The notes beneath the pieces were generated by a model that worked only from the letters and a program-made list of their open reading frames with translations, was not told the origin of the DNA and ran no database searches. Below are positions 1-64,000 of a DNA stretch of 64,000 nucleotides, one piece after another. Each line of letters starts with the position of its first letter. The first letter of the stretch is position 1. Made by a program: the position numbers and the translations under genes. This DNA is from Nitrospirota bacterium (GTDB lineage: Bacteria; Nitrospirota; Nitrospiria; 2-01-FULL-66-17), in assembly GCA_049325335.1 (NCBI GenBank), contig JBMOMC010000007.1, positions 1 to 64,000 on the forward strand, in the 5' to 3' direction.

Positions 1-161
1 ACCCGACTTCGCTACTGTCCGTTTCATGCGGCTCCTCCTGTGTGTGCGTTGGGGATGTCTTCGCCGACACCCACTTCACCACATCAGGAGCCGCTACTCC
101 AATCTCAACTAAGTTTAGGACGATCTCAATCCATCGGGGACACCGGCTTACCACCAACCGA

Positions 162-1772
162 ATGAAAACAGCCCCACCTGAGAATACGCCTTCCTTGCGA
201 GGCATGAATTACCGACCCATTTCTGATCATATCGGGATCATCGCCGCCATTGGTGGAATCCTCACGGTTACGGTGGTCCTGTTCACGCCGAGCTTTCGCT
301 ACGGATTTGTCTCAGATGATTTCTTGGAAGTCACACTCACTTCATGGAGTCAAGTATGGGCAGCATGGGTACGAGATGGGTTCCGCCGCCCTCTCGATGA
401 GGTGTATTTTCTAACGTTCTATAAATTGTTTGGATTTGATCCACAGCCGTTTCGCCTATTTCTACTAGCACTGTACTCGACCAATACCCTCTTAGTGTAT
501 TTTTTCATACGAGGCCTCCTTCGAGATAAGATCGCCGGGGCGGCGGTAGCCGTACTGTTCGCCGCTAACCTCGTCCAGTTTCGCAATATCTATTGGATCA
601 GCAATTCGATCTTCCTTATGGAGACTTTCTTTTTCTTAGTCGCCCTTTATTGCTATGTTGAATCGCTGGAGCGGGGAAACCGGGCATGGATCGTTGCCGC
701 CTTGGGAATCGCTTTATTCGGCGTACTTATGACCAAAGAACATTTGGTGATGTTCCCCGTGGTAGCGGCCATCACCGGATGTTACCACCGGCTTGCGTTA
801 ACAGGGAGTCTTACCAGAGACGATATTGTCTCAATCGCTCGCTCGGCCAAACTATTCTTGCTGGTCCCGCTTATTTTCTTCCTCTCACGCGCAGCCGCAA
901 CAGCAATCACAGAGACTGGGCTCGGCTGTCCATACGACCTCCAGAGCTGCCTCAATGCCAATGAAGCCGATCCATTTCGCGTAAGCCTGTTCGGACCCCA
1001 CCTACTCATCAACTTTATGCAACAGGCGTACTGGAACCTCGGGAATATCGGAGCATATGTAGTGGACAGCTTATGGAACGAGTCGTCAGGAATTCTCGAA
1101 TGGCGAAACATAAGTTGGCCGCAGTATCTTATAACATGCGGTTATGGACTGGCCATCGTGGGATGGCACAGGATGTTCAACCAGAATGGGGCATGGTGGT
1201 ATCTAGTTCTCGGGCTCCTGTGGTTTTTCACCATCTTAGCTCCAGTGTTGGTTCTCCCAAATCATAGTTATCCCTATTTCTCGTCGTTCGCAAGCATTGG
1301 GTTATGGATCGCGCTAATTATTCCGTTCCGAGGTCTTCAGGGCCTCTGGGGCCGCTCCGCTGCACGAGTGGGAATACTCGCCCTAGTACTGCTGTTTACC
1401 GCCAATTCTATCTACTGGGTATCCAAGAACCTTCCAACGCATTTGATCACCTCGACGAGTCGATTCCTCTCGGGGCTTGAAGGCCATCTTAAGCTCCTCC
1501 ACCCCACTCTCCCTCATGGAGCCACGCTCGTCTTTCTCAATATCGGCAACTGGCACCTTGGTTACAACAAAGCACCCATCGTCATGTACAGGGACCCTTC
1601 AATCCAAATATTCAGCAAAGAGGATCTACAGGTGAGGGATGGACGCCTTTCTCTCCCAGAAAACCGCCCGTTTAGTCGGACGAGCACATTTGTCTTTTTA
1701 TTAACTCCCAATGGACTTCGTGAGGTGACAAGAGAATTCTTTAGTCCTGACCAAAAGATTCAGTTCAAATAG
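162..1772 (+). CDS. Polytopic membrane protein, GT-C (ArnT/PMT-like) glycosyltransferase-like
   Basis: Long ORF with many hydrophobic segments. First TM is followed by a luminal SDD motif and an RP motif (FRRPL), typical of GT-C fold proteins. Start uncertain (ATG 162 or 204). Confidence 0.6.
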   Translation: MKTAPPENTPSLRGMNYRPISDHIGIIAAIGGILTVTVVLFTPSFRYGFVSDDFLEVTLTSWSQVWAAWVRDGFRRPLDEVYFLTFYKLFGFDPQPFRLFLLALYSTNTLLVYFFIRGLLRDKIAGAAVAVLFAANLVQFRNIYWISNSIFLMETFFFLVALYCYVESLERGNRAWIVAALGIALFGVLMTKEHLVMFPVVAAITGCYHRLALTGSLTRDDIVSIARSAKLFLLVPLIFFLSRAAATAITETGLGCPYDLQSCLNANEADPFRVSLFGPHLLINFMQQAYWNLGNIGAYVVDSLWNESSGILEWRNISWPQYLITCGYGLAIVGWHRMFNQNGAWWYLVLGLLWFFTILAPVLVLPNHSYPYFSSFASIGLWIALIIPFRGLQGLWGRSAARVGILALVLLFTANSIYWVSKNLPTHLITSTSRFLSGLEGHLKLLHPTLPHGATLVFLNIGNWHLGYNKAPIVMYRDPSIQIFSKEDLQVRDGRLSLPENRPFSRTSTFVFLLTPNGLREVTREFFSPDQKIQFK

Positions 1773-1946
1773 CGGAGCACGACATGAAATAGAGCGACCG
1801 CCTGAATCAAGAATGCTATTCCGGCACCCTGGGCAACGAACCGTACGTGTACACGTATGGTTGACCGCCTTTACGGAGCTTGACCTTCCATGATAATATC
1901 CTTCAGTTTTGATTATTCACCAGACCGACTCCGTTCACGAGGCATC

Positions 1947-2300
1947 ATGGAATCCGAAGAATCCACGTCCCGTATCTTTACCCTCGACGAAGCCGTTGAA
2001 CTCTTCCCTCAGATCATGGGGTTGACTGAGCGCGCGGTCACGGACACCGCGATCGTGGAAGCCCAGATGCTCGCGCTCAGACCTGAATCCCATCGTCGTC
2101 AGGAATTCGAGGCGGAGTACGCGCGGATCGTGCGCGACTGGGCCGGCAAGGTCATGGCGCTGGGCTGCGAAGTCAAAGGGCTGTGGCTCGTGGACTTCGA
2201 CAACGGCGAGGGGTATTACTGTTGGAAGTATCCGGAACCGGAGATCGGACACGTTCACGATTATATGTCGGGCTTCTCCGGCCGCACCAAAATCCGCTGA
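1947..2300 (+). CDS. DUF2203 family protein
   Basis: FTLDEA..LFP at the N-terminus; LVDFD..G.YYCWKYPE.EI..VH....GFSGR at the C-terminus. ATG 1947 follows GAGG. Confidence 0.8.
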   Translation: MESEESTSRIFTLDEAVELFPQIMGLTERAVTDTAIVEAQMLALRPESHRRQEFEAEYARIVRDWAGKVMALGCEVKGLWLVDFDNGEGYYCWKYPEPEIGHVHDYMSGFSGRTKIR

Positions 2301-2365
2301 CGGGCTGCTGAAAAACCCTCACCCGAGTACCACGTCTCGCCAATCAGTGATTGCCGGGCGCCTGG

Positions 2366-3661
2366 TCAGCTTGCTTGCCCACCATTGTCATTCTTCGCTT
2401 GAGACGCGGCGCACGATGTCGACGTCGTTGTTTGCGCCACTTGCGGTACGGACTCGCCGCTGCGGAGCGGGATCGTCTGTGCGTACAGCGGGATGACGTA
2501 GGCCTTATCGACCTGCATGCCGTACTTGGTTTTGAGGCGTTGGTATTGCCGATCCGTCATGAAATTGTACGACACGCGGGCGGTTAGGGTGTAGCCGTCG
2601 TCGACGGCGGGCACGTCGTACGAAAGAGTCAGATCGCGCGAGGCCAACGGCGCGATGCGCGTGTCGCGGTATTCGTAGATCACCGGCCACCAAATAAGCC
2701 AGCGGCGGACCGTGTCGCTTCGCGAGGCCACCACCCGCCCCGCCTTATCGCGCACTTCCAACTCCGCCAAGAGATACCGATCCGGATCGCCGGTGGGCAA
2801 CATGTGACCCGCCCCGCTGTTGGTCATGGTCAGGGTCCACGTGGTGCGACGCCCAGCGGTCAACGTGGGCTCGTCCGCGGTGAGCGCCGTGGTCAGCGCC
2901 ATGTTGAGTTGCTCGGGACTGTGCCCGCCGCGCCACAAATGCCGCCGTCCCTTGCGCACCGGCCCACCGTCCGCCATGGCCCGCTCCACCTCCGGCATGT
3001 GGCAGTTCTGGCAGATGTAGCCCTTGGCCTTGTACGGCCCGGCCTCGTACTCCATGAACGTGGCGCACGGGCCGCCGTTGTAAAACTGAAGCGTATCCGA
3101 GGGCACCGAATGACACGTGTAACAGATCTCCGTGGTGCGAAAACGCTCGGCATACCGCGTGGGGTGCGGAGCCACGGAATCGTCGAACGGCCCCTCGATC
3201 ACGCCGTCGCGCACATGGCATGCCGCGCAGGTAATCCCCTCGTGCTGCAACGCTGCGTCGAACTCCGGATTGGGACGTTTCTCGGCGCGGTCCACCCGCA
3301 CCCCGGGACTCCACGCCACGACCTCGGCCTGCTGATTCTGCAGCGGGGTATGGCAGTTCAAACAGACCCAGATATGCTTGTCCTTGCGCCAGTACGCCTG
3401 AAAGAACGGATCCACGAACGCCTGTGAATGAATGGATGTCTTCCACTCCTCGTAGATCTCGCGATGGCACACCCCGCAAGCCTCGGCCGACAGCCCCCCC
3501 ACCCCAGCCGGAACCGCCTGCGTGGGAATGGCCCGCGCAATGTCCTCGCGCAACCCAAAGATCACCGGAGACTTGAGAAGCGTGAGGACGAGAAGAATCC
3601 CTCCAACAACCCCGGCCGCGATCAGCGCAATCCGCGTTGTTCGAGTTGTTAACCGCCGCAT
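2366..3661 (-). CDS. Exported/membrane-anchored pentaheme cytochrome c (c554-like N-terminal domain)
   Basis: Five CxxCH motifs (CGVCH, CLNCH, CAACH, CYTCH, CQNCH); CxxCHxxIYxEWxxSxH pattern; N-terminal hydrophobic helix; GHxLPTGD C-terminal domain. Confidence 0.85.
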   Translation of the reverse strand: MRRLTTRTTRIALIAAGVVGGILLVLTLLKSPVIFGLREDIARAIPTQAVPAGVGGLSAEACGVCHREIYEEWKTSIHSQAFVDPFFQAYWRKDKHIWVCLNCHTPLQNQQAEVVAWSPGVRVDRAEKRPNPEFDAALQHEGITCAACHVRDGVIEGPFDDSVAPHPTRYAERFRTTEICYTCHSVPSDTLQFYNGGPCATFMEYEAGPYKAKGYICQNCHMPEVERAMADGGPVRKGRRHLWRGGHSPEQLNMALTTALTADEPTLTAGRRTTWTLTMTNSGAGHMLPTGDPDRYLLAELEVRDKAGRVVASRSDTVRRWLIWWPVIYEYRDTRIAPLASRDLTLSYDVPAVDDGYTLTARVSYNFMTDRQYQRLKTKYGMQVDKAYVIPLYAQTIPLRSGESVPQVAQTTTSTSCAASQAKNDNGGQAS

Positions 3662-3673
3662 GACGCGTGGTTA

Positions 3674-3706
3674 ATCTTAGCAATCCGTCCGACGATCGTC
3701 GGACGG
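3674..3706 (-). promoter_or_regulatory. Extended -10 (TGcTAAGAT) with adjacent perfect 22-bp palindrome
   Basis: Minus strand TGCTAAGAT at 3682-3674, 12 nt before ATG 3661; CCGTCCGACGATCGTCGGACGG at 3685-3706. Confidence 0.45.
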
Positions 3707-3832
3707 GAGCCTGTTCAGGAGTGGCCAGATGCAAGGCGGAAGGAGGTCTTGCGCGCGGAGCGTACTAGTTCGTACGTGAGCACGCAAGACCGACTGACAA
3801 CGCGGCAGATGGCCGCTCATGGACAGGCTCCC
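3705..3832. repeat. 128-bp MITE/ERIC-like inverted-repeat element
   Basis: Ends GGGAGCCTGTTCAGGAGTGGCC and GGCCGCTCATGGACAGGCTCCC are reverse-complementary at 19/22 positions; central CGTAC-N5-CGTACG; partial second copy at 17385-17420. Confidence 0.7.
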
Positions 3833-4678
3833 CTACAACGCTTCGATGGCCGAGACCACCTCATCCACAACCCACTGCGGCGTGGACGAACCGGCCGTGA
3901 CGCCGGCCTTGACGGCGCCCGCGAACCACGCGGGGTTCAATTCCGCCGCGGTCTCGACGTGGTACGAACGCGCGTGGGTCTCGCATAATTCCATTAGGCG
4001 GCGCGTGTTCCCGCTGTTCTTGCCGCCGATCACGATCATCACGTCCACCCGTCGCGCCAACTCATCCGCCGCGTACTGGTTGCTCTTGGTCGCGCCGCAA
4101 ATCGTATTCTTGAGCTTCCACGGCAAGCCGCGCTCCTTGATGTGGCGCTCCAGGAGTTTGTACTTGGCGTATTCGTGCGTGGTCTGGAACACCACGGCCG
4201 CGCGAGCCGGGTTGGCCCGGATGATCTCCTCGACGTGTTCGACCACACGGATGTCCGCATCGGGATACGCCCGTTGCGCGTGGCCCAGGATGCCGATCAC
4301 TTCGGGATGTTTGGGCTCCCCCACCACGTACAACGGGTACCCGCGCCGGCAAAAGTCGATCGCCGCGTTCTGCACATCGGTCACGAAACGGCACGTGGCG
4401 TCGATCACGGTCAGTTGCTGCGCGGCGGCGCGCTCAAAATACTCGGGGGGCACCCCGTGCGCGCGGATCACCACGTTGACGTCGCGCAACCCGTCCAACG
4501 AGTCCACACGATCGATCCCGTAATCTCGGTTGAGCCGCTCGATTTCCTGCGGATTATGGATCAAGGGGCCCAGGGTGACGGTCGGTCGGTCGGACTCCGA
4601 CGCGGTCTCGGTGGCGAGATTAATCGCCTCCTTCACCCCGTAACAAAACCCGGAATGCTGGGCCACTTCCACGTCCAT
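3833..4678 (-). CDS. ispH: 4-hydroxy-3-methylbut-2-enyl diphosphate reductase
   Basis: GFCYGV, LIHNP, IRAHG, DATC, FQTT, NTICGAT, SGNT and TAGSSTP motifs. Confidence 0.97.
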   Translation of the reverse strand: MDVEVAQHSGFCYGVKEAINLATETASESDRPTVTLGPLIHNPQEIERLNRDYGIDRVDSLDGLRDVNVVIRAHGVPPEYFERAAAQQLTVIDATCRFVTDVQNAAIDFCRRGYPLYVVGEPKHPEVIGILGHAQRAYPDADIRVVEHVEEIIRANPARAAVVFQTTHEYAKYKLLERHIKERGLPWKLKNTICGATKSNQYAADELARRVDVMIVIGGKNSGNTRRLMELCETHARSYHVETAAELNPAWFAGAVKAGVTAGSSTPQWVVDEVVSAIEAL

Positions 4679-5096
4679 ACGCGCGTCTCGTCGGTTAAAA
4701 CCCGGGCCCAGTATATCGACGCGACGGAGGGTTTGCAAGGCGCCGACTGGCGTACCGATGGCGCGAAAGCCTCTCCCCGAGGGAGTCGGTCAATACGGCA
4801 AAATGCTCGCGCCTCTTGCCGTATCGCCGGCTCCCCGGGGATAGGGGCGGCCGATCACGTTCATTCGGCCCGGGGCAGATACATAATGCAACCCACATAC
4901 CATACTGTCGGGTCACTTATGAAGACGCCCTCCGACAAAGGCCGCGATTTTCCGACGGATTTTTGCCTGGTCTGATGACCCCATTCACCATGCGAGGAAC
5001 GCCGAGCCTGCATGGGGGAATGTCGGCACTTTTTTTCCCTTTTCCCCGCGGATGAGGGCACCAATGGCCATGACACGGCGCGCGCCAGAACACGTG

Positions 5097-5834
5097 CTAG
5101 AACCACCAACGGATTCCGGCAACCAACGTCGTGGCGACCACGTCATTCCCACGCCGTCGCGCACGGTCGGCGGTCTGACCAATCTTTTGTTCCATCGAGA
5201 CGCCGATATAGGGCGCGAGTTCCCGGACAATCTCATACCGAATCCGCAATCCCAGTTCGACCGAACCGATCCCGGATTCAATCTCGAGTTCCGGAACCGA
5301 CTGGAAAGCCGCGTCCAATTCAATGGACGGGCTGACGATCAACCGCTGCGTGAACCACAGGTCGGACTCGGCCTCGACCCGCCCGGACAAGTCGCCGTGA
5401 TGGCTCACGAACGCGGCGGCGTCCACCTCGATAAAATACGGCGCGAGTCCGTGGAGCCCGACAACCGCGAACCCGCGCGACGGATCGGGCTTTGCGTCGT
5501 AGCGCACCCCGAGCTGGACATCCCAGTACGCGGCGACCAGCCGACTGTAGAGAACCTGCAGTTCAGCGCGCGCCAGGTCGCCGTCGAGGACATCGTCGCC
5601 CTGCGTCTTCACCCACAGTTTTCGGAAGTCTCCGCCGATCCAGCCCCGGATATCCCAACTGAACGTGTCCTCTCCGCCCAGTCGGTATTCAAGTTGATCG
5701 GCCTGGAGATAGGTGAATAGGTGGGCTTCGCCCTCTTCCACGGCGTGCGCGCGACCAACCAGTACGGCAGTGGCGAACAGCACCCCCGCGGCGAGCCGTG
5801 CGCCGCGGGCCAACATCGTATACGCACCCGCCAT
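5097..5834 (-). CDS. copB: Copper resistance outer-membrane protein B
   Basis: DQLEYR, WD..GWIGGD..KLW.K, GLAPYFIE, LGLRIRYEI.RELAPYIG, C-terminal GIRWWF; ATG overlaps the copA stop (TGATG). Confidence 0.92.
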   Translation of the reverse strand: MAGAYTMLARGARLAAGVLFATAVLVGRAHAVEEGEAHLFTYLQADQLEYRLGGEDTFSWDIRGWIGGDFRKLWVKTQGDDVLDGDLARAELQVLYSRLVAAYWDVQLGVRYDAKPDPSRGFAVVGLHGLAPYFIEVDAAAFVSHHGDLSGRVEAESDLWFTQRLIVSPSIELDAAFQSVPELEIESGIGSVELGLRIRYEIVRELAPYIGVSMEQKIGQTADRARRRGNDVVATTLVAGIRWWF

Positions 5835-7621
5835 CAGTGCGCCATCGCTGGGTGCGCCATTCCTGCGCCGTCGGATACCACCGCGTGCGCCATCATGCCA
5901 GCGGCCATATGGTACGCAAGGTGGCAATGGATCGGCCACGTGCCCAACGCGTCCGCGGTCATGACAAACGACAGTCGTTCCCCGGGCTTCACGTTGATCG
6001 TGAACTTTCGGGGATTGTAGTCGCCGTTGCCATTGTCGAGCTCCATCCACATCCCGTGCAGGTGGAGCGGATGATCCATCATGGTATCGTTGACGAAAAT
6101 CACGCGCAGGCGCTCACCATATCGCATGCGGATCGGCTGGGCCTCCGCGTACCGCTTCCCGTTGAATCCCCAAATGTACCGCTCCATGTTGCCGGTCAAG
6201 TGCAGTTCGATCTCCCGCTCCGGCGGCCGACGATCATCGCGCGGGGCGGCGGCCCGCAAGTCGGCGTACGTGAGCACGCGCGTTCCCGTGCGCTCGAGCC
6301 CGCCACCGGGTTCATGGAGGCGGCTCCGCGGCATCATCGCGACCATGGCGTTGCCCGAGCCGTGCGTGTCGGAGTTATGCATCACCATCGGCGCTTCGTT
6401 GGAGGCCATGCCGGACATGCCGCCTCCCAACCCCTGGTCCATGGTGTCGTGATTCATGCCCGGCATGGCGCCCATATCCCCGTCCCCGCCGTGATCCATC
6501 CCCGGCATGGCCGCCTCCTGCTCCCTCGCCGGGGCCTCCGGCCGCATCTCGTGCGCGCCATCCGCCATCCCCATGTCGGCCATGGTGCGGACCGGCCGCG
6601 GGCGCATGGCCGGAACCGGCGACGACATCCCGAGACGCGGCGCCAGGGTTCCTCGCGCATACCCGCTGCGGTCCATGGCTTCCGCGAACACCGTGTACGC
6701 GCGATCCTCGCGCGGCGCGACAATCACGTCGTACGTCTCGGACACGGCGATGCGGAGTTCATCAACCTCCACCGGCTCGATATTCTGACCGTCCGCTTGC
6801 ACGACCTCCAAGGTCAGACCGGGGATACGCAGATCAAAATAGGTCATGGACGAGGCGTTGATGAACCGCAAGCGCACCCGCTCCCCCGGCGTGAACAACG
6901 CGGTCCAGTTGGCCTGGGGAGGCCGGCCATTGACGAGGAACGTGTACGTCGCGCCGGTGACGTCCGCGATGTCCGTGGGATCCATCCGCATCCGCCCCCA
7001 CGCGAGACGATCAGACCATGCGGCGCGCCATCCGATCCGCCCGGCCTCGCGGAATAGGTCGCCGACCGTCGGCTTGTTGACATTGTAGTAGCCGCTCCGC
7101 TTTTTGAGCTTGGCCAGAACTCGCAACGGGTCCTCATCGGTCCAGTCCGAGAGCATCACGACGTATTCGCGATCGTAGTGAAACGGCTCGGGCGCGGCCG
7201 GGTCGATGATCAGCGGGCTGTACACGCCGGCCTGCTCCTGCAGCCCGGAGTGGCTGTGATACCAGTAGGTCCCGTTCTGTTTGACCGTAAAGTGATAGGT
7301 AAATGTCGCGCCGGGATGGATGTGTTCGAAACTGATGCCGGGCACGCCGTCCATGGTGTTCGGCACGATCAGGCCGTGCCAGTGAATGGAGGTGGACTCC
7401 TTGAGGCGGTTGGTCACGCGGAGGGTCACGTCCTCGCCTTCGCGCCACCGGAGCGCGGGGCCCGGCACTGCGCCGTTGATCGTCATCGCGGTTCGGTCCC
7501 GGCCCGTGATGTTGACCGTGTGTTCGTCGATCACCAGGTGATACTCCCCGGCCGACGCCGCGACAACCGTGGCCGCCAAGAACCCGGCCGCCGCAATCAC
7601 CACACGTTTGATCACCATCAC
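5834..7621 (-). CDS. copA: Copper-resistance multicopper oxidase (CopA/PcoA family)
   Basis: HWHG, WYHSH, HPLHLHG and HCHLAYHMAAGM copper motifs; Met-rich insert; strong purine-rich RBS; adjacent copB. Confidence 0.95.
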   Translation of the reverse strand: MMVIKRVVIAAAGFLAATVVAASAGEYHLVIDEHTVNITGRDRTAMTINGAVPGPALRWREGEDVTLRVTNRLKESTSIHWHGLIVPNTMDGVPGISFEHIHPGATFTYHFTVKQNGTYWYHSHSGLQEQAGVYSPLIIDPAAPEPFHYDREYVVMLSDWTDEDPLRVLAKLKKRSGYYNVNKPTVGDLFREAGRIGWRAAWSDRLAWGRMRMDPTDIADVTGATYTFLVNGRPPQANWTALFTPGERVRLRFINASSMTYFDLRIPGLTLEVVQADGQNIEPVEVDELRIAVSETYDVIVAPREDRAYTVFAEAMDRSGYARGTLAPRLGMSSPVPAMRPRPVRTMADMGMADGAHEMRPEAPAREQEAAMPGMDHGGDGDMGAMPGMNHDTMDQGLGGGMSGMASNEAPMVMHNSDTHGSGNAMVAMMPRSRLHEPGGGLERTGTRVLTYADLRAAAPRDDRRPPEREIELHLTGNMERYIWGFNGKRYAEAQPIRMRYGERLRVIFVNDTMMDHPLHLHGMWMELDNGNGDYNPRKFTINVKPGERLSFVMTADALGTWPIHCHLAYHMAAGMMAHAVVSDGAGMAHPAMAH

Positions 7622-7772
7622 CCGTTCCTCCCCTCCTCGGTGTAGGGCACCACGTCCCCCCGAATGGTCGTACGCCGGACCGTCACGGCCCCATCAGGTC
7701 CGGTACGGTTGCGTCACGGTATCAGGATCAGTCCGGAGGATCAATCGGAATCGCAACAGGGGATTCAGCAGC

Positions 7773-8429
7773 TCAGCGCCCACGGCGTTCGGCGAGGCCG
7801 TCGAACCGCGGGACGAATGCCGGCGTGCGCGCGGCATAACGAGCGTAGACCTCGCCGAACTCGGCGAGGACCTCACGCTCCTCTCGCCGCGCCAACCGGA
7901 CATACATGACGACCAGCACCGGGAACATCGCCAACGTCAGGATCGTGGGCCATTGCAACAAGAATCCGAACATGATCATGACAAACCCCGCGTACTGGGG
8001 ATGGCGGATGCGGGCATATGGCCCTGCGGTCGCGAGCGTGCGGGTTTGTTGCGCCGCATACAGCACTTTCCAGGCGTTCGAGAGTAGGACGAACCCGCCG
8101 CCGATGAACGCGAAGCTCAATAGATGGAACGGGCCGAAGTGCGGGTTGGCGCGCCAACCGAACAACTCTTCGAGCAGATGGCCGGCGTCGTGTGAAAACC
8201 AGTCAACGCCGGGATAACGGCTCTGCAACCACCCTGAGAGCAGGTAGATCGTGAGAGGAAAACCGTACATCTCGGTGAAGAGCGCCACCAAGAACGCGGA
8301 AAACGCACCGAACGATCTCCAGTCACGCGATGTCCGCGGCTTGGCAAAGCTGAAAGCGAACATGATGAAAATCAGTGAATTGATGATCACGAGCGACCAC
8401 AAGCCGTAAGCGGGAGGTGATGGGCTCAT
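7773..8429 (-). CDS. Isoprenylcysteine carboxyl methyltransferase (ICMT/PEMT) family membrane protein
   Basis: L.T.GPYARIRHPQY.G and EE..L..FG..Y..Y....PAFVP motifs; follows DUF2933 with an ATGA overlap. Confidence 0.9.
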   Translation of the reverse strand: MSPSPPAYGLWSLVIINSLIFIMFAFSFAKPRTSRDWRSFGAFSAFLVALFTEMYGFPLTIYLLSGWLQSRYPGVDWFSHDAGHLLEELFGWRANPHFGPFHLLSFAFIGGGFVLLSNAWKVLYAAQQTRTLATAGPYARIRHPQYAGFVMIMFGFLLQWPTILTLAMFPVLVVMYVRLARREEREVLAEFGEVYARYAARTPAFVPRFDGLAERRGR

Positions 8430-8641
8430 GATCGTTCTCCGTTCTCAGCGTCGTGACCGTGCCCGCCATGCCCGAACAGATGCAACAACGGACACAGGAG
8501 CAACAGCACGTACGGCAGGAGGCCGAGGGCGTGTGCCCGGTGCTCCGACAGGAGAAAGAACGCGGCAATGGCGAGAAAACCGAGCAGCGCCAGACCTGAA
8601 CGCCACCCCTTGCGTGTCGTGGATGCCTGGTCCTGCTTCAT
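8426..8641 (-). CDS. DUF2933 small membrane protein
   Basis: EHRAHALGLLPY.LLLLCPLLHLFGHGGHGH signature; GGAGG RBS. Confidence 0.9.
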   Translation of the reverse strand: MKQDQASTTRKGWRSGLALLGFLAIAAFFLLSEHRAHALGLLPYVLLLLCPLLHLFGHGGHGHDAENGERS

Positions 8642-8653
8642 ACGCGACCTCCG

Positions 8654-10360
8654 TTAGGTCCGTGGTCCATGCCTCAGCCGAAGAACGAGCCAGACGAACA
8701 GGATGGCCGAGACGGCGACGCCCAGACGGCTCAGATGAACGCCAAACAGCGTGGTAGTCCCCTCGGAATGGAGCAACGCGAGCGTCGCGAAAATCACCGC
8801 CGTCAGCACCATTCCGAGGATTCGAAGATCATTTTGGCGATCAAACTCTTTTTTCATCCCATCCAGATCTCCGGTGTCCAGCTTCACCCCGATCTCGCCT
8901 TTTTCAAGCTTGCCCAGGACTTTGAGCACTCGATCGGGAAGACTTCGCACCGACGCCGCGTAATCGAGCAGATCGGTCTGGACCTGCTCGAACAACCGTC
9001 TGGGGGCGAAGTACCCTTTGAGGGCGCTCGTCACGAACGGAGCCAGTTCCGAGTTGAGATCGAACTCCGGATAGAGTGTGCTTCCCATCCCCTCGGTGGT
9101 CACGAGCGCTTTGCCGAAGAGCGCGAGGTCAGCCGAAAACCGAACCCCACGACTGGTCGCGTTGTTGATCACCCGGAAGAACGCCCACGCCACGCTGGGC
9201 GCGCGTTCGGAGAAAAAGAATTCGCTCAGAATTCCCGCGGTGTCCTTCTCGAATCCCATGACATCGCTGTGCTGGTCGGTGACGGCCAGATGCAGGAGAT
9301 GTTTGGTATAGGCCTCGATGTCCTTGTTCACGAACGCGATCAGGCAGCTCAACAGTTCTCGCCGCGAGGCCTGATCCAGATACCCGACCATCCCGAAATC
9401 GTGTAGACAGAGCGAACCGTCCGGCATCGCGAAGAAATTGCCGGGGTGCGGATCGGCGTGGAAAAACCCCGCCACGAAGAATTGCTGGAAAAACGCATCC
9501 ACGCCGATCGAGGCCAGCTTCTTGCGATCCACGCCAAACGCCGCGATCCGATCGAGATCCGTGACCTTGGCGCCGTGGGAAAAGGCGGCGGTTAAGACCC
9601 GCGGGGTCGTGTAGTCCCAATAGACCTTGGGAATAGAGATGTCCTGATTCTCGCGGAAGATGTACCGAAATCGCTCCGCATTGTGACCTTCGGCTCTGAA
9701 GTCAAGCTCTCGGAGCGTCCAGTCCGAGAACTCCCGCACGATCCTCAACGGCTGGTAGATCCTGAATTCCGGAATGAACCGTTCCGCCAATCCCGCGAGG
9801 AACGAGAGGATGTGGATGTCCTGCTCGACGATCTTGCGGATGCCCGGCCGTTGGACCTTGACCGCGACCTCCGCGCCGTCGTTGAGAAAAGCCCGGTGGA
9901 CTTGCGCCAGGGAGGCGGCCGCCACCGGCACTGGTTCAAACGAAGCAAACACGTCTTCGGGGTACCCCCCCAACTCCGTTTTGAGGATTTGCCGCGCCGT
10001 CTCATACGGGAACGGGCCGACATTGCTCTGGAGTTTGGACAACTCCTCGGAGATCTCTGTTCCCACAAGATCAGCCCGCATACTGAGAATCTGCCCGAGT
10101 TTGACGAAGGTCGGCCCCAGCCGCTCCAACAGCGCACGCAACGCGGGTGGCGAGAACAGCGCCTTGGTCTCGCCTCTCGCCAGCTCGGCCGCGGGAGCTC
10201 GTCGTCTAACAAGACGGCCCAGGCGGTGTCGAAGCGGCAACAGGTAATGGAGCCGCAGTCGTTCGACGACCACGGCTCCGCCCGATTCGAACACGATCAC
10301 CAGAATCGCGCGAAGCCGATTGATATCTGCGAATCGGAGCCTAACGGGGTCGAGTGTCAA
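8654..10360 (-). CDS. UbiB/AarF/ABC1-family atypical kinase
   Basis: LGPTFVKLGQ, AAASLAQVH, VAVKVQRP, HADPHPGN and DFG motifs; two C-terminal TM helices. TTG start at 10360 inferred (the ORF track starts at 10378). Confidence 0.9.
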   Translation of the reverse strand: MTLDPVRLRFADINRLRAILVIVFESGGAVVVERLRLHYLLPLRHRLGRLVRRRAPAAELARGETKALFSPPALRALLERLGPTFVKLGQILSMRADLVGTEISEELSKLQSNVGPFPYETARQILKTELGGYPEDVFASFEPVPVAAASLAQVHRAFLNDGAEVAVKVQRPGIRKIVEQDIHILSFLAGLAERFIPEFRIYQPLRIVREFSDWTLRELDFRAEGHNAERFRYIFRENQDISIPKVYWDYTTPRVLTAAFSHGAKVTDLDRIAAFGVDRKKLASIGVDAFFQQFFVAGFFHADPHPGNFFAMPDGSLCLHDFGMVGYLDQASRRELLSCLIAFVNKDIEAYTKHLLHLAVTDQHSDVMGFEKDTAGILSEFFFSERAPSVAWAFFRVINNATSRGVRFSADLALFGKALVTTEGMGSTLYPEFDLNSELAPFVTSALKGYFAPRRLFEQVQTDLLDYAASVRSLPDRVLKVLGKLEKGEIGVKLDTGDLDGMKKEFDRQNDLRILGMVLTAVIFATLALLHSEGTTTLFGVHLSRLGVAVSAILFVWLVLRLRHGPRT

Positions 10361-10361
10361 T

Positions 10362-10559
10362 TCACCTCTTCGGCGCACGGCGCCTCAGGTAGAGAGCGCC
10401 CCAGATCATAATCGCCGGGCAGACCAGTAGGAGCGCGACAAGAATCGAGGTCCTGACCGTGACGCCAAACAAGATCAAGATCCCGGCGGCCAACCCCAGC
10501 ATCACGAATGGACAGAGCCACGCCCACTCACGCACACACACCACGATGCGTTCTTTCAT
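10362..10559 (-). CDS. Small two-TM protein with two CPxxM motifs
   Basis: AGGAG RBS; fills the gap between the ATPase and the kinase; LCPFVM and VCPAIM. Confidence 0.65.
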   Translation of the reverse strand: MKERIVVCVREWAWLCPFVMLGLAAGILILFGVTVRTSILVALLLVCPAIMIWGALYLRRRAPKR

Positions 10560-10581
10560 ATCGGCTCCTGTGTGATGAGCC

Positions 10582-12918
10582 TCATGCGCCGGACATCCTG
10601 ACTCGTTTCAAGAGCGCCGAGTTCACAATCACCGACAGCGAGCTCAGTGCCATCGCCGCCGCGGCAATAATGGGGTTCAAGAAGCCGAACGCCGCGATCG
10701 GGATGCCCACGGTGTTGTAGATAAACGCCCAAAACAGATTTTGTTTGATCTTGCGCATGGTCGCGCGGGACAGGCGGATGCCGGCCACCACGTCCCGCAC
10801 GTCGTTCTTCACCAAAATAATGCCGCCGGTCTCTTTGGCGACATCGGAACCTGATCCGATCGCAATGCCGATGTCAGCGGCCGCCAAGGCCGGCGCGTCG
10901 TTGACCCCGTCGCCCACCATCGCCACGACCTTGCCCTGCTGCTGAAGGTCTTGCACCACCCGCGACTTGTCAGCCGGCAGGACCTCGGCAATGACCCGCT
11001 CGATCCCCACCTCGGCCGCGATGGCGTGGGCGGTGCGCTGGTTGTCTCCGGTGAGCAGGATGACTTCGATCCCTTCTCGGCGCAGAGCCGAGACGGCTTC
11101 CTTCGCCTCCGGCTTGAGGGTGTCCGCCACGGCCACAATACCGACCAGCGCACGATCGGCCCCCACAAGCATTGCGGTCTTACCCTCCGACTCCAGGCGG
11201 GCCATCGTCGACTCAGCGGACGACGGCTCGATGCCCTCGCGACGAAACAGTCGCCGGTTGCCGAGCAACACGTGTGTCCCATTTACGGTTCCGCGAATAC
11301 CGTGGCCCGCAATCGCTTCGAAGCCCGTCACCTTCGGCAAATCCAGCCCGCGGCGTTGAGCCGCGCGTACGATGGCTTCCCCGAGCGGATGTTCGGATCC
11401 CACTTCCACCGCCGCGGCCAGCCGGAGCACCTCCGCCTCGGCAAGCCCCCTGAGCGGTACCACGTCGGTGACGTTCGGCTCGCCCCGCGTCAAGGTTCCG
11501 GTTTTATCGAAGATGACCGCGGTGAGCTTTTGCGCGCGTTCCAAGACTTCGCCCCCACGGATCAAGATCCCGGCCTCCGCGCCCTTGCCCACGCCCACCA
11601 TCAGCGCGGCGGGCGTGGCAATACCCAACGCACACGGGCAGGCGATGATCAACACGGCGATGAACGCGAGCAAGGCTTGGGGGAAGTTGCCGGCCAGCCA
11701 CCAGCCTGCAAACGCCAGCACCGCCACGCTGACCACCGCGGGCACAAAGTAGCCGGTGACTTGATCCGCCAACCGCTGGATGGGCGCGCTGCTGGCCTGA
11801 GCTTCTTCGACCATTTTGATGATCTGGGCCAAGGCGGTCTCGGCCCCGACTCGCATGGCTTGAAAACGCAGCAGGCCCGCGCGGTTGAGCGTGCCGCCGA
11901 TGACCTGACTGCCCGGGACTTTTTCCACGGGCATGGATTCCCCGGTCAGCATGGACTCGTCCACCGAGGATGCACCTTCGAGCACCACGCCGTCGGTTGC
12001 GATCTTTTCCCCCGGCCGCACCACCACGACCTCGCCGACCATCACGGTCTCGGCCGGCACCTCCATCTCGGCGCCGTCGCGAATCACGCGCGCGGTTGCG
12101 GGTTTGAGGTCCAGGAGTTTTCGCACCGCGGCCGATGAGCGCTTCTTGATCATCTCCTCCATGTACTTGCCCAGCAGGACAAACGCGATGATCACGGCGG
12201 ACACTTCAAAGTACACGTCGCGCTCTTCCACCTTCACCGGCAACACCTCGGGAACGAAAATCACCGCCACGCTGTAGAGGTACGCGACCGTGGTCCCGAG
12301 AGCGATGAGGAAGTCCATGTTGATGGTGCGCGTGCGGATCGCGGTCCACGAGCCCACGTAGAACGACCACCCGCCGATGAACTGCACCGGAGTGACCAAC
12401 AGAAACAGCCACACCCCCCAGGTAAACCACGGCAACTGTGGAATCGGCACCCAGGTGACGATAGTGGCGCCGGTAGCCAGCGCGAGGAACGCGGCGGCCC
12501 GCAGCATCGCCAAGGCGAGCACCCCGGTGAGCGCGATCGTCACACGGGTGCGCATGGACTTGAGTTCTTGCTCGGGCGACTCGAACGTGCGTTGGCACCC
12601 CGCGCTGCAAAAATAGTAGGTGCGGCCAGCGCGCTCGGTCTTGAGCGCCGTGGCCTTGTCCACCACCATCCCGCAGATCGGATCCTTGGCCATGTCCTTT
12701 GGCGGCTTGGTCGGGGCAGGACCTGACGCCATTGAGGGGCCCGCCCCGACCGTGTGCGCGCCGGCCCCGGTCCGCGTACTCAAAAATGGCCGCGGGTCGG
12801 CTGTAAACGCCCGTAAGCAGTGGTCGGAGCAAAAGTGGTACGTCCGCCCCTCGTAGGCGGAGGTCCCCGCAGCCGACGCGTCGTCAACCGTCATACCGCA
12901 CACCGGATCAGTGGCCAT
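10582..12918 (-). CDS. Cu(I)/Ag(I)-translocating P1B-type ATPase with two N-terminal YHS/TRASH domains
   Basis: DPVCGM..FCSDHC and DPICGM..FCSAGC; TGES, CPC, DKTGT, SEHP, GDGVND, YN and MALSS motifs. Confidence 0.96.
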
Positions 12919-12958
12919 CTCGCACTCCCTTCACACCGATGAGCCGCTGCGCATTTGC

Positions 12959-13774
12959 CTACCGCTTTCCAAACACGGCTTGGACGATCCACAGGGCCTT
13001 TCGGATCTCTGTCGAAAAGGTCTGCGACAAGGCTTCCGCCCCGGAGACCGGCGTCACATCGGTCCCCACCGTGAGCGAATCCGTGGTCGTCTTTCCCACG
13101 AACTGGGCGAGAAACGGCTCCTCGGGAAACCGCGTGTCGTCATCGGACTTGAGGACTTTGACGGCCGTGATCCGGCCCTTGGTATCGAGCGCCACGGCCA
13201 CGGACATGGGCTGTTTCTTGCCTTCGACTCGGACGAATTGGGCGACCCCGTATCGCTTGCCCTGCGCGATCGCAAAATAGAACGTCGGCACGGTGTCGTC
13301 ATCGGTCAGCGGCTCGCCGGTCTTTTCTTGAACCAGCGCGACCTGGGTTTGGTTCAAACTCCCTTCGACCGCAGCGAACGCCTCGGCCCCGGGAAACAAT
13401 GCCTTCAGCGGCTTGTCGGGAATCGGCACTTTGCCGGCATCGGCCAGCCAATCGCCCGCCTTGTCCGGGATGCTGCGCGGATCCCCGGGGTTCGACCGCG
13501 ATTGGATCTCCTGGCCGTTGCTCACACCGTCGTCGTCCGAATCGCGCGCTTCGATCTTGGCGAAGGCCGGGCCATTGGCCCCGGCCCGGAGAAAGGCTTT
13601 CCCGTAATCGTTGCTCGACGACCCGCCGCCCTTCTCGTGACAGAGCGCGCAGGTCACCTTGTAGCCGTACTTGGCCTCGAACAGCCGACGCGAGGAGGGC
13701 AAGGCGAACGCGTCCGTAACCACGCCGAGCGCAATAACGACGAGCGCAAGACCGGCCGCCACACGCGTCGCCAT
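12959..13774 (-). CDS. Exported protein: monoheme cytochrome c domain, Ca-binding-like repeat and FMN-binding-like domain
   Basis: Signal peptide ending AFA; CALCH; DSDDDGVSNGQE; C-terminal FLAQFVGK..D.L....DV.PVSGA domain paralogous to the neighbouring gene. Confidence 0.7.
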   Translation of the reverse strand: MATRVAAGLALVVIALGVVTDAFALPSSRRLFEAKYGYKVTCALCHEKGGGSSSNDYGKAFLRAGANGPAFAKIEARDSDDDGVSNGQEIQSRSNPGDPRSIPDKAGDWLADAGKVPIPDKPLKALFPGAEAFAAVEGSLNQTQVALVQEKTGEPLTDDDTVPTFYFAIAQGKRYGVAQFVRVEGKKQPMSVAVALDTKGRITAVKVLKSDDDTRFPEEPFLAQFVGKTTTDSLTVGTDVTPVSGAEALSQTFSTEIRKALWIVQAVFGKR

Positions 13775-13802
13775 CCGCCGTAAGGGTTGAGATGCGTCGA
13801 TG

Positions 13803-14363
13803 TCAAGGAATCCGTTCACCGAACGCCTCCCGCGCGATTAGTAGCGCCTTCCGGACCCCGATGGCTAAGGCCCGAGATGCCGTCTCCGCGCCGGCCACGG
13901 GCGTCACATCGGTCCCCACGGTCAGCGGGTCTTTCACGGTCTTGCCGCGAAATTGATCCAGAAAGTCATCCTTGACGATCCGCTTATCTTCACGGCTGGA
14001 CAACACCGCGACGCGGCGCACGGCCCCCTCCGAGCCGACGGCGACACCGATCTCGATCGGCCCGTTCTCGCCCGCTTGATCCGTGAACAACACGAACCCG
14101 ATCTTCTCCCCGGCCGTGTTGAACGCGGGATAGAAGGTGGGCGTCCGGTTCTCCGGCTCCACTCGTTCCCCGATGGCCTGCTCGATGCGGCCGAGTTGGT
14201 CGGCCGATAAGGTCACCTGGCGTGACGTGAACTTGGCCGCATCGGGAAAGGTCTGACTTAACCGCTTCCCCGGCCAGCCCTTCTGGTGAGCCTGAGCGGC
14301 CGAGGCGAGCGCCAATCCCATCATGGCCGTCACGGCAATAGCACGTTGTACAGGAGTCATCAC
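13803..14363 (-). CDS. Exported FMN-binding-domain-like protein (RnfG/NosR-type fold)
   Basis: Signal peptide ending AQA; G.NGPIEIGVAV...G.V..V.VL..RE......FLDQFRGK....L....DV.PVAGA pattern. Confidence 0.75.
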   Translation of the reverse strand: MMTPVQRAIAVTAMMGLALASAAQAHQKGWPGKRLSQTFPDAAKFTSRQVTLSADQLGRIEQAIGERVEPENRTPTFYPAFNTAGEKIGFVLFTDQAGENGPIEIGVAVGSEGAVRRVAVLSSREDKRIVKDDFLDQFRGKTVKDPLTVGTDVTPVAGAETASRALAIGVRKALLIAREAFGERIP

Positions 14364-14373
14364 AATCCCCCGG

Positions 14374-15513
14374 TTAAAAGGTCAACAAGGCTTGCCCGAT
14401 CACCATCGTGTCCATCGCATCGTTCTCACCCGAGAGAGCCGCGTCGCTCACCAATCCCACCAGGCGCAAGGTGACTTGGTCCAACGGCGTGTACGACAGC
14501 CCGACCGTGATCACGCCGTCGTCGCGGGTCCGCACGAGTCCGTCGCGCCACAGGTCGTATTGCAGCAGCGCCGTGAGCTTCTGCGGGATCACGCGGTAAT
14601 CGAGCCGCGCGTAGTACCCGCGCACGTCGATGGCCTCGTCCCCGTCCCGCTCGCGCCCGATCGTGACTTCGCCCGCGACATCCCACCGGCCGATCGCATA
14701 GCGCAGATCGAGCGATCCGCGACGTTTGAGCACCAGGCGGCTGCGGTCGAAGAAGCCGTTGGTCAGCATGTCGTCCATGTCGTACGTGGCGCCGTTCTCA
14801 AAGCGATACGCCTTGCCCCAGAAGCCGGAGAGCCCGATCTTGAGATCCCACGGCGACTCATACCCTACGCGGATCACGACCGGGCGATTCATGTTCTCGG
14901 AGGGCGTCTTGATCCCGCCCATAGTTCCGTCGGTGATGAACTCCGGTCCCATGAGCACGGCAGCCGAATAGTCGATGTCCCGGTAGTAGCCGGAGACCTC
15001 GATCCCCTTGTCCGAGATGAAACCCAGGTTTTTGTACACCAGATTCCGCGCCGGATTGGCGGCGGCGTCCGACACCGCGTCAATCCCGTACCGAAAGCGA
15101 AGGCGCCCGACCTTCAGCGCGAGGTCCGACGGCAAGCCTGGCAGGTTGGTAACGATCGCATAGACGAACCCGTGGTCCTGACCCACGACCGTCTCCAGAT
15201 CGGACGTTAACAGGAGTTGCTCGGCCAGAATCGAAACGTTGTCGCCGATGTTGGTGGTAAGGAATAGTTCGTTGACGTGGATACCCAGCGACGGCGAATC
15301 ACCGTTGGTCGGAATCAGAAACCGATAGTCCAGCGTGCCGCCGATGTTCAGGTTGCTGAACGGTCCCACGCTGGGCGGCGCGGGCGGCGGGGCCAATGTC
15401 GGAGACTCGAGTTGGAGCCCGCCCTCTTCAGTCTGCTGCTGGGCAAGGGCCGGGACACAGACCATGAATATCCCTAACGCCACGACGACTCGGGCCATGG
15501 ACCCTCCATTCAT
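14374..15513 (-). CDS. Putative outer-membrane beta-barrel porin
   Basis: Signal peptide, amphipathic beta strands, LKVGR....YG pattern, terminal Phe (ALLTF). Start could be 15498. Confidence 0.65.
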   Translation of the reverse strand: MNGGSMARVVVALGIFMVCVPALAQQQTEEGGLQLESPTLAPPPAPPSVGPFSNLNIGGTLDYRFLIPTNGDSPSLGIHVNELFLTTNIGDNVSILAEQLLLTSDLETVVGQDHGFVYAIVTNLPGLPSDLALKVGRLRFRYGIDAVSDAAANPARNLVYKNLGFISDKGIEVSGYYRDIDYSAAVLMGPEFITDGTMGGIKTPSENMNRPVVIRVGYESPWDLKIGLSGFWGKAYRFENGATYDMDDMLTNGFFDRSRLVLKRRGSLDLRYAIGRWDVAGEVTIGRERDGDEAIDVRGYYARLDYRVIPQKLTALLQYDLWRDGLVRTRDDGVITVGLSYTPLDQVTLRLVGLVSDAALSGENDAMDTMVIGQALLTF

Positions 15514-16262
15514 ACCACCACCTCCCTTCGTGCGTCCGGGCGCCAGACTTGATAAAGCGCAATCAGCGTCATCGTCAGATATCCCACTTCTGACGTCGTC
15601 TCACCCGCCCACGCCACGGCTTCAAACAGCGGTGAGACGTACTTGATCAGCCACCATGACGCAATGTCGATCGGACTGCCCAGCATCGTCGCCGTGATCA
15701 ACACCACCTTCAGCGACTCCCGCACGTCGGTGAAGACAAAGACCGTCGCCACGACCAGGTGCATCAGCATGGTCCCAAACAGGTGCGAGTGGGTCACACC
15801 CATGAGCTTGCCGATCTTCATGTAAAAGTAGTACTCCTCGGCCGAGGCGTTCACCACCTGCGACATCACGTAGGCCGTGGCCGCGCCGAAGAGGTGCACG
15901 AGGCCCAAGACCAACAGGGCGAGCGTGACCATGACGCGGGCGCTCGCCGGCAGGTCCGCGATGCCGAACGGCAACCGGATACGATCGCCCCATCGGCGAA
16001 TCGCCACGGCGGACAACCCCGCAACCACGCCGGCGAAGGCCAGAACCGAGAGCGCCACCCACGCCCACATCGGACCGACGGTCCCGGATTCGGCCACCCG
16101 CACGATATTGCCTTCGGGGATTGTCGCCTCGCCGAACTCCAACTCACCGGAATCGGTGGACGGAGCCGCGCCGTCCGGAGCACGCTCCTGCGCCGACGCG
16201 ACGGCTCCCGAGAGCAGACCGCAGAGCATTCCGATGGCCAGAACGCGTGCCGTCTGTCTCAT
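15510..16262 (-). CDS. Hypothetical polytopic membrane protein with intramembrane His residues
   Basis: Signal-like N-terminus, about 5 TM segments, LVHLFG and THSHLFGTMLMH; ATGA overlaps at both ends. Confidence 0.7.
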   Translation of the reverse strand: MRQTARVLAIGMLCGLLSGAVASAQERAPDGAAPSTDSGELEFGEATIPEGNIVRVAESGTVGPMWAWVALSVLAFAGVVAGLSAVAIRRWGDRIRLPFGIADLPASARVMVTLALLVLGLVHLFGAATAYVMSQVVNASAEEYYFYMKIGKLMGVTHSHLFGTMLMHLVVATVFVFTDVRESLKVVLITATMLGSPIDIASWWLIKYVSPLFEAVAWAGETTSEVGYLTMTLIALYQVWRPDARREVVV

Positions 16263-16699
16263 GGTTGCGGTCCGCTCTGCGGAGCCGCCAGGGTCCGCAG
16301 ATAGTGAATGACTTGCCAGCGCTGCTCCTCACTCAGGGTCCTCTCGTATCCCGGCATGATGCCGCCACCCTTGGTGATGGCCCAGAACAGCTCGCCGTCG
16401 GTCCGACTGTTCAACCCTTTCGTGAAGTCAGGCGGTTGGTGGGCGAAGCCCGACGCGGCCGGGGTATCCCCGCTCCCGGACGCCCCGTGACAGGACGCGC
16501 AGACCTTCTGGTAGAGCCCCTGTCCGGCGCCGACCACGGCGTCGCTGTGGGGCAGCGGATTGGCGCGTTCGACCGAGGACCCTGGCGGCTTGGCCACGTC
16601 ATGCGCGTTCACCGGGACCGCGAGCAACCCGTTCACACCACTGCTGACCGCCAAGGCGAGAGACATCACCACCTCCGAAACCCGTACCCTGCGATGCAT
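16259..16699 (-). CDS. Monoheme class I cytochrome c
   Basis: NP.P.....G..LYQKVCASCHG..G.G; GIMP (axial Met); LSEEQRWQVIHYLRTL; AGGAGG RBS. Confidence 0.93.
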   Translation of the reverse strand: MHRRVRVSEVVMSLALAVSSGVNGLLAVPVNAHDVAKPPGSSVERANPLPHSDAVVGAGQGLYQKVCASCHGASGSGDTPAASGFAHQPPDFTKGLNSRTDGELFWAITKGGGIMPGYERTLSEEQRWQVIHYLRTLAAPQSGPQP

Positions 16700-16804
16700 A
16701 CACGCCTCCTCGCTGCCTGGACCGAGATCAGTTGATGCCGCGTACGATGCTGTGAAAAATTCTGGAAACGAACGATCAGGACATCCGCCCGAACGGGCGG
16801 CAGG

Positions 16805-17161
16805 CTACAGGCGGTAGACGCGGTTGAGTTGGTACAGCGCGCGGGAATTGGGAGGAGCGGACACTGTCGGTTGGATCGCCGACCGCGCGTGCGGTTCCAC
16901 CCATCCGACCACTGCCGATGAAGACGGCCACAATGCGATCTGCACGTGGCTCTGCTCGGCGTTCCGTAGGGACTCGATCAGCGGGTGCCCTGCCGAAACC
17001 GGGGACGCATCCATAACCGCGGCGCACCCACGGTCAGCCGTGGACGAGCCGTCGTGATGCGCGTGAACCGTCGCGGGATACGCTTGGCACGCCAGACACA
17101 GCAGGAACACCCCGGCCAACCACACTGCCGCCCGTGCGCGGAACACCCGCATGTCCATCAT
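16805..17161 (-). CDS. Hypothetical leader-type protein (hydrophobic N-terminus, His/Cys, C-terminal LYxLxxxYRL)
   Basis: Same architecture and C-terminus as 23214-23603; GAGG precedes GTG-ATG; start uncertain. Confidence 0.55.
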   Translation of the reverse strand: MMDMRVFRARAAVWLAGVFLLCLACQAYPATVHAHHDGSSTADRGCAAVMDASPVSAGHPLIESLRNAEQSHVQIALWPSSSAVVGWVEPHARSAIQPTVSAPPNSRALYQLNRVYRL

Positions 17162-17322
17162 CACGCCTCGCGTTCCGCGATGCCTCGCGCCCTCAAATGC
17201 CGACATGGCCCCTATGCTAATCCCACCCCGCTCAGGCAACCATACCTCAAAGGTGGTGTTTATTGAGCCACATGAGAGGGGGGGCGCATGCTCCCCTCTC
17301 ACCAGATAGCAGGAGCGAGTCG

Positions 17323-17351
17323 GTAGGGGCGGGTTTGAAACCCGCCCCTAC
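17323..17351. repeat. GTAG-family REP palindrome
   Basis: GTAGGGGCGGGTTT-G-AAACCCGCCCCTAC, perfect 14-bp arms. Confidence 0.8.
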
Positions 17352-17384
17352 AATCCTGTGAGTGAACACACCGGCAAGCGCAGC

Positions 17385-17420
17385 GACAACGCGGCAGATG
17401 GCCGGTCATGAACGGGCTCC
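17385..17420. repeat. Partial copy of the 3705-3832 element
   Basis: GACAACGCGGCAGATGGCCGGTCATGAACGGGCTCC matches 3796-3831 at 33/36 positions. Confidence 0.75.
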
Positions 17421-17431
17421 TAGAAACTCAC

Positions 17432-17629
17432 CTATAACTCGACTTGGACCGTATCACGCTTCAGGTCCGTCTCCACCATGCCGGCCTCGACCAGCAGACT
17501 CCCCTCCGGAATGAGATTCTTGGTCCTGAGACGATGGTGAAGGTGATCGGCCCCGTGACCGGACGCCGGGGCAGGGACGATGCAGAGCGCCATCACCACC
17601 AGGATGCCGGTCACGATGACCCGTGTCAT
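17432..17629 (-). CDS. Small exported His-rich protein, possibly a truncated gene
   Basis: ATGA overlap with the RND stop; signal peptide followed by HGADHLHH; ends next to repeat remnants. Confidence 0.5.
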   Translation of the reverse strand: MTRVIVTGILVVMALCIVPAPASGHGADHLHHRLRTKNLIPEGSLLVEAGMVETDLKRDTVQVEL

Positions 17630-20600
17630 GCCGCAGGCCTCGTTCGTGGCGCACGGCGTCCCTCGACCAAGTCGTACAACGCCGGCAGCGCAAGCAGCGT
17701 CAGCGCTGTGCTGGTGACCATGCCCCCCACGATCACAGTGGCCAACGGCTTGAGGAGTTCGGCTCCCGAACCGGTCGCCAACGCCAGCGGCACCATCCCG
17801 ATTCCAGCGGCCAACGCCGTCATCAGCACCGGACTCAGGCGGTGCTCGGCTCCGCGCAGGATCGCCTCCTCAAGGGACAGCCCCTCCTGCTCCCGGAGTG
17901 TCTTGATGTGCATGATCAGGATGATCCCGTTGCGGATCGCGATCCCGAATAACAAGATGAACCCAATGGCGGATGGAATGGACAGTACCCCGCCCGAGAG
18001 AAACACCGCGAACACGCCGCCGGCCAATGCAAACGGCAGGTTGAGCATGACCAGCACGGCTGAGGTCACGGATTCCAAACTCATGTACAGCAGGAGAAAC
18101 ACCGCGATCAGAATCACGCCGCCCAAGAGCAGGAGTTGTCGCATGGCTTCTTGTTGGGCTTCGAATTGCCCGCCGTAGACCACAAAGTACCCTTCCGGTA
18201 TCGCAACCCGTTGCGCCACGGCACGCTGCACCTCGTCGATAAATCCGCCCAGGTCCCGGCCTTGAACGTTGGATTGGATGACGATCCGCCGGGACACGTT
18301 CTCGCGGTTGATGGTGTTCGGACCTTTGCCGTAGCGCACCTGCGCGACGCGCTCCAACGGCACTTCGGGACCCGCCGGGGTGTCGATCAAGAGTTGGCGC
18401 ATCTTCTCAAGGTCGTCTCGGTACACCTGATCCAGGATCACGACTAGATCGTACGTGCGCTGTCCCGCAATGACCTGCGTGGCCACGTCTCCCTTGAACG
18501 CCGTCTCGATAAACCGCGAAATCTGGCCGACCGACAGCCCGTAACGGGCCGCCGCGTTGCGGTCCACGGTGATCTGGAGCTGCGGCACGTCCACCTGTTG
18601 TTCAACCAGAACATCCGCCGCCCCACGCACCGACCGAACTGCGCCGGCGATGTCTTGCGCGGTGGATCGCAGCACATCGAGATCAGCACCGAACAGCTTG
18701 ATCGCCACCTGCGCGGTTACCCCCGAGAGCAATTCGTCGATCCGGTGCTGAATGGGTTGGCCCACGAACGTGGCGGCGCCCGGAAACTGCTCCAGCTTCT
18801 CCCGAATGTCGGCGAGCAGCGCCTCGCGCGACCGCGTGCGTTGCTCGGGCGGCTTCACGTTAACCAGGATCTCGTTCACGTTGACCCCCTCGGCGTGTTC
18901 GTCCTGCTCCGCGCGGCCGGTGCGGGCGGACGTGGACACCACGTCAGCAATCTCCAGGAGGGCGCGTTCCACCTGCCGGCCGATACGCAGCGATTCCTCC
19001 AGCGATGTGCCCGGCAGCATGCGCACGTTGATCACGTACGTGCCCTCGTCCATGATCGGCAAGAACTCCTTGCCCACGAACGGCGTGAGCGCCACGGCCA
19101 ACGTGATGATCGCGACGACGACCCCGACCACCGGCCAGCGATGCCGGAGGACGCGGACCAGCAGCGGCCGATACCAACGATGCACCCAGGCCAGGATCGG
19201 GCTCTCACGATGCGCGCCTCCCGTTCGAGACGCCAGGAACAGGTAGCTCAACACGGGATTGAGCGTGACGGAGACCAGCAGCGACGACGCCATCGCCACG
19301 ATCACGGTGCTCGCCAGCGGGCCGAAGAGCCGCCCCTCGATCCCCTTGAACGCGAAAATAGGGAGAAAGACCAGCATGATGATGATCGTGGCATAGACCA
19401 CCGACCCCACGATCTCTTTCGTGGCCGCCAGTACGATCTCTCGCTTGCCCTCCTTCCCGATCGAAGCTGTTTTGCCCGATGCCTCCCGCAAGCGGCGGTG
19501 GATGTTCTCCACCACGATGATCGCATCGTCCACCACCAGACCGATCGCGATGGTGAGCGCGGCCAGGGTCATGACATTGAGCGTCATCCCCTGGAACGCG
19601 ATGAACAGGACCCCGAGGATCAAGGACAGCGGGATCGCGGTCAGCGTGATCAAGGAAGCGCGGAGGTTCCACAGGAACACGAAGAGGATCACCACCACCA
19701 GGATGGCGCCTTCGAGAAAGGACTCCCGCACGGTGCGGATCGCCCGCTCAATGACGTCCGCCTGCACATATTCGGTAGCGATCCGCACGCCGTCCGGCAG
19801 CGTGGTTTTGATTTGCTCGAAGATGCCAACGACCTTCGCTGTCAACTCCAGCGTGTTGGTGCCGGGCTGTTTAACCACTCGGCCCAGCACGGCTTCCTGG
19901 CCGTTCAGGCTCCCCGCTCCGCGCCGGACCGCTGGACCTGCGATCTTCACCTCAGCCACGTCTTTGACATAGACCGGAATGCCCCCGGGCTTGGTCGTGA
20001 TAACCACGCTCTCAATATCATCCGGCGTCTGAATCCGCCCTAATCCGCGGATCAAGTATTCCTGGTGACGCTCCTGCGAGAACCCGCCCGCCGCGTTGAG
20101 GTTGCTCTGCTCCAGCGCCCCGAATACATCGCGCAGCGACAGGCCGAAGTGCGCCAGGTGGACCGGGTGCACCACCACCTGATACTCCTTGACGAACCCT
20201 CCCATGTTCAGGATGTTGGCGATGCCGCCCGCGGATTGAAGCCGAAAGCGAATGACCCAATCCGCCAGATCGCGCAACTCGATCGGCGAAAGAGCGCCCT
20301 TCTCGTCAACTAAAGCGAATTCCACGATTTCGCCCAAGCGCGAGGCAATGGGGGTCATGAACGGGGCCTCGGCTCCGGCGGGCAGCTTGACCGTGGCCAA
20401 CCGCTCCGCCACGATCTGACGGGCTCGGAAGACCTCGGTACCCCATTCAAACTCGATGATCACCACGGACAAGCCGATCCCGGACGAGGACCGGACCCGC
20501 TTCACGAACGGCATGCCGTTAAACACGCTCTCCAGCGGAAACGTCACCAGCGTTTCCACTTCTTCCGGCGACCAACCTGGCGCTTCGGTGAGGATCGTGA

Positions 20601-20739
20601 CCCGCGGGTCCGTGATGTCCGGATACACGTCCACCGGCATCCGGGACAACACCTGGTACCCACCCACGAGCACCAACACGGCAGCCGCCAGGACCAGCAA
20701 CCAGTTCTTCAGCGAAACGGCGATGAGCTTCGACCACAT
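17626..20739 (-). CDS. Heavy-metal efflux RND permease (CusA/CzcA family)
   Basis: 1037 aa; PVDVYPDI, PEEVE..VTFPLE, VDDAIIVVEN, INREN..RR, RLSPVLMTA and PLATVIVGG motifs. Confidence 0.96.
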   Translation of the reverse strand: MWSKLIAVSLKNWLLVLAAAVLVLVGGYQVLSRMPVDVYPDITDPRVTILTEAPGWSPEEVETLVTFPLESVFNGMPFVKRVRSSSGIGLSVVIIEFEWGTEVFRARQIVAERLATVKLPAGAEAPFMTPIASRLGEIVEFALVDEKGALSPIELRDLADWVIRFRLQSAGGIANILNMGGFVKEYQVVVHPVHLAHFGLSLRDVFGALEQSNLNAAGGFSQERHQEYLIRGLGRIQTPDDIESVVITTKPGGIPVYVKDVAEVKIAGPAVRRGAGSLNGQEAVLGRVVKQPGTNTLELTAKVVGIFEQIKTTLPDGVRIATEYVQADVIERAIRTVRESFLEGAILVVVILFVFLWNLRASLITLTAIPLSLILGVLFIAFQGMTLNVMTLAALTIAIGLVVDDAIIVVENIHRRLREASGKTASIGKEGKREIVLAATKEIVGSVVYATIIIMLVFLPIFAFKGIEGRLFGPLASTVIVAMASSLLVSVTLNPVLSYLFLASRTGGAHRESPILAWVHRWYRPLLVRVLRHRWPVVGVVVAIITLAVALTPFVGKEFLPIMDEGTYVINVRMLPGTSLEESLRIGRQVERALLEIADVVSTSARTGRAEQDEHAEGVNVNEILVNVKPPEQRTRSREALLADIREKLEQFPGAATFVGQPIQHRIDELLSGVTAQVAIKLFGADLDVLRSTAQDIAGAVRSVRGAADVLVEQQVDVPQLQITVDRNAAARYGLSVGQISRFIETAFKGDVATQVIAGQRTYDLVVILDQVYRDDLEKMRQLLIDTPAGPEVPLERVAQVRYGKGPNTINRENVSRRIVIQSNVQGRDLGGFIDEVQRAVAQRVAIPEGYFVVYGGQFEAQQEAMRQLLLLGGVILIAVFLLLYMSLESVTSAVLVMLNLPFALAGGVFAVFLSGGVLSIPSAIGFILLFGIAIRNGIILIMHIKTLREQEGLSLEEAILRGAEHRLSPVLMTALAAGIGMVPLALATGSGAELLKPLATVIVGGMVTSTALTLLALPALYDLVEGRRAPRTRPAA

Positions 20740-20751
20740 GCCGGCCTCCGA

Positions 20752-21774
20752 TCAGTGTGAGTGCTCTTCGACGCCGCCTTTGATCACGATCGACGACATC
20801 AGCTCATAGTTGCCCTGGATGACGACCGGGTCGCCCGGGCGCACGCCGCGTACGATCTCGGCATACCGATCATCCTGCGCACCCACCACGACGCTTCGAC
20901 GGACGTAGGCGCCGTCGTGCTCAACAAAGACCACCAGTTCTCCGCCGAATCGAAGCAGGCCTTGTTTGGGAATCGCGAGCGCCTGGGATCGGCCTCCCAC
21001 CACGATGGCCAGTTGCGCAAACATTTCGGGTTTGAGGTCATAGGCTGGATTCGGCACTTCGACCCAAACGTGCACCGCCCGCTTTTCCGGCTCCACCATC
21101 CCGCCCATCCGCACGATCCGTCCAGTAAACACGCGATCCGGAATCGCGATCACGCTCACGCGGACCTCCTGTCCGGTCCGGACCTGCTGCGACTCGTGCT
21201 CGGGCAGATCGCCTTCGACCCACACAACCGACGGATCCACGATCTCGAACAACACCGAGCCCGGCCCCACCGCCTCGCCGACTGTGGCCTCCCATTTGGA
21301 GATGACGCCCGCGATCGGCGCGGTGAGCGGAATCAGCGGAGGCGGGTTGCCGAACTGGCGGCTCCGCAGCTCGGCCAACAGTTGTCCCTTCTCCACCCGA
21401 TCCCAGGGATTCACGAGCGCGCGCTCCACAATGGCGTCGGTTTTAGGACCGACTGCCGCAAGCCGGTTGGGTTGCGGCTTCACGACGCCGTTCACGCTGA
21501 CGACCTTCTCGATCGTCCGCAGCGCAGCGGCCTCGACCGTGAGGCCGATATTGCGCTTGGCCTCGTCGCTCAGACGAATCCCTTCATCCCCCTCAGCATG
21601 TCCTGCCGGCTCTTGATCGGTCTTCATGGAGGACTCGGCGTGCCCTTGGTCCGGCTGTTCGTGGGAGTGCCCTTCATTGGCGCGTGCCACGCCCGCGTTC
21701 CACCACAGGACCGCGAGCACCACGCCGACAACCGCCCACCATGCCATGCTGTCCTCATTCATCCAGTACTTCAT
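20752..21774 (-). CDS. RND periplasmic adaptor (CzcB/CusB-like)
   Basis: His-rich N-terminus; V.KGQLLA, APIAGVI, LKPEMFA and GDPVV..G motifs; lies between TolC and the RND gene. Confidence 0.93.
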   Translation of the reverse strand: MKYWMNEDSMAWWAVVGVVLAVLWWNAGVARANEGHSHEQPDQGHAESSMKTDQEPAGHAEGDEGIRLSDEAKRNIGLTVEAAALRTIEKVVSVNGVVKPQPNRLAAVGPKTDAIVERALVNPWDRVEKGQLLAELRSRQFGNPPPLIPLTAPIAGVISKWEATVGEAVGPGSVLFEIVDPSVVWVEGDLPEHESQQVRTGQEVRVSVIAIPDRVFTGRIVRMGGMVEPEKRAVHVWVEVPNPAYDLKPEMFAQLAIVVGGRSQALAIPKQGLLRFGGELVVFVEHDGAYVRRSVVVGAQDDRYAEIVRGVRPGDPVVIQGNYELMSSIVIKGGVEEHSH

Positions 21775-23129
21775 GGCTTCTCTCCTCCGATCGGGAGTGA
21801 TCCTGATGACGATCCCGCCACGCGAGCGGCGATCTCCCGCTCCAAGGCCACCACCGCCAGTCGGTGCTCGTACTGCGCCGTTAACTCGCCCAATTGCATG
21901 TCCGCGAACCGCCGCTGGGCTTCCAACAGTTGGATAATTCCGGCAAACCCTTGTTCATATGCCTGCCGCGTCAGATCGAGATTGCTCGTGGCCAGGGGCA
22001 CCACGTCTCTGCCAAAGTGCGCAAGCCGCTGCTCGGCCGATGCGATCCGGGCGGAGGTCACGTGCACGTCCCGCGCAATGCGCGCCGCCAGCGCCGCGCG
22101 CTCGGCCTCGACCTGTCGCAGACGGGCCTGGGCCGATGCCAGTTCGCCCGGCTTGCGATCAAAGAGCGGGATCGGGACCGAGACCTTCACGCCCACGAGG
22201 CGATCACGGTCCGTCAGACCCGGCGCGTCAAAGACGGTCCGCTCTTCGCTCACGTCGAGCGAGAGCGTCACATCCGGCATACGTTCCGCGCGCACCAGTT
22301 CGAGTTCGCCCGCGGCACGCTGCGCGTCCGTGGTGAGGGCGCGCAGATCCGGGCGTTGCGCGACCGCCACTGCCGAGAACTCCCCGTCATTCTCGAATCT
22401 CCGAGGAGCGACCAACGGACCCTGGGCCACGACCGGGTCGCCACCTGGCCGCCCCATTAACGTGTTCAAGTCCGCTCGGGTTTCGATCACCTCCTGATCG
22501 AGCCCGACAACCTCCTGCAGCCTGGTGTGGTATTCGACTTTGGCGAGGGTCACGTCCATTTCCGGGGCGAACCCTTCGCGGAATCGCCCCCCGCTGAGCG
22601 CGACGACGCGTTCCGCCAGATCAACCTGCCCCTTCGCCAGCGCCAACCGCTCCTGCGTGAAGAGGAGCCGGTAAAACGTCTCTTCGACCTCGCTGATCAG
22701 TCGCCGTTTGGCGTCGTTGATCGTGTCCTCGGCCACTGTCACGCCGAAACGAGCATTCTCCTGGCGCTGTCGTCGTTTCCCCGCGGTGATGATCGTCTGC
22801 GAGAGGCCGATGGAGCGACGCCCTTCGCCTTGGTCGGCGAACATGCGGTCCGTCTCCACGGCCACATCAAGCTCTGGGTTCGGATAGGCTGTGGTCTGCA
22901 GGAGCACCCCTTGGGCGATGTCCCGCTCCAGTTCACGCGTTTTGAGATCGAGGTTCTGGTGGAGGGCGGCCGCCACCGCATCATCGATCGTCAGCGCCCG
23001 CGGCATAGGGCGATCGTCCGCCGCCGCCGCCGCCTGGCGGCTCCAGAGCACAGTCGTCATCAGCAGCACGCATCCCAGTCGTACTCGTCGTTGGTACACA
23101 TTCGTTGTCATCACACGCTCCGTGGTCAA
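21771..23129 (-). CDS. TolC-family outer-membrane efflux protein (CzcC-like)
   Basis: LTIDDAV..AL..N.DL, PNPEL, RPDL, VSVPIPLFDR and AYEQG....QLLEAQR. Start is TTG 23129 or ATG 23111. Confidence 0.93.
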   Translation of the reverse strand: MTTERVMTTNVYQRRVRLGCVLLMTTVLWSRQAAAAADDRPMPRALTIDDAVAAALHQNLDLKTRELERDIAQGVLLQTTAYPNPELDVAVETDRMFADQGEGRRSIGLSQTIITAGKRRQRQENARFGVTVAEDTINDAKRRLISEVEETFYRLLFTQERLALAKGQVDLAERVVALSGGRFREGFAPEMDVTLAKVEYHTRLQEVVGLDQEVIETRADLNTLMGRPGGDPVVAQGPLVAPRRFENDGEFSAVAVAQRPDLRALTTDAQRAAGELELVRAERMPDVTLSLDVSEERTVFDAPGLTDRDRLVGVKVSVPIPLFDRKPGELASAQARLRQVEAERAALAARIARDVHVTSARIASAEQRLAHFGRDVVPLATSNLDLTRQAYEQGFAGIIQLLEAQRRFADMQLGELTAQYEHRLAVVALEREIAARVAGSSSGSLPIGGEKP

Positions 23130-23213
23130 GTGTCCGAACCCGGAACGCGGAACGCTCCGCGAACCCGGTCGGGCACGCTCAGTTAAACCTTCAGTGACGG
23201 TACGGAGAGGGGT

Positions 23214-23603
23214 TTAGAGACGGTACTGCCGGTGCAGGGTATACAGGGAGGAGGACTGAACCTTCCGGCCGCGTTCCTCACGGAGCGGGCTGGTCAGCTT
23301 GGTATGATCTTGGCCGGAATCAACGGAGACAGGAATCAGGACGGCGGTCGTGACCGGTTGGACGCTCTCGCGGTCCGACGTGCTCCGCGCCATGGTAACG
23401 GCATCCCCACAGGGCTGATGCGATTCCGTCATTCGATGGAGCGACGAATCAAAACAACAGGGATCCCGGTCACTGGCGTGCGACGCGGGCGCGTGCGATT
23501 CGACAATCTCTGTTCCCTGCGCATGGAGGCACGGCGCCAGGATCAGCACCGCCAGCAGGGTCAGTATCCCAAGGGTTGATGTCCGATGATATGTTGATCG
23601 CAC
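23214..23603 (-). CDS. Hypothetical leader-type protein upstream of the efflux operon
   Basis: Hydrophobic N-terminus; His/Cys residues (PCLH, PCC, HQPC); C-terminal LYTLHRQYRL. Confidence 0.6.
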   Translation of the reverse strand: MRSTYHRTSTLGILTLLAVLILAPCLHAQGTEIVESHAPASHASDRDPCCFDSSLHRMTESHQPCGDAVTMARSTSDRESVQPVTTAVLIPVSVDSGQDHTKLTSPLREERGRKVQSSSLYTLHRQYRL

Positions 23604-23612
23604 GGCGTATAA

Positions 23613-23641
23613 ACCCTACTCAACAAGTGACTGGAAGTCAA
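23613..23641 (-). promoter_or_regulatory. Candidate sigma70 promoter of the metal-efflux operon with an overlapping inverted repeat
   Basis: TTGACT-N17-TAGGGT on the minus strand; TGACT-N3-AGTCA (23628-23640) overlaps the -35. Confidence 0.4.
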
Positions 23642-23748
23642 CGCACCGTATTCCCATGTCTGGTCGTCCCCTTCATTTCCGTGCGATAGTCGTCCCCCAA
23701 ACAGTGAATTGGTCACGAATGTACCATTCATGGTATCGGCTCGCCCGG

Positions 23749-23778
23749 TTGACCTTCCTCCGGCCGACTCGATACAAT
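23749..23778 (+). promoter_or_regulatory. Candidate sigma70 promoter of dnaE
   Basis: TTGACC-N18-TACAAT, 27 nt upstream of GTG 23806. Confidence 0.6.
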
Positions 23779-23805
23779 ACGCACTCATCACCGCCTGAGG
23801 ACCGC

Positions 23806-26800
23806 GTGCCCCGCCCTGAATTCGTTCACCTCCACGTCCATACCCAATACAGCCTCCTGGACGGGGCCAACCGCATCGACCGACTCGTGAACCAAGTCGC
23901 CGGGTTTCACATGCCCGCGATCGCCATGACTGATCACGGCAATCTGTTCGGCGCGATCGAGTTCTACCTGGCGGCCAAGAAAGCCGGGATCAAACCGATC
24001 ATCGGGTGCGAAATGTATCTGGCGCCGCAGAGTCGCATGTCCAGGGACGCGGGCGGCGAGCAGGACGACTCGTTCGAGACCGGGAGCGCGGGAAAACACA
24101 CGCCGTACTACCACTTGATCGTGCTCGCCCAAGACGAGGTCGGATATAAGAATCTGATGAAACTGGTCAGCCTCGCGCACTTCGAAGGGTTTTACTACAA
24201 ACCGCGCGTGGACAAGGAGCTTCTCGCGCAATACAGCAGGGGGCTTCTGGCGACCAGCGGGTGCCTGCGCGGCGAAATTCCCTTCCTCCTCAATCAGGGG
24301 CTGCACGATGAGGCGGTCAAGGCCGCGGGCACGTTCCAGGACATCTTCGGCAAGGACAACTTCTTCATCGAAGTGCAAGAAAACGGCCTAGAACAGCAGA
24401 ACCGGGTGAACCGCGACCTGGTGGCGATGAGCCGCACGTTGAACATCCCGCTCGTGGCGACCAACGATTGCCATTACCTCGAGCGTCAGGACGCCAAGGC
24501 GCACGACGTGTTGCTGTGCCTGCAAACCGGCAAGACCATGCACGATCCGAATCGGATGCGCTTCTCGACCGAGGAGCTGTACGTCAAGTCACCCGATGAC
24601 ATGGCGCGCCTGTTCATCGAATTGCCGGAGGCGGTCAAACAAACCGTGGCCATCGCGGAGCGCTGTAATCTGAAGCTCGATCTGGGCACGTTCCACCTCC
24701 CCCATTACTCGGTTCCGGACGGCACCACGCGCGAAGCGCATATGGAGCACCTGGCCGTGACCGGCCTGCGCGAACGCCTCACCCGCTTGACGCCGGACGC
24801 CGCCAGCGCGGCCATGTACGAGCAGCGCCTGCGCGACGAACTGGCCATGATCAACGCGATGGGGTACGCGGGGTACTTTCTCATCGTGTGGGACATCATC
24901 AATTTCGCGCGCACGCGCGGGATTCCAGTAGGGCCCGGGCGCGGGTCCGCGGCCGGCAGCCTGGCCGCGTATGCGCTGCAGATCACGGACATCGACCCCA
25001 TCCGTTACGGCCTGATTTTCGAGCGGTTCCTGAATCCCGAACGCGTGAGCCTGCCTGATATCGACATGGACTTTTGCATGGATCGGCGCGGCGAGGTGAT
25101 CGACTACGTCACCCAGAAGTACGGCACCGACCACGTGGCGCAGATCATCACGTTCGGCACCATGGCGGCCAAGGGCGCGATCCGGGACGTGGGCCGCGTG
25201 TTGGACGTGCCATACGCCGAGGTGGACAAGGTCGCCAAACTCGTCCCCGCCACGCTCAATATCACGTTGGACGAGGCCATCGCGCAAGAGCCCAAGCTCA
25301 AAGAGCTGTCCGACACCGATCCGAAGATCAATGAACTGCTCTCGCTCGCTCGGGCGCTGGAAGGCATCACCCGGCACGCGTCCACGCACGCGGCGGGCGT
25401 GGTGATTTCCAAGGCGCCCTTGACCGACCACGTGCCCTTGTACCGGGGCGTCAACGGCGAAACCGTGACCCAATTCGCCATGACCGAGATCGAGAAAATC
25501 GGGTTGGTGAAGTTCGATTTTCTCGGCTTGCGCACGCTCACCGTGATCGACCACGCGCTCAAGATCCTCAACGCCAGACGGCCCGAGCAACGGCCGCTCG
25601 CAGCCGCGGACATCGCGCTGGACGACGCCACGACGTACGAGTTGCTGGGCACGGGGCAGACCACCGGGATCTTCCAGTTGGAAAGCGGCGGCATGCGCGA
25701 CCTGCTGGTCAAGATGCGGCCCGAGCGGTTCGAGGATCTGATCGCGATCCTGGCCTTGTACCGGCCCGGCCCCATCGGCAGCGGCATGTTGGACGATTTC
25801 ATCAAACGCAAACGCGGGCAGACCAAGATCCAGTACGAACTGCCCGAGTTGGAGGACCTGCTTAAGGAAACGTACGGCGTCATCGTGTACCAAGAACAGG
25901 TGATGAAGATCGCCAACCGCCTCGCCGGGTTTTCACTCGGGGACGCGGACCTGCTCCGACGCGCCATGGGCAAGAAGTTGCCCGAGGAAATGGAGAAACA
26001 AAAAACCCTGTTCATCGCGGGCGCGACCAAAAACGGGTTCGACCCCAAGAAGGCCGAGAAGATTTTCGATTTGATGGCCTACTTCGCGGGCTACGGCTTC
26101 AACAAGAGCCACAGCGCGGCGTATGCGTTGATCACGTACCAGACCGCGTATCTCAAGGCGCACCACCCACTCGAATTCATGGCCGCATTGCTCACCAGCG
26201 AAATGGGCAACGAAGACAAGATCGTGCAGTACATTGCGGAGTGCCGCGCCATGGGCATCGCGATCCTACCGCCCGACGTGAACGAGAGCGAGCAGGCGTT
26301 TACGATTGCGGACCAGGCGATTCGATTCGGACTGGTCGCGGTCAAGAATGTGGGGGCCGGCGCGATCGAGTCCGTGCTCAACGCGAGGACCGAACACGGC
26401 CGATTTCGATCGCTCGCGCATTTTTGCCGCGAGGTAGACCTGCGCAAGGTCAACCGGCGCGTGATCGAAAGCTTGATCAAGTGCGGCGCGTTCGCGTCAA
26501 CCGGCGCGAAACGCGCGCAATTGATGGACGCGCTAGACCGCACCATGGAAACCGCCGCAGGCTCGCAATCCGCCCGTCGGGCGGGACAGGAAACCCTGTT
26601 CGGCGGGTCCAGCGATGCGTCATCGCCCGACGACGCGCTTCCGAACGTGCCGGAATGGGACGACTCCACGCTGGCGCGAAGCGAGAAGGAGACGCTCGGG
26701 TTTTATATCACCAGCCACCCCCTCGCGCCCTACGCGCGCGAGATCGACCGTTTTATCGTGACGCCCGCCGACCGTCTTGCGGACGTGGGAGACGGCGAAC

Positions 26801-27369
26801 CCGTGCGGGTGTGGGGCGTCCTGTCCGGCAAAAAGATCACGACCACCAAAAAGGGCGACCGCATGGCCTACGTGCGGGTGGAGGACCTGACCGGCAGCGT
26901 GGAGACCATCGTGTTCCCGGATCTCTTTGCCGCATCCGACGCGCTCCTCGCCTCCGAGCAACCGCTCTTGATCGACGGCACCTTGGACAAGGGCGACAAG
27001 GGCATTAAACTCAAAGCCACCAGGATCATGTCGTTGGAGTCGGCGCGCGAACGCGCCGGCGGGCATTTGGAAATCACGCTGGACGAGCGCGTGGACGCGG
27101 ACGGGTTGCGACGGCTCAAAACCACCATCGAACGCTACCCGGGCGCGTTCCCGGTCCGACTCCGCGTGCGGTTGCGCGAAGTCGGCCGCGAGTCCACCAT
27201 TGTCGCGGGTGAGGCGCTGCGCGTGAACCCCACCCGCGCCCTGCTCGAAGAGATCGAGGCCGGATTCGGCAAGGGGTCCACGCGCGTGTGCAGCGACCCG
27301 CACGGCGGACTCGGACGCCCCGCTCACCCCGCGCCCAGACGGCGCGCAGGAGCCTACGTCACCCGATGA
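23806..27369 (+). CDS. dnaE: DNA polymerase III alpha subunit
   Basis: FVHLHVHTQYSLLDG PHP domain; GPGRGSAAGS, PDIDMDF, KFDFLGL and YGFNKSHSAAY motifs; GAGGA RBS before GTG 23806. Confidence 0.99.
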   Translation: MPRPEFVHLHVHTQYSLLDGANRIDRLVNQVAGFHMPAIAMTDHGNLFGAIEFYLAAKKAGIKPIIGCEMYLAPQSRMSRDAGGEQDDSFETGSAGKHTPYYHLIVLAQDEVGYKNLMKLVSLAHFEGFYYKPRVDKELLAQYSRGLLATSGCLRGEIPFLLNQGLHDEAVKAAGTFQDIFGKDNFFIEVQENGLEQQNRVNRDLVAMSRTLNIPLVATNDCHYLERQDAKAHDVLLCLQTGKTMHDPNRMRFSTEELYVKSPDDMARLFIELPEAVKQTVAIAERCNLKLDLGTFHLPHYSVPDGTTREAHMEHLAVTGLRERLTRLTPDAASAAMYEQRLRDELAMINAMGYAGYFLIVWDIINFARTRGIPVGPGRGSAAGSLAAYALQITDIDPIRYGLIFERFLNPERVSLPDIDMDFCMDRRGEVIDYVTQKYGTDHVAQIITFGTMAAKGAIRDVGRVLDVPYAEVDKVAKLVPATLNITLDEAIAQEPKLKELSDTDPKINELLSLARALEGITRHASTHAAGVVISKAPLTDHVPLYRGVNGETVTQFAMTEIEKIGLVKFDFLGLRTLTVIDHALKILNARRPEQRPLAAADIALDDATTYELLGTGQTTGIFQLESGGMRDLLVKMRPERFEDLIAILALYRPGPIGSGMLDDFIKRKRGQTKIQYELPELEDLLKETYGVIVYQEQVMKIANRLAGFSLGDADLLRRAMGKKLPEEMEKQKTLFIAGATKNGFDPKKAEKIFDLMAYFAGYGFNKSHSAAYALITYQTAYLKAHHPLEFMAALLTSEMGNEDKIVQYIAECRAMGIAILPPDVNESEQAFTIADQAIRFGLVAVKNVGAGAIESVLNARTEHGRFRSLAHFCREVDLRKVNRRVIESLIKCGAFASTGAKRAQLMDALDRTMETAAGSQSARRAGQETLFGGSSDASSPDDALPNVPEWDDSTLARSEKETLGFYITSHPLAPYAREIDRFIVTPADRLADVGDGEPVRVWGVLSGKKITTTKKGDRMAYVRVEDLTGSVETIVFPDLFAASDALLASEQPLLIDGTLDKGDKGIKLKATRIMSLESARERAGGHLEITLDERVDADGLRRLKTTIERYPGAFPVRLRVRLREVGRESTIVAGEALRVNPTRALLEEIEAGFGKGSTRVCSDPHGGLGRPAHPAPRRRAGAYVTR

Positions 27370-28313
27370 CCGATTATCTGGATTTCGAACGTCCGCTCGC
27401 GGAGTTGGAAGAAAAAATCGACCGCCTCAAGGGGATGTCCGCGGATCAACCGAAATCCCAGGAGGAGATCGGCAAACTGCAGAAGCGCGCGCAACAACTG
27501 CGCCGCGACATCTATGGCCGGCTCACCCCGCTGCAAACGCTCCAGATCGCGCGGCACGCCAACCGGCCAAGCACCCTCGATTATCTCGGCTTTCTGGTGC
27601 CCGACTTCGTGGAACTGCACGGCGACCGCCTGTTCGCGGACGACTCCGCGATCGTGGGCGGCGTGGGGCGTTTCGACGGCTCGCCCGTGGTCGTGATCGG
27701 CCACCAAAAGGGCCGCAACGTGCGCGAGCGGGTCAAACGCAATTTCGGGATGCCGCACCCCGAAGGCTATCGCAAGGCCCAGCGACTCATGCGCCTGGCC
27801 GAGCGTTTCAAACGCCCAGTCATCACGTTTATCGACACCCCGGGCGCGTACCCCGGCATCGGCGCGGAAGAACGCGGGCAGTCAGAAGCCATCGCGACCA
27901 GCCTGCGGTTGATGGCGGAACTCGGCACGCCGACCATCGCGATCGTGATCGGCGAAGGCGGCAGCGGCGGCGCGCTCGCGCTGGGCGTGACCGACCGCAT
28001 CCTCATGTTGGAATACTCGGTCTATTCCGTGATCAGCCCGGAGGGCTGCGCCGCGATCTTGTGGAAGAGCCCGGAAAAAACCTCCGAAGCCGCCGATGCG
28101 CTCAAAATGACCGCCAAAGACCTCCTGGCACTCGGCGTGATCGATCAGATCATCTCCGAACCACCGGGATGCGCCCACCGCGACCCGACCGCTATGGCCG
28201 CCTCACTCAAACACGCCGTGAGTAAACACCTCGCGGACCTGGCCGACCGCACCGCCGAGGAATTGATCACCGCCCGCTACGACAAGTTCCGCAAGATGGG
28301 CCTGGTGCAGTAA
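27366..28313 (+). CDS. accA: Acetyl-CoA carboxylase carboxyltransferase alpha subunit
   Basis: YLDFERP, ELHGDR, NFGMPHPEGYRKA, IDTPGAYPG and GEGGSGGA; ATGA overlap with dnaE. Confidence 0.98.
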   Translation: MTDYLDFERPLAELEEKIDRLKGMSADQPKSQEEIGKLQKRAQQLRRDIYGRLTPLQTLQIARHANRPSTLDYLGFLVPDFVELHGDRLFADDSAIVGGVGRFDGSPVVVIGHQKGRNVRERVKRNFGMPHPEGYRKAQRLMRLAERFKRPVITFIDTPGAYPGIGAEERGQSEAIATSLRLMAELGTPTIAIVIGEGGSGGALALGVTDRILMLEYSVYSVISPEGCAAILWKSPEKTSEAADALKMTAKDLLALGVIDQIISEPPGCAHRDPTAMAASLKHAVSKHLADLADRTAEELITARYDKFRKMGLVQ

Positions 28314-28339
28314 CCGCAGATTCCACTTTACCCGCGTTT

Positions 28340-28367
28340 GTCGGGGCACGGCATGCCGTGCCCCGAC
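28340..28367. repeat. REP-like perfect 28-bp palindrome
   Basis: GTCGGGGCACGGCATGCCGTGCCCCGAC, related to 55603-55630. Confidence 0.75.
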
Positions 28368-28382
28368 GTGTTGCGAGATCGT

Positions 28383-28424
28383 AAAAACAACGGGGGAGGA
28401 GCCGATCAGCTCCTCCCCCGTTTT
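28383..28424. terminator. Bidirectional intrinsic terminator
   Basis: 14-bp stem AACGGGGGAGGAGC/GCTCCTCCCCCGTT with A-run and T-run flanks, between convergent accA and MCO-1. Confidence 0.8.
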
Positions 28425-28465
28425 CGATCATCCCGTCTCATGCCGACGACGGCGTTTCGTACGCG

Positions 28466-31400
28466 TTACTTCGACAACTCGCTCGTCTGGAACGAGGCCG
28501 GCCGCACGTCGAGCTCCTGCTCGCTCAAGGCGATGATCCGCTTGTCGCCAGCCGGAAGGACTTTGAGAAGCCCCCACTGTCCGGCATCCATGTACGCCGG
28601 ACGGTGATTCATGTACACGTAGTCGCCAGGCAGCTTCGAGGGTCCGCCGGCGCCGCCACGAAGGTTCACGCGCAGGTAGCTGCTTCCCCCGAACTCCAAC
28701 GAGCTATGCAAATGCGCGCCGCGGAAATTGTCTATCGCCCACTCGTGGCCGTCGAGCGCAAACACTCCCACCTGCTCGGAAAACCCGCCGAACACATGGA
28801 TCATGACGGCATCGCCGACATGCGCTTCGAGAATCGGCGTGTTCAGCCCGCCCTTTTCCGACACGCAGGAGAAGAACGTGCCGATGTCGCACCCATCGCT
28901 GTCCAGCGCGTAGTCCAGCGGGTTGGCCGCTCGGTAGTTCACGCCGGTCAGCCCCGCCACCTTCTGCGCGTACGGCATGAAGCTCGTGCCCAACAGGTTG
29001 TCCTCGTCCTGGAACAGCAGCGCAAAGTCCCGGTAATTGGACTTCTGTTCGTTTCCAGGAATCGACCGATCCACGATCACGTCCGCCTGCCACGAGTTTT
29101 TCATCGTGATGTCCGCGCCCGTCACCGGATCGCGGTACTTGGATCCCTTGGGACCGATGATGATCGCTCCAAAGAGCCCGTCACGAGGGTTCGAGACGAC
29201 ATTACCCCAGTCTTGAATCAACGCGGCGTTTTCGCCGAACTCCGGATGAGCGTAAAACGTGTAGTTGCGGCTCTGCCCAGGCGCCACGGTCTGGTCGCCA
29301 GCGTTGTTCCCCACGTTGATGCCCATCGAATCCTTAGGATCGAACGCCACTCCGTCGATGTGCAGCCCTGCGGAGGCTTTGGCCATCTTGTTCGTCAGCT
29401 TGATCTTGATGCAGTCGCCGACATTGACGCGGAGCGTGAGCGGGTGCGGCTGGAGCATCCCGCCCTTGACCGGAGACACCTCATCGTCCAAGACGTAGGC
29501 TTTGCCTGACGCATTGCCCAGCTTCAGGTTTCTCCCCAGATCCACCTCCATCGCCTCGGGGACGCTCTTGTTGAACCGCATCGCGTAGTCGATGGCAGAC
29601 ACGTTGAACGACTTGACCAGTGCGCCGGCCGGACAGAGCTCTTTGGCCGAGGCCGGAATCTCTTCCCGCGACGGCAGCGGCTGGAGGGTCTGGTCCTTCT
29701 TATCTAAGACGCGGATGATGCCCCACGCCCCTTCGGAGAAGTGCGAGGCGCGCCCCGAGTAGTACAGATAGTCACCGGCCATTTTTTGCGGGCCGCCGGC
29801 CGCCGGGATGACCACGTCGATCCGCTCCGCGATCGCGATCTGGAACGTCGTCCGCGGGAGCGAATCCGCGTTGTAACGCTCCATCGGGAACCAGTGCCCG
29901 CTCACGTGCCAGGTATGGGCTTCGTTCGCGGACGGTTGGAGCGACCGGAACACGATCGGATCGCCCAGGTACGCCCGCACCAACGGGGTTTCCGGATCTC
30001 CGTGCACTTTGCTCGAGAAGAGTTGCGCCGGATCCGGGTTGTTCGCCAACCGGACCGACAACGGCTCCACACGCAAGGCGTATCCCCCGCCGGTGGTGGC
30101 TTCACCGCCGTTTAAGTACGTCATCGGCGATTTATTCATCTTCGGGAGATACTTGGCCGAGGGAGTCCCGTCCACCGACGGCCTCCCGGCCATGGGATTG
30201 TCGGTGGAAATCAGTTCAGCGGTCCGCGGGTTTGAATCCATGATGTAGTTCACCACCTCGCGGAAGCTGCCCTTGACCTGGGACGACACCGGGTCCGTGG
30301 TGCGAATATCCACCACCAAACCGCTCCGGACTTCCTTGCCCGTGGTCGGATCATGATACGTCGAACCGGCCGGCTCCACGATCGTCGAGCCGAACAAACC
30401 GTGGCCCCACGAATCGAGACCGAATACGTGATCATGCCAGAACACGATCCCCAGGTCCACGTCGGGGTACCAGCGATACCGGACGTACTCGACGCTCGCG
30501 ATTTCTCCGGCCTTGTGCTCGTTCTTGAGGGGCTCGGTGAACACGATCTCGTTGCCCTTGATCTCCTTCACCCGGCGTGCCTCGAACACGTTCACGCCGT
30601 CGAGTCCGATCCCAATCACGCTGCCGGGGTGGAACATCGGGGCGTCGAATTTCGTTTCCGCCACGTCGATATGCCGCACCGTGGACGCCACCGTGATCGA
30701 CGTATCGCCCGCCTTGGCCGCTTTGGCCAGCGTGGTGTTCTGCGGGATCGGCATGCCGTGGTGCGTGTCCTCGCGGTCTTCCGCTCTCAGCAGCGTATAC
30801 GGCCGGACCGATTGTTCGTAGTTAAAGCCGATGATCACGCCGTCGGATGCCGTGATGTCGAACTGGAAGAAATGCGGGTGCATATTGATCTTGCTCGAGT
30901 TCGCGACCCGCTTGTCGTCTTTGGCTTCGCTCTTGAACACCACGTCCACGCAGTCATAGACGTTGGCCCGGATCGCGAGCGGCTTCTTGAGGTCGTCGTT
31001 CTTGCGGATTCCTTCTTCCTCCTCCTCGAGCACGAAGATCATGCCGTTGGGGTCCACGATCGCCGGCGTCTTCGCCGTGGCCTTCTTGAGCGTGATCGGC
31101 AATTCGATCGCGTTGATGTTGTAGAACTTGCGCGGCGCGCGGTCTGGGCACAGGCTCCACGGACCGTTTTCTCCAGGTTTTGCCGGCGCGGTGGTCCGCA
31201 CGCCTTTCTCGTCGAGCCGGATCGGCTCAAAGAACGGCGACGGATTGTGGTCGGGAGAAAACGGGGGCCGCTTGCCCAAGTGTGGCCGCTGCCACGGGAT
31301 CGAGGGCTTTCCAGTGCTCGCGTCCCAACGAACCGCCGGACGTTTTCCAGGCGTGGGAGATATATAGTTCACCCACACCTGCTGGGTCTCCGGCTCGTTC

Positions 31401-33283
31401 ATCGCGACGTTGCCGTCCCATTTCCAGTCGAACACCGACGCGTCATACGCGACGATCTGCTTGTGTTCGTCGGTTTGTCCTCCCGGAAGACCTTGCGTCG
31501 GGAGTTGCATCTCCACCCAGTCCTTGATCGAGACTTGGACCGGCTTCGCGTTCCAATCGGTTTTGTCCTTGGTGATCTGGAATTTCTTGCCGCCGAACCA
31601 GTCCACGGTGCTGCCCACCAGTTTGGACGAGTCGACCGCCAGTTTCATCTTACCCTTCCGATCCGGCAACTCGGACAGCGGCGGCATCAAGTCATCCTGC
31701 GAACCCGCGGTCTGCAGCGTGTTGTACACGCGCCAGAAGCCCCACATGCCGGTCACGTAGTGCTGCGGAATATGGCAGTGGAAGGTATAGTCGCCGGCTC
31801 CGTAGGCGCACCCGCCCGAGCCGCATTCGATCACTTCGTTGTACGATTCGGCCGCGCCGATTGCCTGCACGTCCAAGCGTTCTGAACTGGTCCGAATCGG
31901 CGGGAACTTCACCGGTCCGGTCCCGTTCGCGGTCGCGGCGAAATCAAACTCGGCCTTGGTCACGGCGTCCGGCGAACGCGGCCAGCGGTCGCTCCCGCCG
32001 TGGAGGTGGTGGGAGTGGATGACCTCGGAACCGCCCATCATGCGGTATTTGACCGGATCGCCCAGATACGAGCGCGGCACCGTAGTCGCGGGATCGCCGA
32101 ACGTGTAGGAGCCGTATCCCTGCGACTCGTCGTGGATGCCGTGGCGCGCCTGTTGCAGCGCGAGCCTCGTACCGTGCGCTTCGCTGCGTAGGTTCAAGCC
32201 GCGACCGCCTGGGCGATAGGTGTCGGTGAGCGCGTCGCGCTGCTCGAGCAGCACGCCGTCCTGCTTCGTATTGATACGGAAGACTTCGTCGCCGATTTCG
32301 TGGTAAAAGATCGCGAATTCACGGAAATCGGGACCGTTGGGATCGTCGATCATGGCCATCCAGCCCGACTTCAGTTCCTGGCCGTTCCACGGATTGAGGT
32401 ACTTGGAACCGCGCGGCTCCACCACCAACGAGCCGAACATGCCCTGCGCCCACTGTTCGCGCACCGCGTGGCTGTGAAAATGGTGTCCCTTGTCGGTTTC
32501 ATCCCCGGGAATGTACCACTCAAACTCTTGGCTCTTGCCGGGCATGACCAGCGAGTCCTTGTTCGTCATGGTCGCGGCCTGACCGGTGGCCTTGACGATC
32601 ATGCCGGATCCGTGGATGTGCATGCTCACCGGTTCGTCGTTTTCGGTCTGGTTGCGCAGCGTGATGCGGACACAGTCGCCCGCGTTGGCACGAATCACCA
32701 GCGGCTGGAGCAGGTCGCCCTGCAGGCCGAGAGACACCCCGGACGCGGGAAATTCGTCTTTGCTTTCGCGCGCCACTTTATTTTTTTTCTCTTCCGCCCG
32801 AACCTTGTCCATCTCCTCGGTCAAGACGTAGAGGTACCCCGGGAAATAGTCCATGAACCGATTAATGGTGATTTCGACGTTAATGGCGGAGACGTCGAAG
32901 ATTTTGACCGGGGCGCCTGCGGGACAGCGCCCGCCGGTTGCGACCGACTCCTCGCTCGCGCTGATGCGAAGCGGAACGCCCTGCATCCGCGCATGCGCCT
33001 CGCCGCTCGACGTGTACCCGCCGAGGTTGCCGCCGGCTCGCGCGATCTCTTGATCCAGCCGCGCGCCCAATGCATTCATCATCTCCACGCCGGCTTTTTG
33101 ATATTGCACACCCTCGGGCGCCTTTGCCGGAGCCGGCTCGGGGATCGACATGTCCATCATATGGTGGCTGTGGTCCTCTTCGGCGGCCGCCTCAGTCACG
33201 GGGCTTCCAAACAACGGCGTGAGCAGGAATGCGCCCGCCGCGACCAGGGTAAAAATTGATGCGTGTTCCGATGACGTTCTCAT
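28466..33283 (-). CDS. Giant multi-domain multicopper oxidase, MnxG-like (MCO-1)
   Basis: 1605 aa; Sec-type signal; MHIHG, HFHSH, HSHHLHG, HCHIPQHYVTGM, MHPH, WHDH and HTWHVSGH; repeated PLxxRxNxGDC cupredoxin starts. Confidence 0.88.
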   Translation of the reverse strand: MRTSSEHASIFTLVAAGAFLLTPLFGSPVTEAAAEEDHSHHMMDMSIPEPAPAKAPEGVQYQKAGVEMMNALGARLDQEIARAGGNLGGYTSSGEAHARMQGVPLRISASEESVATGGRCPAGAPVKIFDVSAINVEITINRFMDYFPGYLYVLTEEMDKVRAEEKKNKVARESKDEFPASGVSLGLQGDLLQPLVIRANAGDCVRITLRNQTENDEPVSMHIHGSGMIVKATGQAATMTNKDSLVMPGKSQEFEWYIPGDETDKGHHFHSHAVREQWAQGMFGSLVVEPRGSKYLNPWNGQELKSGWMAMIDDPNGPDFREFAIFYHEIGDEVFRINTKQDGVLLEQRDALTDTYRPGGRGLNLRSEAHGTRLALQQARHGIHDESQGYGSYTFGDPATTVPRSYLGDPVKYRMMGGSEVIHSHHLHGGSDRWPRSPDAVTKAEFDFAATANGTGPVKFPPIRTSSERLDVQAIGAAESYNEVIECGSGGCAYGAGDYTFHCHIPQHYVTGMWGFWRVYNTLQTAGSQDDLMPPLSELPDRKGKMKLAVDSSKLVGSTVDWFGGKKFQITKDKTDWNAKPVQVSIKDWVEMQLPTQGLPGGQTDEHKQIVAYDASVFDWKWDGNVAMNEPETQQVWVNYISPTPGKRPAVRWDASTGKPSIPWQRPHLGKRPPFSPDHNPSPFFEPIRLDEKGVRTTAPAKPGENGPWSLCPDRAPRKFYNINAIELPITLKKATAKTPAIVDPNGMIFVLEEEEEGIRKNDDLKKPLAIRANVYDCVDVVFKSEAKDDKRVANSSKINMHPHFFQFDITASDGVIIGFNYEQSVRPYTLLRAEDREDTHHGMPIPQNTTLAKAAKAGDTSITVASTVRHIDVAETKFDAPMFHPGSVIGIGLDGVNVFEARRVKEIKGNEIVFTEPLKNEHKAGEIASVEYVRYRWYPDVDLGIVFWHDHVFGLDSWGHGLFGSTIVEPAGSTYHDPTTGKEVRSGLVVDIRTTDPVSSQVKGSFREVVNYIMDSNPRTAELISTDNPMAGRPSVDGTPSAKYLPKMNKSPMTYLNGGEATTGGGYALRVEPLSVRLANNPDPAQLFSSKVHGDPETPLVRAYLGDPIVFRSLQPSANEAHTWHVSGHWFPMERYNADSLPRTTFQIAIAERIDVVIPAAGGPQKMAGDYLYYSGRASHFSEGAWGIIRVLDKKDQTLQPLPSREEIPASAKELCPAGALVKSFNVSAIDYAMRFNKSVPEAMEVDLGRNLKLGNASGKAYVLDDEVSPVKGGMLQPHPLTLRVNVGDCIKIKLTNKMAKASAGLHIDGVAFDPKDSMGINVGNNAGDQTVAPGQSRNYTFYAHPEFGENAALIQDWGNVVSNPRDGLFGAIIIGPKGSKYRDPVTGADITMKNSWQADVIVDRSIPGNEQKSNYRDFALLFQDEDNLLGTSFMPYAQKVAGLTGVNYRAANPLDYALDSDGCDIGTFFSCVSEKGGLNTPILEAHVGDAVMIHVFGGFSEQVGVFALDGHEWAIDNFRGAHLHSSLEFGGSSYLRVNLRGGAGGPSKLPGDYVYMNHRPAYMDAGQWGLLKVLPAGDKRIIALSEQELDVRPASFQTSELSK

Positions 33284-33441
33284 ACCCCCCCTTTCGATTG
33301 CTGTTCGCTGTTACTCGTGCACGGCGGCGTTCACATCGGAAGCCATCGCCGTCACATGGTTGATTGTGCGTGCGTTCATCGGTCGCCGTACTCGCTCCCG
33401 CGGAAATAGTTTCTAAAAAGAGACAAACCCGGTGTTAAGCA

Positions 33442-33457
33442 AGCAAACAGCGTGCCG
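33442..33457 (-). promoter_or_regulatory. Sigma54 (-24/-12) promoter of MCO-1
   Basis: Minus strand CGGCACGCTGTTTGCT matches TGGCACG-N4-TTGCW. Confidence 0.8.
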
Positions 33458-33541
33458 ATGACTGGAATGAGGGATTACGACAAATTGGATAGCGGTTTAC
33501 GCGGATTCGATCACATAACCAATTTTGACAAAACCATAAGA

Positions 33542-33591
33542 TGTCAAATTATCTAGACACCACGTCAACGATTATAGACATTAGTTAGACA
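33542..33591. promoter_or_regulatory. Candidate enhancer (UAS) sites for a sigma54 activator
   Basis: TGTC-N10-GACA (33542-33559), CGTC-N10-GACA (33563-33580) and a third TAGACA half-site, 85-135 bp upstream of the sigma54 site. Confidence 0.55.
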
Positions 33592-33678
33592 CAAGAAGAC
33601 AGCAGGCTTCGAGTTCAATGTGGGACCGGCGGTCTTGTTTGTGACGGAGGGAAAAGGAGTCCGCCTAATTGGAGACGA

Positions 33679-35037
33679 TTAGGCGCGGGGATCGCCGAGG
33701 TTGTGCGCCCCGAGATCATATCGCTTCAGTTTGTTGTACAGACTGGACCGCGAGATGCCGAGGGAGCGGGCGGCGAGCGATCTATTGCCTCGGTTGTTCT
33801 GAATCGCCGCGACAATCCGATCACGTTCAGCCCGCGACCTGACCTCATCGAGCGTCACAGGGGAATGGCCGGGCGAGAGATCAATCGGAGTCGAACGAGA
33901 CCATCCCGTCGCCGCCCGTGGGCCCAACCCCGATTCCTCTTCTTCGATCACGATCGACTCAGGGGTAATCAGGTCTCTGGGCGCGATCAGCACGGCCCGT
34001 TCGACCACGTTCTCCAACTCACGGACGTTGCCCTTCCAGGAAAGACGCTGGAGCAGATCCGCGGCGTCAGAAGCCAAACGCATCTCCCCCTCTCTTGACT
34101 GCCGTGCATATTTCGCAATGAAGTACCGGGTCAGGGGGAGGATGTCGTCTGGCCGCTCGCGCAACGAGGGCACTCGAATCGGGACCACCGCGAGGCGATA
34201 GTACAGGTCTTCCCTGAACGATTTTTTCGCGATCGCGTTCTTCAAACTGGTGTTGGTGGCCGCCACCACGCGGACATCGACTTTGATGGTCCTGGTCCCC
34301 CCGACCGACCGAATTTCTCCCTCTTGCAGCGCGCGCAGCAGTTTGGCCTGGAACGCGGGGCTCGTGTCGCCGATTTCATCGAGGAAAATCGTGCCTCCGG
34401 TCGCCTCCTCGAACAGCCCCTTCTTACGATACATGGCTCCAGTAAAGGCGCCCCTCACGTGGCCGAACAGTTCACTTTCCAAGAGCGTGTCCGGCAGCGC
34501 GCCGCAGTTGATGGGGACGAACGGGCCGCGCCGACGGTCGCTGCACTGGTGGATCGCACGGGCGACCAACTCCTTTCCGGTCCCACTCTCTCCGTAGATT
34601 AGGATCGTCGCGTTGCTGGCGGAGACGCGGCGGACCAGTTCGAAGAGGGCCCTCATCTGCGCGCTAGTCGCGACCATATCGCAGAAGACGATCGGCGACT
34701 GTTCCCGCGGCGCACGGGGAGGAACAGCGCAATTGCCGTCCGGTTCGTCCGCCTCCGGCTGGTGAGCCGGGCTGTCCACTCCGATCATCCGAGCTACTCG
34801 GCCGTCCCGGTCAAAAATCGGATAGGCGTGGATCGTCTCGTGGTAGGCAGAGATGGCTTTGGAGGGTTCGGTGGGCGGCACAGCGTGTGACTCCACAACG
34901 TCCGAATCCCCGTGCGCGCCGCTGAGCGACACCTCGATAACGCCGTCGTCAGGATTCACGTGAACGGAATCGTCGATGGGAGGACGCCGTCGCATCACAT
35001 TGCCGTCAACCGGCCCCGAGTCGGAAGGATAAACCAC
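33679..35037 (-). CDS. Sigma54-dependent transcriptional activator (AAA+ and Fis-type HTH)
   Basis: [44 protein letters not shown] and [20 protein letters not shown] 35037 follows GAGGAGG. Confidence 0.93.
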
Positions 35038-35098
35038 CGCGCCCTCCTCAAATGAGTTACCGCCGTCACTTCGCATGCGGCGAGTCAACAACCATGCC

Positions 35099-35127
35099 AT
35101 CATTAACGAAATAACTCCTCGTGTCAA
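35099..35127 (-). promoter_or_regulatory. Candidate sigma70 promoter of the activator gene
   Basis: TTGACA-N17-AATGAT on the minus strand. Confidence 0.45.
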
Positions 35128-35275
35128 GAGCGCCCAGTTTGCCGGCACCATGCGGGTTGTGACCTGTAATCCATTTGAGTGGCTTGATGTTTCCGTGCTC
35201 AATTGGTTAGGCTTACATTTTCGACTCGCGCGATCCGTTCGCACCTGGTGGTAAACAGGGGATACACAACCACCC

Positions 35276-36331
35276 ATGATTGATCCACGCCGACAACCGC
35301 GTCAAGACAGCGTCCGATCGTCCGCGCGAACGCGCCGGATGTCCACGGCCCTGCTCAGGACTGGCGCCGGAGCATTGCCGACGCGAACGGTTCACTTTTC
35401 CGTCGACCGTCCTCTGGGCACGTTGTTTACCCGAAGCCACAACGAAGAAACCGAGTCCGGATGGAAGCGGCTCGGACACGCGTATGGGTCGGTGACGCTC
35501 CCGGCCGACGCGTCGCTCAGACTGAAAGTGGCGGCCGAGGAAACCGCTCCCACCGACCTCTCGGCCCTAGCCATGCTTCGTCCAAACGACCTGCAAAGCC
35601 TGCGGCTCGAATACACGCCCACGACCGACGCGACCCTATCGTCGCTTGAGGGCCTTACCGGTTTGTGGGAGCTTGACGTCAAGGCCACCGCCGTCACCGA
35701 CTCGGGACTGCGCCACTTGCGGGACCTGGCTCACCTGGTCGAACTCGGGCTGTGGGAAACGCGTGTGACCAATACCGGGTTGACTTCGCTTGAGGGGCTG
35801 ACCCACATCCGAAAACTCGACCTAGGGATGACCGACGTCACCTGCTCCGGGTTAAAACTCCTGCGCCACATGAGTCGACTCCAAGGGCTCTCCTTGGGAA
35901 GAACCCGGATTGGAGATCTCGGGCTGACGTTCTTGGGGAGCCTCACGCGATTGGAAGGCCTTTTTCTGGGCGGAACAAGGATTACCGGTCAGGGTTTGGC
36001 GCACCTTCAGAACCTGCACGCGTTGCGGCGGATCGCGTTGGCTGCGACCGCAGTGGACGACGCCGGCCTTGGACATTTACGACGACTTCCGACGCTCGAG
36101 TGGTTGTATCTGGGGGGCACCCTGATCAGCGACTCCGGACTTGCGTACCTTGGGGAGATCCCGACACTGCGGTGGATCTGCCTCCCGGGCACATCCGTGA
36201 CCGACACGGGACTAACGCACCTGACCCGGCTCACCGCACTCGAGGAGCTCGATCTTCGAGACACGCGAGTCAGTCGAGCAGGAATCGAGCGGCTCAGGCA
36301 GGCCCTGCCGAATTGTTTGATCATGCACTAG
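35276..36331 (+). CDS. Leucine-rich repeat protein
   Basis: Ten 24-aa repeats LxxLxLxxTxVTDxGLxxLxxLxx and a C-cap LRQALPNC; start uncertain. Confidence 0.9.
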
Positions 36332-36390
36332 AGATTGCTCGAATTCTCCGATCGGGCACCTTGGCGCGATGATGGCGAACAACCGCCGCG

Positions 36391-36873
36391 TCACAGCTTC
36401 TTTTCACATGCCCTAGGAACACGTCCCGAACCATCGGGAACGTCCCGCAGAACGGCGTCTGCGTCAATGAAAAACTCGTACGGCCGCCCCGCCTGTTTGC
36501 CGGTTCGGTGGTAGGTCCCTTGCACGAGGACTTGCTGACATTCCCTCACGGTCGGAGCCAGCCATGCGATCACCGTCACGGAAGTCTCGGTCGCTCCGGC
36601 TTCGGTCCCGGCTTCGTCCAACCGGAGCTCCACATACTCGCTTCCGCGTCGACCGCGCTCCCACGCAATGTGCCCCACGTATCCCGTGACGAGCACGAGA
36701 CGGCCGTCGTACTGATCCGGGTGTTCCACCAGATCGTGAATCGCCGCGTTCAGCGGGGCCTCTCCCGCGTGAGCGGTGTCGAACGCGCCCACTCCAGGGG
36801 CCGTCCAGACGAGCGCCCAAAAAACAGCGAGCACCGCGCCCAGCACACCCCATCTGGTATCCGGCGTTGTCAT
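36391..36873 (-). CDS. Exported hypothetical protein, probable OB-fold
   Basis: Signal/TM segment, then I.DL..HP.QYDGR.V.V.G.V ... V.VQGTY ... IDA pattern. Confidence 0.6.
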   Translation of the reverse strand: MTTPDTRWGVLGAVLAVFWALVWTAPGVGAFDTAHAGEAPLNAAIHDLVEHPDQYDGRLVLVTGYVGHIAWERGRRGSEYVELRLDEAGTEAGATETSVTVIAWLAPTVRECQQVLVQGTYHRTGKQAGRPYEFFIDADAVLRDVPDGSGRVPRACEKKL

Positions 36874-36928
36874 CGTCAAAACTCTATCACTCCCGGTTTC
36901 GCCGCGCCACACGCCTACACACGCCTCA

Positions 36929-36937
36929 TGGTATAAT
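36929..36937 (+). promoter_or_regulatory. Extended -10 promoter
   Basis: TGGTATAAT, 36 nt upstream of ATG 36974. Confidence 0.55.
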
Positions 36938-36973
36938 GCCCGGCCACTTCACGATCCGAAAGGATTACAACGA

Positions 36974-37528
36974 ATGAATCTTCGGACCAGTATGGGAATC
37001 GGCGCATGGACCGTTGCCGTGTGGCTCGGTGGGGCCGGACTCGTTCTGGCTGAATCGACGAGCGCTCCTTCAGCCGACGCCACGCCCACGCCACCGACGG
37101 TCGAGGCCGCGCCGTCCGGGATCCTTATTGAGCTCTTTCTGGCACCGGAACAACGCGAGGCGATCCCGGTTATCAAGAAGGAATTTGAAGCGCTGTCCAT
37201 CACGCGGGTTCGGCCCCAGGTCTTCCGACTCGGGAACCCGCCGAGAAACATCGCGATCGGGAAGGACATCCCAGCCGACGTCGCGCGCCTTGCGCTCCAA
37301 ATTGCCGTGGACTATAACCGTGGGGTGGAGTCTCTCTTACCCGAATACCGGTATTTCCCCAAACACATCGTGATCGGCAGCTCCGCGTTCGACGAAGCCT
37401 CCCAGATCCCCATTAAACCCGACGACCTTCAGCGACTCCGCGATCCGTCGCTGTCCACCGATCAGTTCCACGAACTGTACCGAAGCCTCACCGGCGAGGA
37501 CAATCGCCTTCCGACCTACCTGAAGTAA
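36974..37528 (+). CDS. Exported hypothetical protein (paralog of 46032-46619)
   Basis: AAGGA RBS, signal peptide, extensive visible similarity to 46032-46619. Confidence 0.8.
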   Translation: MNLRTSMGIGAWTVAVWLGGAGLVLAESTSAPSADATPTPPTVEAAPSGILIELFLAPEQREAIPVIKKEFEALSITRVRPQVFRLGNPPRNIAIGKDIPADVARLALQIAVDYNRGVESLLPEYRYFPKHIVIGSSAFDEASQIPIKPDDLQRLRDPSLSTDQFHELYRSLTGEDNRLPTYLK

Positions 37529-37536
37529 CACTCTCA

Positions 37537-37567
37537 CCCCCTTTGAAAAAGGGGGGCTGGGGGATTT
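37537..37567. repeat. Short palindromic element, possible terminator
   Basis: CCCCCTTT-GAA-AAAGGGGG followed by GCTGGGGGATTT, between convergent genes. Confidence 0.5.
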
Positions 37568-37577
37568 GCCTCTGATC

Positions 37578-38594
37578 TCAGTGCGTGGCCTTGAGGCGTT
37601 CCAAGTAGGATTTTGCGTCCGCATTGGCGGGGTCCAACTCCAGTACCCGCTGAAACGACTCCCGGGCGGCCGCCACGAGATCGGCTCGATCGTGCGGGTC
37701 ATCGAGCGACGCGGCCAAGAGCACCTGCGATTCGCCGAGCGCAAAAAACGCCGCGGGAGACGCTTGTCGGACTTGCGCGAGCATCGAGTATTCCTGAACC
37801 GCCTCGCCGTACTGCTTCTTCCCGACGTATGCCCGCGCCAGCCGCTCGCGGGCGTTGGATTCGTTCGGGTCGTCGTCCAGCAGTTTCCGCCACTCCGCCA
37901 TCGCCCGATCGATCTCGCCGCGCCGCTCATAAAGCAGGCTCAGCGAGTAGCGCGCCTCGCTCAATGAGGGATCAAGCCGTAACGACTCGTCCAGTTCGCG
38001 TTGCGCGCGGACATCATCCTTCTTTTTCAGATACAGATTGCCCAACCCAGCGTGGACGATGGCGATCTTGGGCGACAGCCGGTTGGCCTCAAGGTACGCC
38101 CGCATGGCCTCTTCGTCCTTGCCCAGCCGTGACGCGGCGTGCCCCAACGAAAGCCACGGGTGTTCGTCTTTAGGATCCAGCCGGGTGGCCTGACGGAATT
38201 CCTTGGCCGCGTCTTCGAGCGACTCGCTCTGCAGGTAGAGTCGCCCCAACCAGTAATGCACCCTCGGGCTGTTCGGATGCTCGCGGGCCATCTTTTTGTA
38301 GGTCTCGAGTCCCTGCCGGCCGCGCCGCGTCGACAAGTACGTCATGAACAGGGCCTGGTGATACTTGTGACTCTCCAGGCTCGCCTGCACCGCGTTGGTG
38401 AACTGCTCGATCGCTTCGTCGTACCGGCGCTCTTTGTTGAGTTCCGTCCCCCGCTGAAAAAAGGCCGCGGCCTGATCGTCAGGAGCGGCATACGCGGGAC
38501 ATGAGAGCCACACCACCGCGCACGTCACCGCGACAACCGCCCAGCATCGTCGCAACGGGACACACGTCGCTGTTCTGAACCGGCGCGTCACCAC
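37578..38594 (-). CDS. Exported tetratricopeptide-repeat protein
   Basis: Signal peptide ending AYA; repeated helical TPR units ending LDP/LSP; GTG start approximate. Confidence 0.88.
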   Translation of the reverse strand: MVTRRFRTATCVPLRRCWAVVAVTCAVVWLSCPAYAAPDDQAAAFFQRGTELNKERRYDEAIEQFTNAVQASLESHKYHQALFMTYLSTRRGRQGLETYKKMAREHPNSPRVHYWLGRLYLQSESLEDAAKEFRQATRLDPKDEHPWLSLGHAASRLGKDEEAMRAYLEANRLSPKIAIVHAGLGNLYLKKKDDVRAQRELDESLRLDPSLSEARYSLSLLYERRGEIDRAMAEWRKLLDDDPNESNARERLARAYVGKKQYGEAVQEYSMLAQVRQASPAAFFALGESQVLLAASLDDPHDRADLVAAARESFQRVLELDPANADAKSYLERLKATH

Positions 38595-38640
38595 CGGATC
38601 GAGACCAGCCGACTCCGCGCTCCCGCGGCGAGACCGTGGC

Positions 38641-39531
38641 TCATTGCACTTGTCGCTCGACGGTAGGTATCGGCATGGGTCGCGCGTCCAACGCGGTATC
38701 GAGCCGATACCGCTGTTGTTGATCGTGCAAGGGGATGGCAACATCCTTGGCGTTGAACGCGAAGTCCACGGTCGCTTTGCCCTGGGCGGACACCGTCACG
38801 CGGCCCGACTGAACCGGAAGGTGCGGGTGCCACGCGATCACATCGTACTGCCCTGGCTGCAGGTCGGGAATGGAAAACGTCCCGTCAGCCGCCGTGACCG
38901 CGAAATACGGATTGCCGACCGCGATTCCCCATGACTGCATGAAGTCGTGCACCCCACATTGGGTGTGGAACACGTAGTGCCCCTTCCGCATCCGGATGGC
39001 CTTCTCCGCGCGCGCATTCGGGATCATCGGTTTGTTGAACATCTCAATCGCAAAGTCTTCGCGCATCGAATACGCTTGGATGTCGTGCGTAATGTCGTCC
39101 TTGTTGATCATCGAGAGCGGGTGGCCATTGCGCACCGGCATGATAAACGGGGCGATCCGGCAGTGTTCGATTTGGAGCTCGGGCATGTACGTGAAGGCCT
39201 TGCCCTTTTCCACGCCGACCACGGCCACCACGACGCCCTCGAACCCGCCGTCCTGTCCAACCCGGAACTCCCGGAGGAGGCGGTTGCCGGCGCCGTCAGA
39301 GACTTTTCCGCAAAACGCCATGTTTGGAGAAAACACCAGGTGAAAGATCCGCGACGGCGGCGGCGGACCGTCGAGGCGCACCCGGCCCGTTACGGACCCG
39401 CCGTCCGTGACCGTGGTTTCCACGTATCCCAGGGCCGGTGAGCCGGATAGCGACGCACCGCACAGCGCAAGCATCCCCAGGGCCGCCACACCGCCGCGCC
39501 GAATCCTGCTGACCACGTGCTCACGTCTCAT
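38641..39531 (-). CDS. Exported carboxypeptidase-regulatory-like/cupredoxin-like protein
   Basis: GSVTGRV, N.D..TH, CGVHDFM and NPYFAVT..DG.F.I.DL.PG.Y.V.AWHP motifs. Confidence 0.8.
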   Translation of the reverse strand: MRREHVVSRIRRGGVAALGMLALCGASLSGSPALGYVETTVTDGGSVTGRVRLDGPPPPSRIFHLVFSPNMAFCGKVSDGAGNRLLREFRVGQDGGFEGVVVAVVGVEKGKAFTYMPELQIEHCRIAPFIMPVRNGHPLSMINKDDITHDIQAYSMREDFAIEMFNKPMIPNARAEKAIRMRKGHYVFHTQCGVHDFMQSWGIAVGNPYFAVTAADGTFSIPDLQPGQYDVIAWHPHLPVQSGRVTVSAQGKATVDFAFNAKDVAIPLHDQQQRYRLDTALDARPMPIPTVERQVQ

Positions 39532-39545
39532 CACGGATTGCACTC

Positions 39546-40478
39546 CTATTGATCGCAATATGGGGCTTCACAGCTCTCGAGGTGCTCGTGCGGATGCGCC
39601 TCCGGCCCCACGCGAAACTTCTCCTGACTTTCGTACAACGGCCGAACCACCTGATTACCGTCGAACTCGAATGTGAGCGTCGCCGCGCCGTTGGGCGCAA
39701 CGGTCACCTCCTGCTCGGTCGGCGCCAAGTGGGGATGCCACGCCACCACGCGGTAGGTGCCGGGCGGGATATTGTCGATGGTAAACTCCCCGTCCTTGCG
39801 GGTCTTGGCGTAGTAGGGATTGTCAACCGCATAGCTCCAGCTCTGCATGAATTCGTGCATACCGCAGATCATCTGGGCGATGCGTTTGCCGGGTTGAAGG
39901 TGAATCAGGCCGCCACGCGGTTCGGTGGACACCGGGATCGGGAAATTCAAGACGATATTGCCTCGTTCGCTCTGAAAGATCTGGCTGTTGTGGATGATCG
40001 GATCCTTATTGATGACCGAGATCGGTTGAGGATTGCGGATCACGGAGACCAAGGGGTGCTCGTGCCGCAGGTTCCCGCGTTCGTTCACCGCAAACTGCTC
40101 GCTGTCTGGTACGTCGGCGGGATGGAACATGCAGTCGACCACCACGAAGTCCGATGAAATCGACGCAAACGGCTTGCCCTTGTCCACCCGCTGCACCGAC
40201 ACCACGGCGTCGGACAGACCGCCGCCAGCCCCGACAATGAACTCTTCCAAGACAATATGTCCCTTGCCGTCCGAAATTTTTTTGCAGAAGGGACCGAACG
40301 GATACAACACCAAGGGAAAAACCCGTGGTTCAGGAACCGCCCCGGTGAGCACGACTCTCCCCGTGATGGATCCGCCGTTCTTGACCGCGATTTCTTCATA
40401 CGCGACCGCAGTCCCGCTTGTCGTCACGCCCGCGACCAAGGCCGCGACCATTGTGAGCCAATTCACATTCCGAATCAT
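39546..40478 (-). CDS. Exported carboxypeptidase-regulatory-like/cupredoxin-like protein (paralog)
   Basis: GSITGRV, NKDPIIH, CGMHEFM and NPYYAKT..DG.F.I.NIPPG.Y.V.AWHP motifs; AAGGA RBS. Confidence 0.82.
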   Translation of the reverse strand: MIRNVNWLTMVAALVAGVTTSGTAVAYEEIAVKNGGSITGRVVLTGAVPEPRVFPLVLYPFGPFCKKISDGKGHIVLEEFIVGAGGGLSDAVVSVQRVDKGKPFASISSDFVVVDCMFHPADVPDSEQFAVNERGNLRHEHPLVSVIRNPQPISVINKDPIIHNSQIFQSERGNIVLNFPIPVSTEPRGGLIHLQPGKRIAQMICGMHEFMQSWSYAVDNPYYAKTRKDGEFTIDNIPPGTYRVVAWHPHLAPTEQEVTVAPNGAATLTFEFDGNQVVRPLYESQEKFRVGPEAHPHEHLESCEAPYCDQ

Positions 40479-40506
40479 TGATGAATCCTTCCTTGTTGCT
40501 TATGAG

Positions 40507-40553
40507 AAAACAGCATCGGGGCAGGAACAGCCGCCGGCCGTCCCTGCCCCGAT
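40507..40553 (-). terminator. Probable intrinsic terminator/attenuator after MCO-2
   Basis: 11-bp outer stem ATCGGGGCAGG/CCTGCCCCGAT followed on the minus strand by GCTGTTTT. Confidence 0.55.
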
Positions 40554-40580
40554 ATCTTACCGTCTTGCCACGATATAACG

Positions 40581-43500
40581 CTACCGTTGCAACATGGACA
40601 CCGGACCAGGAACCGAACCAACGGCGGCTTGCGGCTCGTCGGCGCCGGGAACTTCGGCCGTCTTCCCGCCCACCGTGCCTCCGCCGTTGAGCGGCTGGAT
40701 CTTCCGATCAGCGGCCGGGAGCACCCGGAGGTATCCCCATTGACCGGCCTGCGTATACGGCATCCGGTGGTTCTGCCACACGTAGGTTCCGGGAATATGG
40801 TACGGACCTCCGGCGCCTTCCTTGAGGAAGACATCGAGGTTCTCGGACCCGCCAAACTGCAGCGAGCTCATCATATCCGCCCCTTCCATGTCGGGCTTGA
40901 GCGGCCACTGATGCCCTTCAAGGCTGAACACCTGGTTCTGTTCATTGAACGCGCCGAACACATGGATCCTCACCGGATCTCCGGCGTGCGCCAGAATCGT
41001 CGGCGTGGCCGGCTCGGCGTCGGCCGCGACACAGGGCGTGAACATCAATCCCAGTTCGCAGCCTTGCTCCTCGCGATAGCTCCACGGTTCGATCCGATAG
41101 TTCACGCCGGTCAGCCCCGCGATCTGCTGGATGTAGGGCATGAACGAGGTGCCGATGATGTTGTCCTCATCCTGGAAGAATAATGAGGCGTCGCGGTAGT
41201 CCGATCGCGTGGCGTTCTCCGGAATCGACCGATCGATGATCACGTCGGCCTGCCAGGAGTTCTTGAGCGACACGTCTTCGCCCGTCACGGGGTCGCGATA
41301 CTTCGAACCCTTCGGCCCCACGATGATCGCGCCGAAGAGTCCGTCGCGCACGCCGTTGATGAAATTCCCCCAATCCCACACCAACGCCGCGTTCTCGCCG
41401 TATTGCGGATGCGCGTAGAAGGTGTAGGTCCGGGTCTTGCCGGGCGCCACGGTCTGATCACCCGGGTTGTTGCCCACGTTCACCCCGTGCGAATCCTTCG
41501 GATCGAACGCGAGCATATCCGCGCTGAACGAGGCATTGTCCTTCTTCATCTCGTTCTTCAAGTTGATCTTGACGCAGTCGCCCACGTTCACGTGCAGGGT
41601 TAGCGGCATCGGCTGCGTGCCGCCGGTGGCGACCTTGGACTTCTCACCCTCGAGCATAAAGATCTTGCCCGACGGGTTGCTCACTTGCAGCTTCCGGTCA
41701 AAATCCACCTCGATCACGTCCGGCGCGCTCGGATTGTATTTCAAGGCGCGATCCGCCGCGATCACGCTGAACGTCTTGACCGGAGCATCCGCCGGGCACA
41801 CCGACTTCGCCGAAGCGGGAATCTCGTCACGCCCCGGGAGCTTCTGCAGGTCCTTGGTTTCCTTGTCCAGCACCCGGACGATCCCCCAGCTCCCTTCCGA
41901 GAGGTGGGAGGCTCGGCCGTTGTAGTGCAGGTAATCGCCCGCGATCTGTTGGGCGCCCCCCGCCTTGGTGACCAGGTCATACCGCTCCGCGATTCCGACG
42001 TGCCACGCGTTCTTCAGATCGGATTTTTCCGCGTACCGTTCGGTTCGGAACGCGTGCCCGGCCAAATGCCAGGTATGGCTTTCATTCATCAGCGTGTGCA
42101 ACAGACGGAACACCATGGTGTCGCCGACGTACGCCCGCATCATCGGGGTGCTCGGGTCCTGGTGGGTCTTGCTGGAGAAGATCAACGTCGGATCCGGGTT
42201 GTTCTTCAAACGACGGGCCACGGATTCGGCGCGGAAGTTGAATCCCCCGCCCGTGGTGTGGGTCCCGCCGTTCAACATCTTCACTGCCGCCAGATCCAGG
42301 TCGTACGGCATCTGGAACGAGAGCGTCTGGCCCGCGTCGATCGCGACCTGCACGCTCTGGCCCGGCGGGTTGCCCTCGGTGACCACCTGCGCCGTGGTGG
42401 GCACGGTATCGTGCGGCATCACGACCAATTCCCGGAAGCTCCCGTTGACCCCGTAACCGATCGGCTCGGTGGAGTGAATATCCGCCACCGGCCCGCTGCG
42501 AATCGGTTCTCCCGTCTTGGGATCGTGATACGTGGAGCCGTAGGGCTCCACGATCATGGCGCCGACCCCGCCGTGCGGCCAGGTCGTGGCGCCGAACGAG
42601 TGGTCGTGCCAGAACACGGTCCCGATGTCGGAATCCACCCACATCCGGTATCGGACGAACTCCACCGTGGCGATCTCGTTCTTCTTGTGGTCGAACCGCA
42701 GGGGTTCGGCAAACGTCACGGTGTCGCCCTTGATGTCCTTGATCCAGAGCACCTCCGACGTTTTCACCTCGTCCGCGCCGATCATCAAGTCGGTGCCGAC
42801 GTGAAACGGCGTCGCGTCCTCGGCCATCTTGATCTTGATGGAGGTCGCGCCGGCTCTGACGTCTTCGGTGAGCAGGGCGTTCATGGGCGTCGGAAGGCCT
42901 TTGTGTTTCTCTTTGTGCATCTGGACGAACGGCCGCACCGACTGCTCGTAGGAGAAGCCGGTGATCACGCCGTCCGACGCCTGATTGTCGAACTGAATGA
43001 AGTGCGGGTGGATGTTGATCTTGGACATCTGGAAGTTCGTGGTGTCGTTGTCCACCCATTCGCTCTTGAGAATCACGTCCACGCAGTCGTACACGTTCGC
43101 GCGATAGACCAACGGGATGGTCTTGTCGCCGGACGGGTTGGCGCGAACCTCGTCCTCGTTTTCCTTGAGGACGTAGAGCAAACCGTTCTTGTCGACCACG
43201 GGTTGCTGTTTGCCCAGCCCCTTGGTCAACTGAATGCCGGTCTGAATGAAGTGGATCGTGTACTGCTTGCGTCCCGCGTTTTCCGGGCACAGGCTCCACC
43301 GCCCTTGTTCACCCGGCCGAGCGGGCTGATTCGTCTCCTCGCCGATCGCGCCCTTGCTGCCGGGATCGCTCGCCAAGGCCCCGTTGTTCTTGTCCATGTG
43401 GATCGGTTCCAACCACGGCGCAGGGCCGTGGTGGCGCGCAAACGGCACGCGTTTCCCGAAATGCGGCTTGAAGTGCGGCCACGCCAGCTTACCCGTCTTG

Positions 43501-45503
43501 GCGTCGAATAGGATCGGCGGACGCTTGCCGGGCATCGGCGACTTGTACTTCGGATGGTCGAAGGTGCCGGTCGCTTCCGGCTCGCCCAACGCCTTGTTGC
43601 CGTCCCACGTCCAGTCCCACACGGTCGCGTCGTAGGCCGTGATCTGGCCCTTCTCATCCGCGGTGTGGCCCGGCTGCCCGGCCGGGGGCACCATCATCTT
43701 GACCCAGTCCTTGATCGACACGTCCGGGATCGGCTTGGACCAGTCGGACTTATCCGCGGTGATCTTCCACTTCTTGTCGTACCAATCCATGGTCTTGCCG
43801 ATCAACTGATCGGACGTCACGGCCGGCTTCATCCGGCCCTTGCGATCCGGCAGTTCCAGCAACGGCGGCATCACGTCCGTGCTGCCCATCGGATAATTCC
43901 CGACCTGTAAGACGTTGTACGTCCTGGCGTACCCCCACATCCCGGCCACGTAGTGGTGCGCCACGTGGCAGTGGAAGAGGAAGTCGCCGGCCAGTTGTTG
44001 ACACAACCCGGACCCGCACTCGTTTTGGAGATCGACCACCTCGGTCGGACCGATCACCTGCACGTCCACGCGGTCCGATGTGGTGCGGACCTCGGGGAAC
44101 TTGATCGGCCCGTTCTGCGCCGCGGTCAGGAGAAAATCGGCTTTTCCGTCGGCCTTAGGCTGACGGAGCCAGCGGATGGTTCCGCCGTGCGGGTGGTGCG
44201 AGTGAAACACCTCGCCGCCGCCGTGCACCAACCGCCATTTGACCGGGTCGCCCATGTAGGCGCGGGGGATCGTGGTCGGTACGTCGGCGAACGTGTACGA
44301 GCTGTACGACAGCGACTCGTCTTCGTGATGGAAGTATTTCTCCTGCAACGCCAGGTTGTTCACGCCAAACGGCTCGCTGCGATAGCTGATGGCGCGCGCC
44401 GAGGGGCGATACGCGTCCGTGTTCGGATCGCGCTGCGGAATGGTCTCCCCGCTGCGGTTCAGCGGTCGAAATGACTCGTCGCCGATCTCGTGGTAGAAGA
44501 TCACGAACTCGCGGAAGTCCGGTTTGTCCGGGTGCGCGACCATCATCTGCCACCCGCTCTTGGCTTCCTTGCCGCTGATGGGATCGATGTACGTGGAACC
44601 CATCGGCTCCACGATGAAGGACCCGATCATGCCCAGGCTCGCCTGCTCGCGGCCCACGTGGCTGTGCAGCATGTGCACGCCTTCCTGTTCGGTCGGGCCG
44701 ATGTACCACTCGAACACCTGGCTCTTGCCGGGCGCCACGTTCGCGTCCGGGTTGGCCGCGGTCGCGGGCGCCCCGGTCGACTGCACGATGAAGCTCGATC
44801 CGTGCACGTGCATGCCGACGTCTTCGCCGTCCAACGCGTTGCGCAAGGTGACCACGACGCAGTCGCCCTGGTTGCCGCGGATGTTGAGCGGCTGGATCAC
44901 GTCGGTCTGCATCCCGGTGGTCACGGCGCCGGGATCATAGCCGGGCTTCTTGCGCGCTTCCCGGTTGATCTTCTCCTCCTGCCGGACCTTGTCGATGTTC
45001 TCGGTCAACACGTACATGTAGCCCGAGTGGAAATCGAGCCATTGATTGAGTGTGATCTCCACGTTGATCGCGGAGATGTCGTAGTTTTTGACCGGCGCGC
45101 CCTTGGGACAGCGGCCGCCCATGGAGACCGACTCGCCCGAGGCAGGGCCCAAGAAATAGCTGCGATCCATCTGCTGCATCATGCCCATGCCGCTGAACGC
45201 CCCGCCACCGGTGTGGGTCGCGTGGTCCTCGGTGCCCTTGGCGATCTCGTCCATGAGCTTTTGCATGGCCGCGTCGACTTGATCGCGATGTCCCGACCGG
45301 CCCTCGGCCGTGTCTTCGCGCGCGATCTGGGCCTTGAGCTTGGCCTCCCAGCTTGCGTCCGCCACCTGCGTCGTCCCGGCGGACTCGGCATGGTCCGCAT
45401 GCTCGCCATCATGACCGGGACCGGCGAACACTTTACCCGGCTGGCCGACCAACATCGCGACACCCAACCCGATGCCCCATAGGGCACGTCCGACATTCTT
45501 CAT
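40581..45503 (-). CDS. Giant multi-domain multicopper oxidase, MnxG-like (MCO-2)
   Basis: About 1640 aa from ATG 45503 (GGAGG RBS, signal peptide); MHVHG, HMLHSH, HSHHPHG, HCHVAHHYVAGM, IHPH, WHDH and HTWHLAGH; colinear with MCO-1. Confidence 0.88.
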   Translation of the reverse strand: MKNVGRALWGIGLGVAMLVGQPGKVFAGPGHDGEHADHAESAGTTQVADASWEAKLKAQIAREDTAEGRSGHRDQVDAAMQKLMDEIAKGTEDHATHTGGGAFSGMGMMQQMDRSYFLGPASGESVSMGGRCPKGAPVKNYDISAINVEITLNQWLDFHSGYMYVLTENIDKVRQEEKINREARKKPGYDPGAVTTGMQTDVIQPLNIRGNQGDCVVVTLRNALDGEDVGMHVHGSSFIVQSTGAPATAANPDANVAPGKSQVFEWYIGPTEQEGVHMLHSHVGREQASLGMIGSFIVEPMGSTYIDPISGKEAKSGWQMMVAHPDKPDFREFVIFYHEIGDESFRPLNRSGETIPQRDPNTDAYRPSARAISYRSEPFGVNNLALQEKYFHHEDESLSYSSYTFADVPTTIPRAYMGDPVKWRLVHGGGEVFHSHHPHGGTIRWLRQPKADGKADFLLTAAQNGPIKFPEVRTTSDRVDVQVIGPTEVVDLQNECGSGLCQQLAGDFLFHCHVAHHYVAGMWGYARTYNVLQVGNYPMGSTDVMPPLLELPDRKGRMKPAVTSDQLIGKTMDWYDKKWKITADKSDWSKPIPDVSIKDWVKMMVPPAGQPGHTADEKGQITAYDATVWDWTWDGNKALGEPEATGTFDHPKYKSPMPGKRPPILFDAKTGKLAWPHFKPHFGKRVPFARHHGPAPWLEPIHMDKNNGALASDPGSKGAIGEETNQPARPGEQGRWSLCPENAGRKQYTIHFIQTGIQLTKGLGKQQPVVDKNGLLYVLKENEDEVRANPSGDKTIPLVYRANVYDCVDVILKSEWVDNDTTNFQMSKINIHPHFIQFDNQASDGVITGFSYEQSVRPFVQMHKEKHKGLPTPMNALLTEDVRAGATSIKIKMAEDATPFHVGTDLMIGADEVKTSEVLWIKDIKGDTVTFAEPLRFDHKKNEIATVEFVRYRMWVDSDIGTVFWHDHSFGATTWPHGGVGAMIVEPYGSTYHDPKTGEPIRSGPVADIHSTEPIGYGVNGSFRELVVMPHDTVPTTAQVVTEGNPPGQSVQVAIDAGQTLSFQMPYDLDLAAVKMLNGGTHTTGGGFNFRAESVARRLKNNPDPTLIFSSKTHQDPSTPMMRAYVGDTMVFRLLHTLMNESHTWHLAGHAFRTERYAEKSDLKNAWHVGIAERYDLVTKAGGAQQIAGDYLHYNGRASHLSEGSWGIVRVLDKETKDLQKLPGRDEIPASAKSVCPADAPVKTFSVIAADRALKYNPSAPDVIEVDFDRKLQVSNPSGKIFMLEGEKSKVATGGTQPMPLTLHVNVGDCVKINLKNEMKKDNASFSADMLAFDPKDSHGVNVGNNPGDQTVAPGKTRTYTFYAHPQYGENAALVWDWGNFINGVRDGLFGAIIVGPKGSKYRDPVTGEDVSLKNSWQADVIIDRSIPENATRSDYRDASLFFQDEDNIIGTSFMPYIQQIAGLTGVNYRIEPWSYREEQGCELGLMFTPCVAADAEPATPTILAHAGDPVRIHVFGAFNEQNQVFSLEGHQWPLKPDMEGADMMSSLQFGGSENLDVFLKEGAGGPYHIPGTYVWQNHRMPYTQAGQWGYLRVLPAADRKIQPLNGGGTVGGKTAEVPGADEPQAAVGSVPGPVSMLQR

Positions 45504-45967
45504 GCCACCTCCCCCTTGTTTTCCGACTGCTGAACCGTTCACCCGCGACGTCCGTCCCAGCCCACTCCCAGCCCCGGACGCGGGACGACGGACGCGGTGA
45601 TCCTGCTTGAAAACCTGACCGGGCACGCGGTCCAATGCGAACCTGGCTGGATACAGTCCCTTCCCTATTAGCTTAGATCGGCGAGATGTCCAGCTTGAGG
45701 TGCCTAGAGACATTAATTCCTGCCGACTACCAGTGTTTGGTGTAGACCACTTCGGCCCATGAGGGTGGGCCATTCCACGAATTGGCGGGTCAATTACCAC
45801 GATTAAACAACTACTCGCTGCGCGTCACCTTGTTTCGAACCGTGTATTCGCTCGAACGGACATGTTGGAGCGCTTCCTTATACGCGGATTCCCCTTGGAC
45901 TGTCAAGCAAAAATTTGGACAGTGCACAACGAGTTGGACACACACCAGGCCCAGAGGCGATCGTTAA

Positions 45968-45996
45968 TTGAGATCATCGTGCGAACAGCGTATGAT
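45968..45996 (+). promoter_or_regulatory. Candidate sigma70 promoter
   Basis: TTGAGA-N17-TATGAT upstream of ATG 46032. Confidence 0.5.
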
Positions 45997-46031
45997 AATT
46001 CAATGTGTCCATCACCGCGCGCTAAACCCCA

Positions 46032-46619
46032 ATGAGGGGACGTCGATCGCGATCCGAGCGACCGACTCTTCAGACATGGCCGTTGCTCGGCCGAGCAGTC
46101 CTAACGCTGACGTTAGAACTTGGGATCGCCGGGCAGTCGACGGCGTCGGAGACCACGATCCAGCCTTGCGCCGATCAGCCGGGCGCCGCGACGACCATTG
46201 AAATGACGTTGGCCAAACACTGGAGACCCCGGGCCGCGGAGATCAAGCGCGAACTGCGATCCGGTCCGGGATCGATCACCACGAGGATCGCGTTCACGCC
46301 TATGGCCGCGCCGCCGATGAACATCGGCATTGGCCGGTGCGTGGACGCGGACACGGCTCGGAACGCCATCCGCGCGGCGATCGCGTACAACGGCGGGATC
46401 GAGTACCTGATCTTCCAAGACATCCTGCCGCATCGATGGATCATGATCGGCACGACGCAGGTGGCCGAGCTGTCGTGGACGCGGGTCGGCCGCGAGGACC
46501 TCGATCAGCTCAGCGCGCCCGGGCTCTCCACCGGCGAATTCCAGATGCTCTATCGGACGCTGGCAACCCCGAAAGAGCGCAAGCGGCCGTTCGGGCTCGA
46601 CGCGCCCCCCGCGCCGTAA
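46032..46619 (+). CDS. Exported hypothetical protein (paralog of 36974-37528)
   Basis: Shared NIxIG, YNxG, IxIG and LSTxxFxxLYRxL motifs. Confidence 0.78.
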   Translation: MRGRRSRSERPTLQTWPLLGRAVLTLTLELGIAGQSTASETTIQPCADQPGAATTIEMTLAKHWRPRAAEIKRELRSGPGSITTRIAFTPMAAPPMNIGIGRCVDADTARNAIRAAIAYNGGIEYLIFQDILPHRWIMIGTTQVAELSWTRVGREDLDQLSAPGLSTGEFQMLYRTLATPKERKRPFGLDAPPAP

Positions 46620-46635
46620 CGCCCGGCGCGCACCC

Positions 46636-48657
46636 TTAGGGTGGCGCGCCGGGAGTATCGCTCGCGCACCGAAACCCAATGGTGTCCCGTCGCGTCTCCG
46701 GACTTGCCGCACTGCGGGTGGCGGCGCGCAGCATCACCGGGTCGCTGCGCCACGACCCGCCGCGCACCACCTTGTACCGGCCCCGAACCGGCCCCTTGGG
46801 GTTTCGCTCCGGCATCACCGCGTATTCGTCGGTGCCGCTCCAGTCCGCGACCCACTCGGCCGCATTGCCCGCCATGTTCAGCACACCATGGGGACTCTTT
46901 CCGTCGTCCAACGCGTCGACGGCCGCCAGCGCGCCGAGGCCCGCGTCGCCCCGCCCGAACACCGCGCGCCGCGCGTCCGGAGGGTCGTCGCCCCAGGGGA
47001 ACAATCGCCCGTCCTCCCCGCGGGCGGCTTTCTCCCACTCCGCCTCGGTCGGCAGGCGCCGGCCCATCGCGCGACAATACCGGTCCGCCTCATCCCACGT
47101 GACCCCCACCATCGGCCGGGCCCCGACCTCGGCGTCGACCGACGACGACTCCGCCGCGCGAGCGTCCGGCTGGGCCCGCCACCACCGCATGTAGTCCGAG
47201 ACGTCGACCTCCCGCCGATCGATCGTGTAGCGATCCAACCAAATCCGCCGTTGCGGACTCTCCGTATTGTCATAAGGCAACCACAACCCCGCGGTGGGTT
47301 CACGAGGCTCCGACCCCATCAAAAACCAGCCTGCGGGAATCTCGATCACACAAAGGGGACAGGCTGCTTTTTCACGAAAAAGCAGCCTGTCCCCTTTGTG
47401 CTCCGTGTACCGCGTCAGAAACTCGACGATCTCCCACATCTCCGCGGCGTTGAGTCCGGCGCCGGACGCCATCCGCGCCACGGTCGGCGCCCAGTCCCGC
47501 TGATTCGCGACCACGCGCCAATACGTGGCCTTGCGGCTCAGCGCGGGGTCGGTCCATCCGTGGCAGCCCGAGCATTTCTGAAACACGGCGGGAACAACGG
47601 GCGCGGGCGTTGTCACGGGCCGGACCGGTCGGTCGATCAACGACGCAATGATATCCGCGACGCGTTCCTGGACGACGCGTTCCATGGGAGCGAACCGGCG
47701 TCCCCCGTCCGACGAGAGAACCAGGCCGTGAAAGTGCGTGCCGGCGTAGAGTCGATCGGGATCGGCGGGATCCGCCGCCAAGGTTTCCACGTCATCCTTC
47801 TCGGGAAGCCCTTCGCCCACCTTGGTCCACGTCGCCCCGTGGTCGTCACTGCGATACAGCCCGCGGCGCAACACACTCACGAACACCCGGCCCTCGGGAC
47901 CCGTCATCACGAGCCGAATCCATTGCCGGTCGAATTCTGGCGCCAGGTCCGCCCAGGTTGCTCCTTGGTCCGCTGAACGGAGTACGCCGCGGTGACGCGT
48001 CCCCGCGTAGAGATGACCGCGCCCGTCGGACGCCAACGCCGTGATCGCCGCGTCACGGAGGTCCAGGCCGATCGCGCGCCACCCCCCATCGCGCGCCCCA
48101 CGCGAGAACAACGTCCCTTGCCCCAACCACACCTCTGAAGACCGCGAAAGAAACGCCGCGAGCACTTCCCCTCCCATCGCGGGCAGTCCCTGGCCGTACG
48201 CGGTCCACCGCGCGCCCTCGTCGAGGGTTTGGAACACGTCGCCGGTGGAGGTGGCGACGATCAGGCGTTCGGGGCGCGCGGGATCGAGGTATATGGCGTG
48301 GATGTTGGCGTTGCCCAACCCCGCGCTCACGGCTTCCCAGGTGCGCGCCCCATCGCGGGTGCGATACACCCCGCCGCCGTAGGTGCCCACGTACGCCACG
48401 TTCGCGTTGGTCGGATGCACGACCACGTGATACGCGCTGGTATTGAGCATTCCCTCCCGCGCGGGCAACCAGGTGCGTCCGCGGTCCGCGCTCTTGAGCA
48501 CGCCGACGGGACGGCCCGCCGCGTACAAGACCGCTGGGTTCGAGGGCGCAATCGCGATCTGGTTGATCAGCACCGGTTCGGAAACCGAGATATCCTGCGC
48601 CGCGACCGACGTCGCGAACCAGCTCCCCGCGACCAGCGCGGCCGCGACCCGCCTCAC
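46636..48657 (-). CDS. Fusion: BNR/Asp-box beta-propeller, monoheme cytochrome c and FGE-sulfatase (SUMF1)-like domain
   Basis: Repeated SxDxGxTW; CSGCHGWTD; IPAGWFLMG, RLPTEAEWEKAARG, MAGNAAEWV, RGGSW and GFRC; GTGA overlap at the start. Confidence 0.85.
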   Translation of the reverse strand: MRRVAAALVAGSWFATSVAAQDISVSEPVLINQIAIAPSNPAVLYAAGRPVGVLKSADRGRTWLPAREGMLNTSAYHVVVHPTNANVAYVGTYGGGVYRTRDGARTWEAVSAGLGNANIHAIYLDPARPERLIVATSTGDVFQTLDEGARWTAYGQGLPAMGGEVLAAFLSRSSEVWLGQGTLFSRGARDGGWRAIGLDLRDAAITALASDGRGHLYAGTRHRGVLRSADQGATWADLAPEFDRQWIRLVMTGPEGRVFVSVLRRGLYRSDDHGATWTKVGEGLPEKDDVETLAADPADPDRLYAGTHFHGLVLSSDGGRRFAPMERVVQERVADIIASLIDRPVRPVTTPAPVVPAVFQKCSGCHGWTDPALSRKATYWRVVANQRDWAPTVARMASGAGLNAAEMWEIVEFLTRYTEHKGDRLLFREKAACPLCVIEIPAGWFLMGSEPREPTAGLWLPYDNTESPQRRIWLDRYTIDRREVDVSDYMRWWRAQPDARAAESSSVDAEVGARPMVGVTWDEADRYCRAMGRRLPTEAEWEKAARGEDGRLFPWGDDPPDARRAVFGRGDAGLGALAAVDALDDGKSPHGVLNMAGNAAEWVADWSGTDEYAVMPERNPKGPVRGRYKVVRGGSWRSDPVMLRAATRSAASPETRRDTIGFRCASDTPGAPP
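47349..47400. repeat. Perfect 25-bp inverted repeat inside a CDS
   Basis: CACAAAGGGGACAGGCTGCTTTTTC-AC-GAAAAAGCAGCCTGTCCCCTTTGTG. Confidence 0.9.
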
Positions 48658-49910
48658 CGCGAAAACTCGATGAGCCGAGCGAGGGATTCGGCCCGTCCCG
48701 TTCGATAGTCCTTCCACGCGACCAGATACCCGGGCCCGCCGGCCGCCGCCGTGGAGAAGTGATTGCCCTTCGAGGCCGGGGCGACCGTAAACGCCGCGGG
48801 GGGCGTTGCGCCGCCGGTCCACCGCGCCGCGCGCACGTCTCGGGTGATATCCGTGATCTTGCTCATCTTCGCGTCGGACGGGTGCTCTTCTTCCCAGACG
48901 ACCAAACAGTCCTTCGCTCGACATGCCACGAATGGGAACATGTGCAGACGCGGCGAGGACGAGAGCGCGATGCCGTCCGGCTGCATCACGCGGCCGTTCG
49001 GCGCCAGGGCCGCGCCGTACAGCGCGTAGATGCCGCTGCGCTTATCAACCCAAACAATCACGCTGTGGCCGCTGGAGTCTGCGGGCGCCCCAACCGCCGG
49101 ATACCCCTGCTCGCCCGCCGCGGTGGATATCGCGATCGCGGCGGGATCCAGCACGCGGCCCGTTTCGTCCACACGCGCCGCGGCGACATCGGTCTCATCT
49201 CCTCGCGCGTTCATCCACGTCACCACAAACGCGCGCCCGTTCCACGCCACCGCGGGACGCGATTGGTCTCCCGTCCCGCCACCCACGATGATGCCCCTAG
49301 GATCAATGACGCGGCCGTCCGGCGCGATTCGAGAGCCGACAACGTCCCACCCCATCTCCGGACGCTCCTGCATCCATACCGCGAAGAACACCCGGCCGTT
49401 CCACGCCACGCGCGGATGCCGGCGATTACCCGATCCCACCCCGACGGCCAGGCCGTCGGGGTCGAACACGGTCCCGTCGGAACGCACGCGCGCCCCGTAA
49501 ATTTCCCAGTTGCGTCGACTGCGTAAATCCTGCCAGACCACCAGGTGCGCGTCACCGCCCCACGCCACGTCGGGAAACAACGTGTCGGACGGACCTTCTG
49601 CGATGGGAAATCCGTCCGGAGACGCCACCGCGCCATCGGCTTCCACCCACGTCCCGTAAATGTCGCTGGGACCGCGCCGCGTGGACTGCCAGACCACCAA
49701 AAACCGCGACCCGTTCCACGAGGGCACCGGATCTTCTTCCTCATCGGCCGCGCGCGAGGACACCACGATCTCGGACCCCATGTTCGGGGGGCCGTCGAGC
49801 GCGGCGTCCATCCGCGGCGGCGATCCGGCGCACCCCGCGATCACGGCCGCGACGAACGCCACCCCCATCACGGATCGGCCGGCCGAGTCCAGTCGCCTCC
49901 GTACGCTCAC
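48654..49910 (-). CDS. Lipoprotein with tandem PxVAWNGxxFLVVW repeats (probable beta-propeller)
   Basis: Lipobox IAGC; about seven repeats of P.V.W.G..FLVVW...R....IYGARV..DG.V.DP.G; GTGA overlap. Confidence 0.78.
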   Translation of the reverse strand: MSVRRRLDSAGRSVMGVAFVAAVIAGCAGSPPRMDAALDGPPNMGSEIVVSSRAADEEEDPVPSWNGSRFLVVWQSTRRGPSDIYGTWVEADGAVASPDGFPIAEGPSDTLFPDVAWGGDAHLVVWQDLRSRRNWEIYGARVRSDGTVFDPDGLAVGVGSGNRRHPRVAWNGRVFFAVWMQERPEMGWDVVGSRIAPDGRVIDPRGIIVGGGTGDQSRPAVAWNGRAFVVTWMNARGDETDVAAARVDETGRVLDPAAIAISTAAGEQGYPAVGAPADSSGHSVIVWVDKRSGIYALYGAALAPNGRVMQPDGIALSSSPRLHMFPFVACRAKDCLVVWEEEHPSDAKMSKITDITRDVRAARWTGGATPPAAFTVAPASKGNHFSTAAAGGPGYLVAWKDYRTGRAESLARLIEFSR

Positions 49911-50881
49911 CGAGGCACCGCCGCGATGCCCAACAACCCGTCCGGCGCGTCGGTTTCCAGCCACGCCGTGACTCGGCGCGCCACGACATCGATCACCGCC
50001 ACGCGGTTGGTGCGACGATGCGTGACGTACACGTGGGCGCCGTCGGGGGAGACCGCGACCCCCCACGGCGCGGGACCCACCGCCACCACGGCCGTTTCAT
50101 GATCGGCGGCGGTGGACACCACCGATACCGTGTCCGACCCGCTGTTGGCCACATACGCGGCGGCCCCGTCGGGGGACATCGCAATGCCGGTGGGATTGAC
50201 GCCGACCGGCACGGTCGACACCACGGTGTCCCGCGCGGTGTCGATGACCGACACCGACCCCGCGCCCTGGTTAGTCACGTACGCGAACCGCCCGTCGATC
50301 GACAACGCGATGTCCACGGGAAACATCCCCACCGGAATCGTGTTCACGACTCGATACGCCATGGTGGACACCACCGACACCATCCCGGAGAAATAATTGA
50401 CCACGTACGCCGCGGGCCGCCGGGGAATCGCCGCAACCGCCACCGGTCTCGGACCCGCGCGGGGCCGGCCCAACGATTGACCGCTCGTCGTGGAGATGAC
50501 CGACAACGTGTGATCGGCCAGGTTAGCCACGAACAATGCCCGGCCGTCCGGCGAGACGTCCACGGCTTGCGGCAACCCGCCGGCCTCCACGCGTTCGACC
50601 GCATGTGTGTCCGTGTGGATCGCGGCCACGCTGCGGCCCCGGCCGCCCACGTAGACCATGGTGCCGTCCGGCGACACCGCGACGTCCCACGGCTTACGAA
50701 TCTCCGGGATTCGCACCGTGGGGGCGCGGCCGCTCGGATCCAGCACCACCACGCTATCCGAGTCCGGATCCGCGACATACAGGAGCGGCCCGCGCGCGCC
50801 GACGCACCCGATCAGTCCGACCGCGGCCACGGCGCCGATGACGGCCTCCTTCAACGCGTGTACGCCCCGACGTGGTCTCAT
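49907..50881 (-). CDS. YVTN/YncE-type beta-propeller lipoprotein
   Basis: Lipobox LIGC; repeats P.GxAxSPDG..xYVxN....VSVI. Confidence 0.9.
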   Translation of the reverse strand: MRPRRGVHALKEAVIGAVAAVGLIGCVGARGPLLYVADPDSDSVVVLDPSGRAPTVRIPEIRKPWDVAVSPDGTMVYVGGRGRSVAAIHTDTHAVERVEAGGLPQAVDVSPDGRALFVANLADHTLSVISTTSGQSLGRPRAGPRPVAVAAIPRRPAAYVVNYFSGMVSVVSTMAYRVVNTIPVGMFPVDIALSIDGRFAYVTNQGAGSVSVIDTARDTVVSTVPVGVNPTGIAMSPDGAAAYVANSGSDTVSVVSTAADHETAVVAVGPAPWGVAVSPDGAHVYVTHRRTNRVAVIDVVARRVTAWLETDAPDGLLGIAAVPR

Positions 50882-52212
50882 TCGTTCTCCTGTGACGAAT
50901 AGTTCGTGAGGAACTCCGCGACTTCAGCTTCCTCCGCGGACGACAGCCCCGCGATCCGCGCCATACGGCGCACGGTGCGACGCCAGTCCCGACGGTTCGG
51001 CGGGACCAACCAAAAACTATGCGGCGCTTGGTTGATGGCCGGGTCGGTCCACCCGTGGCAAGCGTTACACTTGGCGAACGCGGCCGGCGCAACCACGCCG
51101 GACGGGGGGCGAGAGGCATCGCGGACTTTCAGCGACGCGATGATCGTCTCGGCGTCCACCCTCGGCGCCCGCCCCAACGTCCGCCACGACGCGCCGCCGT
51201 CCTCGGTGAGCACGACGCCGTGGCCGTGCGTGCCGGCGAACACGCGGCGGGGATTCGCCGGGTCCGGGACCAACGCACGAACGTCGGGGAGCGGCAGCCC
51301 CGCGTTTCGCGGCTCCCACGTTCGGCCCCCATCCTCGCTACGCAACACCCCATCGCCGGACGTGGCCGCGTAGACCAAGGCGCTTCGGGAGTCAAACCAC
51401 AGCCGGCGAATCCACGCGCGGGAGAGGTCGCCGCGATCCCATCGAGCCCACGTGGTGCCCAAATCCTCACTGACGAACAGGCCCCCGCCTTCCAACGTCC
51501 GGCCGTCGCGCAACGCGGCCGCGAACACCCTCCGGCCGTCCGGGTGCGCCATCAGCACCGTGATCGGCCGACCTTGGAGATCGGGCGACGCGATCGTCCA
51601 CGACGGCTCACCGGGGCGCCGACGCCACACGCCGAATTCGGACGCGAGCAGCGCGGTATCGGGATCGCCGGGCACGATCACGAGGTCCTGGTACTGCTGG
51701 CTCTGCGAAAACGTGTCCCCCTCGTTCCACGCGGACCAGGTCTCGCCGCGGTCCGGACTGACGAACACGCCGGTGGAGGTCACCACGAATACGCGGTCGG
51801 GGTCCCCCGGATGCAACACGATCGCGCCGATGTTGGTATTGCCCAGGCCGTTGTTGCGCTCCACGAACGTCTCGGCCCCGTCCACGCTTCGGTACAGCCC
51901 CCCGCCGCCCGCGCCGACGTATACCAGGTCTGGATCTCTCGGGTCCACCACGAGACGATAGAGCGAATAACTGCGGATCCCGCGGTTCGCGGTGTCCCAC
52001 CGTTGTCCTCGATCCCCGCTTTTGAGCAACCCGATGCTGTAATTGGTCAATGCCAACACGCGGTCCGGGCGCTCCGGGTGCAGGGCAATCTGCGACACAA
52101 ACAGCGACTGCGTCGCCGGTTCGCCGACCGCATCCATCGCAGGCCTGGTCGCGCCCGAACACGCGATCAGGCTCACGACCGCCGCGCCCACCGCCCAGCG
52201 GCGGACCGTCAT
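50878..52212 (-). CDS. BNR beta-propeller lipoprotein with C-terminal monoheme cytochrome c domain
   Basis: Lipobox LIAC; SxDxGxTW repeats; CNACHGWTD...W..TVRRM; ATGA overlap. Confidence 0.85.
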   Translation of the reverse strand: MTVRRWAVGAAVVSLIACSGATRPAMDAVGEPATQSLFVSQIALHPERPDRVLALTNYSIGLLKSGDRGQRWDTANRGIRSYSLYRLVVDPRDPDLVYVGAGGGGLYRSVDGAETFVERNNGLGNTNIGAIVLHPGDPDRVFVVTSTGVFVSPDRGETWSAWNEGDTFSQSQQYQDLVIVPGDPDTALLASEFGVWRRRPGEPSWTIASPDLQGRPITVLMAHPDGRRVFAAALRDGRTLEGGGLFVSEDLGTTWARWDRGDLSRAWIRRLWFDSRSALVYAATSGDGVLRSEDGGRTWEPRNAGLPLPDVRALVPDPANPRRVFAGTHGHGVVLTEDGGASWRTLGRAPRVDAETIIASLKVRDASRPPSGVVAPAAFAKCNACHGWTDPAINQAPHSFWLVPPNRRDWRRTVRRMARIAGLSSAEEAEVAEFLTNYSSQENE

Positions 52213-53441
52213 GGCGTCGCGGGAGCGCGCCGGGGCGACGCCGCGTCCAACGCGGCGCGGTAGATCCACGCGCGCGGAGGCATGGCCGTGCCCGCGTACA
52301 ATGCGCCGCCGAACGCGTGCAGGGCTTCCACTGTAAACGGGGTTAAGTCCCCCACCTCATCCCAGGATCGGCCGTCCCGGCTGCGCAACACGCGTCCGTT
52401 GACGGACGCGAACAGCCCGTCGGCGGCCCCGGCCATCGACGCCACGTAGCCGGTGCGCGCGCCGTGGGATGCGGTCGTCCCATACACGCGCTCCCAGACG
52501 TCGTTCCCGGACGTCCTCCAGATCTCGCCCCGGCTCGTAGTGCCCACATACAGGCGTTCGTCGGACACCGCCGCCGCGCGCACGCCCATGAACGGCCCCG
52601 ACGTCCCGCGCGCCGGCGTCCAGACGGTCCCGTCTCGACTCGTAAACACCCCGGCGCCCTCGATCCCGGCATACAACCGGCCGTTGAAGGCGATCAAAAA
52701 CCGCACCCAGTTGGCAAAGCCGTTCTCCGCGTTCGCCAGCAGCGTCCCGGACAAGGCCCACGCGCGTCCGTCCGTGGTCCGATACACGCGGCCGCGCGTG
52801 GTCCCGGCGTACAACGCGTCCCCGAACACGCCCAAGGCGATAATGCCGCGTTCCTCCGGCGGCAGCACCGCCTCGCGCGTCCAGCGCTCCCCGTCTCCGC
52901 TGCTCCACACCTCGGCGCTCGGTTGATTCGTCCCCGCGAATAACCGGTCGCGAAATGTCATCAACCCATACACCGTGTACGCATCCGTCGTCAAGACCGG
53001 CCGCCAGGACCGGCCGTCCACCAGTTGCAACGCGGACCCCGCGCCTTCAATCCCGGCGTACAACCGGCCGCGAAACGACCGCAAGGCCACCACGTTCCAG
53101 CCTTGGGGTGCCGGCTCCAACGGCTCCCACGCCATGGCCGAGACCTTGGAATATCTGGCCGTCAGAAACCGCTCCAGATCCGACCGCTCGTCATCGCTCA
53201 TCCGGCATCCCATGGCCCGCATCCACGACAACACGAGCGACCAGGGCCTCGGCTCGATCGCGTGGCTGCGCGCGGCGCAATCGCCGGCCACGCAGCGGCT
53301 CTCGATCGTCACCCCGTGGCACGCGCCGCACCGCGAGGTGATCACGGCCATGCCGCGCGCTTCAAGCGTGGCCTCCTGGACCGCGCCCACGCTCACCGGC
53401 GCCGTGGCCAGCAGCACCATCACCGCATGCGCCGGCCTCAC
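52209..53441 (-). CDS. N-terminal monoheme cytochrome c domain plus beta-propeller
   Basis: CGACH...W..VL.WM...M...E..DL..FL; repeats F.GRLYAG and S.DG..W; GTGA overlap. Confidence 0.8.
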   Translation of the reverse strand: MRPAHAVMVLLATAPVSVGAVQEATLEARGMAVITSRCGACHGVTIESRCVAGDCAARSHAIEPRPWSLVLSWMRAMGCRMSDDERSDLERFLTARYSKVSAMAWEPLEPAPQGWNVVALRSFRGRLYAGIEGAGSALQLVDGRSWRPVLTTDAYTVYGLMTFRDRLFAGTNQPSAEVWSSGDGERWTREAVLPPEERGIIALGVFGDALYAGTTRGRVYRTTDGRAWALSGTLLANAENGFANWVRFLIAFNGRLYAGIEGAGVFTSRDGTVWTPARGTSGPFMGVRAAAVSDERLYVGTTSRGEIWRTSGNDVWERVYGTTASHGARTGYVASMAGAADGLFASVNGRVLRSRDGRSWDEVGDLTPFTVEALHAFGGALYAGTAMPPRAWIYRAALDAASPRRAPATP

Positions 53442-54742
53442 GGCCTGCGCGTCCGGCTGTACGCGCTCAAGTACCGGATGACGGCCGCGCGCTCCGCCGG
53501 CGTGAGTTCCGCGCGTTGGGCCATGCGGTCCACGGTGGGCGCCCAATCCCGCGCGTTGGGCGGCATACGCCAATACGTGTGTTTGCCGTTGAGCGGCTCA
53601 TCGGTCCATCCGTGACACCGGTTGCACTTGGCGAATCCTGGCGGTGCCGCGGTCGGCGCCGCCGAATGCGCGCGGGCGTCGAGCATGGCGACGATTCCCG
53701 ACATAGTCAGCGGCGCGACGGGCTCCGACGCATGCCACGTCTCGCCGCGGTCGTGGGAGTAATACCAACCCGCCGCGGTTGTGCCGACTACCAGACGGGA
53801 CGGATCAGCGGGATGGACCGCCAAGCTCCGCACGTCGGGATCGAGCACGCCGCCCCCCACCGGCGTCCACGTCGTCCCTCCGTCGCTCGAGGCGAAGACG
53901 CCCGCCCCTCTCGTCGACGCATACACCCGCGCGGGGTCCCGCGAATCCGGGACCACGCGGCTGACGAACCACTCCGGATCGCCGATCCGGCGCCACGCGC
54001 GACCGGTCTTGACGTGGATGCCCTGTTTGATCGTCCCCACCAACACGCGGCCGTCGCGCGGGTCGCACACCACGGTGGTCACCCGCGCGGAACCCAGATC
54101 GGGATCCCTCATCCACCGCGCCCCCCCGCGTTCGCGCCGAAACAAGCCGCCCTCGGTGCCCAACCAGATCCTGCCGCTCGGTGACGGCTCGATCGCCAAT
54201 GACTTGTATCCCACCGCCTCTGACAACGGGGGCAACCCTTGGCCGAATCCTTCCCAGTGCGCTCCCCCGTCGCGCGAGCGGTACACGTCGGTGGACGCCG
54301 CCGCGTACCAGGTCTCGCCGTCCGTCGGGTCGATGGCCAACGCGTCGATCGCGGTATTCGGCAAATCGCCGTTGCGTTCGCTCCACGTGGCCGCGCGATC
54401 CACGCTGATCGACACCCCGCCGCCCCACCCGCCCGCCAGGAGGACCGCCTCCATACCCGCGCGCGGCGCCGCGAGCAACGCGTGATGGGTAAAACTTCTC
54501 AACCCGCGGTTGGCGTGCGCCCACCGCCGGCCGCCGTCAACGCTCGCGAACACGCCCATATTGCTGGTAATGGCGTAGAATCGATCGGAATCACCGGGGT
54601 CCGCCGCGACCTGGTGGATGATCAGCGGGCGCTCAAGAATCTCATCGGCCCCCACGGCAACGGGCGCGGTGCCCAGCGCCGCGATAAGAACGGCGAGGCC
54701 CGCGGCCGGACCACCCGGCTTGGTGAGGTCGGTCGCGGGCAC
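53438..54742 (-). CDS. BNR beta-propeller protein with C-terminal monoheme cytochrome c domain
   Basis: Signal peptide; SxDGGxxW repeats; CNRCHGWTD...WAPTVDRM; GTG start 4 nt after the rmlD stop (inferred). Confidence 0.83.
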   Translation of the reverse strand: MPATDLTKPGGPAAGLAVLIAALGTAPVAVGADEILERPLIIHQVAADPGDSDRFYAITSNMGVFASVDGGRRWAHANRGLRSFTHHALLAAPRAGMEAVLLAGGWGGGVSISVDRAATWSERNGDLPNTAIDALAIDPTDGETWYAAASTDVYRSRDGGAHWEGFGQGLPPLSEAVGYKSLAIEPSPSGRIWLGTEGGLFRRERGGARWMRDPDLGSARVTTVVCDPRDGRVLVGTIKQGIHVKTGRAWRRIGDPEWFVSRVVPDSRDPARVYASTRGAGVFASSDGGTTWTPVGGGVLDPDVRSLAVHPADPSRLVVGTTAAGWYYSHDRGETWHASEPVAPLTMSGIVAMLDARAHSAAPTAAPPGFAKCNRCHGWTDEPLNGKHTYWRMPPNARDWAPTVDRMAQRAELTPAERAAVIRYLSAYSRTRRP

Positions 54743-54746
54743 GGCG

Positions 54747-55583
54747 TTAGGCCCCGTCGGGTCGGGCGCGGAGATAGTCGGCCAGCGCGTCCTGCCACGG
54801 CCGAAACCGAACGCCCAGACCGGCCAACTTGGCGCAGCCCAGGACCGCATGCGCGGGGCGCTTGGCCGGACGCGCCAGCTCCGTGGTCGAGATGGGCACG
54901 ACCCGCCGATCGAGACCGGCCGACCGGAGAATCGCGACCGCGAATTCGTGCCACGAACACGTCCCCGAATTGACCGCGTGGAAAATCCCCGTGGCTCGAA
55001 CATCGAGCAGCGCGCGGATCGCACGCGCCAGATCCTCGGCCCATGTGGGCGAGCCGACTTGATCGCTCACGATGCGAAGTTCGTCGCGCTCCGCGGCCAA
55101 TCGCAGGATCGTGCGCACGAAATTTTTCCCCTCACCGTACAGCCACGCGGTGCGCAGGATCACGGCATCGGGTTTGGCCGCAAACGTTTCGCGTTCTCCC
55201 GCAAGCTTGCTCGCCCCGTAGACGCCAAGCGGCGCAACCGGGTCGTCCTCGAGGTACGGGGTGGTCTTGGCACCGTCGTACACGTAGTCGGTGGACATCG
55301 CGATCAGACGCGCGCCGACCTTGGCCGCGGCTTGCGCCACCAGGCGCGAACCTTCGGCGTTCACGGCGTAGGCCCGGACGGGATTCGCCTCGGCCCCGTC
55401 CACGTCGGTGTATGCCGCGCCGTGGATCACCACATCCGGCCGGGATGCCGCGATCCGCTCCATGATCGCCGGCTGCGTGATGTCGGCTTCGCGCTCCGGC
55501 GGCGCGGTCAACTCGTGATCGGCCAGGACGCGTTGCAGGGCCAGTCCGAGTTGGCCGGTAGCTCCGGTGATAAAGATACGCAT
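54747..55583 (-). CDS. rmlD: dTDP-4-dehydrorhamnose reductase
   Basis: ITGATGQLG, AAYTDVD.AE, STDYVYDG, YGASK, LRTAWLYG and DQVGSPT. Confidence 0.95.
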   Translation of the reverse strand: MRIFITGATGQLGLALQRVLADHELTAPPEREADITQPAIMERIAASRPDVVIHGAAYTDVDGAEANPVRAYAVNAEGSRLVAQAAAKVGARLIAMSTDYVYDGAKTTPYLEDDPVAPLGVYGASKLAGERETFAAKPDAVILRTAWLYGEGKNFVRTILRLAAERDELRIVSDQVGSPTWAEDLARAIRALLDVRATGIFHAVNSGTCSWHEFAVAILRSAGLDRRVVPISTTELARPAKRPAHAVLGCAKLAGLGVRFRPWQDALADYLRARPDGA

Positions 55584-55602
55584 AGTGAGATCACGCCGTT
55601 GG

Positions 55603-55630
55603 GTAGGGGGGCACGGCCGTGCGCCCCTAC
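55603..55630. repeat. GTAG-family REP palindrome overlapping the rmlB stop
   Basis: GTAGGGGGGCACGGCCGTGCGCCCCTAC. Confidence 0.75.
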
Positions 55631-56634
55631 GGTGACGCGACGGCGCGGTACTGCTTTTCGTAGTACGCTCGAAACTCGCCGGACTTGATCGGCCGCCACC
55701 AGGACTCGTGGGTGCGGTACCAGTCGATGGTCGCGCGGATCGCATCCTCGAACCCCCGGCGCGGCCGAAATCCGAGCGCGGCCAACTTCTCCGCGCTGAT
55801 GGCGTAGCGGCGGTCGTGCCCGGGCCGGTCGGCCACGGGCTTGATCAGGCTTTTCGGCTTGTTCAGGCCGGCCAGGATCAGATCGGTGATCTCGATATTG
55901 GTGCGCTCGTTCCCGCCACCGATGTTGTAGATCTCCCCGATCACGCCGCGCCGCAGCACCAGGTCCACGCCCTCGCAATGATCCCCCACCGCGAGCCAGT
56001 CGCGCACGTTCAGCCCGTCGCCATACAGCGGCAGCGGCTGATCGTCGATCGCGTTGGTGATGAACAATGGAATGAGTTTTTCCGGGTACTGGTACGGCCC
56101 GAAGTTGTTGGACGCCCGCGTAATGAGCACGGGCACGCCGTAGGTGGTGTGGTACGCCATCGCCATCAAATCGCCGCCCGCTTTGGACGCGGCATAGGGG
56201 CTGCTCGGGTGCAGCGGATCGGTTTCTTTGAACGGCGCGCCCAACGTGGAGCCGTAGACCTCGTCGGTGGAAATCTGGAGATACCGGTGATGCCGGTAGC
56301 GCCGTGCGGCCTCCAACAACACACGCGTGCCGTCCACGTCGGTCTTGATGAACGAGCCCGGATCGAGCAGCGACCGGTCCACATGGGTTTCGGCCGCGAA
56401 GTTCACAATCGCGTCCACGTCCTTGGCCGCGAGATCCACCGCCTCGGGGTCGCAGATATCGCCCTGGATGAACCGGTACCGCGGGTCCTTGGCCGCGTCC
56501 GCGACGTTTTCAGGATTGCCGGCGTACGTCAACTTGTCGAGGTTGACGACCGAATCCTCCGGGTGCGTGCGCAACACGTACCGGATGAAGTTGCTGCCGA
56601 TGAACCCGCACCCGCCGGTAACGAGCAGCCTCAT
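55627..56634 (-). CDS. rmlB: dTDP-glucose 4,6-dehydratase
   Basis: VTGGCGFIGSN, DKLTYAGN, AAETHVDRS, STDEVYG, PYAASK and DRPGHDRRY. Confidence 0.97.
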   Translation of the reverse strand: MRLLVTGGCGFIGSNFIRYVLRTHPEDSVVNLDKLTYAGNPENVADAAKDPRYRFIQGDICDPEAVDLAAKDVDAIVNFAAETHVDRSLLDPGSFIKTDVDGTRVLLEAARRYRHHRYLQISTDEVYGSTLGAPFKETDPLHPSSPYAASKAGGDLMAMAYHTTYGVPVLITRASNNFGPYQYPEKLIPLFITNAIDDQPLPLYGDGLNVRDWLAVGDHCEGVDLVLRRGVIGEIYNIGGGNERTNIEITDLILAGLNKPKSLIKPVADRPGHDRRYAISAEKLAALGFRPRRGFEDAIRATIDWYRTHESWWRPIKSGEFRAYYEKQYRAVASP

Positions 56635-57710
56635 GTGAGTTCGATCCTGCTTTGATCGCCCACGATGAATTTTTGCGTTCTGGGTTTGGTCGCGCACCGC
56701 ACGATTTCCACCTCACGCCCCAACAGGCTTCGCTCGATCCGGTTGTACGCGTCGATGATCCGGCCCCGTTCCAGTACGATGCTGTACTCGACCTCGCTGT
56801 TGCGCAGCACGCAGTCTGCGCCGATCGCGGTGAACGGCCCCACGTAGGAATTCTCGACCACGGTGCGCGCGCCGATCACCGCCGGCCCGCGGATCTGACT
56901 CCCGATAATCGTGGCGCCCGGTTCCAGAATGACCTTGCCCGCGATGTCGGACTTCTCGTCCACTTGGCCGGGGCCGAACGGCTCAGGCTGCTCGCGGATC
57001 TTATCGAGCGCGAGCCGATTGGCTTCCAGCAAGTCCTCGGGTTTTCCGGTGTCCTTCCACCAGCCCGTGATCTCGGAGTAACCCACGCGGTGTCCGTGTT
57101 CCAAAAGGTATTGGTGGGCGTCCGAGATCTCCAACTCGCCGCGCGCGCTGGGCCTGATGGCATTCACCGCCTCGAAAATGTGTCGGTCGTAAATGTAGAT
57201 CCCGGTCACGGCGAAGGTGCTCTTGGGCTGCGCGGGTTTCTCCTGCACGCCGACCAACCTGCCGTCGAGGAGTTCCGGCACGCCGAACCGTTCCGGGTCG
57301 CGCACGCGCGCGAACACCAGCCGGCAGTGATCCTGGTCCCGCGAGAATTCGTCGATGAACTGGCGGATCCCACCCACGATCACGTTGTCCCCCAGGTAAA
57401 ACACGAACGGCTCGTTGCCGATGAACTCCTGGGCCACGCGCACCACGTGCGCCAGCCCGCGCGGCGCATCCTGCACCACGTACGTGAGCTTAAGCCCCCA
57501 GGCTTCGCCTCCGCCGAGCGCCTGACGGATCTCCTCACCGGTGTCGGGGTTGATCACGATGCCGACTTCTCGTATGCCCGCGTCCGCGACCGACTCGAGG
57601 GCGTACGCGATCATCGGTTTATTCGCGATCGGGATGAGGTGTTTGTTGGAGGTGTGGGTGATCGGCCGCAGGCGGGTCCCCTTGCCGCCGGCCGTAATCA
57701 ACGCTTTCAT
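56631..57710 (-). CDS. rmlA: Glucose-1-phosphate thymidylyltransferase (long form)
   Basis: AGGKGTRLRPIT...K, GLAH, LGDN, EKP, PSARGELEI and WWKDTG; C-terminal beta-helix. Confidence 0.93.
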   Translation of the reverse strand: MKALITAGGKGTRLRPITHTSNKHLIPIANKPMIAYALESVADAGIREVGIVINPDTGEEIRQALGGGEAWGLKLTYVVQDAPRGLAHVVRVAQEFIGNEPFVFYLGDNVIVGGIRQFIDEFSRDQDHCRLVFARVRDPERFGVPELLDGRLVGVQEKPAQPKSTFAVTGIYIYDRHIFEAVNAIRPSARGELEISDAHQYLLEHGHRVGYSEITGWWKDTGKPEDLLEANRLALDKIREQPEPFGPGQVDEKSDIAGKVILEPGATIIGSQIRGPAVIGARTVVENSYVGPFTAIGADCVLRNSEVEYSIVLERGRIIDAYNRIERSLLGREVEIVRCATKPRTQKFIVGDQSRIELT

Positions 57711-57852
57711 GCGATGGTCCCGTCGATCAGCCGACCGGCATCGTATAAGGTCCTTGACCGACCTGTCAATGACGACTGCTCACGACGAACCGCCGTCCCG
57801 CTCGGACACGTCGCCCGTGATCGCGCCCCCGGGCCGCGTATCCCGCCGTGCA

Positions 57853-58524
57853 TCATACGGCGCTCGGTTTTCTGGCCACGACCACTTTCATGTGGCGAAT
57901 GGCGTGCCGAGGCTCGGATACGTCCCTGATGGCGGCCGAAAATCCGGCGGCCTCCAGACGGGCGCCGATATCCGTTCCATAGTTCCGAAATGCCAGGACC
58001 CGCCCAAGCCCCCTGATGCGATCGCCGTGATACTCCGGCGGCAACACATGGACGACCCGGCCGTCTTGAAGCACCGCGCGCTCCACGGTGACGGCGTTGC
58101 CCAACAACGGCACGGTGAAGGCAAAATACCCGCCCGGTTTCAGCACGCGATAAATTTCTCGAAATCCCTGTTGATCATTTGGAACATGCTCGAACACCTC
58201 CGTGCTGGTCACGAGGTCGAATACGTCCGAATCATAGGTGAGCCGTTGAACATCCTGGCACTGGATCGTCCCTTTGAACGCACCCGGCGGAACCTCATCG
58301 AAGTATTCAGAACACGTGAGGTCGGGAAATCTTCTGCGTAAATAGGCCACCAGCGCGCCCCGACTCGACAGCTCATACACGCGGATAGTGTCGGCAAGCG
58401 GGAGACTGCCGAGCACGACCCCAAGGGCGCGATGAATGAACGTCGACAGACACCGGAGACACCTCACGCCGAACTTACCCGTCCAAACCCTCGCGACCAG
58501 GAACCCACACAGATTACATCTCAC
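57853..58524 (-). CDS. Class I SAM-dependent methyltransferase
   Basis: N-terminal CxxC..CxxC; FDLV.S.EVFEHV and E.YRVLKPGG...FTVP; GTGA overlap. Confidence 0.85.
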   Translation of the reverse strand: MRCNLCGFLVARVWTGKFGVRCLRCLSTFIHRALGVVLGSLPLADTIRVYELSSRGALVAYLRRRFPDLTCSEYFDEVPPGAFKGTIQCQDVQRLTYDSDVFDLVTSTEVFEHVPNDQQGFREIYRVLKPGGYFAFTVPLLGNAVTVERAVLQDGRVVHVLPPEYHGDRIRGLGRVLAFRNYGTDIGARLEAAGFSAAIRDVSEPRHAIRHMKVVVARKPSAV

Positions 58525-59714
58525 GCCCAACACCGTCGGACCGTCTCAAATTCATCGAGCATGGCGAAGACGCCTTTGACGTAATCATCCGCGGTCCAAC
58601 TTGCCGCGCGTTTGTAGCCGTTCGTCATCAGGTTCTGCCGCAGGTCCGGGTGATCCCGAAGGTGTGTGATTGCCTCGGCCATCTGTTCCGGGTCATGGGG
58701 ATCACAAAACATCGCGGCGTCGCCGAGTTGTTCGCGTGCGCCGGGATACTCGGCCAACACCACCGGGCAACCGACTGAACACGCTTCCAGCGGCGGCAGA
58801 TTCTCCGGGCCGGAAAACGACGGGTAAACCAACGCCGTCGCATGCCGGTACAACCAGACCAGGTCCTCGGTGGTGACAAAACCCAGCATATGGACTCGTG
58901 CGGTCAGCTTCAGATCATCAACCACCGACTTCACGCGGCCCAGGTTTCCCTTGTCAGACCCGGTGAGAACCAGATCAACGTCCATGCCGTGCCGAGTGTG
59001 AAGCAGGTGCAACGCGCGGACAAGATTCACGTGATTTTTGTGCGGCCAGAACTGGGCGGGATACACGAGAAACTGCTTCCCGCCGACCGCGCCCACCACC
59101 CGAGGGCTCGGCGCGTCGTTACCCGTGGGAAGTGTGGGCGTTGGATGCGGAAGGATGCGAATCCGGTCCTGCGGCACCTGGTAGTACGCGCCCAGTTGTT
59201 CGGCGCCGACCTTGGTGCCCGTGATGACGTACGTGGCCCGCCTCAAGAACGTGGCGTGGCGAACCTCACGGTAGACCCAATGCCCGCGTGATGACACCTC
59301 GGGGAACCAGGGATGGGTCCGGTGTTGGATGTCCCACACCGTGCCGATATACGGGATATCCGGGGTATCGTAGACGCCGCCGCCCACAAACCACACCAGC
59401 TCCACGCCCCGCGACCGCGCCGCCCGCTCAAACCGGCTCGGCACCCGGTACAGGAACGCAACGAGCGGAGAAAAATGCTTGACCGCGGCGATCCCGGTTT
59501 CAACAAATCCCTTGGGTGGGATCCCGATGAACTCCAGGTTGTCCCCCTTGGAACTCGATTGCAGCGACCTGGCCTGTGTCGGGTGACAAAACGCGACAAA
59601 GTGATGCGAACTGGTATGAGCCCGCCGGAGAAAGGCGTCGAAGACCTGCGACGTAAAGGTATACCCCCCACCCGCTTCCGGGACGAAATCTCCCAGGCAC
59701 ACGCCGACCCGCAT
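58521..59714 (-). CDS. Glycosyltransferase family 4
   Basis: WDIQH..P.FPE, YPAQFWPHKNH and YPS....NLPPLEA...GCPV; TGATG overlap. Confidence 0.9.
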   Translation of the reverse strand: MRVGVCLGDFVPEAGGGYTFTSQVFDAFLRRAHTSSHHFVAFCHPTQARSLQSSSKGDNLEFIGIPPKGFVETGIAAVKHFSPLVAFLYRVPSRFERAARSRGVELVWFVGGGVYDTPDIPYIGTVWDIQHRTHPWFPEVSSRGHWVYREVRHATFLRRATYVITGTKVGAEQLGAYYQVPQDRIRILPHPTPTLPTGNDAPSPRVVGAVGGKQFLVYPAQFWPHKNHVNLVRALHLLHTRHGMDVDLVLTGSDKGNLGRVKSVVDDLKLTARVHMLGFVTTEDLVWLYRHATALVYPSFSGPENLPPLEACSVGCPVVLAEYPGAREQLGDAAMFCDPHDPEQMAEAITHLRDHPDLRQNLMTNGYKRAASWTADDYVKGVFAMLDEFETVRRCWA

Positions 59715-60841
59715 CAGGCCCGGCGACCGCACTGGGTGGCGTAGCCGCGGCGAATCAGGTCGGCGATATGCCGAATCGTGTCTTCGCTCAAGGTATACGC
59801 CGACGGCAGATACAATCCGGAAATCCACAATGAATCAGCCACCGGGCACGGGACTCTTTTAAATCCCGGCAGCGAGGTCAGGCACGGCTGCTGATTCATG
59901 GGACAGAAGAACGTCCTGGTATCCACGCCATTCTGTAAGAGATACGCCGCCACCTCGTCACGCGTCGCGCCATACTCCGGTCGGATAACCAGCGCATACA
60001 TCCAGTAGACATTGAAGGCCCAGTCCATTTCCACGGGCAAACGCAGTCCCGGAATATCACCGAGGAACTTGTTGTACAGATGGGCCACGCGACGTTTCTC
60101 CGCAATGATCCGATCGATCCTCCGAACCTGCGCCAGCCCCATGGCTGCCTGGTAGCCGGTCATCCGAAAGTTATACCCCGCCACCTCATGGCGAAACCGC
60201 GGTTTGGTAAACGCGAGGTTCCGGAGCAGCCGCAGTCGCTCCGCCAACGCATCGCTGTTCGTCACGACCATCCCACCCTCACCGGTGGTGATGATTTTGT
60301 TGGCGTAGAAACTAAAACATGAGAGATCGCCGAAACTCCCGGTGATCTTGCCCCGACAGGTTGCGCCGTGTGACTCGGCGCAGTCCTCGATCACGGAGAG
60401 GTTGTGCTTTCTGGCGAGAGCCATCAGTCGATCCATATCCACCGGGTGTCCGAACAGATGAACCGGAATAATGGCTCTGGTCTTCGGCGTGATGAGGCGC
60501 TCCACCAAATCAAGATTGAGGTTCCAGGTCACGTCCTCCGAGTCCACGGGAACCGGAATGGCGCCCTTGTGTACGACCCCCAGCGCGGTGGCGATGTTGG
60601 TGCTGGCGCTGACCAGGACCTCGTCGCCGGCCGTGATGCCCGCCGCATCCACGGCCAGGTGCAATGCCGTGGTTCCGCTGGTAACCGCCACGCCGTGTTT
60701 GCACCCGGCAAAGGCCGCGAACTCCCGTTCGAACTGATCCAGCGCCCGGCCGAAGTTCCCCGAAATTTCTCCGCGCCGCAACGCCTCGACTACGCCCTGG
60801 ATCTCCTCTTCGCCGATCACGGGCTCAAACACGGGAATCAC
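59714..60841 (-). CDS. DegT/DnrJ/EryC1/StrS aminotransferase (perosamine synthetase-like)
   Basis: SGTTALHLA, PVHLFG, IEDCAESHG, SFYANKIITTGEGG and GYNFRM. Confidence 0.93.
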   Translation of the reverse strand: MIPVFEPVIGEEEIQGVVEALRRGEISGNFGRALDQFEREFAAFAGCKHGVAVTSGTTALHLAVDAAGITAGDEVLVSASTNIATALGVVHKGAIPVPVDSEDVTWNLNLDLVERLITPKTRAIIPVHLFGHPVDMDRLMALARKHNLSVIEDCAESHGATCRGKITGSFGDLSCFSFYANKIITTGEGGMVVTNSDALAERLRLLRNLAFTKPRFRHEVAGYNFRMTGYQAAMGLAQVRRIDRIIAEKRRVAHLYNKFLGDIPGLRLPVEMDWAFNVYWMYALVIRPEYGATRDEVAAYLLQNGVDTRTFFCPMNQQPCLTSLPGFKRVPCPVADSLWISGLYLPSAYTLSEDTIRHIADLIRRGYATQCGRRA

Positions 60842-61251
60842 TGCTTGACCTCCACATTCACCTTATCCATCTCATCACCAAGAAACGGGCCCTGCTTTAC
60901 GCTCACGCATTGCATATCCTCGATCACCTTGATGCAGTGCGCGCCGTGGATCAACAGAATAGCGTCGCCCTGTCGAAGGGTCACTTCCCGCAACGGACGC
61001 CCGGCATCGTCAAAGAACTCCACGGCCACCACCCCACGCTGCACCACGAACATCTGCTGCAAATCCATGATCGTCCGCGCCACGGGTTTATGGGTATGCG
61101 GCGGCTCCACAAAACCGGTCTCGTGGGCCAACAACCCGAATTGAAACGACGACTCCGCCGGAGAGAAGAATCGGCTTTTAGGAACTCGGGTGTCGGCCCA
61201 AAGCACCTCTGCGTAGCGAATGCCGTTGTATTCGATGACCTCAAAGCTCAT
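60838..61251 (-). CDS. Small cupin-fold protein of the sugar biosynthesis cluster
   Basis: PHTH, V.RG and L..GD.ILL..GAH......VKQGP pattern. Confidence 0.7.
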   Translation of the reverse strand: MSFEVIEYNGIRYAEVLWADTRVPKSRFFSPAESSFQFGLLAHETGFVEPPHTHKPVARTIMDLQQMFVVQRGVVAVEFFDDAGRPLREVTLRQGDAILLIHGAHCIKVIEDMQCVSVKQGPFLGDEMDKVNVEVKQ

Positions 61252-61286
61252 GTCACGCCTCGTCTGAGAGATGGACCCTTTCCTTA

Positions 61287-62216
61287 TTAGGACAGATCAG
61301 CAATCCGCACCATTTCATTCCGCTCAACCTCGCAGAGCGACAGATCCCGAATGGCGTGGATCCGTTGCGCGCCAGCAAGAAACGTGAGCCGGCCGGATTG
61401 GTCGCGGGATTCACGGAATTTGGACTCCACGTAGGCCTCCTGCGCGGTCAATTCCCGAATACCGGACAAGCGGTCCCGACGCACGAAATAGGCGTTGTTC
61501 CCGGCGCTGTTGGATCCCACCAACGCATACCCCTTCTTCTTGGCGAGCCGTTCAAGCGCGGCAATCGAACAGCCCCAGTACAGATGCGAGTAGTGAGCGG
61601 CTCCGCGCTGGAACCGTGGATCGTATGGCACGCTGACCGCGTGCTCCCAGCCGAACACGCTGTTGTATTCCACCACCACGATCACGGGATTCACGCATTC
61701 GATACGTTCCCACACCCAGTAGTCGTTGCCGTCAATATCAATGCTAAGCAATCCGATGTCCCCGGACATACCGGCGGATTTGATGAGCCCGTTGATATTG
61801 TCTCGGTCGATGAAGGCACAGAGCGCGCGCAGGTCGTGCCGCCACGAAATTCGGTCATACTGAATGTGCCGGATATTGCGTGGGTCCCCGTCAATCACCA
61901 CTCCCTTCCAATTGTCGTTGGTCAGCAAGAAGCGTGTGTTGGACTCCTCATAGCTTTCGACACCAAACTCCACGAAACACTGCTCGCAGTTTGTAATACC
62001 CGTGCGATGAATCAGGTACTGGATAATACCGTCGTCCCCGAACTGAGAGAACACTTTGAACTCGGCCTGGTGGAGATGGGTCACCGGCGCGGATGCCTTC
62101 ATCTGGTGAATCAACAGTTTGGCGGCAAGCGTCTTGGCCTCCGCCACCTGATCGGGCAGCAGGAGCAGCCGCTTCAGATACGCCACGATCAGGTTCAAGA
62201 GTCTCGTTGCGCTCAC
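61287..62216 (-). CDS. Conserved hypothetical protein, FkbM-like methyltransferase fold
   Basis: SQFGDDGII, FVEFG, W.G..ID, LLSIDIDGNDYWVW, VEYN and GNNAYFV. Confidence 0.75.
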   Translation of the reverse strand: MSATRLLNLIVAYLKRLLLLPDQVAEAKTLAAKLLIHQMKASAPVTHLHQAEFKVFSQFGDDGIIQYLIHRTGITNCEQCFVEFGVESYEESNTRFLLTNDNWKGVVIDGDPRNIRHIQYDRISWRHDLRALCAFIDRDNINGLIKSAGMSGDIGLLSIDIDGNDYWVWERIECVNPVIVVVEYNSVFGWEHAVSVPYDPRFQRGAAHYSHLYWGCSIAALERLAKKKGYALVGSNSAGNNAYFVRRDRLSGIRELTAQEAYVESKFRESRDQSGRLTFLAGAQRIHAIRDLSLCEVERNEMVRIADLS

Positions 62217-62225
62217 GATCCCGAC

Positions 62226-63068
62226 TCACCCGTTGGTTTTGTCCAGCATGAACCCCTTAAACTCTACCCGTCGCAGTCCGTAACTCATCACCCCGTCGAG
62301 CGCGTCAAACTCCGCCAGCACACGGTACCGACCGAGGGTTGGAGCCAGCAACTCGTCCCGGTTGAACAACCACAACGGATACGACGCCTTTCCCAAGCGC
62401 GGCGGAACCTGTTGCACTGCGATCCGGCTCTCGGGCAGATCAATGACCGGCGTGCGATCAACCACGATCATGGTCGGCGCGACATCCACCACCCCCCGGA
62501 GAAGATCGGTCGGTTGTTCCAGATATTGGAGCACAGCCGAAAACAGTACCACATCCGGCCGCCCCTGCCGAACAGCGTCATCAACGGACAACGTGAATTT
62601 CAGCACGTCATTTTCGAAGACGTCCTTCCCGCACCGGACAAACTCCGGTTGTTCAACGACGATCCATTTCAGCCCTTTGAGGTGCGTGAGGAACGGACGA
62701 CACTGGTGATACGAGGAGCCGAGCGAGCCGCCGAAGTCCAAGACGTTCAGGCCGTCACCTCGCACCGCAGCCGCGCGCTGGAGCGCGGCCAACAATGGAA
62801 ATGGAGGCACGGCGTGATCGAGCACCACCCCATCCCGTTCGAATGCGCCCTCGATCGTGGCCGCGCGCAGGGTCGCGGCTTTGACCCGCTGCAAAATTTC
62901 CGGGGTATCGTACCCCGAGGAATGGGCTAACGCCGATGGCCAATTCGGGAACGATCCGGCAAAACGGATTCGCAGGCCCAGATACGGCCCCACCAGCCGG
63001 AACACGCCTTCGGGCACCCACTCTCTGATCGCGGAATGCGACGTCGTCATCCTCAGGATGCCTCGCAT
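62226..63068 (-). CDS. Putative methyltransferase (TIGR04325/LIC12133-like)
   Basis: FERDGV, VLDFGGSLGSSY, WIVVEQ, SAVLQY and DRTP. Confidence 0.8.
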   Translation of the reverse strand: MRGILRMTTSHSAIREWVPEGVFRLVGPYLGLRIRFAGSFPNWPSALAHSSGYDTPEILQRVKAATLRAATIEGAFERDGVVLDHAVPPFPLLAALQRAAAVRGDGLNVLDFGGSLGSSYHQCRPFLTHLKGLKWIVVEQPEFVRCGKDVFENDVLKFTLSVDDAVRQGRPDVVLFSAVLQYLEQPTDLLRGVVDVAPTMIVVDRTPVIDLPESRIAVQQVPPRLGKASYPLWLFNRDELLAPTLGRYRVLAEFDALDGVMSYGLRRVEFKGFMLDKTNG

Positions 63069-63895
63069 GTCGTCGGCTTGTGCTGACCGATAATCTCGGC
63101 AAGCTGAACACGAGGAAACTCGTCCAGCATCCCCCCGACCGTGGCGTTACTGATGGTCACGCCGTTGGCACGGGCGATCCGCTTGAGATGCCGATACTGC
63201 GTCCAGAGCGCGACATAGGCATTGAGTTCTTCATATAGGGGAATCTTTATGCTCCCGGCATCATCCACCGCGAAATCTTTTCCGCGGAGCACTGTCGGCT
63301 CGAACGAATATTTGTATTCACGGGTAATGAGCGAATCGTGGTCCGTGCCCAACAGGTAGATCTCCGCAAATCCCATATAGAGCGCCACCATCAGGCACAT
63401 GATCGGAACGGAGCCGATCACCGGGACGAGTCCGCAGATATCAATGATCCGAGTTTCTCCGGGCCAAAACGGTCTGGCCGAACACAGGTAGTTCACGCGG
63501 CGCGTTGGAAACAGCGCATGACCTTTGACCAAGTGATATTCCGAGCTGCCCAAAAACAACTCGGCGCGACCAAGACGCCCGTCCATTTCTTTAAACCATC
63601 GGACGAAATCCTCCTCCTGCATGACGCCATAGGTGACCGGCGGGACGAAATGATACGCCGGGCTGATCCGATGGAAATCCGTGTGCAGATAGCCGCTCGA
63701 AACGCTCATGACCACTTCGTTCCGAAGCGGGGTCAAATCTTGTTTGAGCACCGACGGCCCATTACAGAGGATAAAACACCGCTCGCCCCGGTGTCTGCTG
63801 CGAAACCGACGATTGGCGCGCAGATCCCCGTGATGGAACACACGAAACCCCAACGCCCGCGACACCCGCTTCGCCGCATGCCGGACGCCCGTCAT
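63053..63895 (-). CDS. DUF115/MptE-like (MAF-type) protein
   Basis: H.GERCFILCNGPS, ALYMGF.EIYLLG.D and NAT.GG.L..FPR; ATGA overlap with the upstream gene. Confidence 0.78.
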   Translation of the reverse strand: MTGVRHAAKRVSRALGFRVFHHGDLRANRRFRSRHRGERCFILCNGPSVLKQDLTPLRNEVVMSVSSGYLHTDFHRISPAYHFVPPVTYGVMQEEDFVRWFKEMDGRLGRAELFLGSSEYHLVKGHALFPTRRVNYLCSARPFWPGETRIIDICGLVPVIGSVPIMCLMVALYMGFAEIYLLGTDHDSLITREYKYSFEPTVLRGKDFAVDDAGSIKIPLYEELNAYVALWTQYRHLKRIARANGVTISNATVGGMLDEFPRVQLAEIIGQHKPTTCEAS

Positions 63896-64000
63896 CGCCA
63901 CACCCACGCCATCTTGATCGCCCCGTAGACCGCCCAAAGCCCGGCCAGGCGGATCACGGCGGAGCGCACGTGGGCGCGCGCCTCGGCAAAGGCCTCGGCA
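63892..64000 (-). CDS. 3' end of an upstream gene truncated by the window edge
   Basis: Open frame ...AVIRLAGLWAVYGAIKMAWVWR-stop whose TGA overlaps ATG 63895. Confidence 0.4.
   Translation of the reverse strand, partial: AEAFAEARAHVRSAVIRLAGLWAVYGAIKMAWVWR

Follow-up and report, generated by a model that had tools for sequence, protein, structure and literature searches.

What six overlapping genes for exported, propeller-like and partly heme-bearing proteins do for a Nitrospiria bacterium is the question raised by positions 46,636 to 54,742 of the window, the 64,000-nucleotide stretch of contig JBMOMC010000007.1 (assembly GCA_049325335.1) analysed here. All six ORFs lie on the reverse strand: G1 (53438-54742, 434 aa), G2 (52209-53441, 410 aa), G3 (50878-52212, 444 aa), G4 (49907-50881, 324 aa), G5 (48654-49910, 418 aa) and G6 (46636-48657, 673 aa). 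An earlier note, made from the sequence alone, had described them as genes for six exported proteins joined by five consecutive 4-nt overlaps, and the ORF coordinates bore this out: 5/5 junctions were GTGA/ATGA overlaps whose start codons open signal-like N-termini (judged by eye). Such an overlap was possible in 434/1517 close tandem pairs of the host genome (0.286, from rough gene calls), at which frequency the chance of five in a row is ~0.002. Across all loci of the system, 35/74 close junctions carried it, including the five in the window. The stop codon of rfbD, within the dTDP-rhamnose genes rfbA-rfbB-rfbD (54747..57710, reverse strand), lies 4 nt before the start of G1, and transcription therefore probably starts further upstream; a promoter and terminator scan gave a signal equal to that of shuffled sequences. 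The rfb genes were also found upstream of G1 in the four family-f1 relatives in which that flank was present, with rfbB absent in two.

G1, G3 and G6 share a Vps10/BNR (Asp-box) beta-propeller followed by a type-A monoheme c domain, which is C-terminal in G1 and G3 and precedes a C-terminal FGE-like domain in G6. G1 and G6 begin with a signal peptide and G3 with a lipobox-like signal (LIAC). The heme domains occupy 53447..53650 in G1 (CxxCH at 53626-53612, putative distal Met in TV.RM), 50887..51093 in G3 and 47395..47601 in G6, all on the reverse strand, with CxxCH at residues 373, 382 and 362, respectively. Mutual identity was 36-39% over about 425 aa, as expected of the three paralogs with a common heme domain that the note had recognised, and a quick IQ-TREE run placed them in separate orthologue clades. 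Among 69 propeller-plus-heme units, an HMM-picked set to which all type-A conservation figures refer, the R, W, R and M of RDW..TV.RM were invariant and the C, C and H of CxxCH stood at 0.99, which upholds the conservation of CxxCH and Met; invariance of GWTD in alignment A2 is circular, as that alignment was selected by the CxxCHGWTD pattern. The 69 type-A propellers themselves held no family-wide catalytic residues: only Gly, Pro, Trp, Leu and the Asp-box S, D and T were conserved at 90% or above. At clade level, G1 proteins keep H12/H56/H57 (alignment numbering) at what appear to be top-face positions, and G6 proteins keep N12/Q13/R29/H101. The best solved sequence relatives of these propellers were sortilin/Vps10, YCF48 and GH74 xyloglucanases, all of which are without heme c; the likeness reflects the Asp-box repeat.

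A fourth protein with a related N-terminal heme domain had also been claimed, and G2 proved to be that protein. Its signal peptide is followed by a type-B monoheme c domain (53127..53366, reverse strand; CxxCH at 53330-53316, residue 38) with an extra conserved Cys pair, homologous to the type-A domain (hhalign 95.5%) and retaining the Met in 62/63 sequences. The G2 propeller is seven-bladed by the strand pattern of its AlphaFold model and its best structural matches, and a ring of N92, Y134, R223, R264, Y308 and E348 was conserved in 63-66 of 66 homologues. Fold searches returned generic propellers only, led by virginiamycin B lyase (Z 29.9, rmsd 2.6, 281 aligned residues, 11% identity) and followed by WD40 proteins (Z 26-28). 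The names attached to G2 homologues were automatic labels, nearly all 'hypothetical protein'.

G4 and G5 have no CxxCH. G4 is a YVTN-repeat propeller lipoprotein with no conserved His; it is a variable part of the system (8 loci) and was rejected as a core part. G5, a single-copy core member that is fused to other subunits in relatives, combines a lipobox-like signal with W-Q-D-x-R repeats and keeps EEE, H281 and EE. It belongs to no Pfam family and has no solved relative (best E 0.14), its Atlas neighbours were unnamed clusters with low recognition, and its repeats matched TIGR04275 below threshold (E 5.6e-6), making it a probable propeller. The view that all six proteins are propeller-type therefore held for G1, G3, G4 and G6 by family matches (Vps10/BNR in G1, G3 and G6) and for G2 by its model, whereas for G5 it stands on the sub-threshold match. 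Likewise, the three lipobox-like motifs are present (LIAC18 in G3, LIGC26 in G4, IAGC27 in G5) but only partly conserved among relatives. The FGE-like domain of G6 (46660..47349, reverse strand; PF03781, E 3e-42) reads RGGSWRSDPVMLR and, as the note had stated, lacks the catalytic Cys pair, which follows RGGSW in FGE; comparisons with EgtB, PvdO, GldK and SenA all fell below cut-off. The domain is fused in genomes G000 and G001 only, encoded separately in G003 and, apart from one 37% match in L032, seen neither in G002 loci nor in those of other families. It was rejected as a core part and is a local fusion.

That the six genes make up the whole unit was not borne out. In relatives, the operon genes adjoin and co-occur with a gene for a 1,000-1,800-aa secreted protein, in which a homologous heme-c head (head C) and FN3 are carried on a variable Ig/FG-GAP/CARDB stalk. 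These giant proteins have a Sec-type signal and extra conserved Cys, match a choice-of-anchor Z repeat at 145 bits (cut-off 30) and carry FG-GAP, CARDB or YVTN cargo; their domain types suggest a location at the cell surface. The host's own copy lies on contig C2 beside a fourth paralogue, which is close to G3 (56-58%) and directly follows the giant gene. Head C is homologous to both other heme domains (hhalign A-C 93.2%, B-C 84.2%), its Met is invariant in 20/20 sequences and its model reached pLDDT 92; fold searches with it were filled by matches to the FN3 part, and Atlas hits stayed under 0.9. The head can be exchanged. In L061, a stalk homologue (42% over 1,016 aa), encoded upstream of a type-A gene, carries a cupredoxin (blue-copper) head that keeps H..C..H..M instead of the heme, and some stalk homologues have non-redox heads (L025). 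Other giant repeat proteins are encoded in L025, L061 and L062.

Conservation of this larger unit was apparent across 151 genomes of the class. Heme A occurred in 20, G2 in 19, G5 in 16 and head C in 16; any part of the system was present in 22 genomes and all four parts in 14 (five loci duplicating others already counted were left out of the counts, and L062, L064 and L066-L069, being partial or overlapping, were left out of alignments). A and C occurred together in 15 genomes; in 14 of them a single contig carries both, no more than about 10 kb apart, and in the 15th both lie at contig ends. In the minimal locus (genome G019), the giant gene comes immediately after G2. Subunits are also fused to one another, as G1+G2 (L028, L045), G5+G1+G2 (L049, L053) and G3+G5 and G6+G1 (L030, L031); P0123 is a five-module protein of 1,589 aa. 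In the G1+G2 fusions, the type-B domain directly follows the G1 heme domain, which creates a tandem diheme unit. Taken with the conserved gene sets in several families and the orthologue clades, these fusions support the earlier proposal of an exported heme-c complex that has several subunits and belongs to no named kind. A second locus type encodes a 630-aa diheme protein (G006 and G009, with homologues in G021 and G447) that had no Pfam, NCBIfam or PDB match.

The link between operon and giant protein was further addressed by complex modelling, which covered one interface, G2-head C, among many. The predicted complex scored 0.69 against 0.01 for the best control, with at least 87% of contacts agreeing between runs and a partner pLDDT of at least 88. 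The score mark is reached by 116/157 solved pairs and 2/215 mismatched pairs; these counts apply to G2-head C only approximately, since its own alignments and heme ligands were used. In the predicted pose, head C sits on the top face of the G2 propeller with its CxxCH at the rim; the invariant head Lys68 is among the best-resolved contacts and the G2 heme His18 falls within the interface. In G2, conservation was higher for loop residues of the interface (0.63) than for other loops (0.51; permutation P = 0.03); on the head side, conservation at the interface did not exceed the average of the domain (0.59 vs 0.57). G2 is thus predicted to be the docking site for the heme head of the giant protein, and its pocket could be conserved without catalysis because of the predicted contact to the partner's invariant Lys68.

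A route to the surface was suggested by GspC-like genes in loci L030, L031, L033, L044 and L054 (truncated in L026). Their products resemble GspC in the HR and PDZ regions (NF041515, E 7e-12 to 2e-14), at scores below cut-off (46-54 vs 150 bits). As a query, the sequence recovered the gspC beside gspD in 5/5 genomes, all five of which had gspD over cut-off; in genome G016 the locus copy is additional to that gspC. The extra paralogue was absent from the host loci, and a search of the host genome with that query found the housekeeping copy only. Export of the giant protein by type II secretion is likely, judging from this genomic association. No outer-membrane barrel was conserved in the loci, one OMP-barrel gene lying upstream in two f6 loci only, and MtrB-type genes (PF11854) were found in 0/5 genomes.

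Comparison with known systems placed the heme domain closest to quinohemoprotein amine dehydrogenase (QHNDH; QhpA/B/C/D; PDB 1JJU, 1JMX), whose alpha subunit was its nearest solved relative (E 0.045). The CxxCH, the W..V..M helix and the L...E...I..FL helix together make a QhpA/SorB-type monoheme c, and the heme-domain Met aligns with QhpA Met43, an axial heme ligand; this agrees with the likeness of W..TV.RM to QHNDH heme domains remarked on in the note. His/Met ligation of the hemes would follow from the invariant Met. PF09098 was detected weakly, in 28/47 members at E up to 1 (best E 1.4e-4), more distant profile matches scored as SorB/QhpA repeats and included PKD proteins with 12-14 monoheme repeats, and a single-sequence PDB search gave chance matches only. 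The two systems also share tandem diheme units, here in the G1+G2 fusions, and the combination of heme domains with Ig-like domains and propellers. They differ in that the propellers here are Vps10/BNR, no gamma peptide was seen among ORFs of 60-100 aa or more, and the system includes a gspC paralogue and a giant stalk of variable make-up. At profile level, G1 scored 15.9 vs 274.35 bits against TIGR03908 (QhpA alpha), with no match for the other five proteins, and G4 scored 40.8 vs 223.2 against TIGR03907 (Qhp beta), both below cut-off. None of the six proteins matched a PQQ Pfam repeat.

Other propeller enzymes were compared as well. Against cd1 nitrite reductase, the heme-bearing subunits matched Vps10/BNR rather than PF02239, of which G4 covers 54/368 profile positions, and nirS was found in 0/5 genomes, with no control genome over cut-off either. 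For hydrazine synthase, only G4 matched the beta subunit (117.5 vs 560, generic YVTN, below cut-off), with no match to alpha or gamma. G4 scored 70 vs 700 bits against L-NosZ (the lactonase-type enzyme) and keeps no His for a ring like that of the copper propeller enzymes TcDH and L-NosZ; the three His kept by the G1 clade are at most candidates for such a ring.

Among electron carriers, the decaheme MtrC and OmcA are surface proteins exported by T2SS and tied to the MtrB barrel; the export route and location proposed here are alike, but decaheme content and binding to MtrB are not. PgcA of Geobacter is described as an extracellular carrier of separate monoheme domains, two of them His/Met, joined by Pro/Thr linkers in one diffusing chain ('heme-tethered redox strings', PMC10570954); compared by that description, monohemes are here spread over propeller subunits and a stalk instead. 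The omcE nanowire cluster, according to PMC13712944, comprises a secreted tetraheme cytochrome (OmcE), multiheme cytochromes, a large beta-barrel and beta-propeller lipoproteins, often lies beside glycosylation genes and is reported in Nitrospirota. The propellers here are, unlike those in that description, of the Asp-box type with monoheme domains of their own, and the core genes hold one CxxCH per module, with no tetraheme OmcE and no conserved multiheme gene or barrel in the loci.

On this evidence, we tentatively favour, at somewhat less than even confidence, a monoheme electron relay that is probably secreted by the type II route and sits on a surface stalk; the six genes would supply its scaffold half. 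Single His/Met heme-c domains would be held by Asp-box propellers and form a chain whose last member is the head of the giant protein. Heme A (G1), heme B (G2) and heme C may form a one-electron path, given the tandem A-B diheme of the G1+G2 fusions; the chain may be extended by G3 and G6 and tethered by G4 and G5, which are lipoproteins in many members. The stalk, about eight heme-free repeats and some 30 nm long if textbook domain sizes apply, could attach to mineral, matrix or cell. Being without heme, the stalk cannot conduct, and the loci encode no path back across the outer membrane, both of which weigh against the relay. The main competitor is a multi-subunit redox enzyme, periplasmic or surface-displayed, with its active site at a propeller top face closed by the heme domain as in QHNDH, cd1 or TcDH, its monohemes carrying electrons off and the giant protein positioning it. 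The QHNDH-like heme domain, the near-complete conservation of the G2 ring and the novel diheme protein of the second locus type (not found in G000) speak for it, and the paralogue-specific polar rings (three His in G1; two Arg, Glu and Tyr in G2; EEE and His281 in G5), kept by clade as in G6, could be catalytic. However, type-A propellers conserve only Gly, Pro, Trp, Leu and Asp-box residues at 90% or above, the predicted contact to Lys68 would explain the G2 pocket, all hemes keep the putative distal Met, and radical-SAM, MauG and small cofactor-peptide genes are not conserved in the loci. Moreover, neither QhpD (best 82.8 vs 453) nor pqqC was over cut-off in any of five genomes, although no control genome exceeded cut-off for either. 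The enzyme claim of the earlier note is weakened accordingly, and we regard an enzyme as possible but unlikely.

Less probable again is a machine for export, maturation or retention of giant adhesins, in which the propellers, as sortilin/YCF48-like receptors, bind the head and pass it to a dedicated GspC while the hemes oxidise Cys pairs or make release redox-dependent. The Vps10/YCF48 type of the propellers, the constant head and variable cargo of the giant proteins, the further giant repeat proteins in three loci and the position of family-f1 loci after sugar-nucleotide genes agree with this, as does L054, a locus free of propeller genes over 20 kb in which gspC adjoins two giant genes. Yet five to seven conserved His/Met hemes far exceed the redox needs of a chaperone, stalk proteins without a heme head occur in the same loci, and the cupredoxin that can replace the heme head indicates one-electron chemistry rather than a sorting tag. 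Electron exchange with the adjacent giant multicopper oxidase (MCO)/cupredoxin cluster, also put forward in the note, fared worst, and a dedicated partnership is very improbable. The cluster is adjacent in all four genomes of the host genus, cupredoxin/carboxypeptidase-like genes flank both G031 loci, and the G6 FGE domain resembles FGE genes near such clusters. Against this, MCO is near-universal in the class (144/151 genomes) and the system present in at most 22; loci of other genera, many on short contigs, hold no MCO gene; the operon and the cluster are kept apart in the window by an opposite-strand gene (46032-46619); and G002 has the other MCO paralogue next door. MCO partnership was thus rejected as a conserved feature, and a cell-surface relay is likelier than an enzyme partner of the neighbouring oxidase. 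In its fullest and rather doubtful form, the relay would be a new class of extracellular electron-transfer machine, a wire in which propeller top faces clip five to seven separate monoheme domains together. Giant adhesins, interchangeable and capped by either heme c or blue copper, would carry this wire and have a GspC adaptor of their own.

We found no description of the system in the literature searched in full text; gene tables in supplements could list these genes. Also encoded in the host genome are two proteins with Cyc2-like motifs and cytochromes of 11, 14 and 24 hemes, and NxrA/NarG-type genes were absent from the five genomes tested. Non-nitrifying Nitrospiria are reported to predominate in aquifers (PMC11033732). 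The heme system is conserved and lineage-restricted, and its interface (head Lys68 vs the G2 top face) can be put to the test; it offers a concrete handle on Nitrospiria energy metabolism. If an enzyme, it would be a new heme-propeller family without a known cofactor pathway; if a relay, a new architecture for extracellular electron transfer. Such a monoheme wire would do without multiheme cytochromes and without a dedicated barrel, and the gene screens now used for EET would miss it in subsurface Nitrospiria that do not nitrify.

All six minus-strand genes proposed in the earlier note (46636..54742) were recovered with their five 4-nt overlaps: G1 (53438-54742), G2 (52209-53441), G3 (50878-52212), G4 (49907-50881), G5 (48654-49910) and G6 (46636-48657). 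In rough gene calls for this genome (G000), such an overlap was possible at 434/1517 close tandem pairs, a rate at which five in a row have a chance of ~0.002. GC content was 68-70% across the operon region vs ~62% in its flanks. The three CxxCH-domain paralogues of the same proposal proved to be G1, G3 and G6 (36-39% identity), each a Vps10/BNR propeller with a C-terminal heme domain (type A). Its other two domain claims were also borne out: G2 carries an N-terminal CxxCH domain (type B) before its propeller, and G6 ends in a formylglycine-generating enzyme (FGE)-like domain lacking the Cys pair. A fused FGE domain occurs in G000 and its relative G001; in G003 the domain is separate, and the G002 locus lacks it. 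G4 is a YVTN propeller and G5 matched no Pfam family. Membrane tethering appears to be common, not universal, because lipobox patterns occurred in only part of the G4 (6/8), G5 (8/13), G2 (1/15) and A-type (14/66) members.

Clustering of neighbour genes revealed a large protein in 16/26 loci. Its N-terminus bears one more CxxCH domain (type C), which is related by homology to both A (hhalign 93.2%) and B (hhalign 84.2%) and is followed by FN3 and then variable cargo: FG-GAP with ~104-aa choice-of-anchor Z repeats, YVTN with CARDB, or PD40/MopE. The G000 copy (1,329 aa; FG-GAP/choice-of-anchor Z) lies on contig C2 at ~381,050-385,040, with a G3 paralogue immediately after it (pair ~381,050-386,420, equivalent to L037:5051-10424). 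It is preceded on the other strand by a cytochrome c peroxidase-like gene, a thioredoxin and a Cu-type P-ATPase. Type C was present in 16/151 class genomes; 15 of these also possessed type A, within ~10 kb in 14 cases. Of these 151 genomes, 19 carried G2, 16 carried G5, 22 had at least one part and 14 had all four parts (A, C, G2, G5), several missing parts coinciding with contig ends or incomplete genomes. These are reported as counts without a statistical test, because kin genomes are not independent. Core and giant genes occurred together in most loci outside the family of G000 (L026, L028-L031, L033, L044, L045, L049); therefore, the system is split in G000, and the window operon is its larger part. 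Loci without the G4 YVTN gene tended toward YVTN-like propellers inside the giant protein (L030, L031, L033, L044, L057 vs L021-L024, L026, L045, L047), and L028 and L029 had neither.

The type-A profile was present in 8/401 genomes drawn from the phylum Nitrospirota and in 20/151 relatives within the class, and was absent from the two families with the most genomes sampled (0/54 and 0/25). A search of 1.84 billion representatives gave 44 sequences with E no worse than 1e-10, almost all of them linked to propellers or fragmentary; below that level the matches were multi-repeat SorB/QhpA-like cytochromes. Titled records carrying operon genes were Nitrospirota in every case, as were all named full-length homologues, which bear automatic labels only; the label of one partial G2 reads Ca. 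Manganitrophaceae. In a quick tree, G1, G3, G6 and a fourth paralogue, the last without a member in G000, formed separate clades, each across three to four families (SH-aLRT 98-100), which marks them as old, non-redundant subunits. In membership tests the system could not be assigned to quinohemoprotein amine dehydrogenase (QHNDH), cd1, hydrazine synthase, PQQ enzymes or omcE clusters, in line with the earlier view that no named system matches, and a literature search found no description of the system.

G000 also encodes two proteins with a P-x-FAR...CxxCH motif, which we take to be Cyc2-like (C1 122666-124123, C6 94998-96434). Three further stretches (C43 87041-92946, C1 236334-246983, C2 91924-94506) hold proteins with 14 and 24 CxxCH motifs, a 5/4/11-CxxCH cluster that by eye looks like OmcS/OmcE-type cytochromes, and a 3-CxxCH protein resembling, again by eye, hydrazine synthase alpha homologues.

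Natural fusions (G1+G2, G5+G1+G2, G3+G5, G6+G1) link the operon products, and in one homologue, P0123, a single chain combines G5 with two A-type units and G2. Heme B directly follows heme A in G1+G2 fusions, a tandem diheme likewise found in QhpA, the QHNDH alpha subunit. The complex prediction suggested earlier, run on G2 with head C and two hemes, gave a median of 0.69 vs 0.01 for the best of three controls, on a scale whose mark, met by 116/157 solved and 2/215 mismatched pairs, applies only roughly here. Runs shared at least 87% of contacts, with partner pLDDT of at least 88. In the modelled pose, the CxxCH and helix 60-72 of head C rest on top-face loops of G2, the best-resolved contacts come from head Lys68 (invariant in 20/20), and G2 His18 lies within the interface. 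G2 interface loops were more conserved than its other loops (p 0.03); conservation of the head C interface was no higher than the head average. Profile searches gave no close solved relative of G2 or head C from which the model could have copied the pose. The predicted docking lends support to a putative binding of head C by G2.

The Met of W..V..M, whose loss would have counted against the original proposal, was retained by every A domain (69/69), by 62/63 B domains and by every C domain (20/20). It lines up with residue 43 of QhpA, the axial ligand of heme I, a pattern that favours reading the domains as six-coordinate electron carriers. Tentatively, we place first a monoheme relay that would be exported by type II secretion and dock on a giant adhesin, with a surface location and electron flow that we infer. 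A new enzyme with a presumed substrate seems rather unlikely. Polar residues specific to each paralogue where the blades start (in G1 they include three His), the two Arg, Glu, Asn and two Tyr kept by G2, and a secreted 630-aa diheme protein outside all known families speak against a purely passive scaffold, fitting specific docking or catalysis alike. The diheme protein belongs to a second locus type with PD40 and FG-GAP propeller genes (L036:3570-5468, L035:4245-6131, L076, L078). However, A-type propellers share no conserved catalytic-type residue, and neither PqqC nor the QHNDH maturase QhpD exceeded the cut-off in five genomes; nor did NxrA/NarG-type or MtrB markers. Least probable, and very unlikely, is the electron partnership with the adjacent multicopper oxidase (MCO) advanced in the earlier note. 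Giant MCOs (1,600-1,740 aa; window 28466-33283 and 40581-45800, and contig C44) are highly conserved and near-universal in the class (144/151 genomes), but lie beside the operon only in the four genomes of its own genus. Two paralogous small secreted proteins (35% identical, no Pfam family; 46032-46619 and ~36,770-37,530, both +) flank the MCO1 cluster, and in G002 a homologue separates G6 from the MCO. Cupredoxin-like genes flank the G031 loci. The window also holds a copper/metal island (5097-23129) with CopB, a CopA-type MCO, a P-type ATPase with YHS, FMN-binding proteins and a CusCBA-like RND system.

The relay reading draws on the giant protein, which has a signal peptide and surface-protein domains, is 25% Ser+Thr and contains additional conserved Cys; no C-terminal anchor was recognised by eye. 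A GspC-like gene occurred in six loci of five genomes, one beside two giant genes without propeller genes; the G016 copy comes in addition to the gspC adjoining gspD, and a type II secretin was present in 5/5 genomes. An export or retention machine is improbable, ranking below the enzyme. One stalk homologue (L061:1529-5365, -), lying before an A-type gene, replaces the heme with a complete N-terminal cupredoxin head bearing all four type-1 copper ligands; two others in L025 carry non-redox heads. In two genomes of family f6, the locus follows a LolA-like/DUF1302/MMPL/OMP-barrel set and precedes moaA (L057:368-6390, L066:6059-13239). The system is real, conserved, lineage-restricted and larger than the six genes originally proposed, and in these Nitrospirota it may act as a heme relay held on a giant surface protein.
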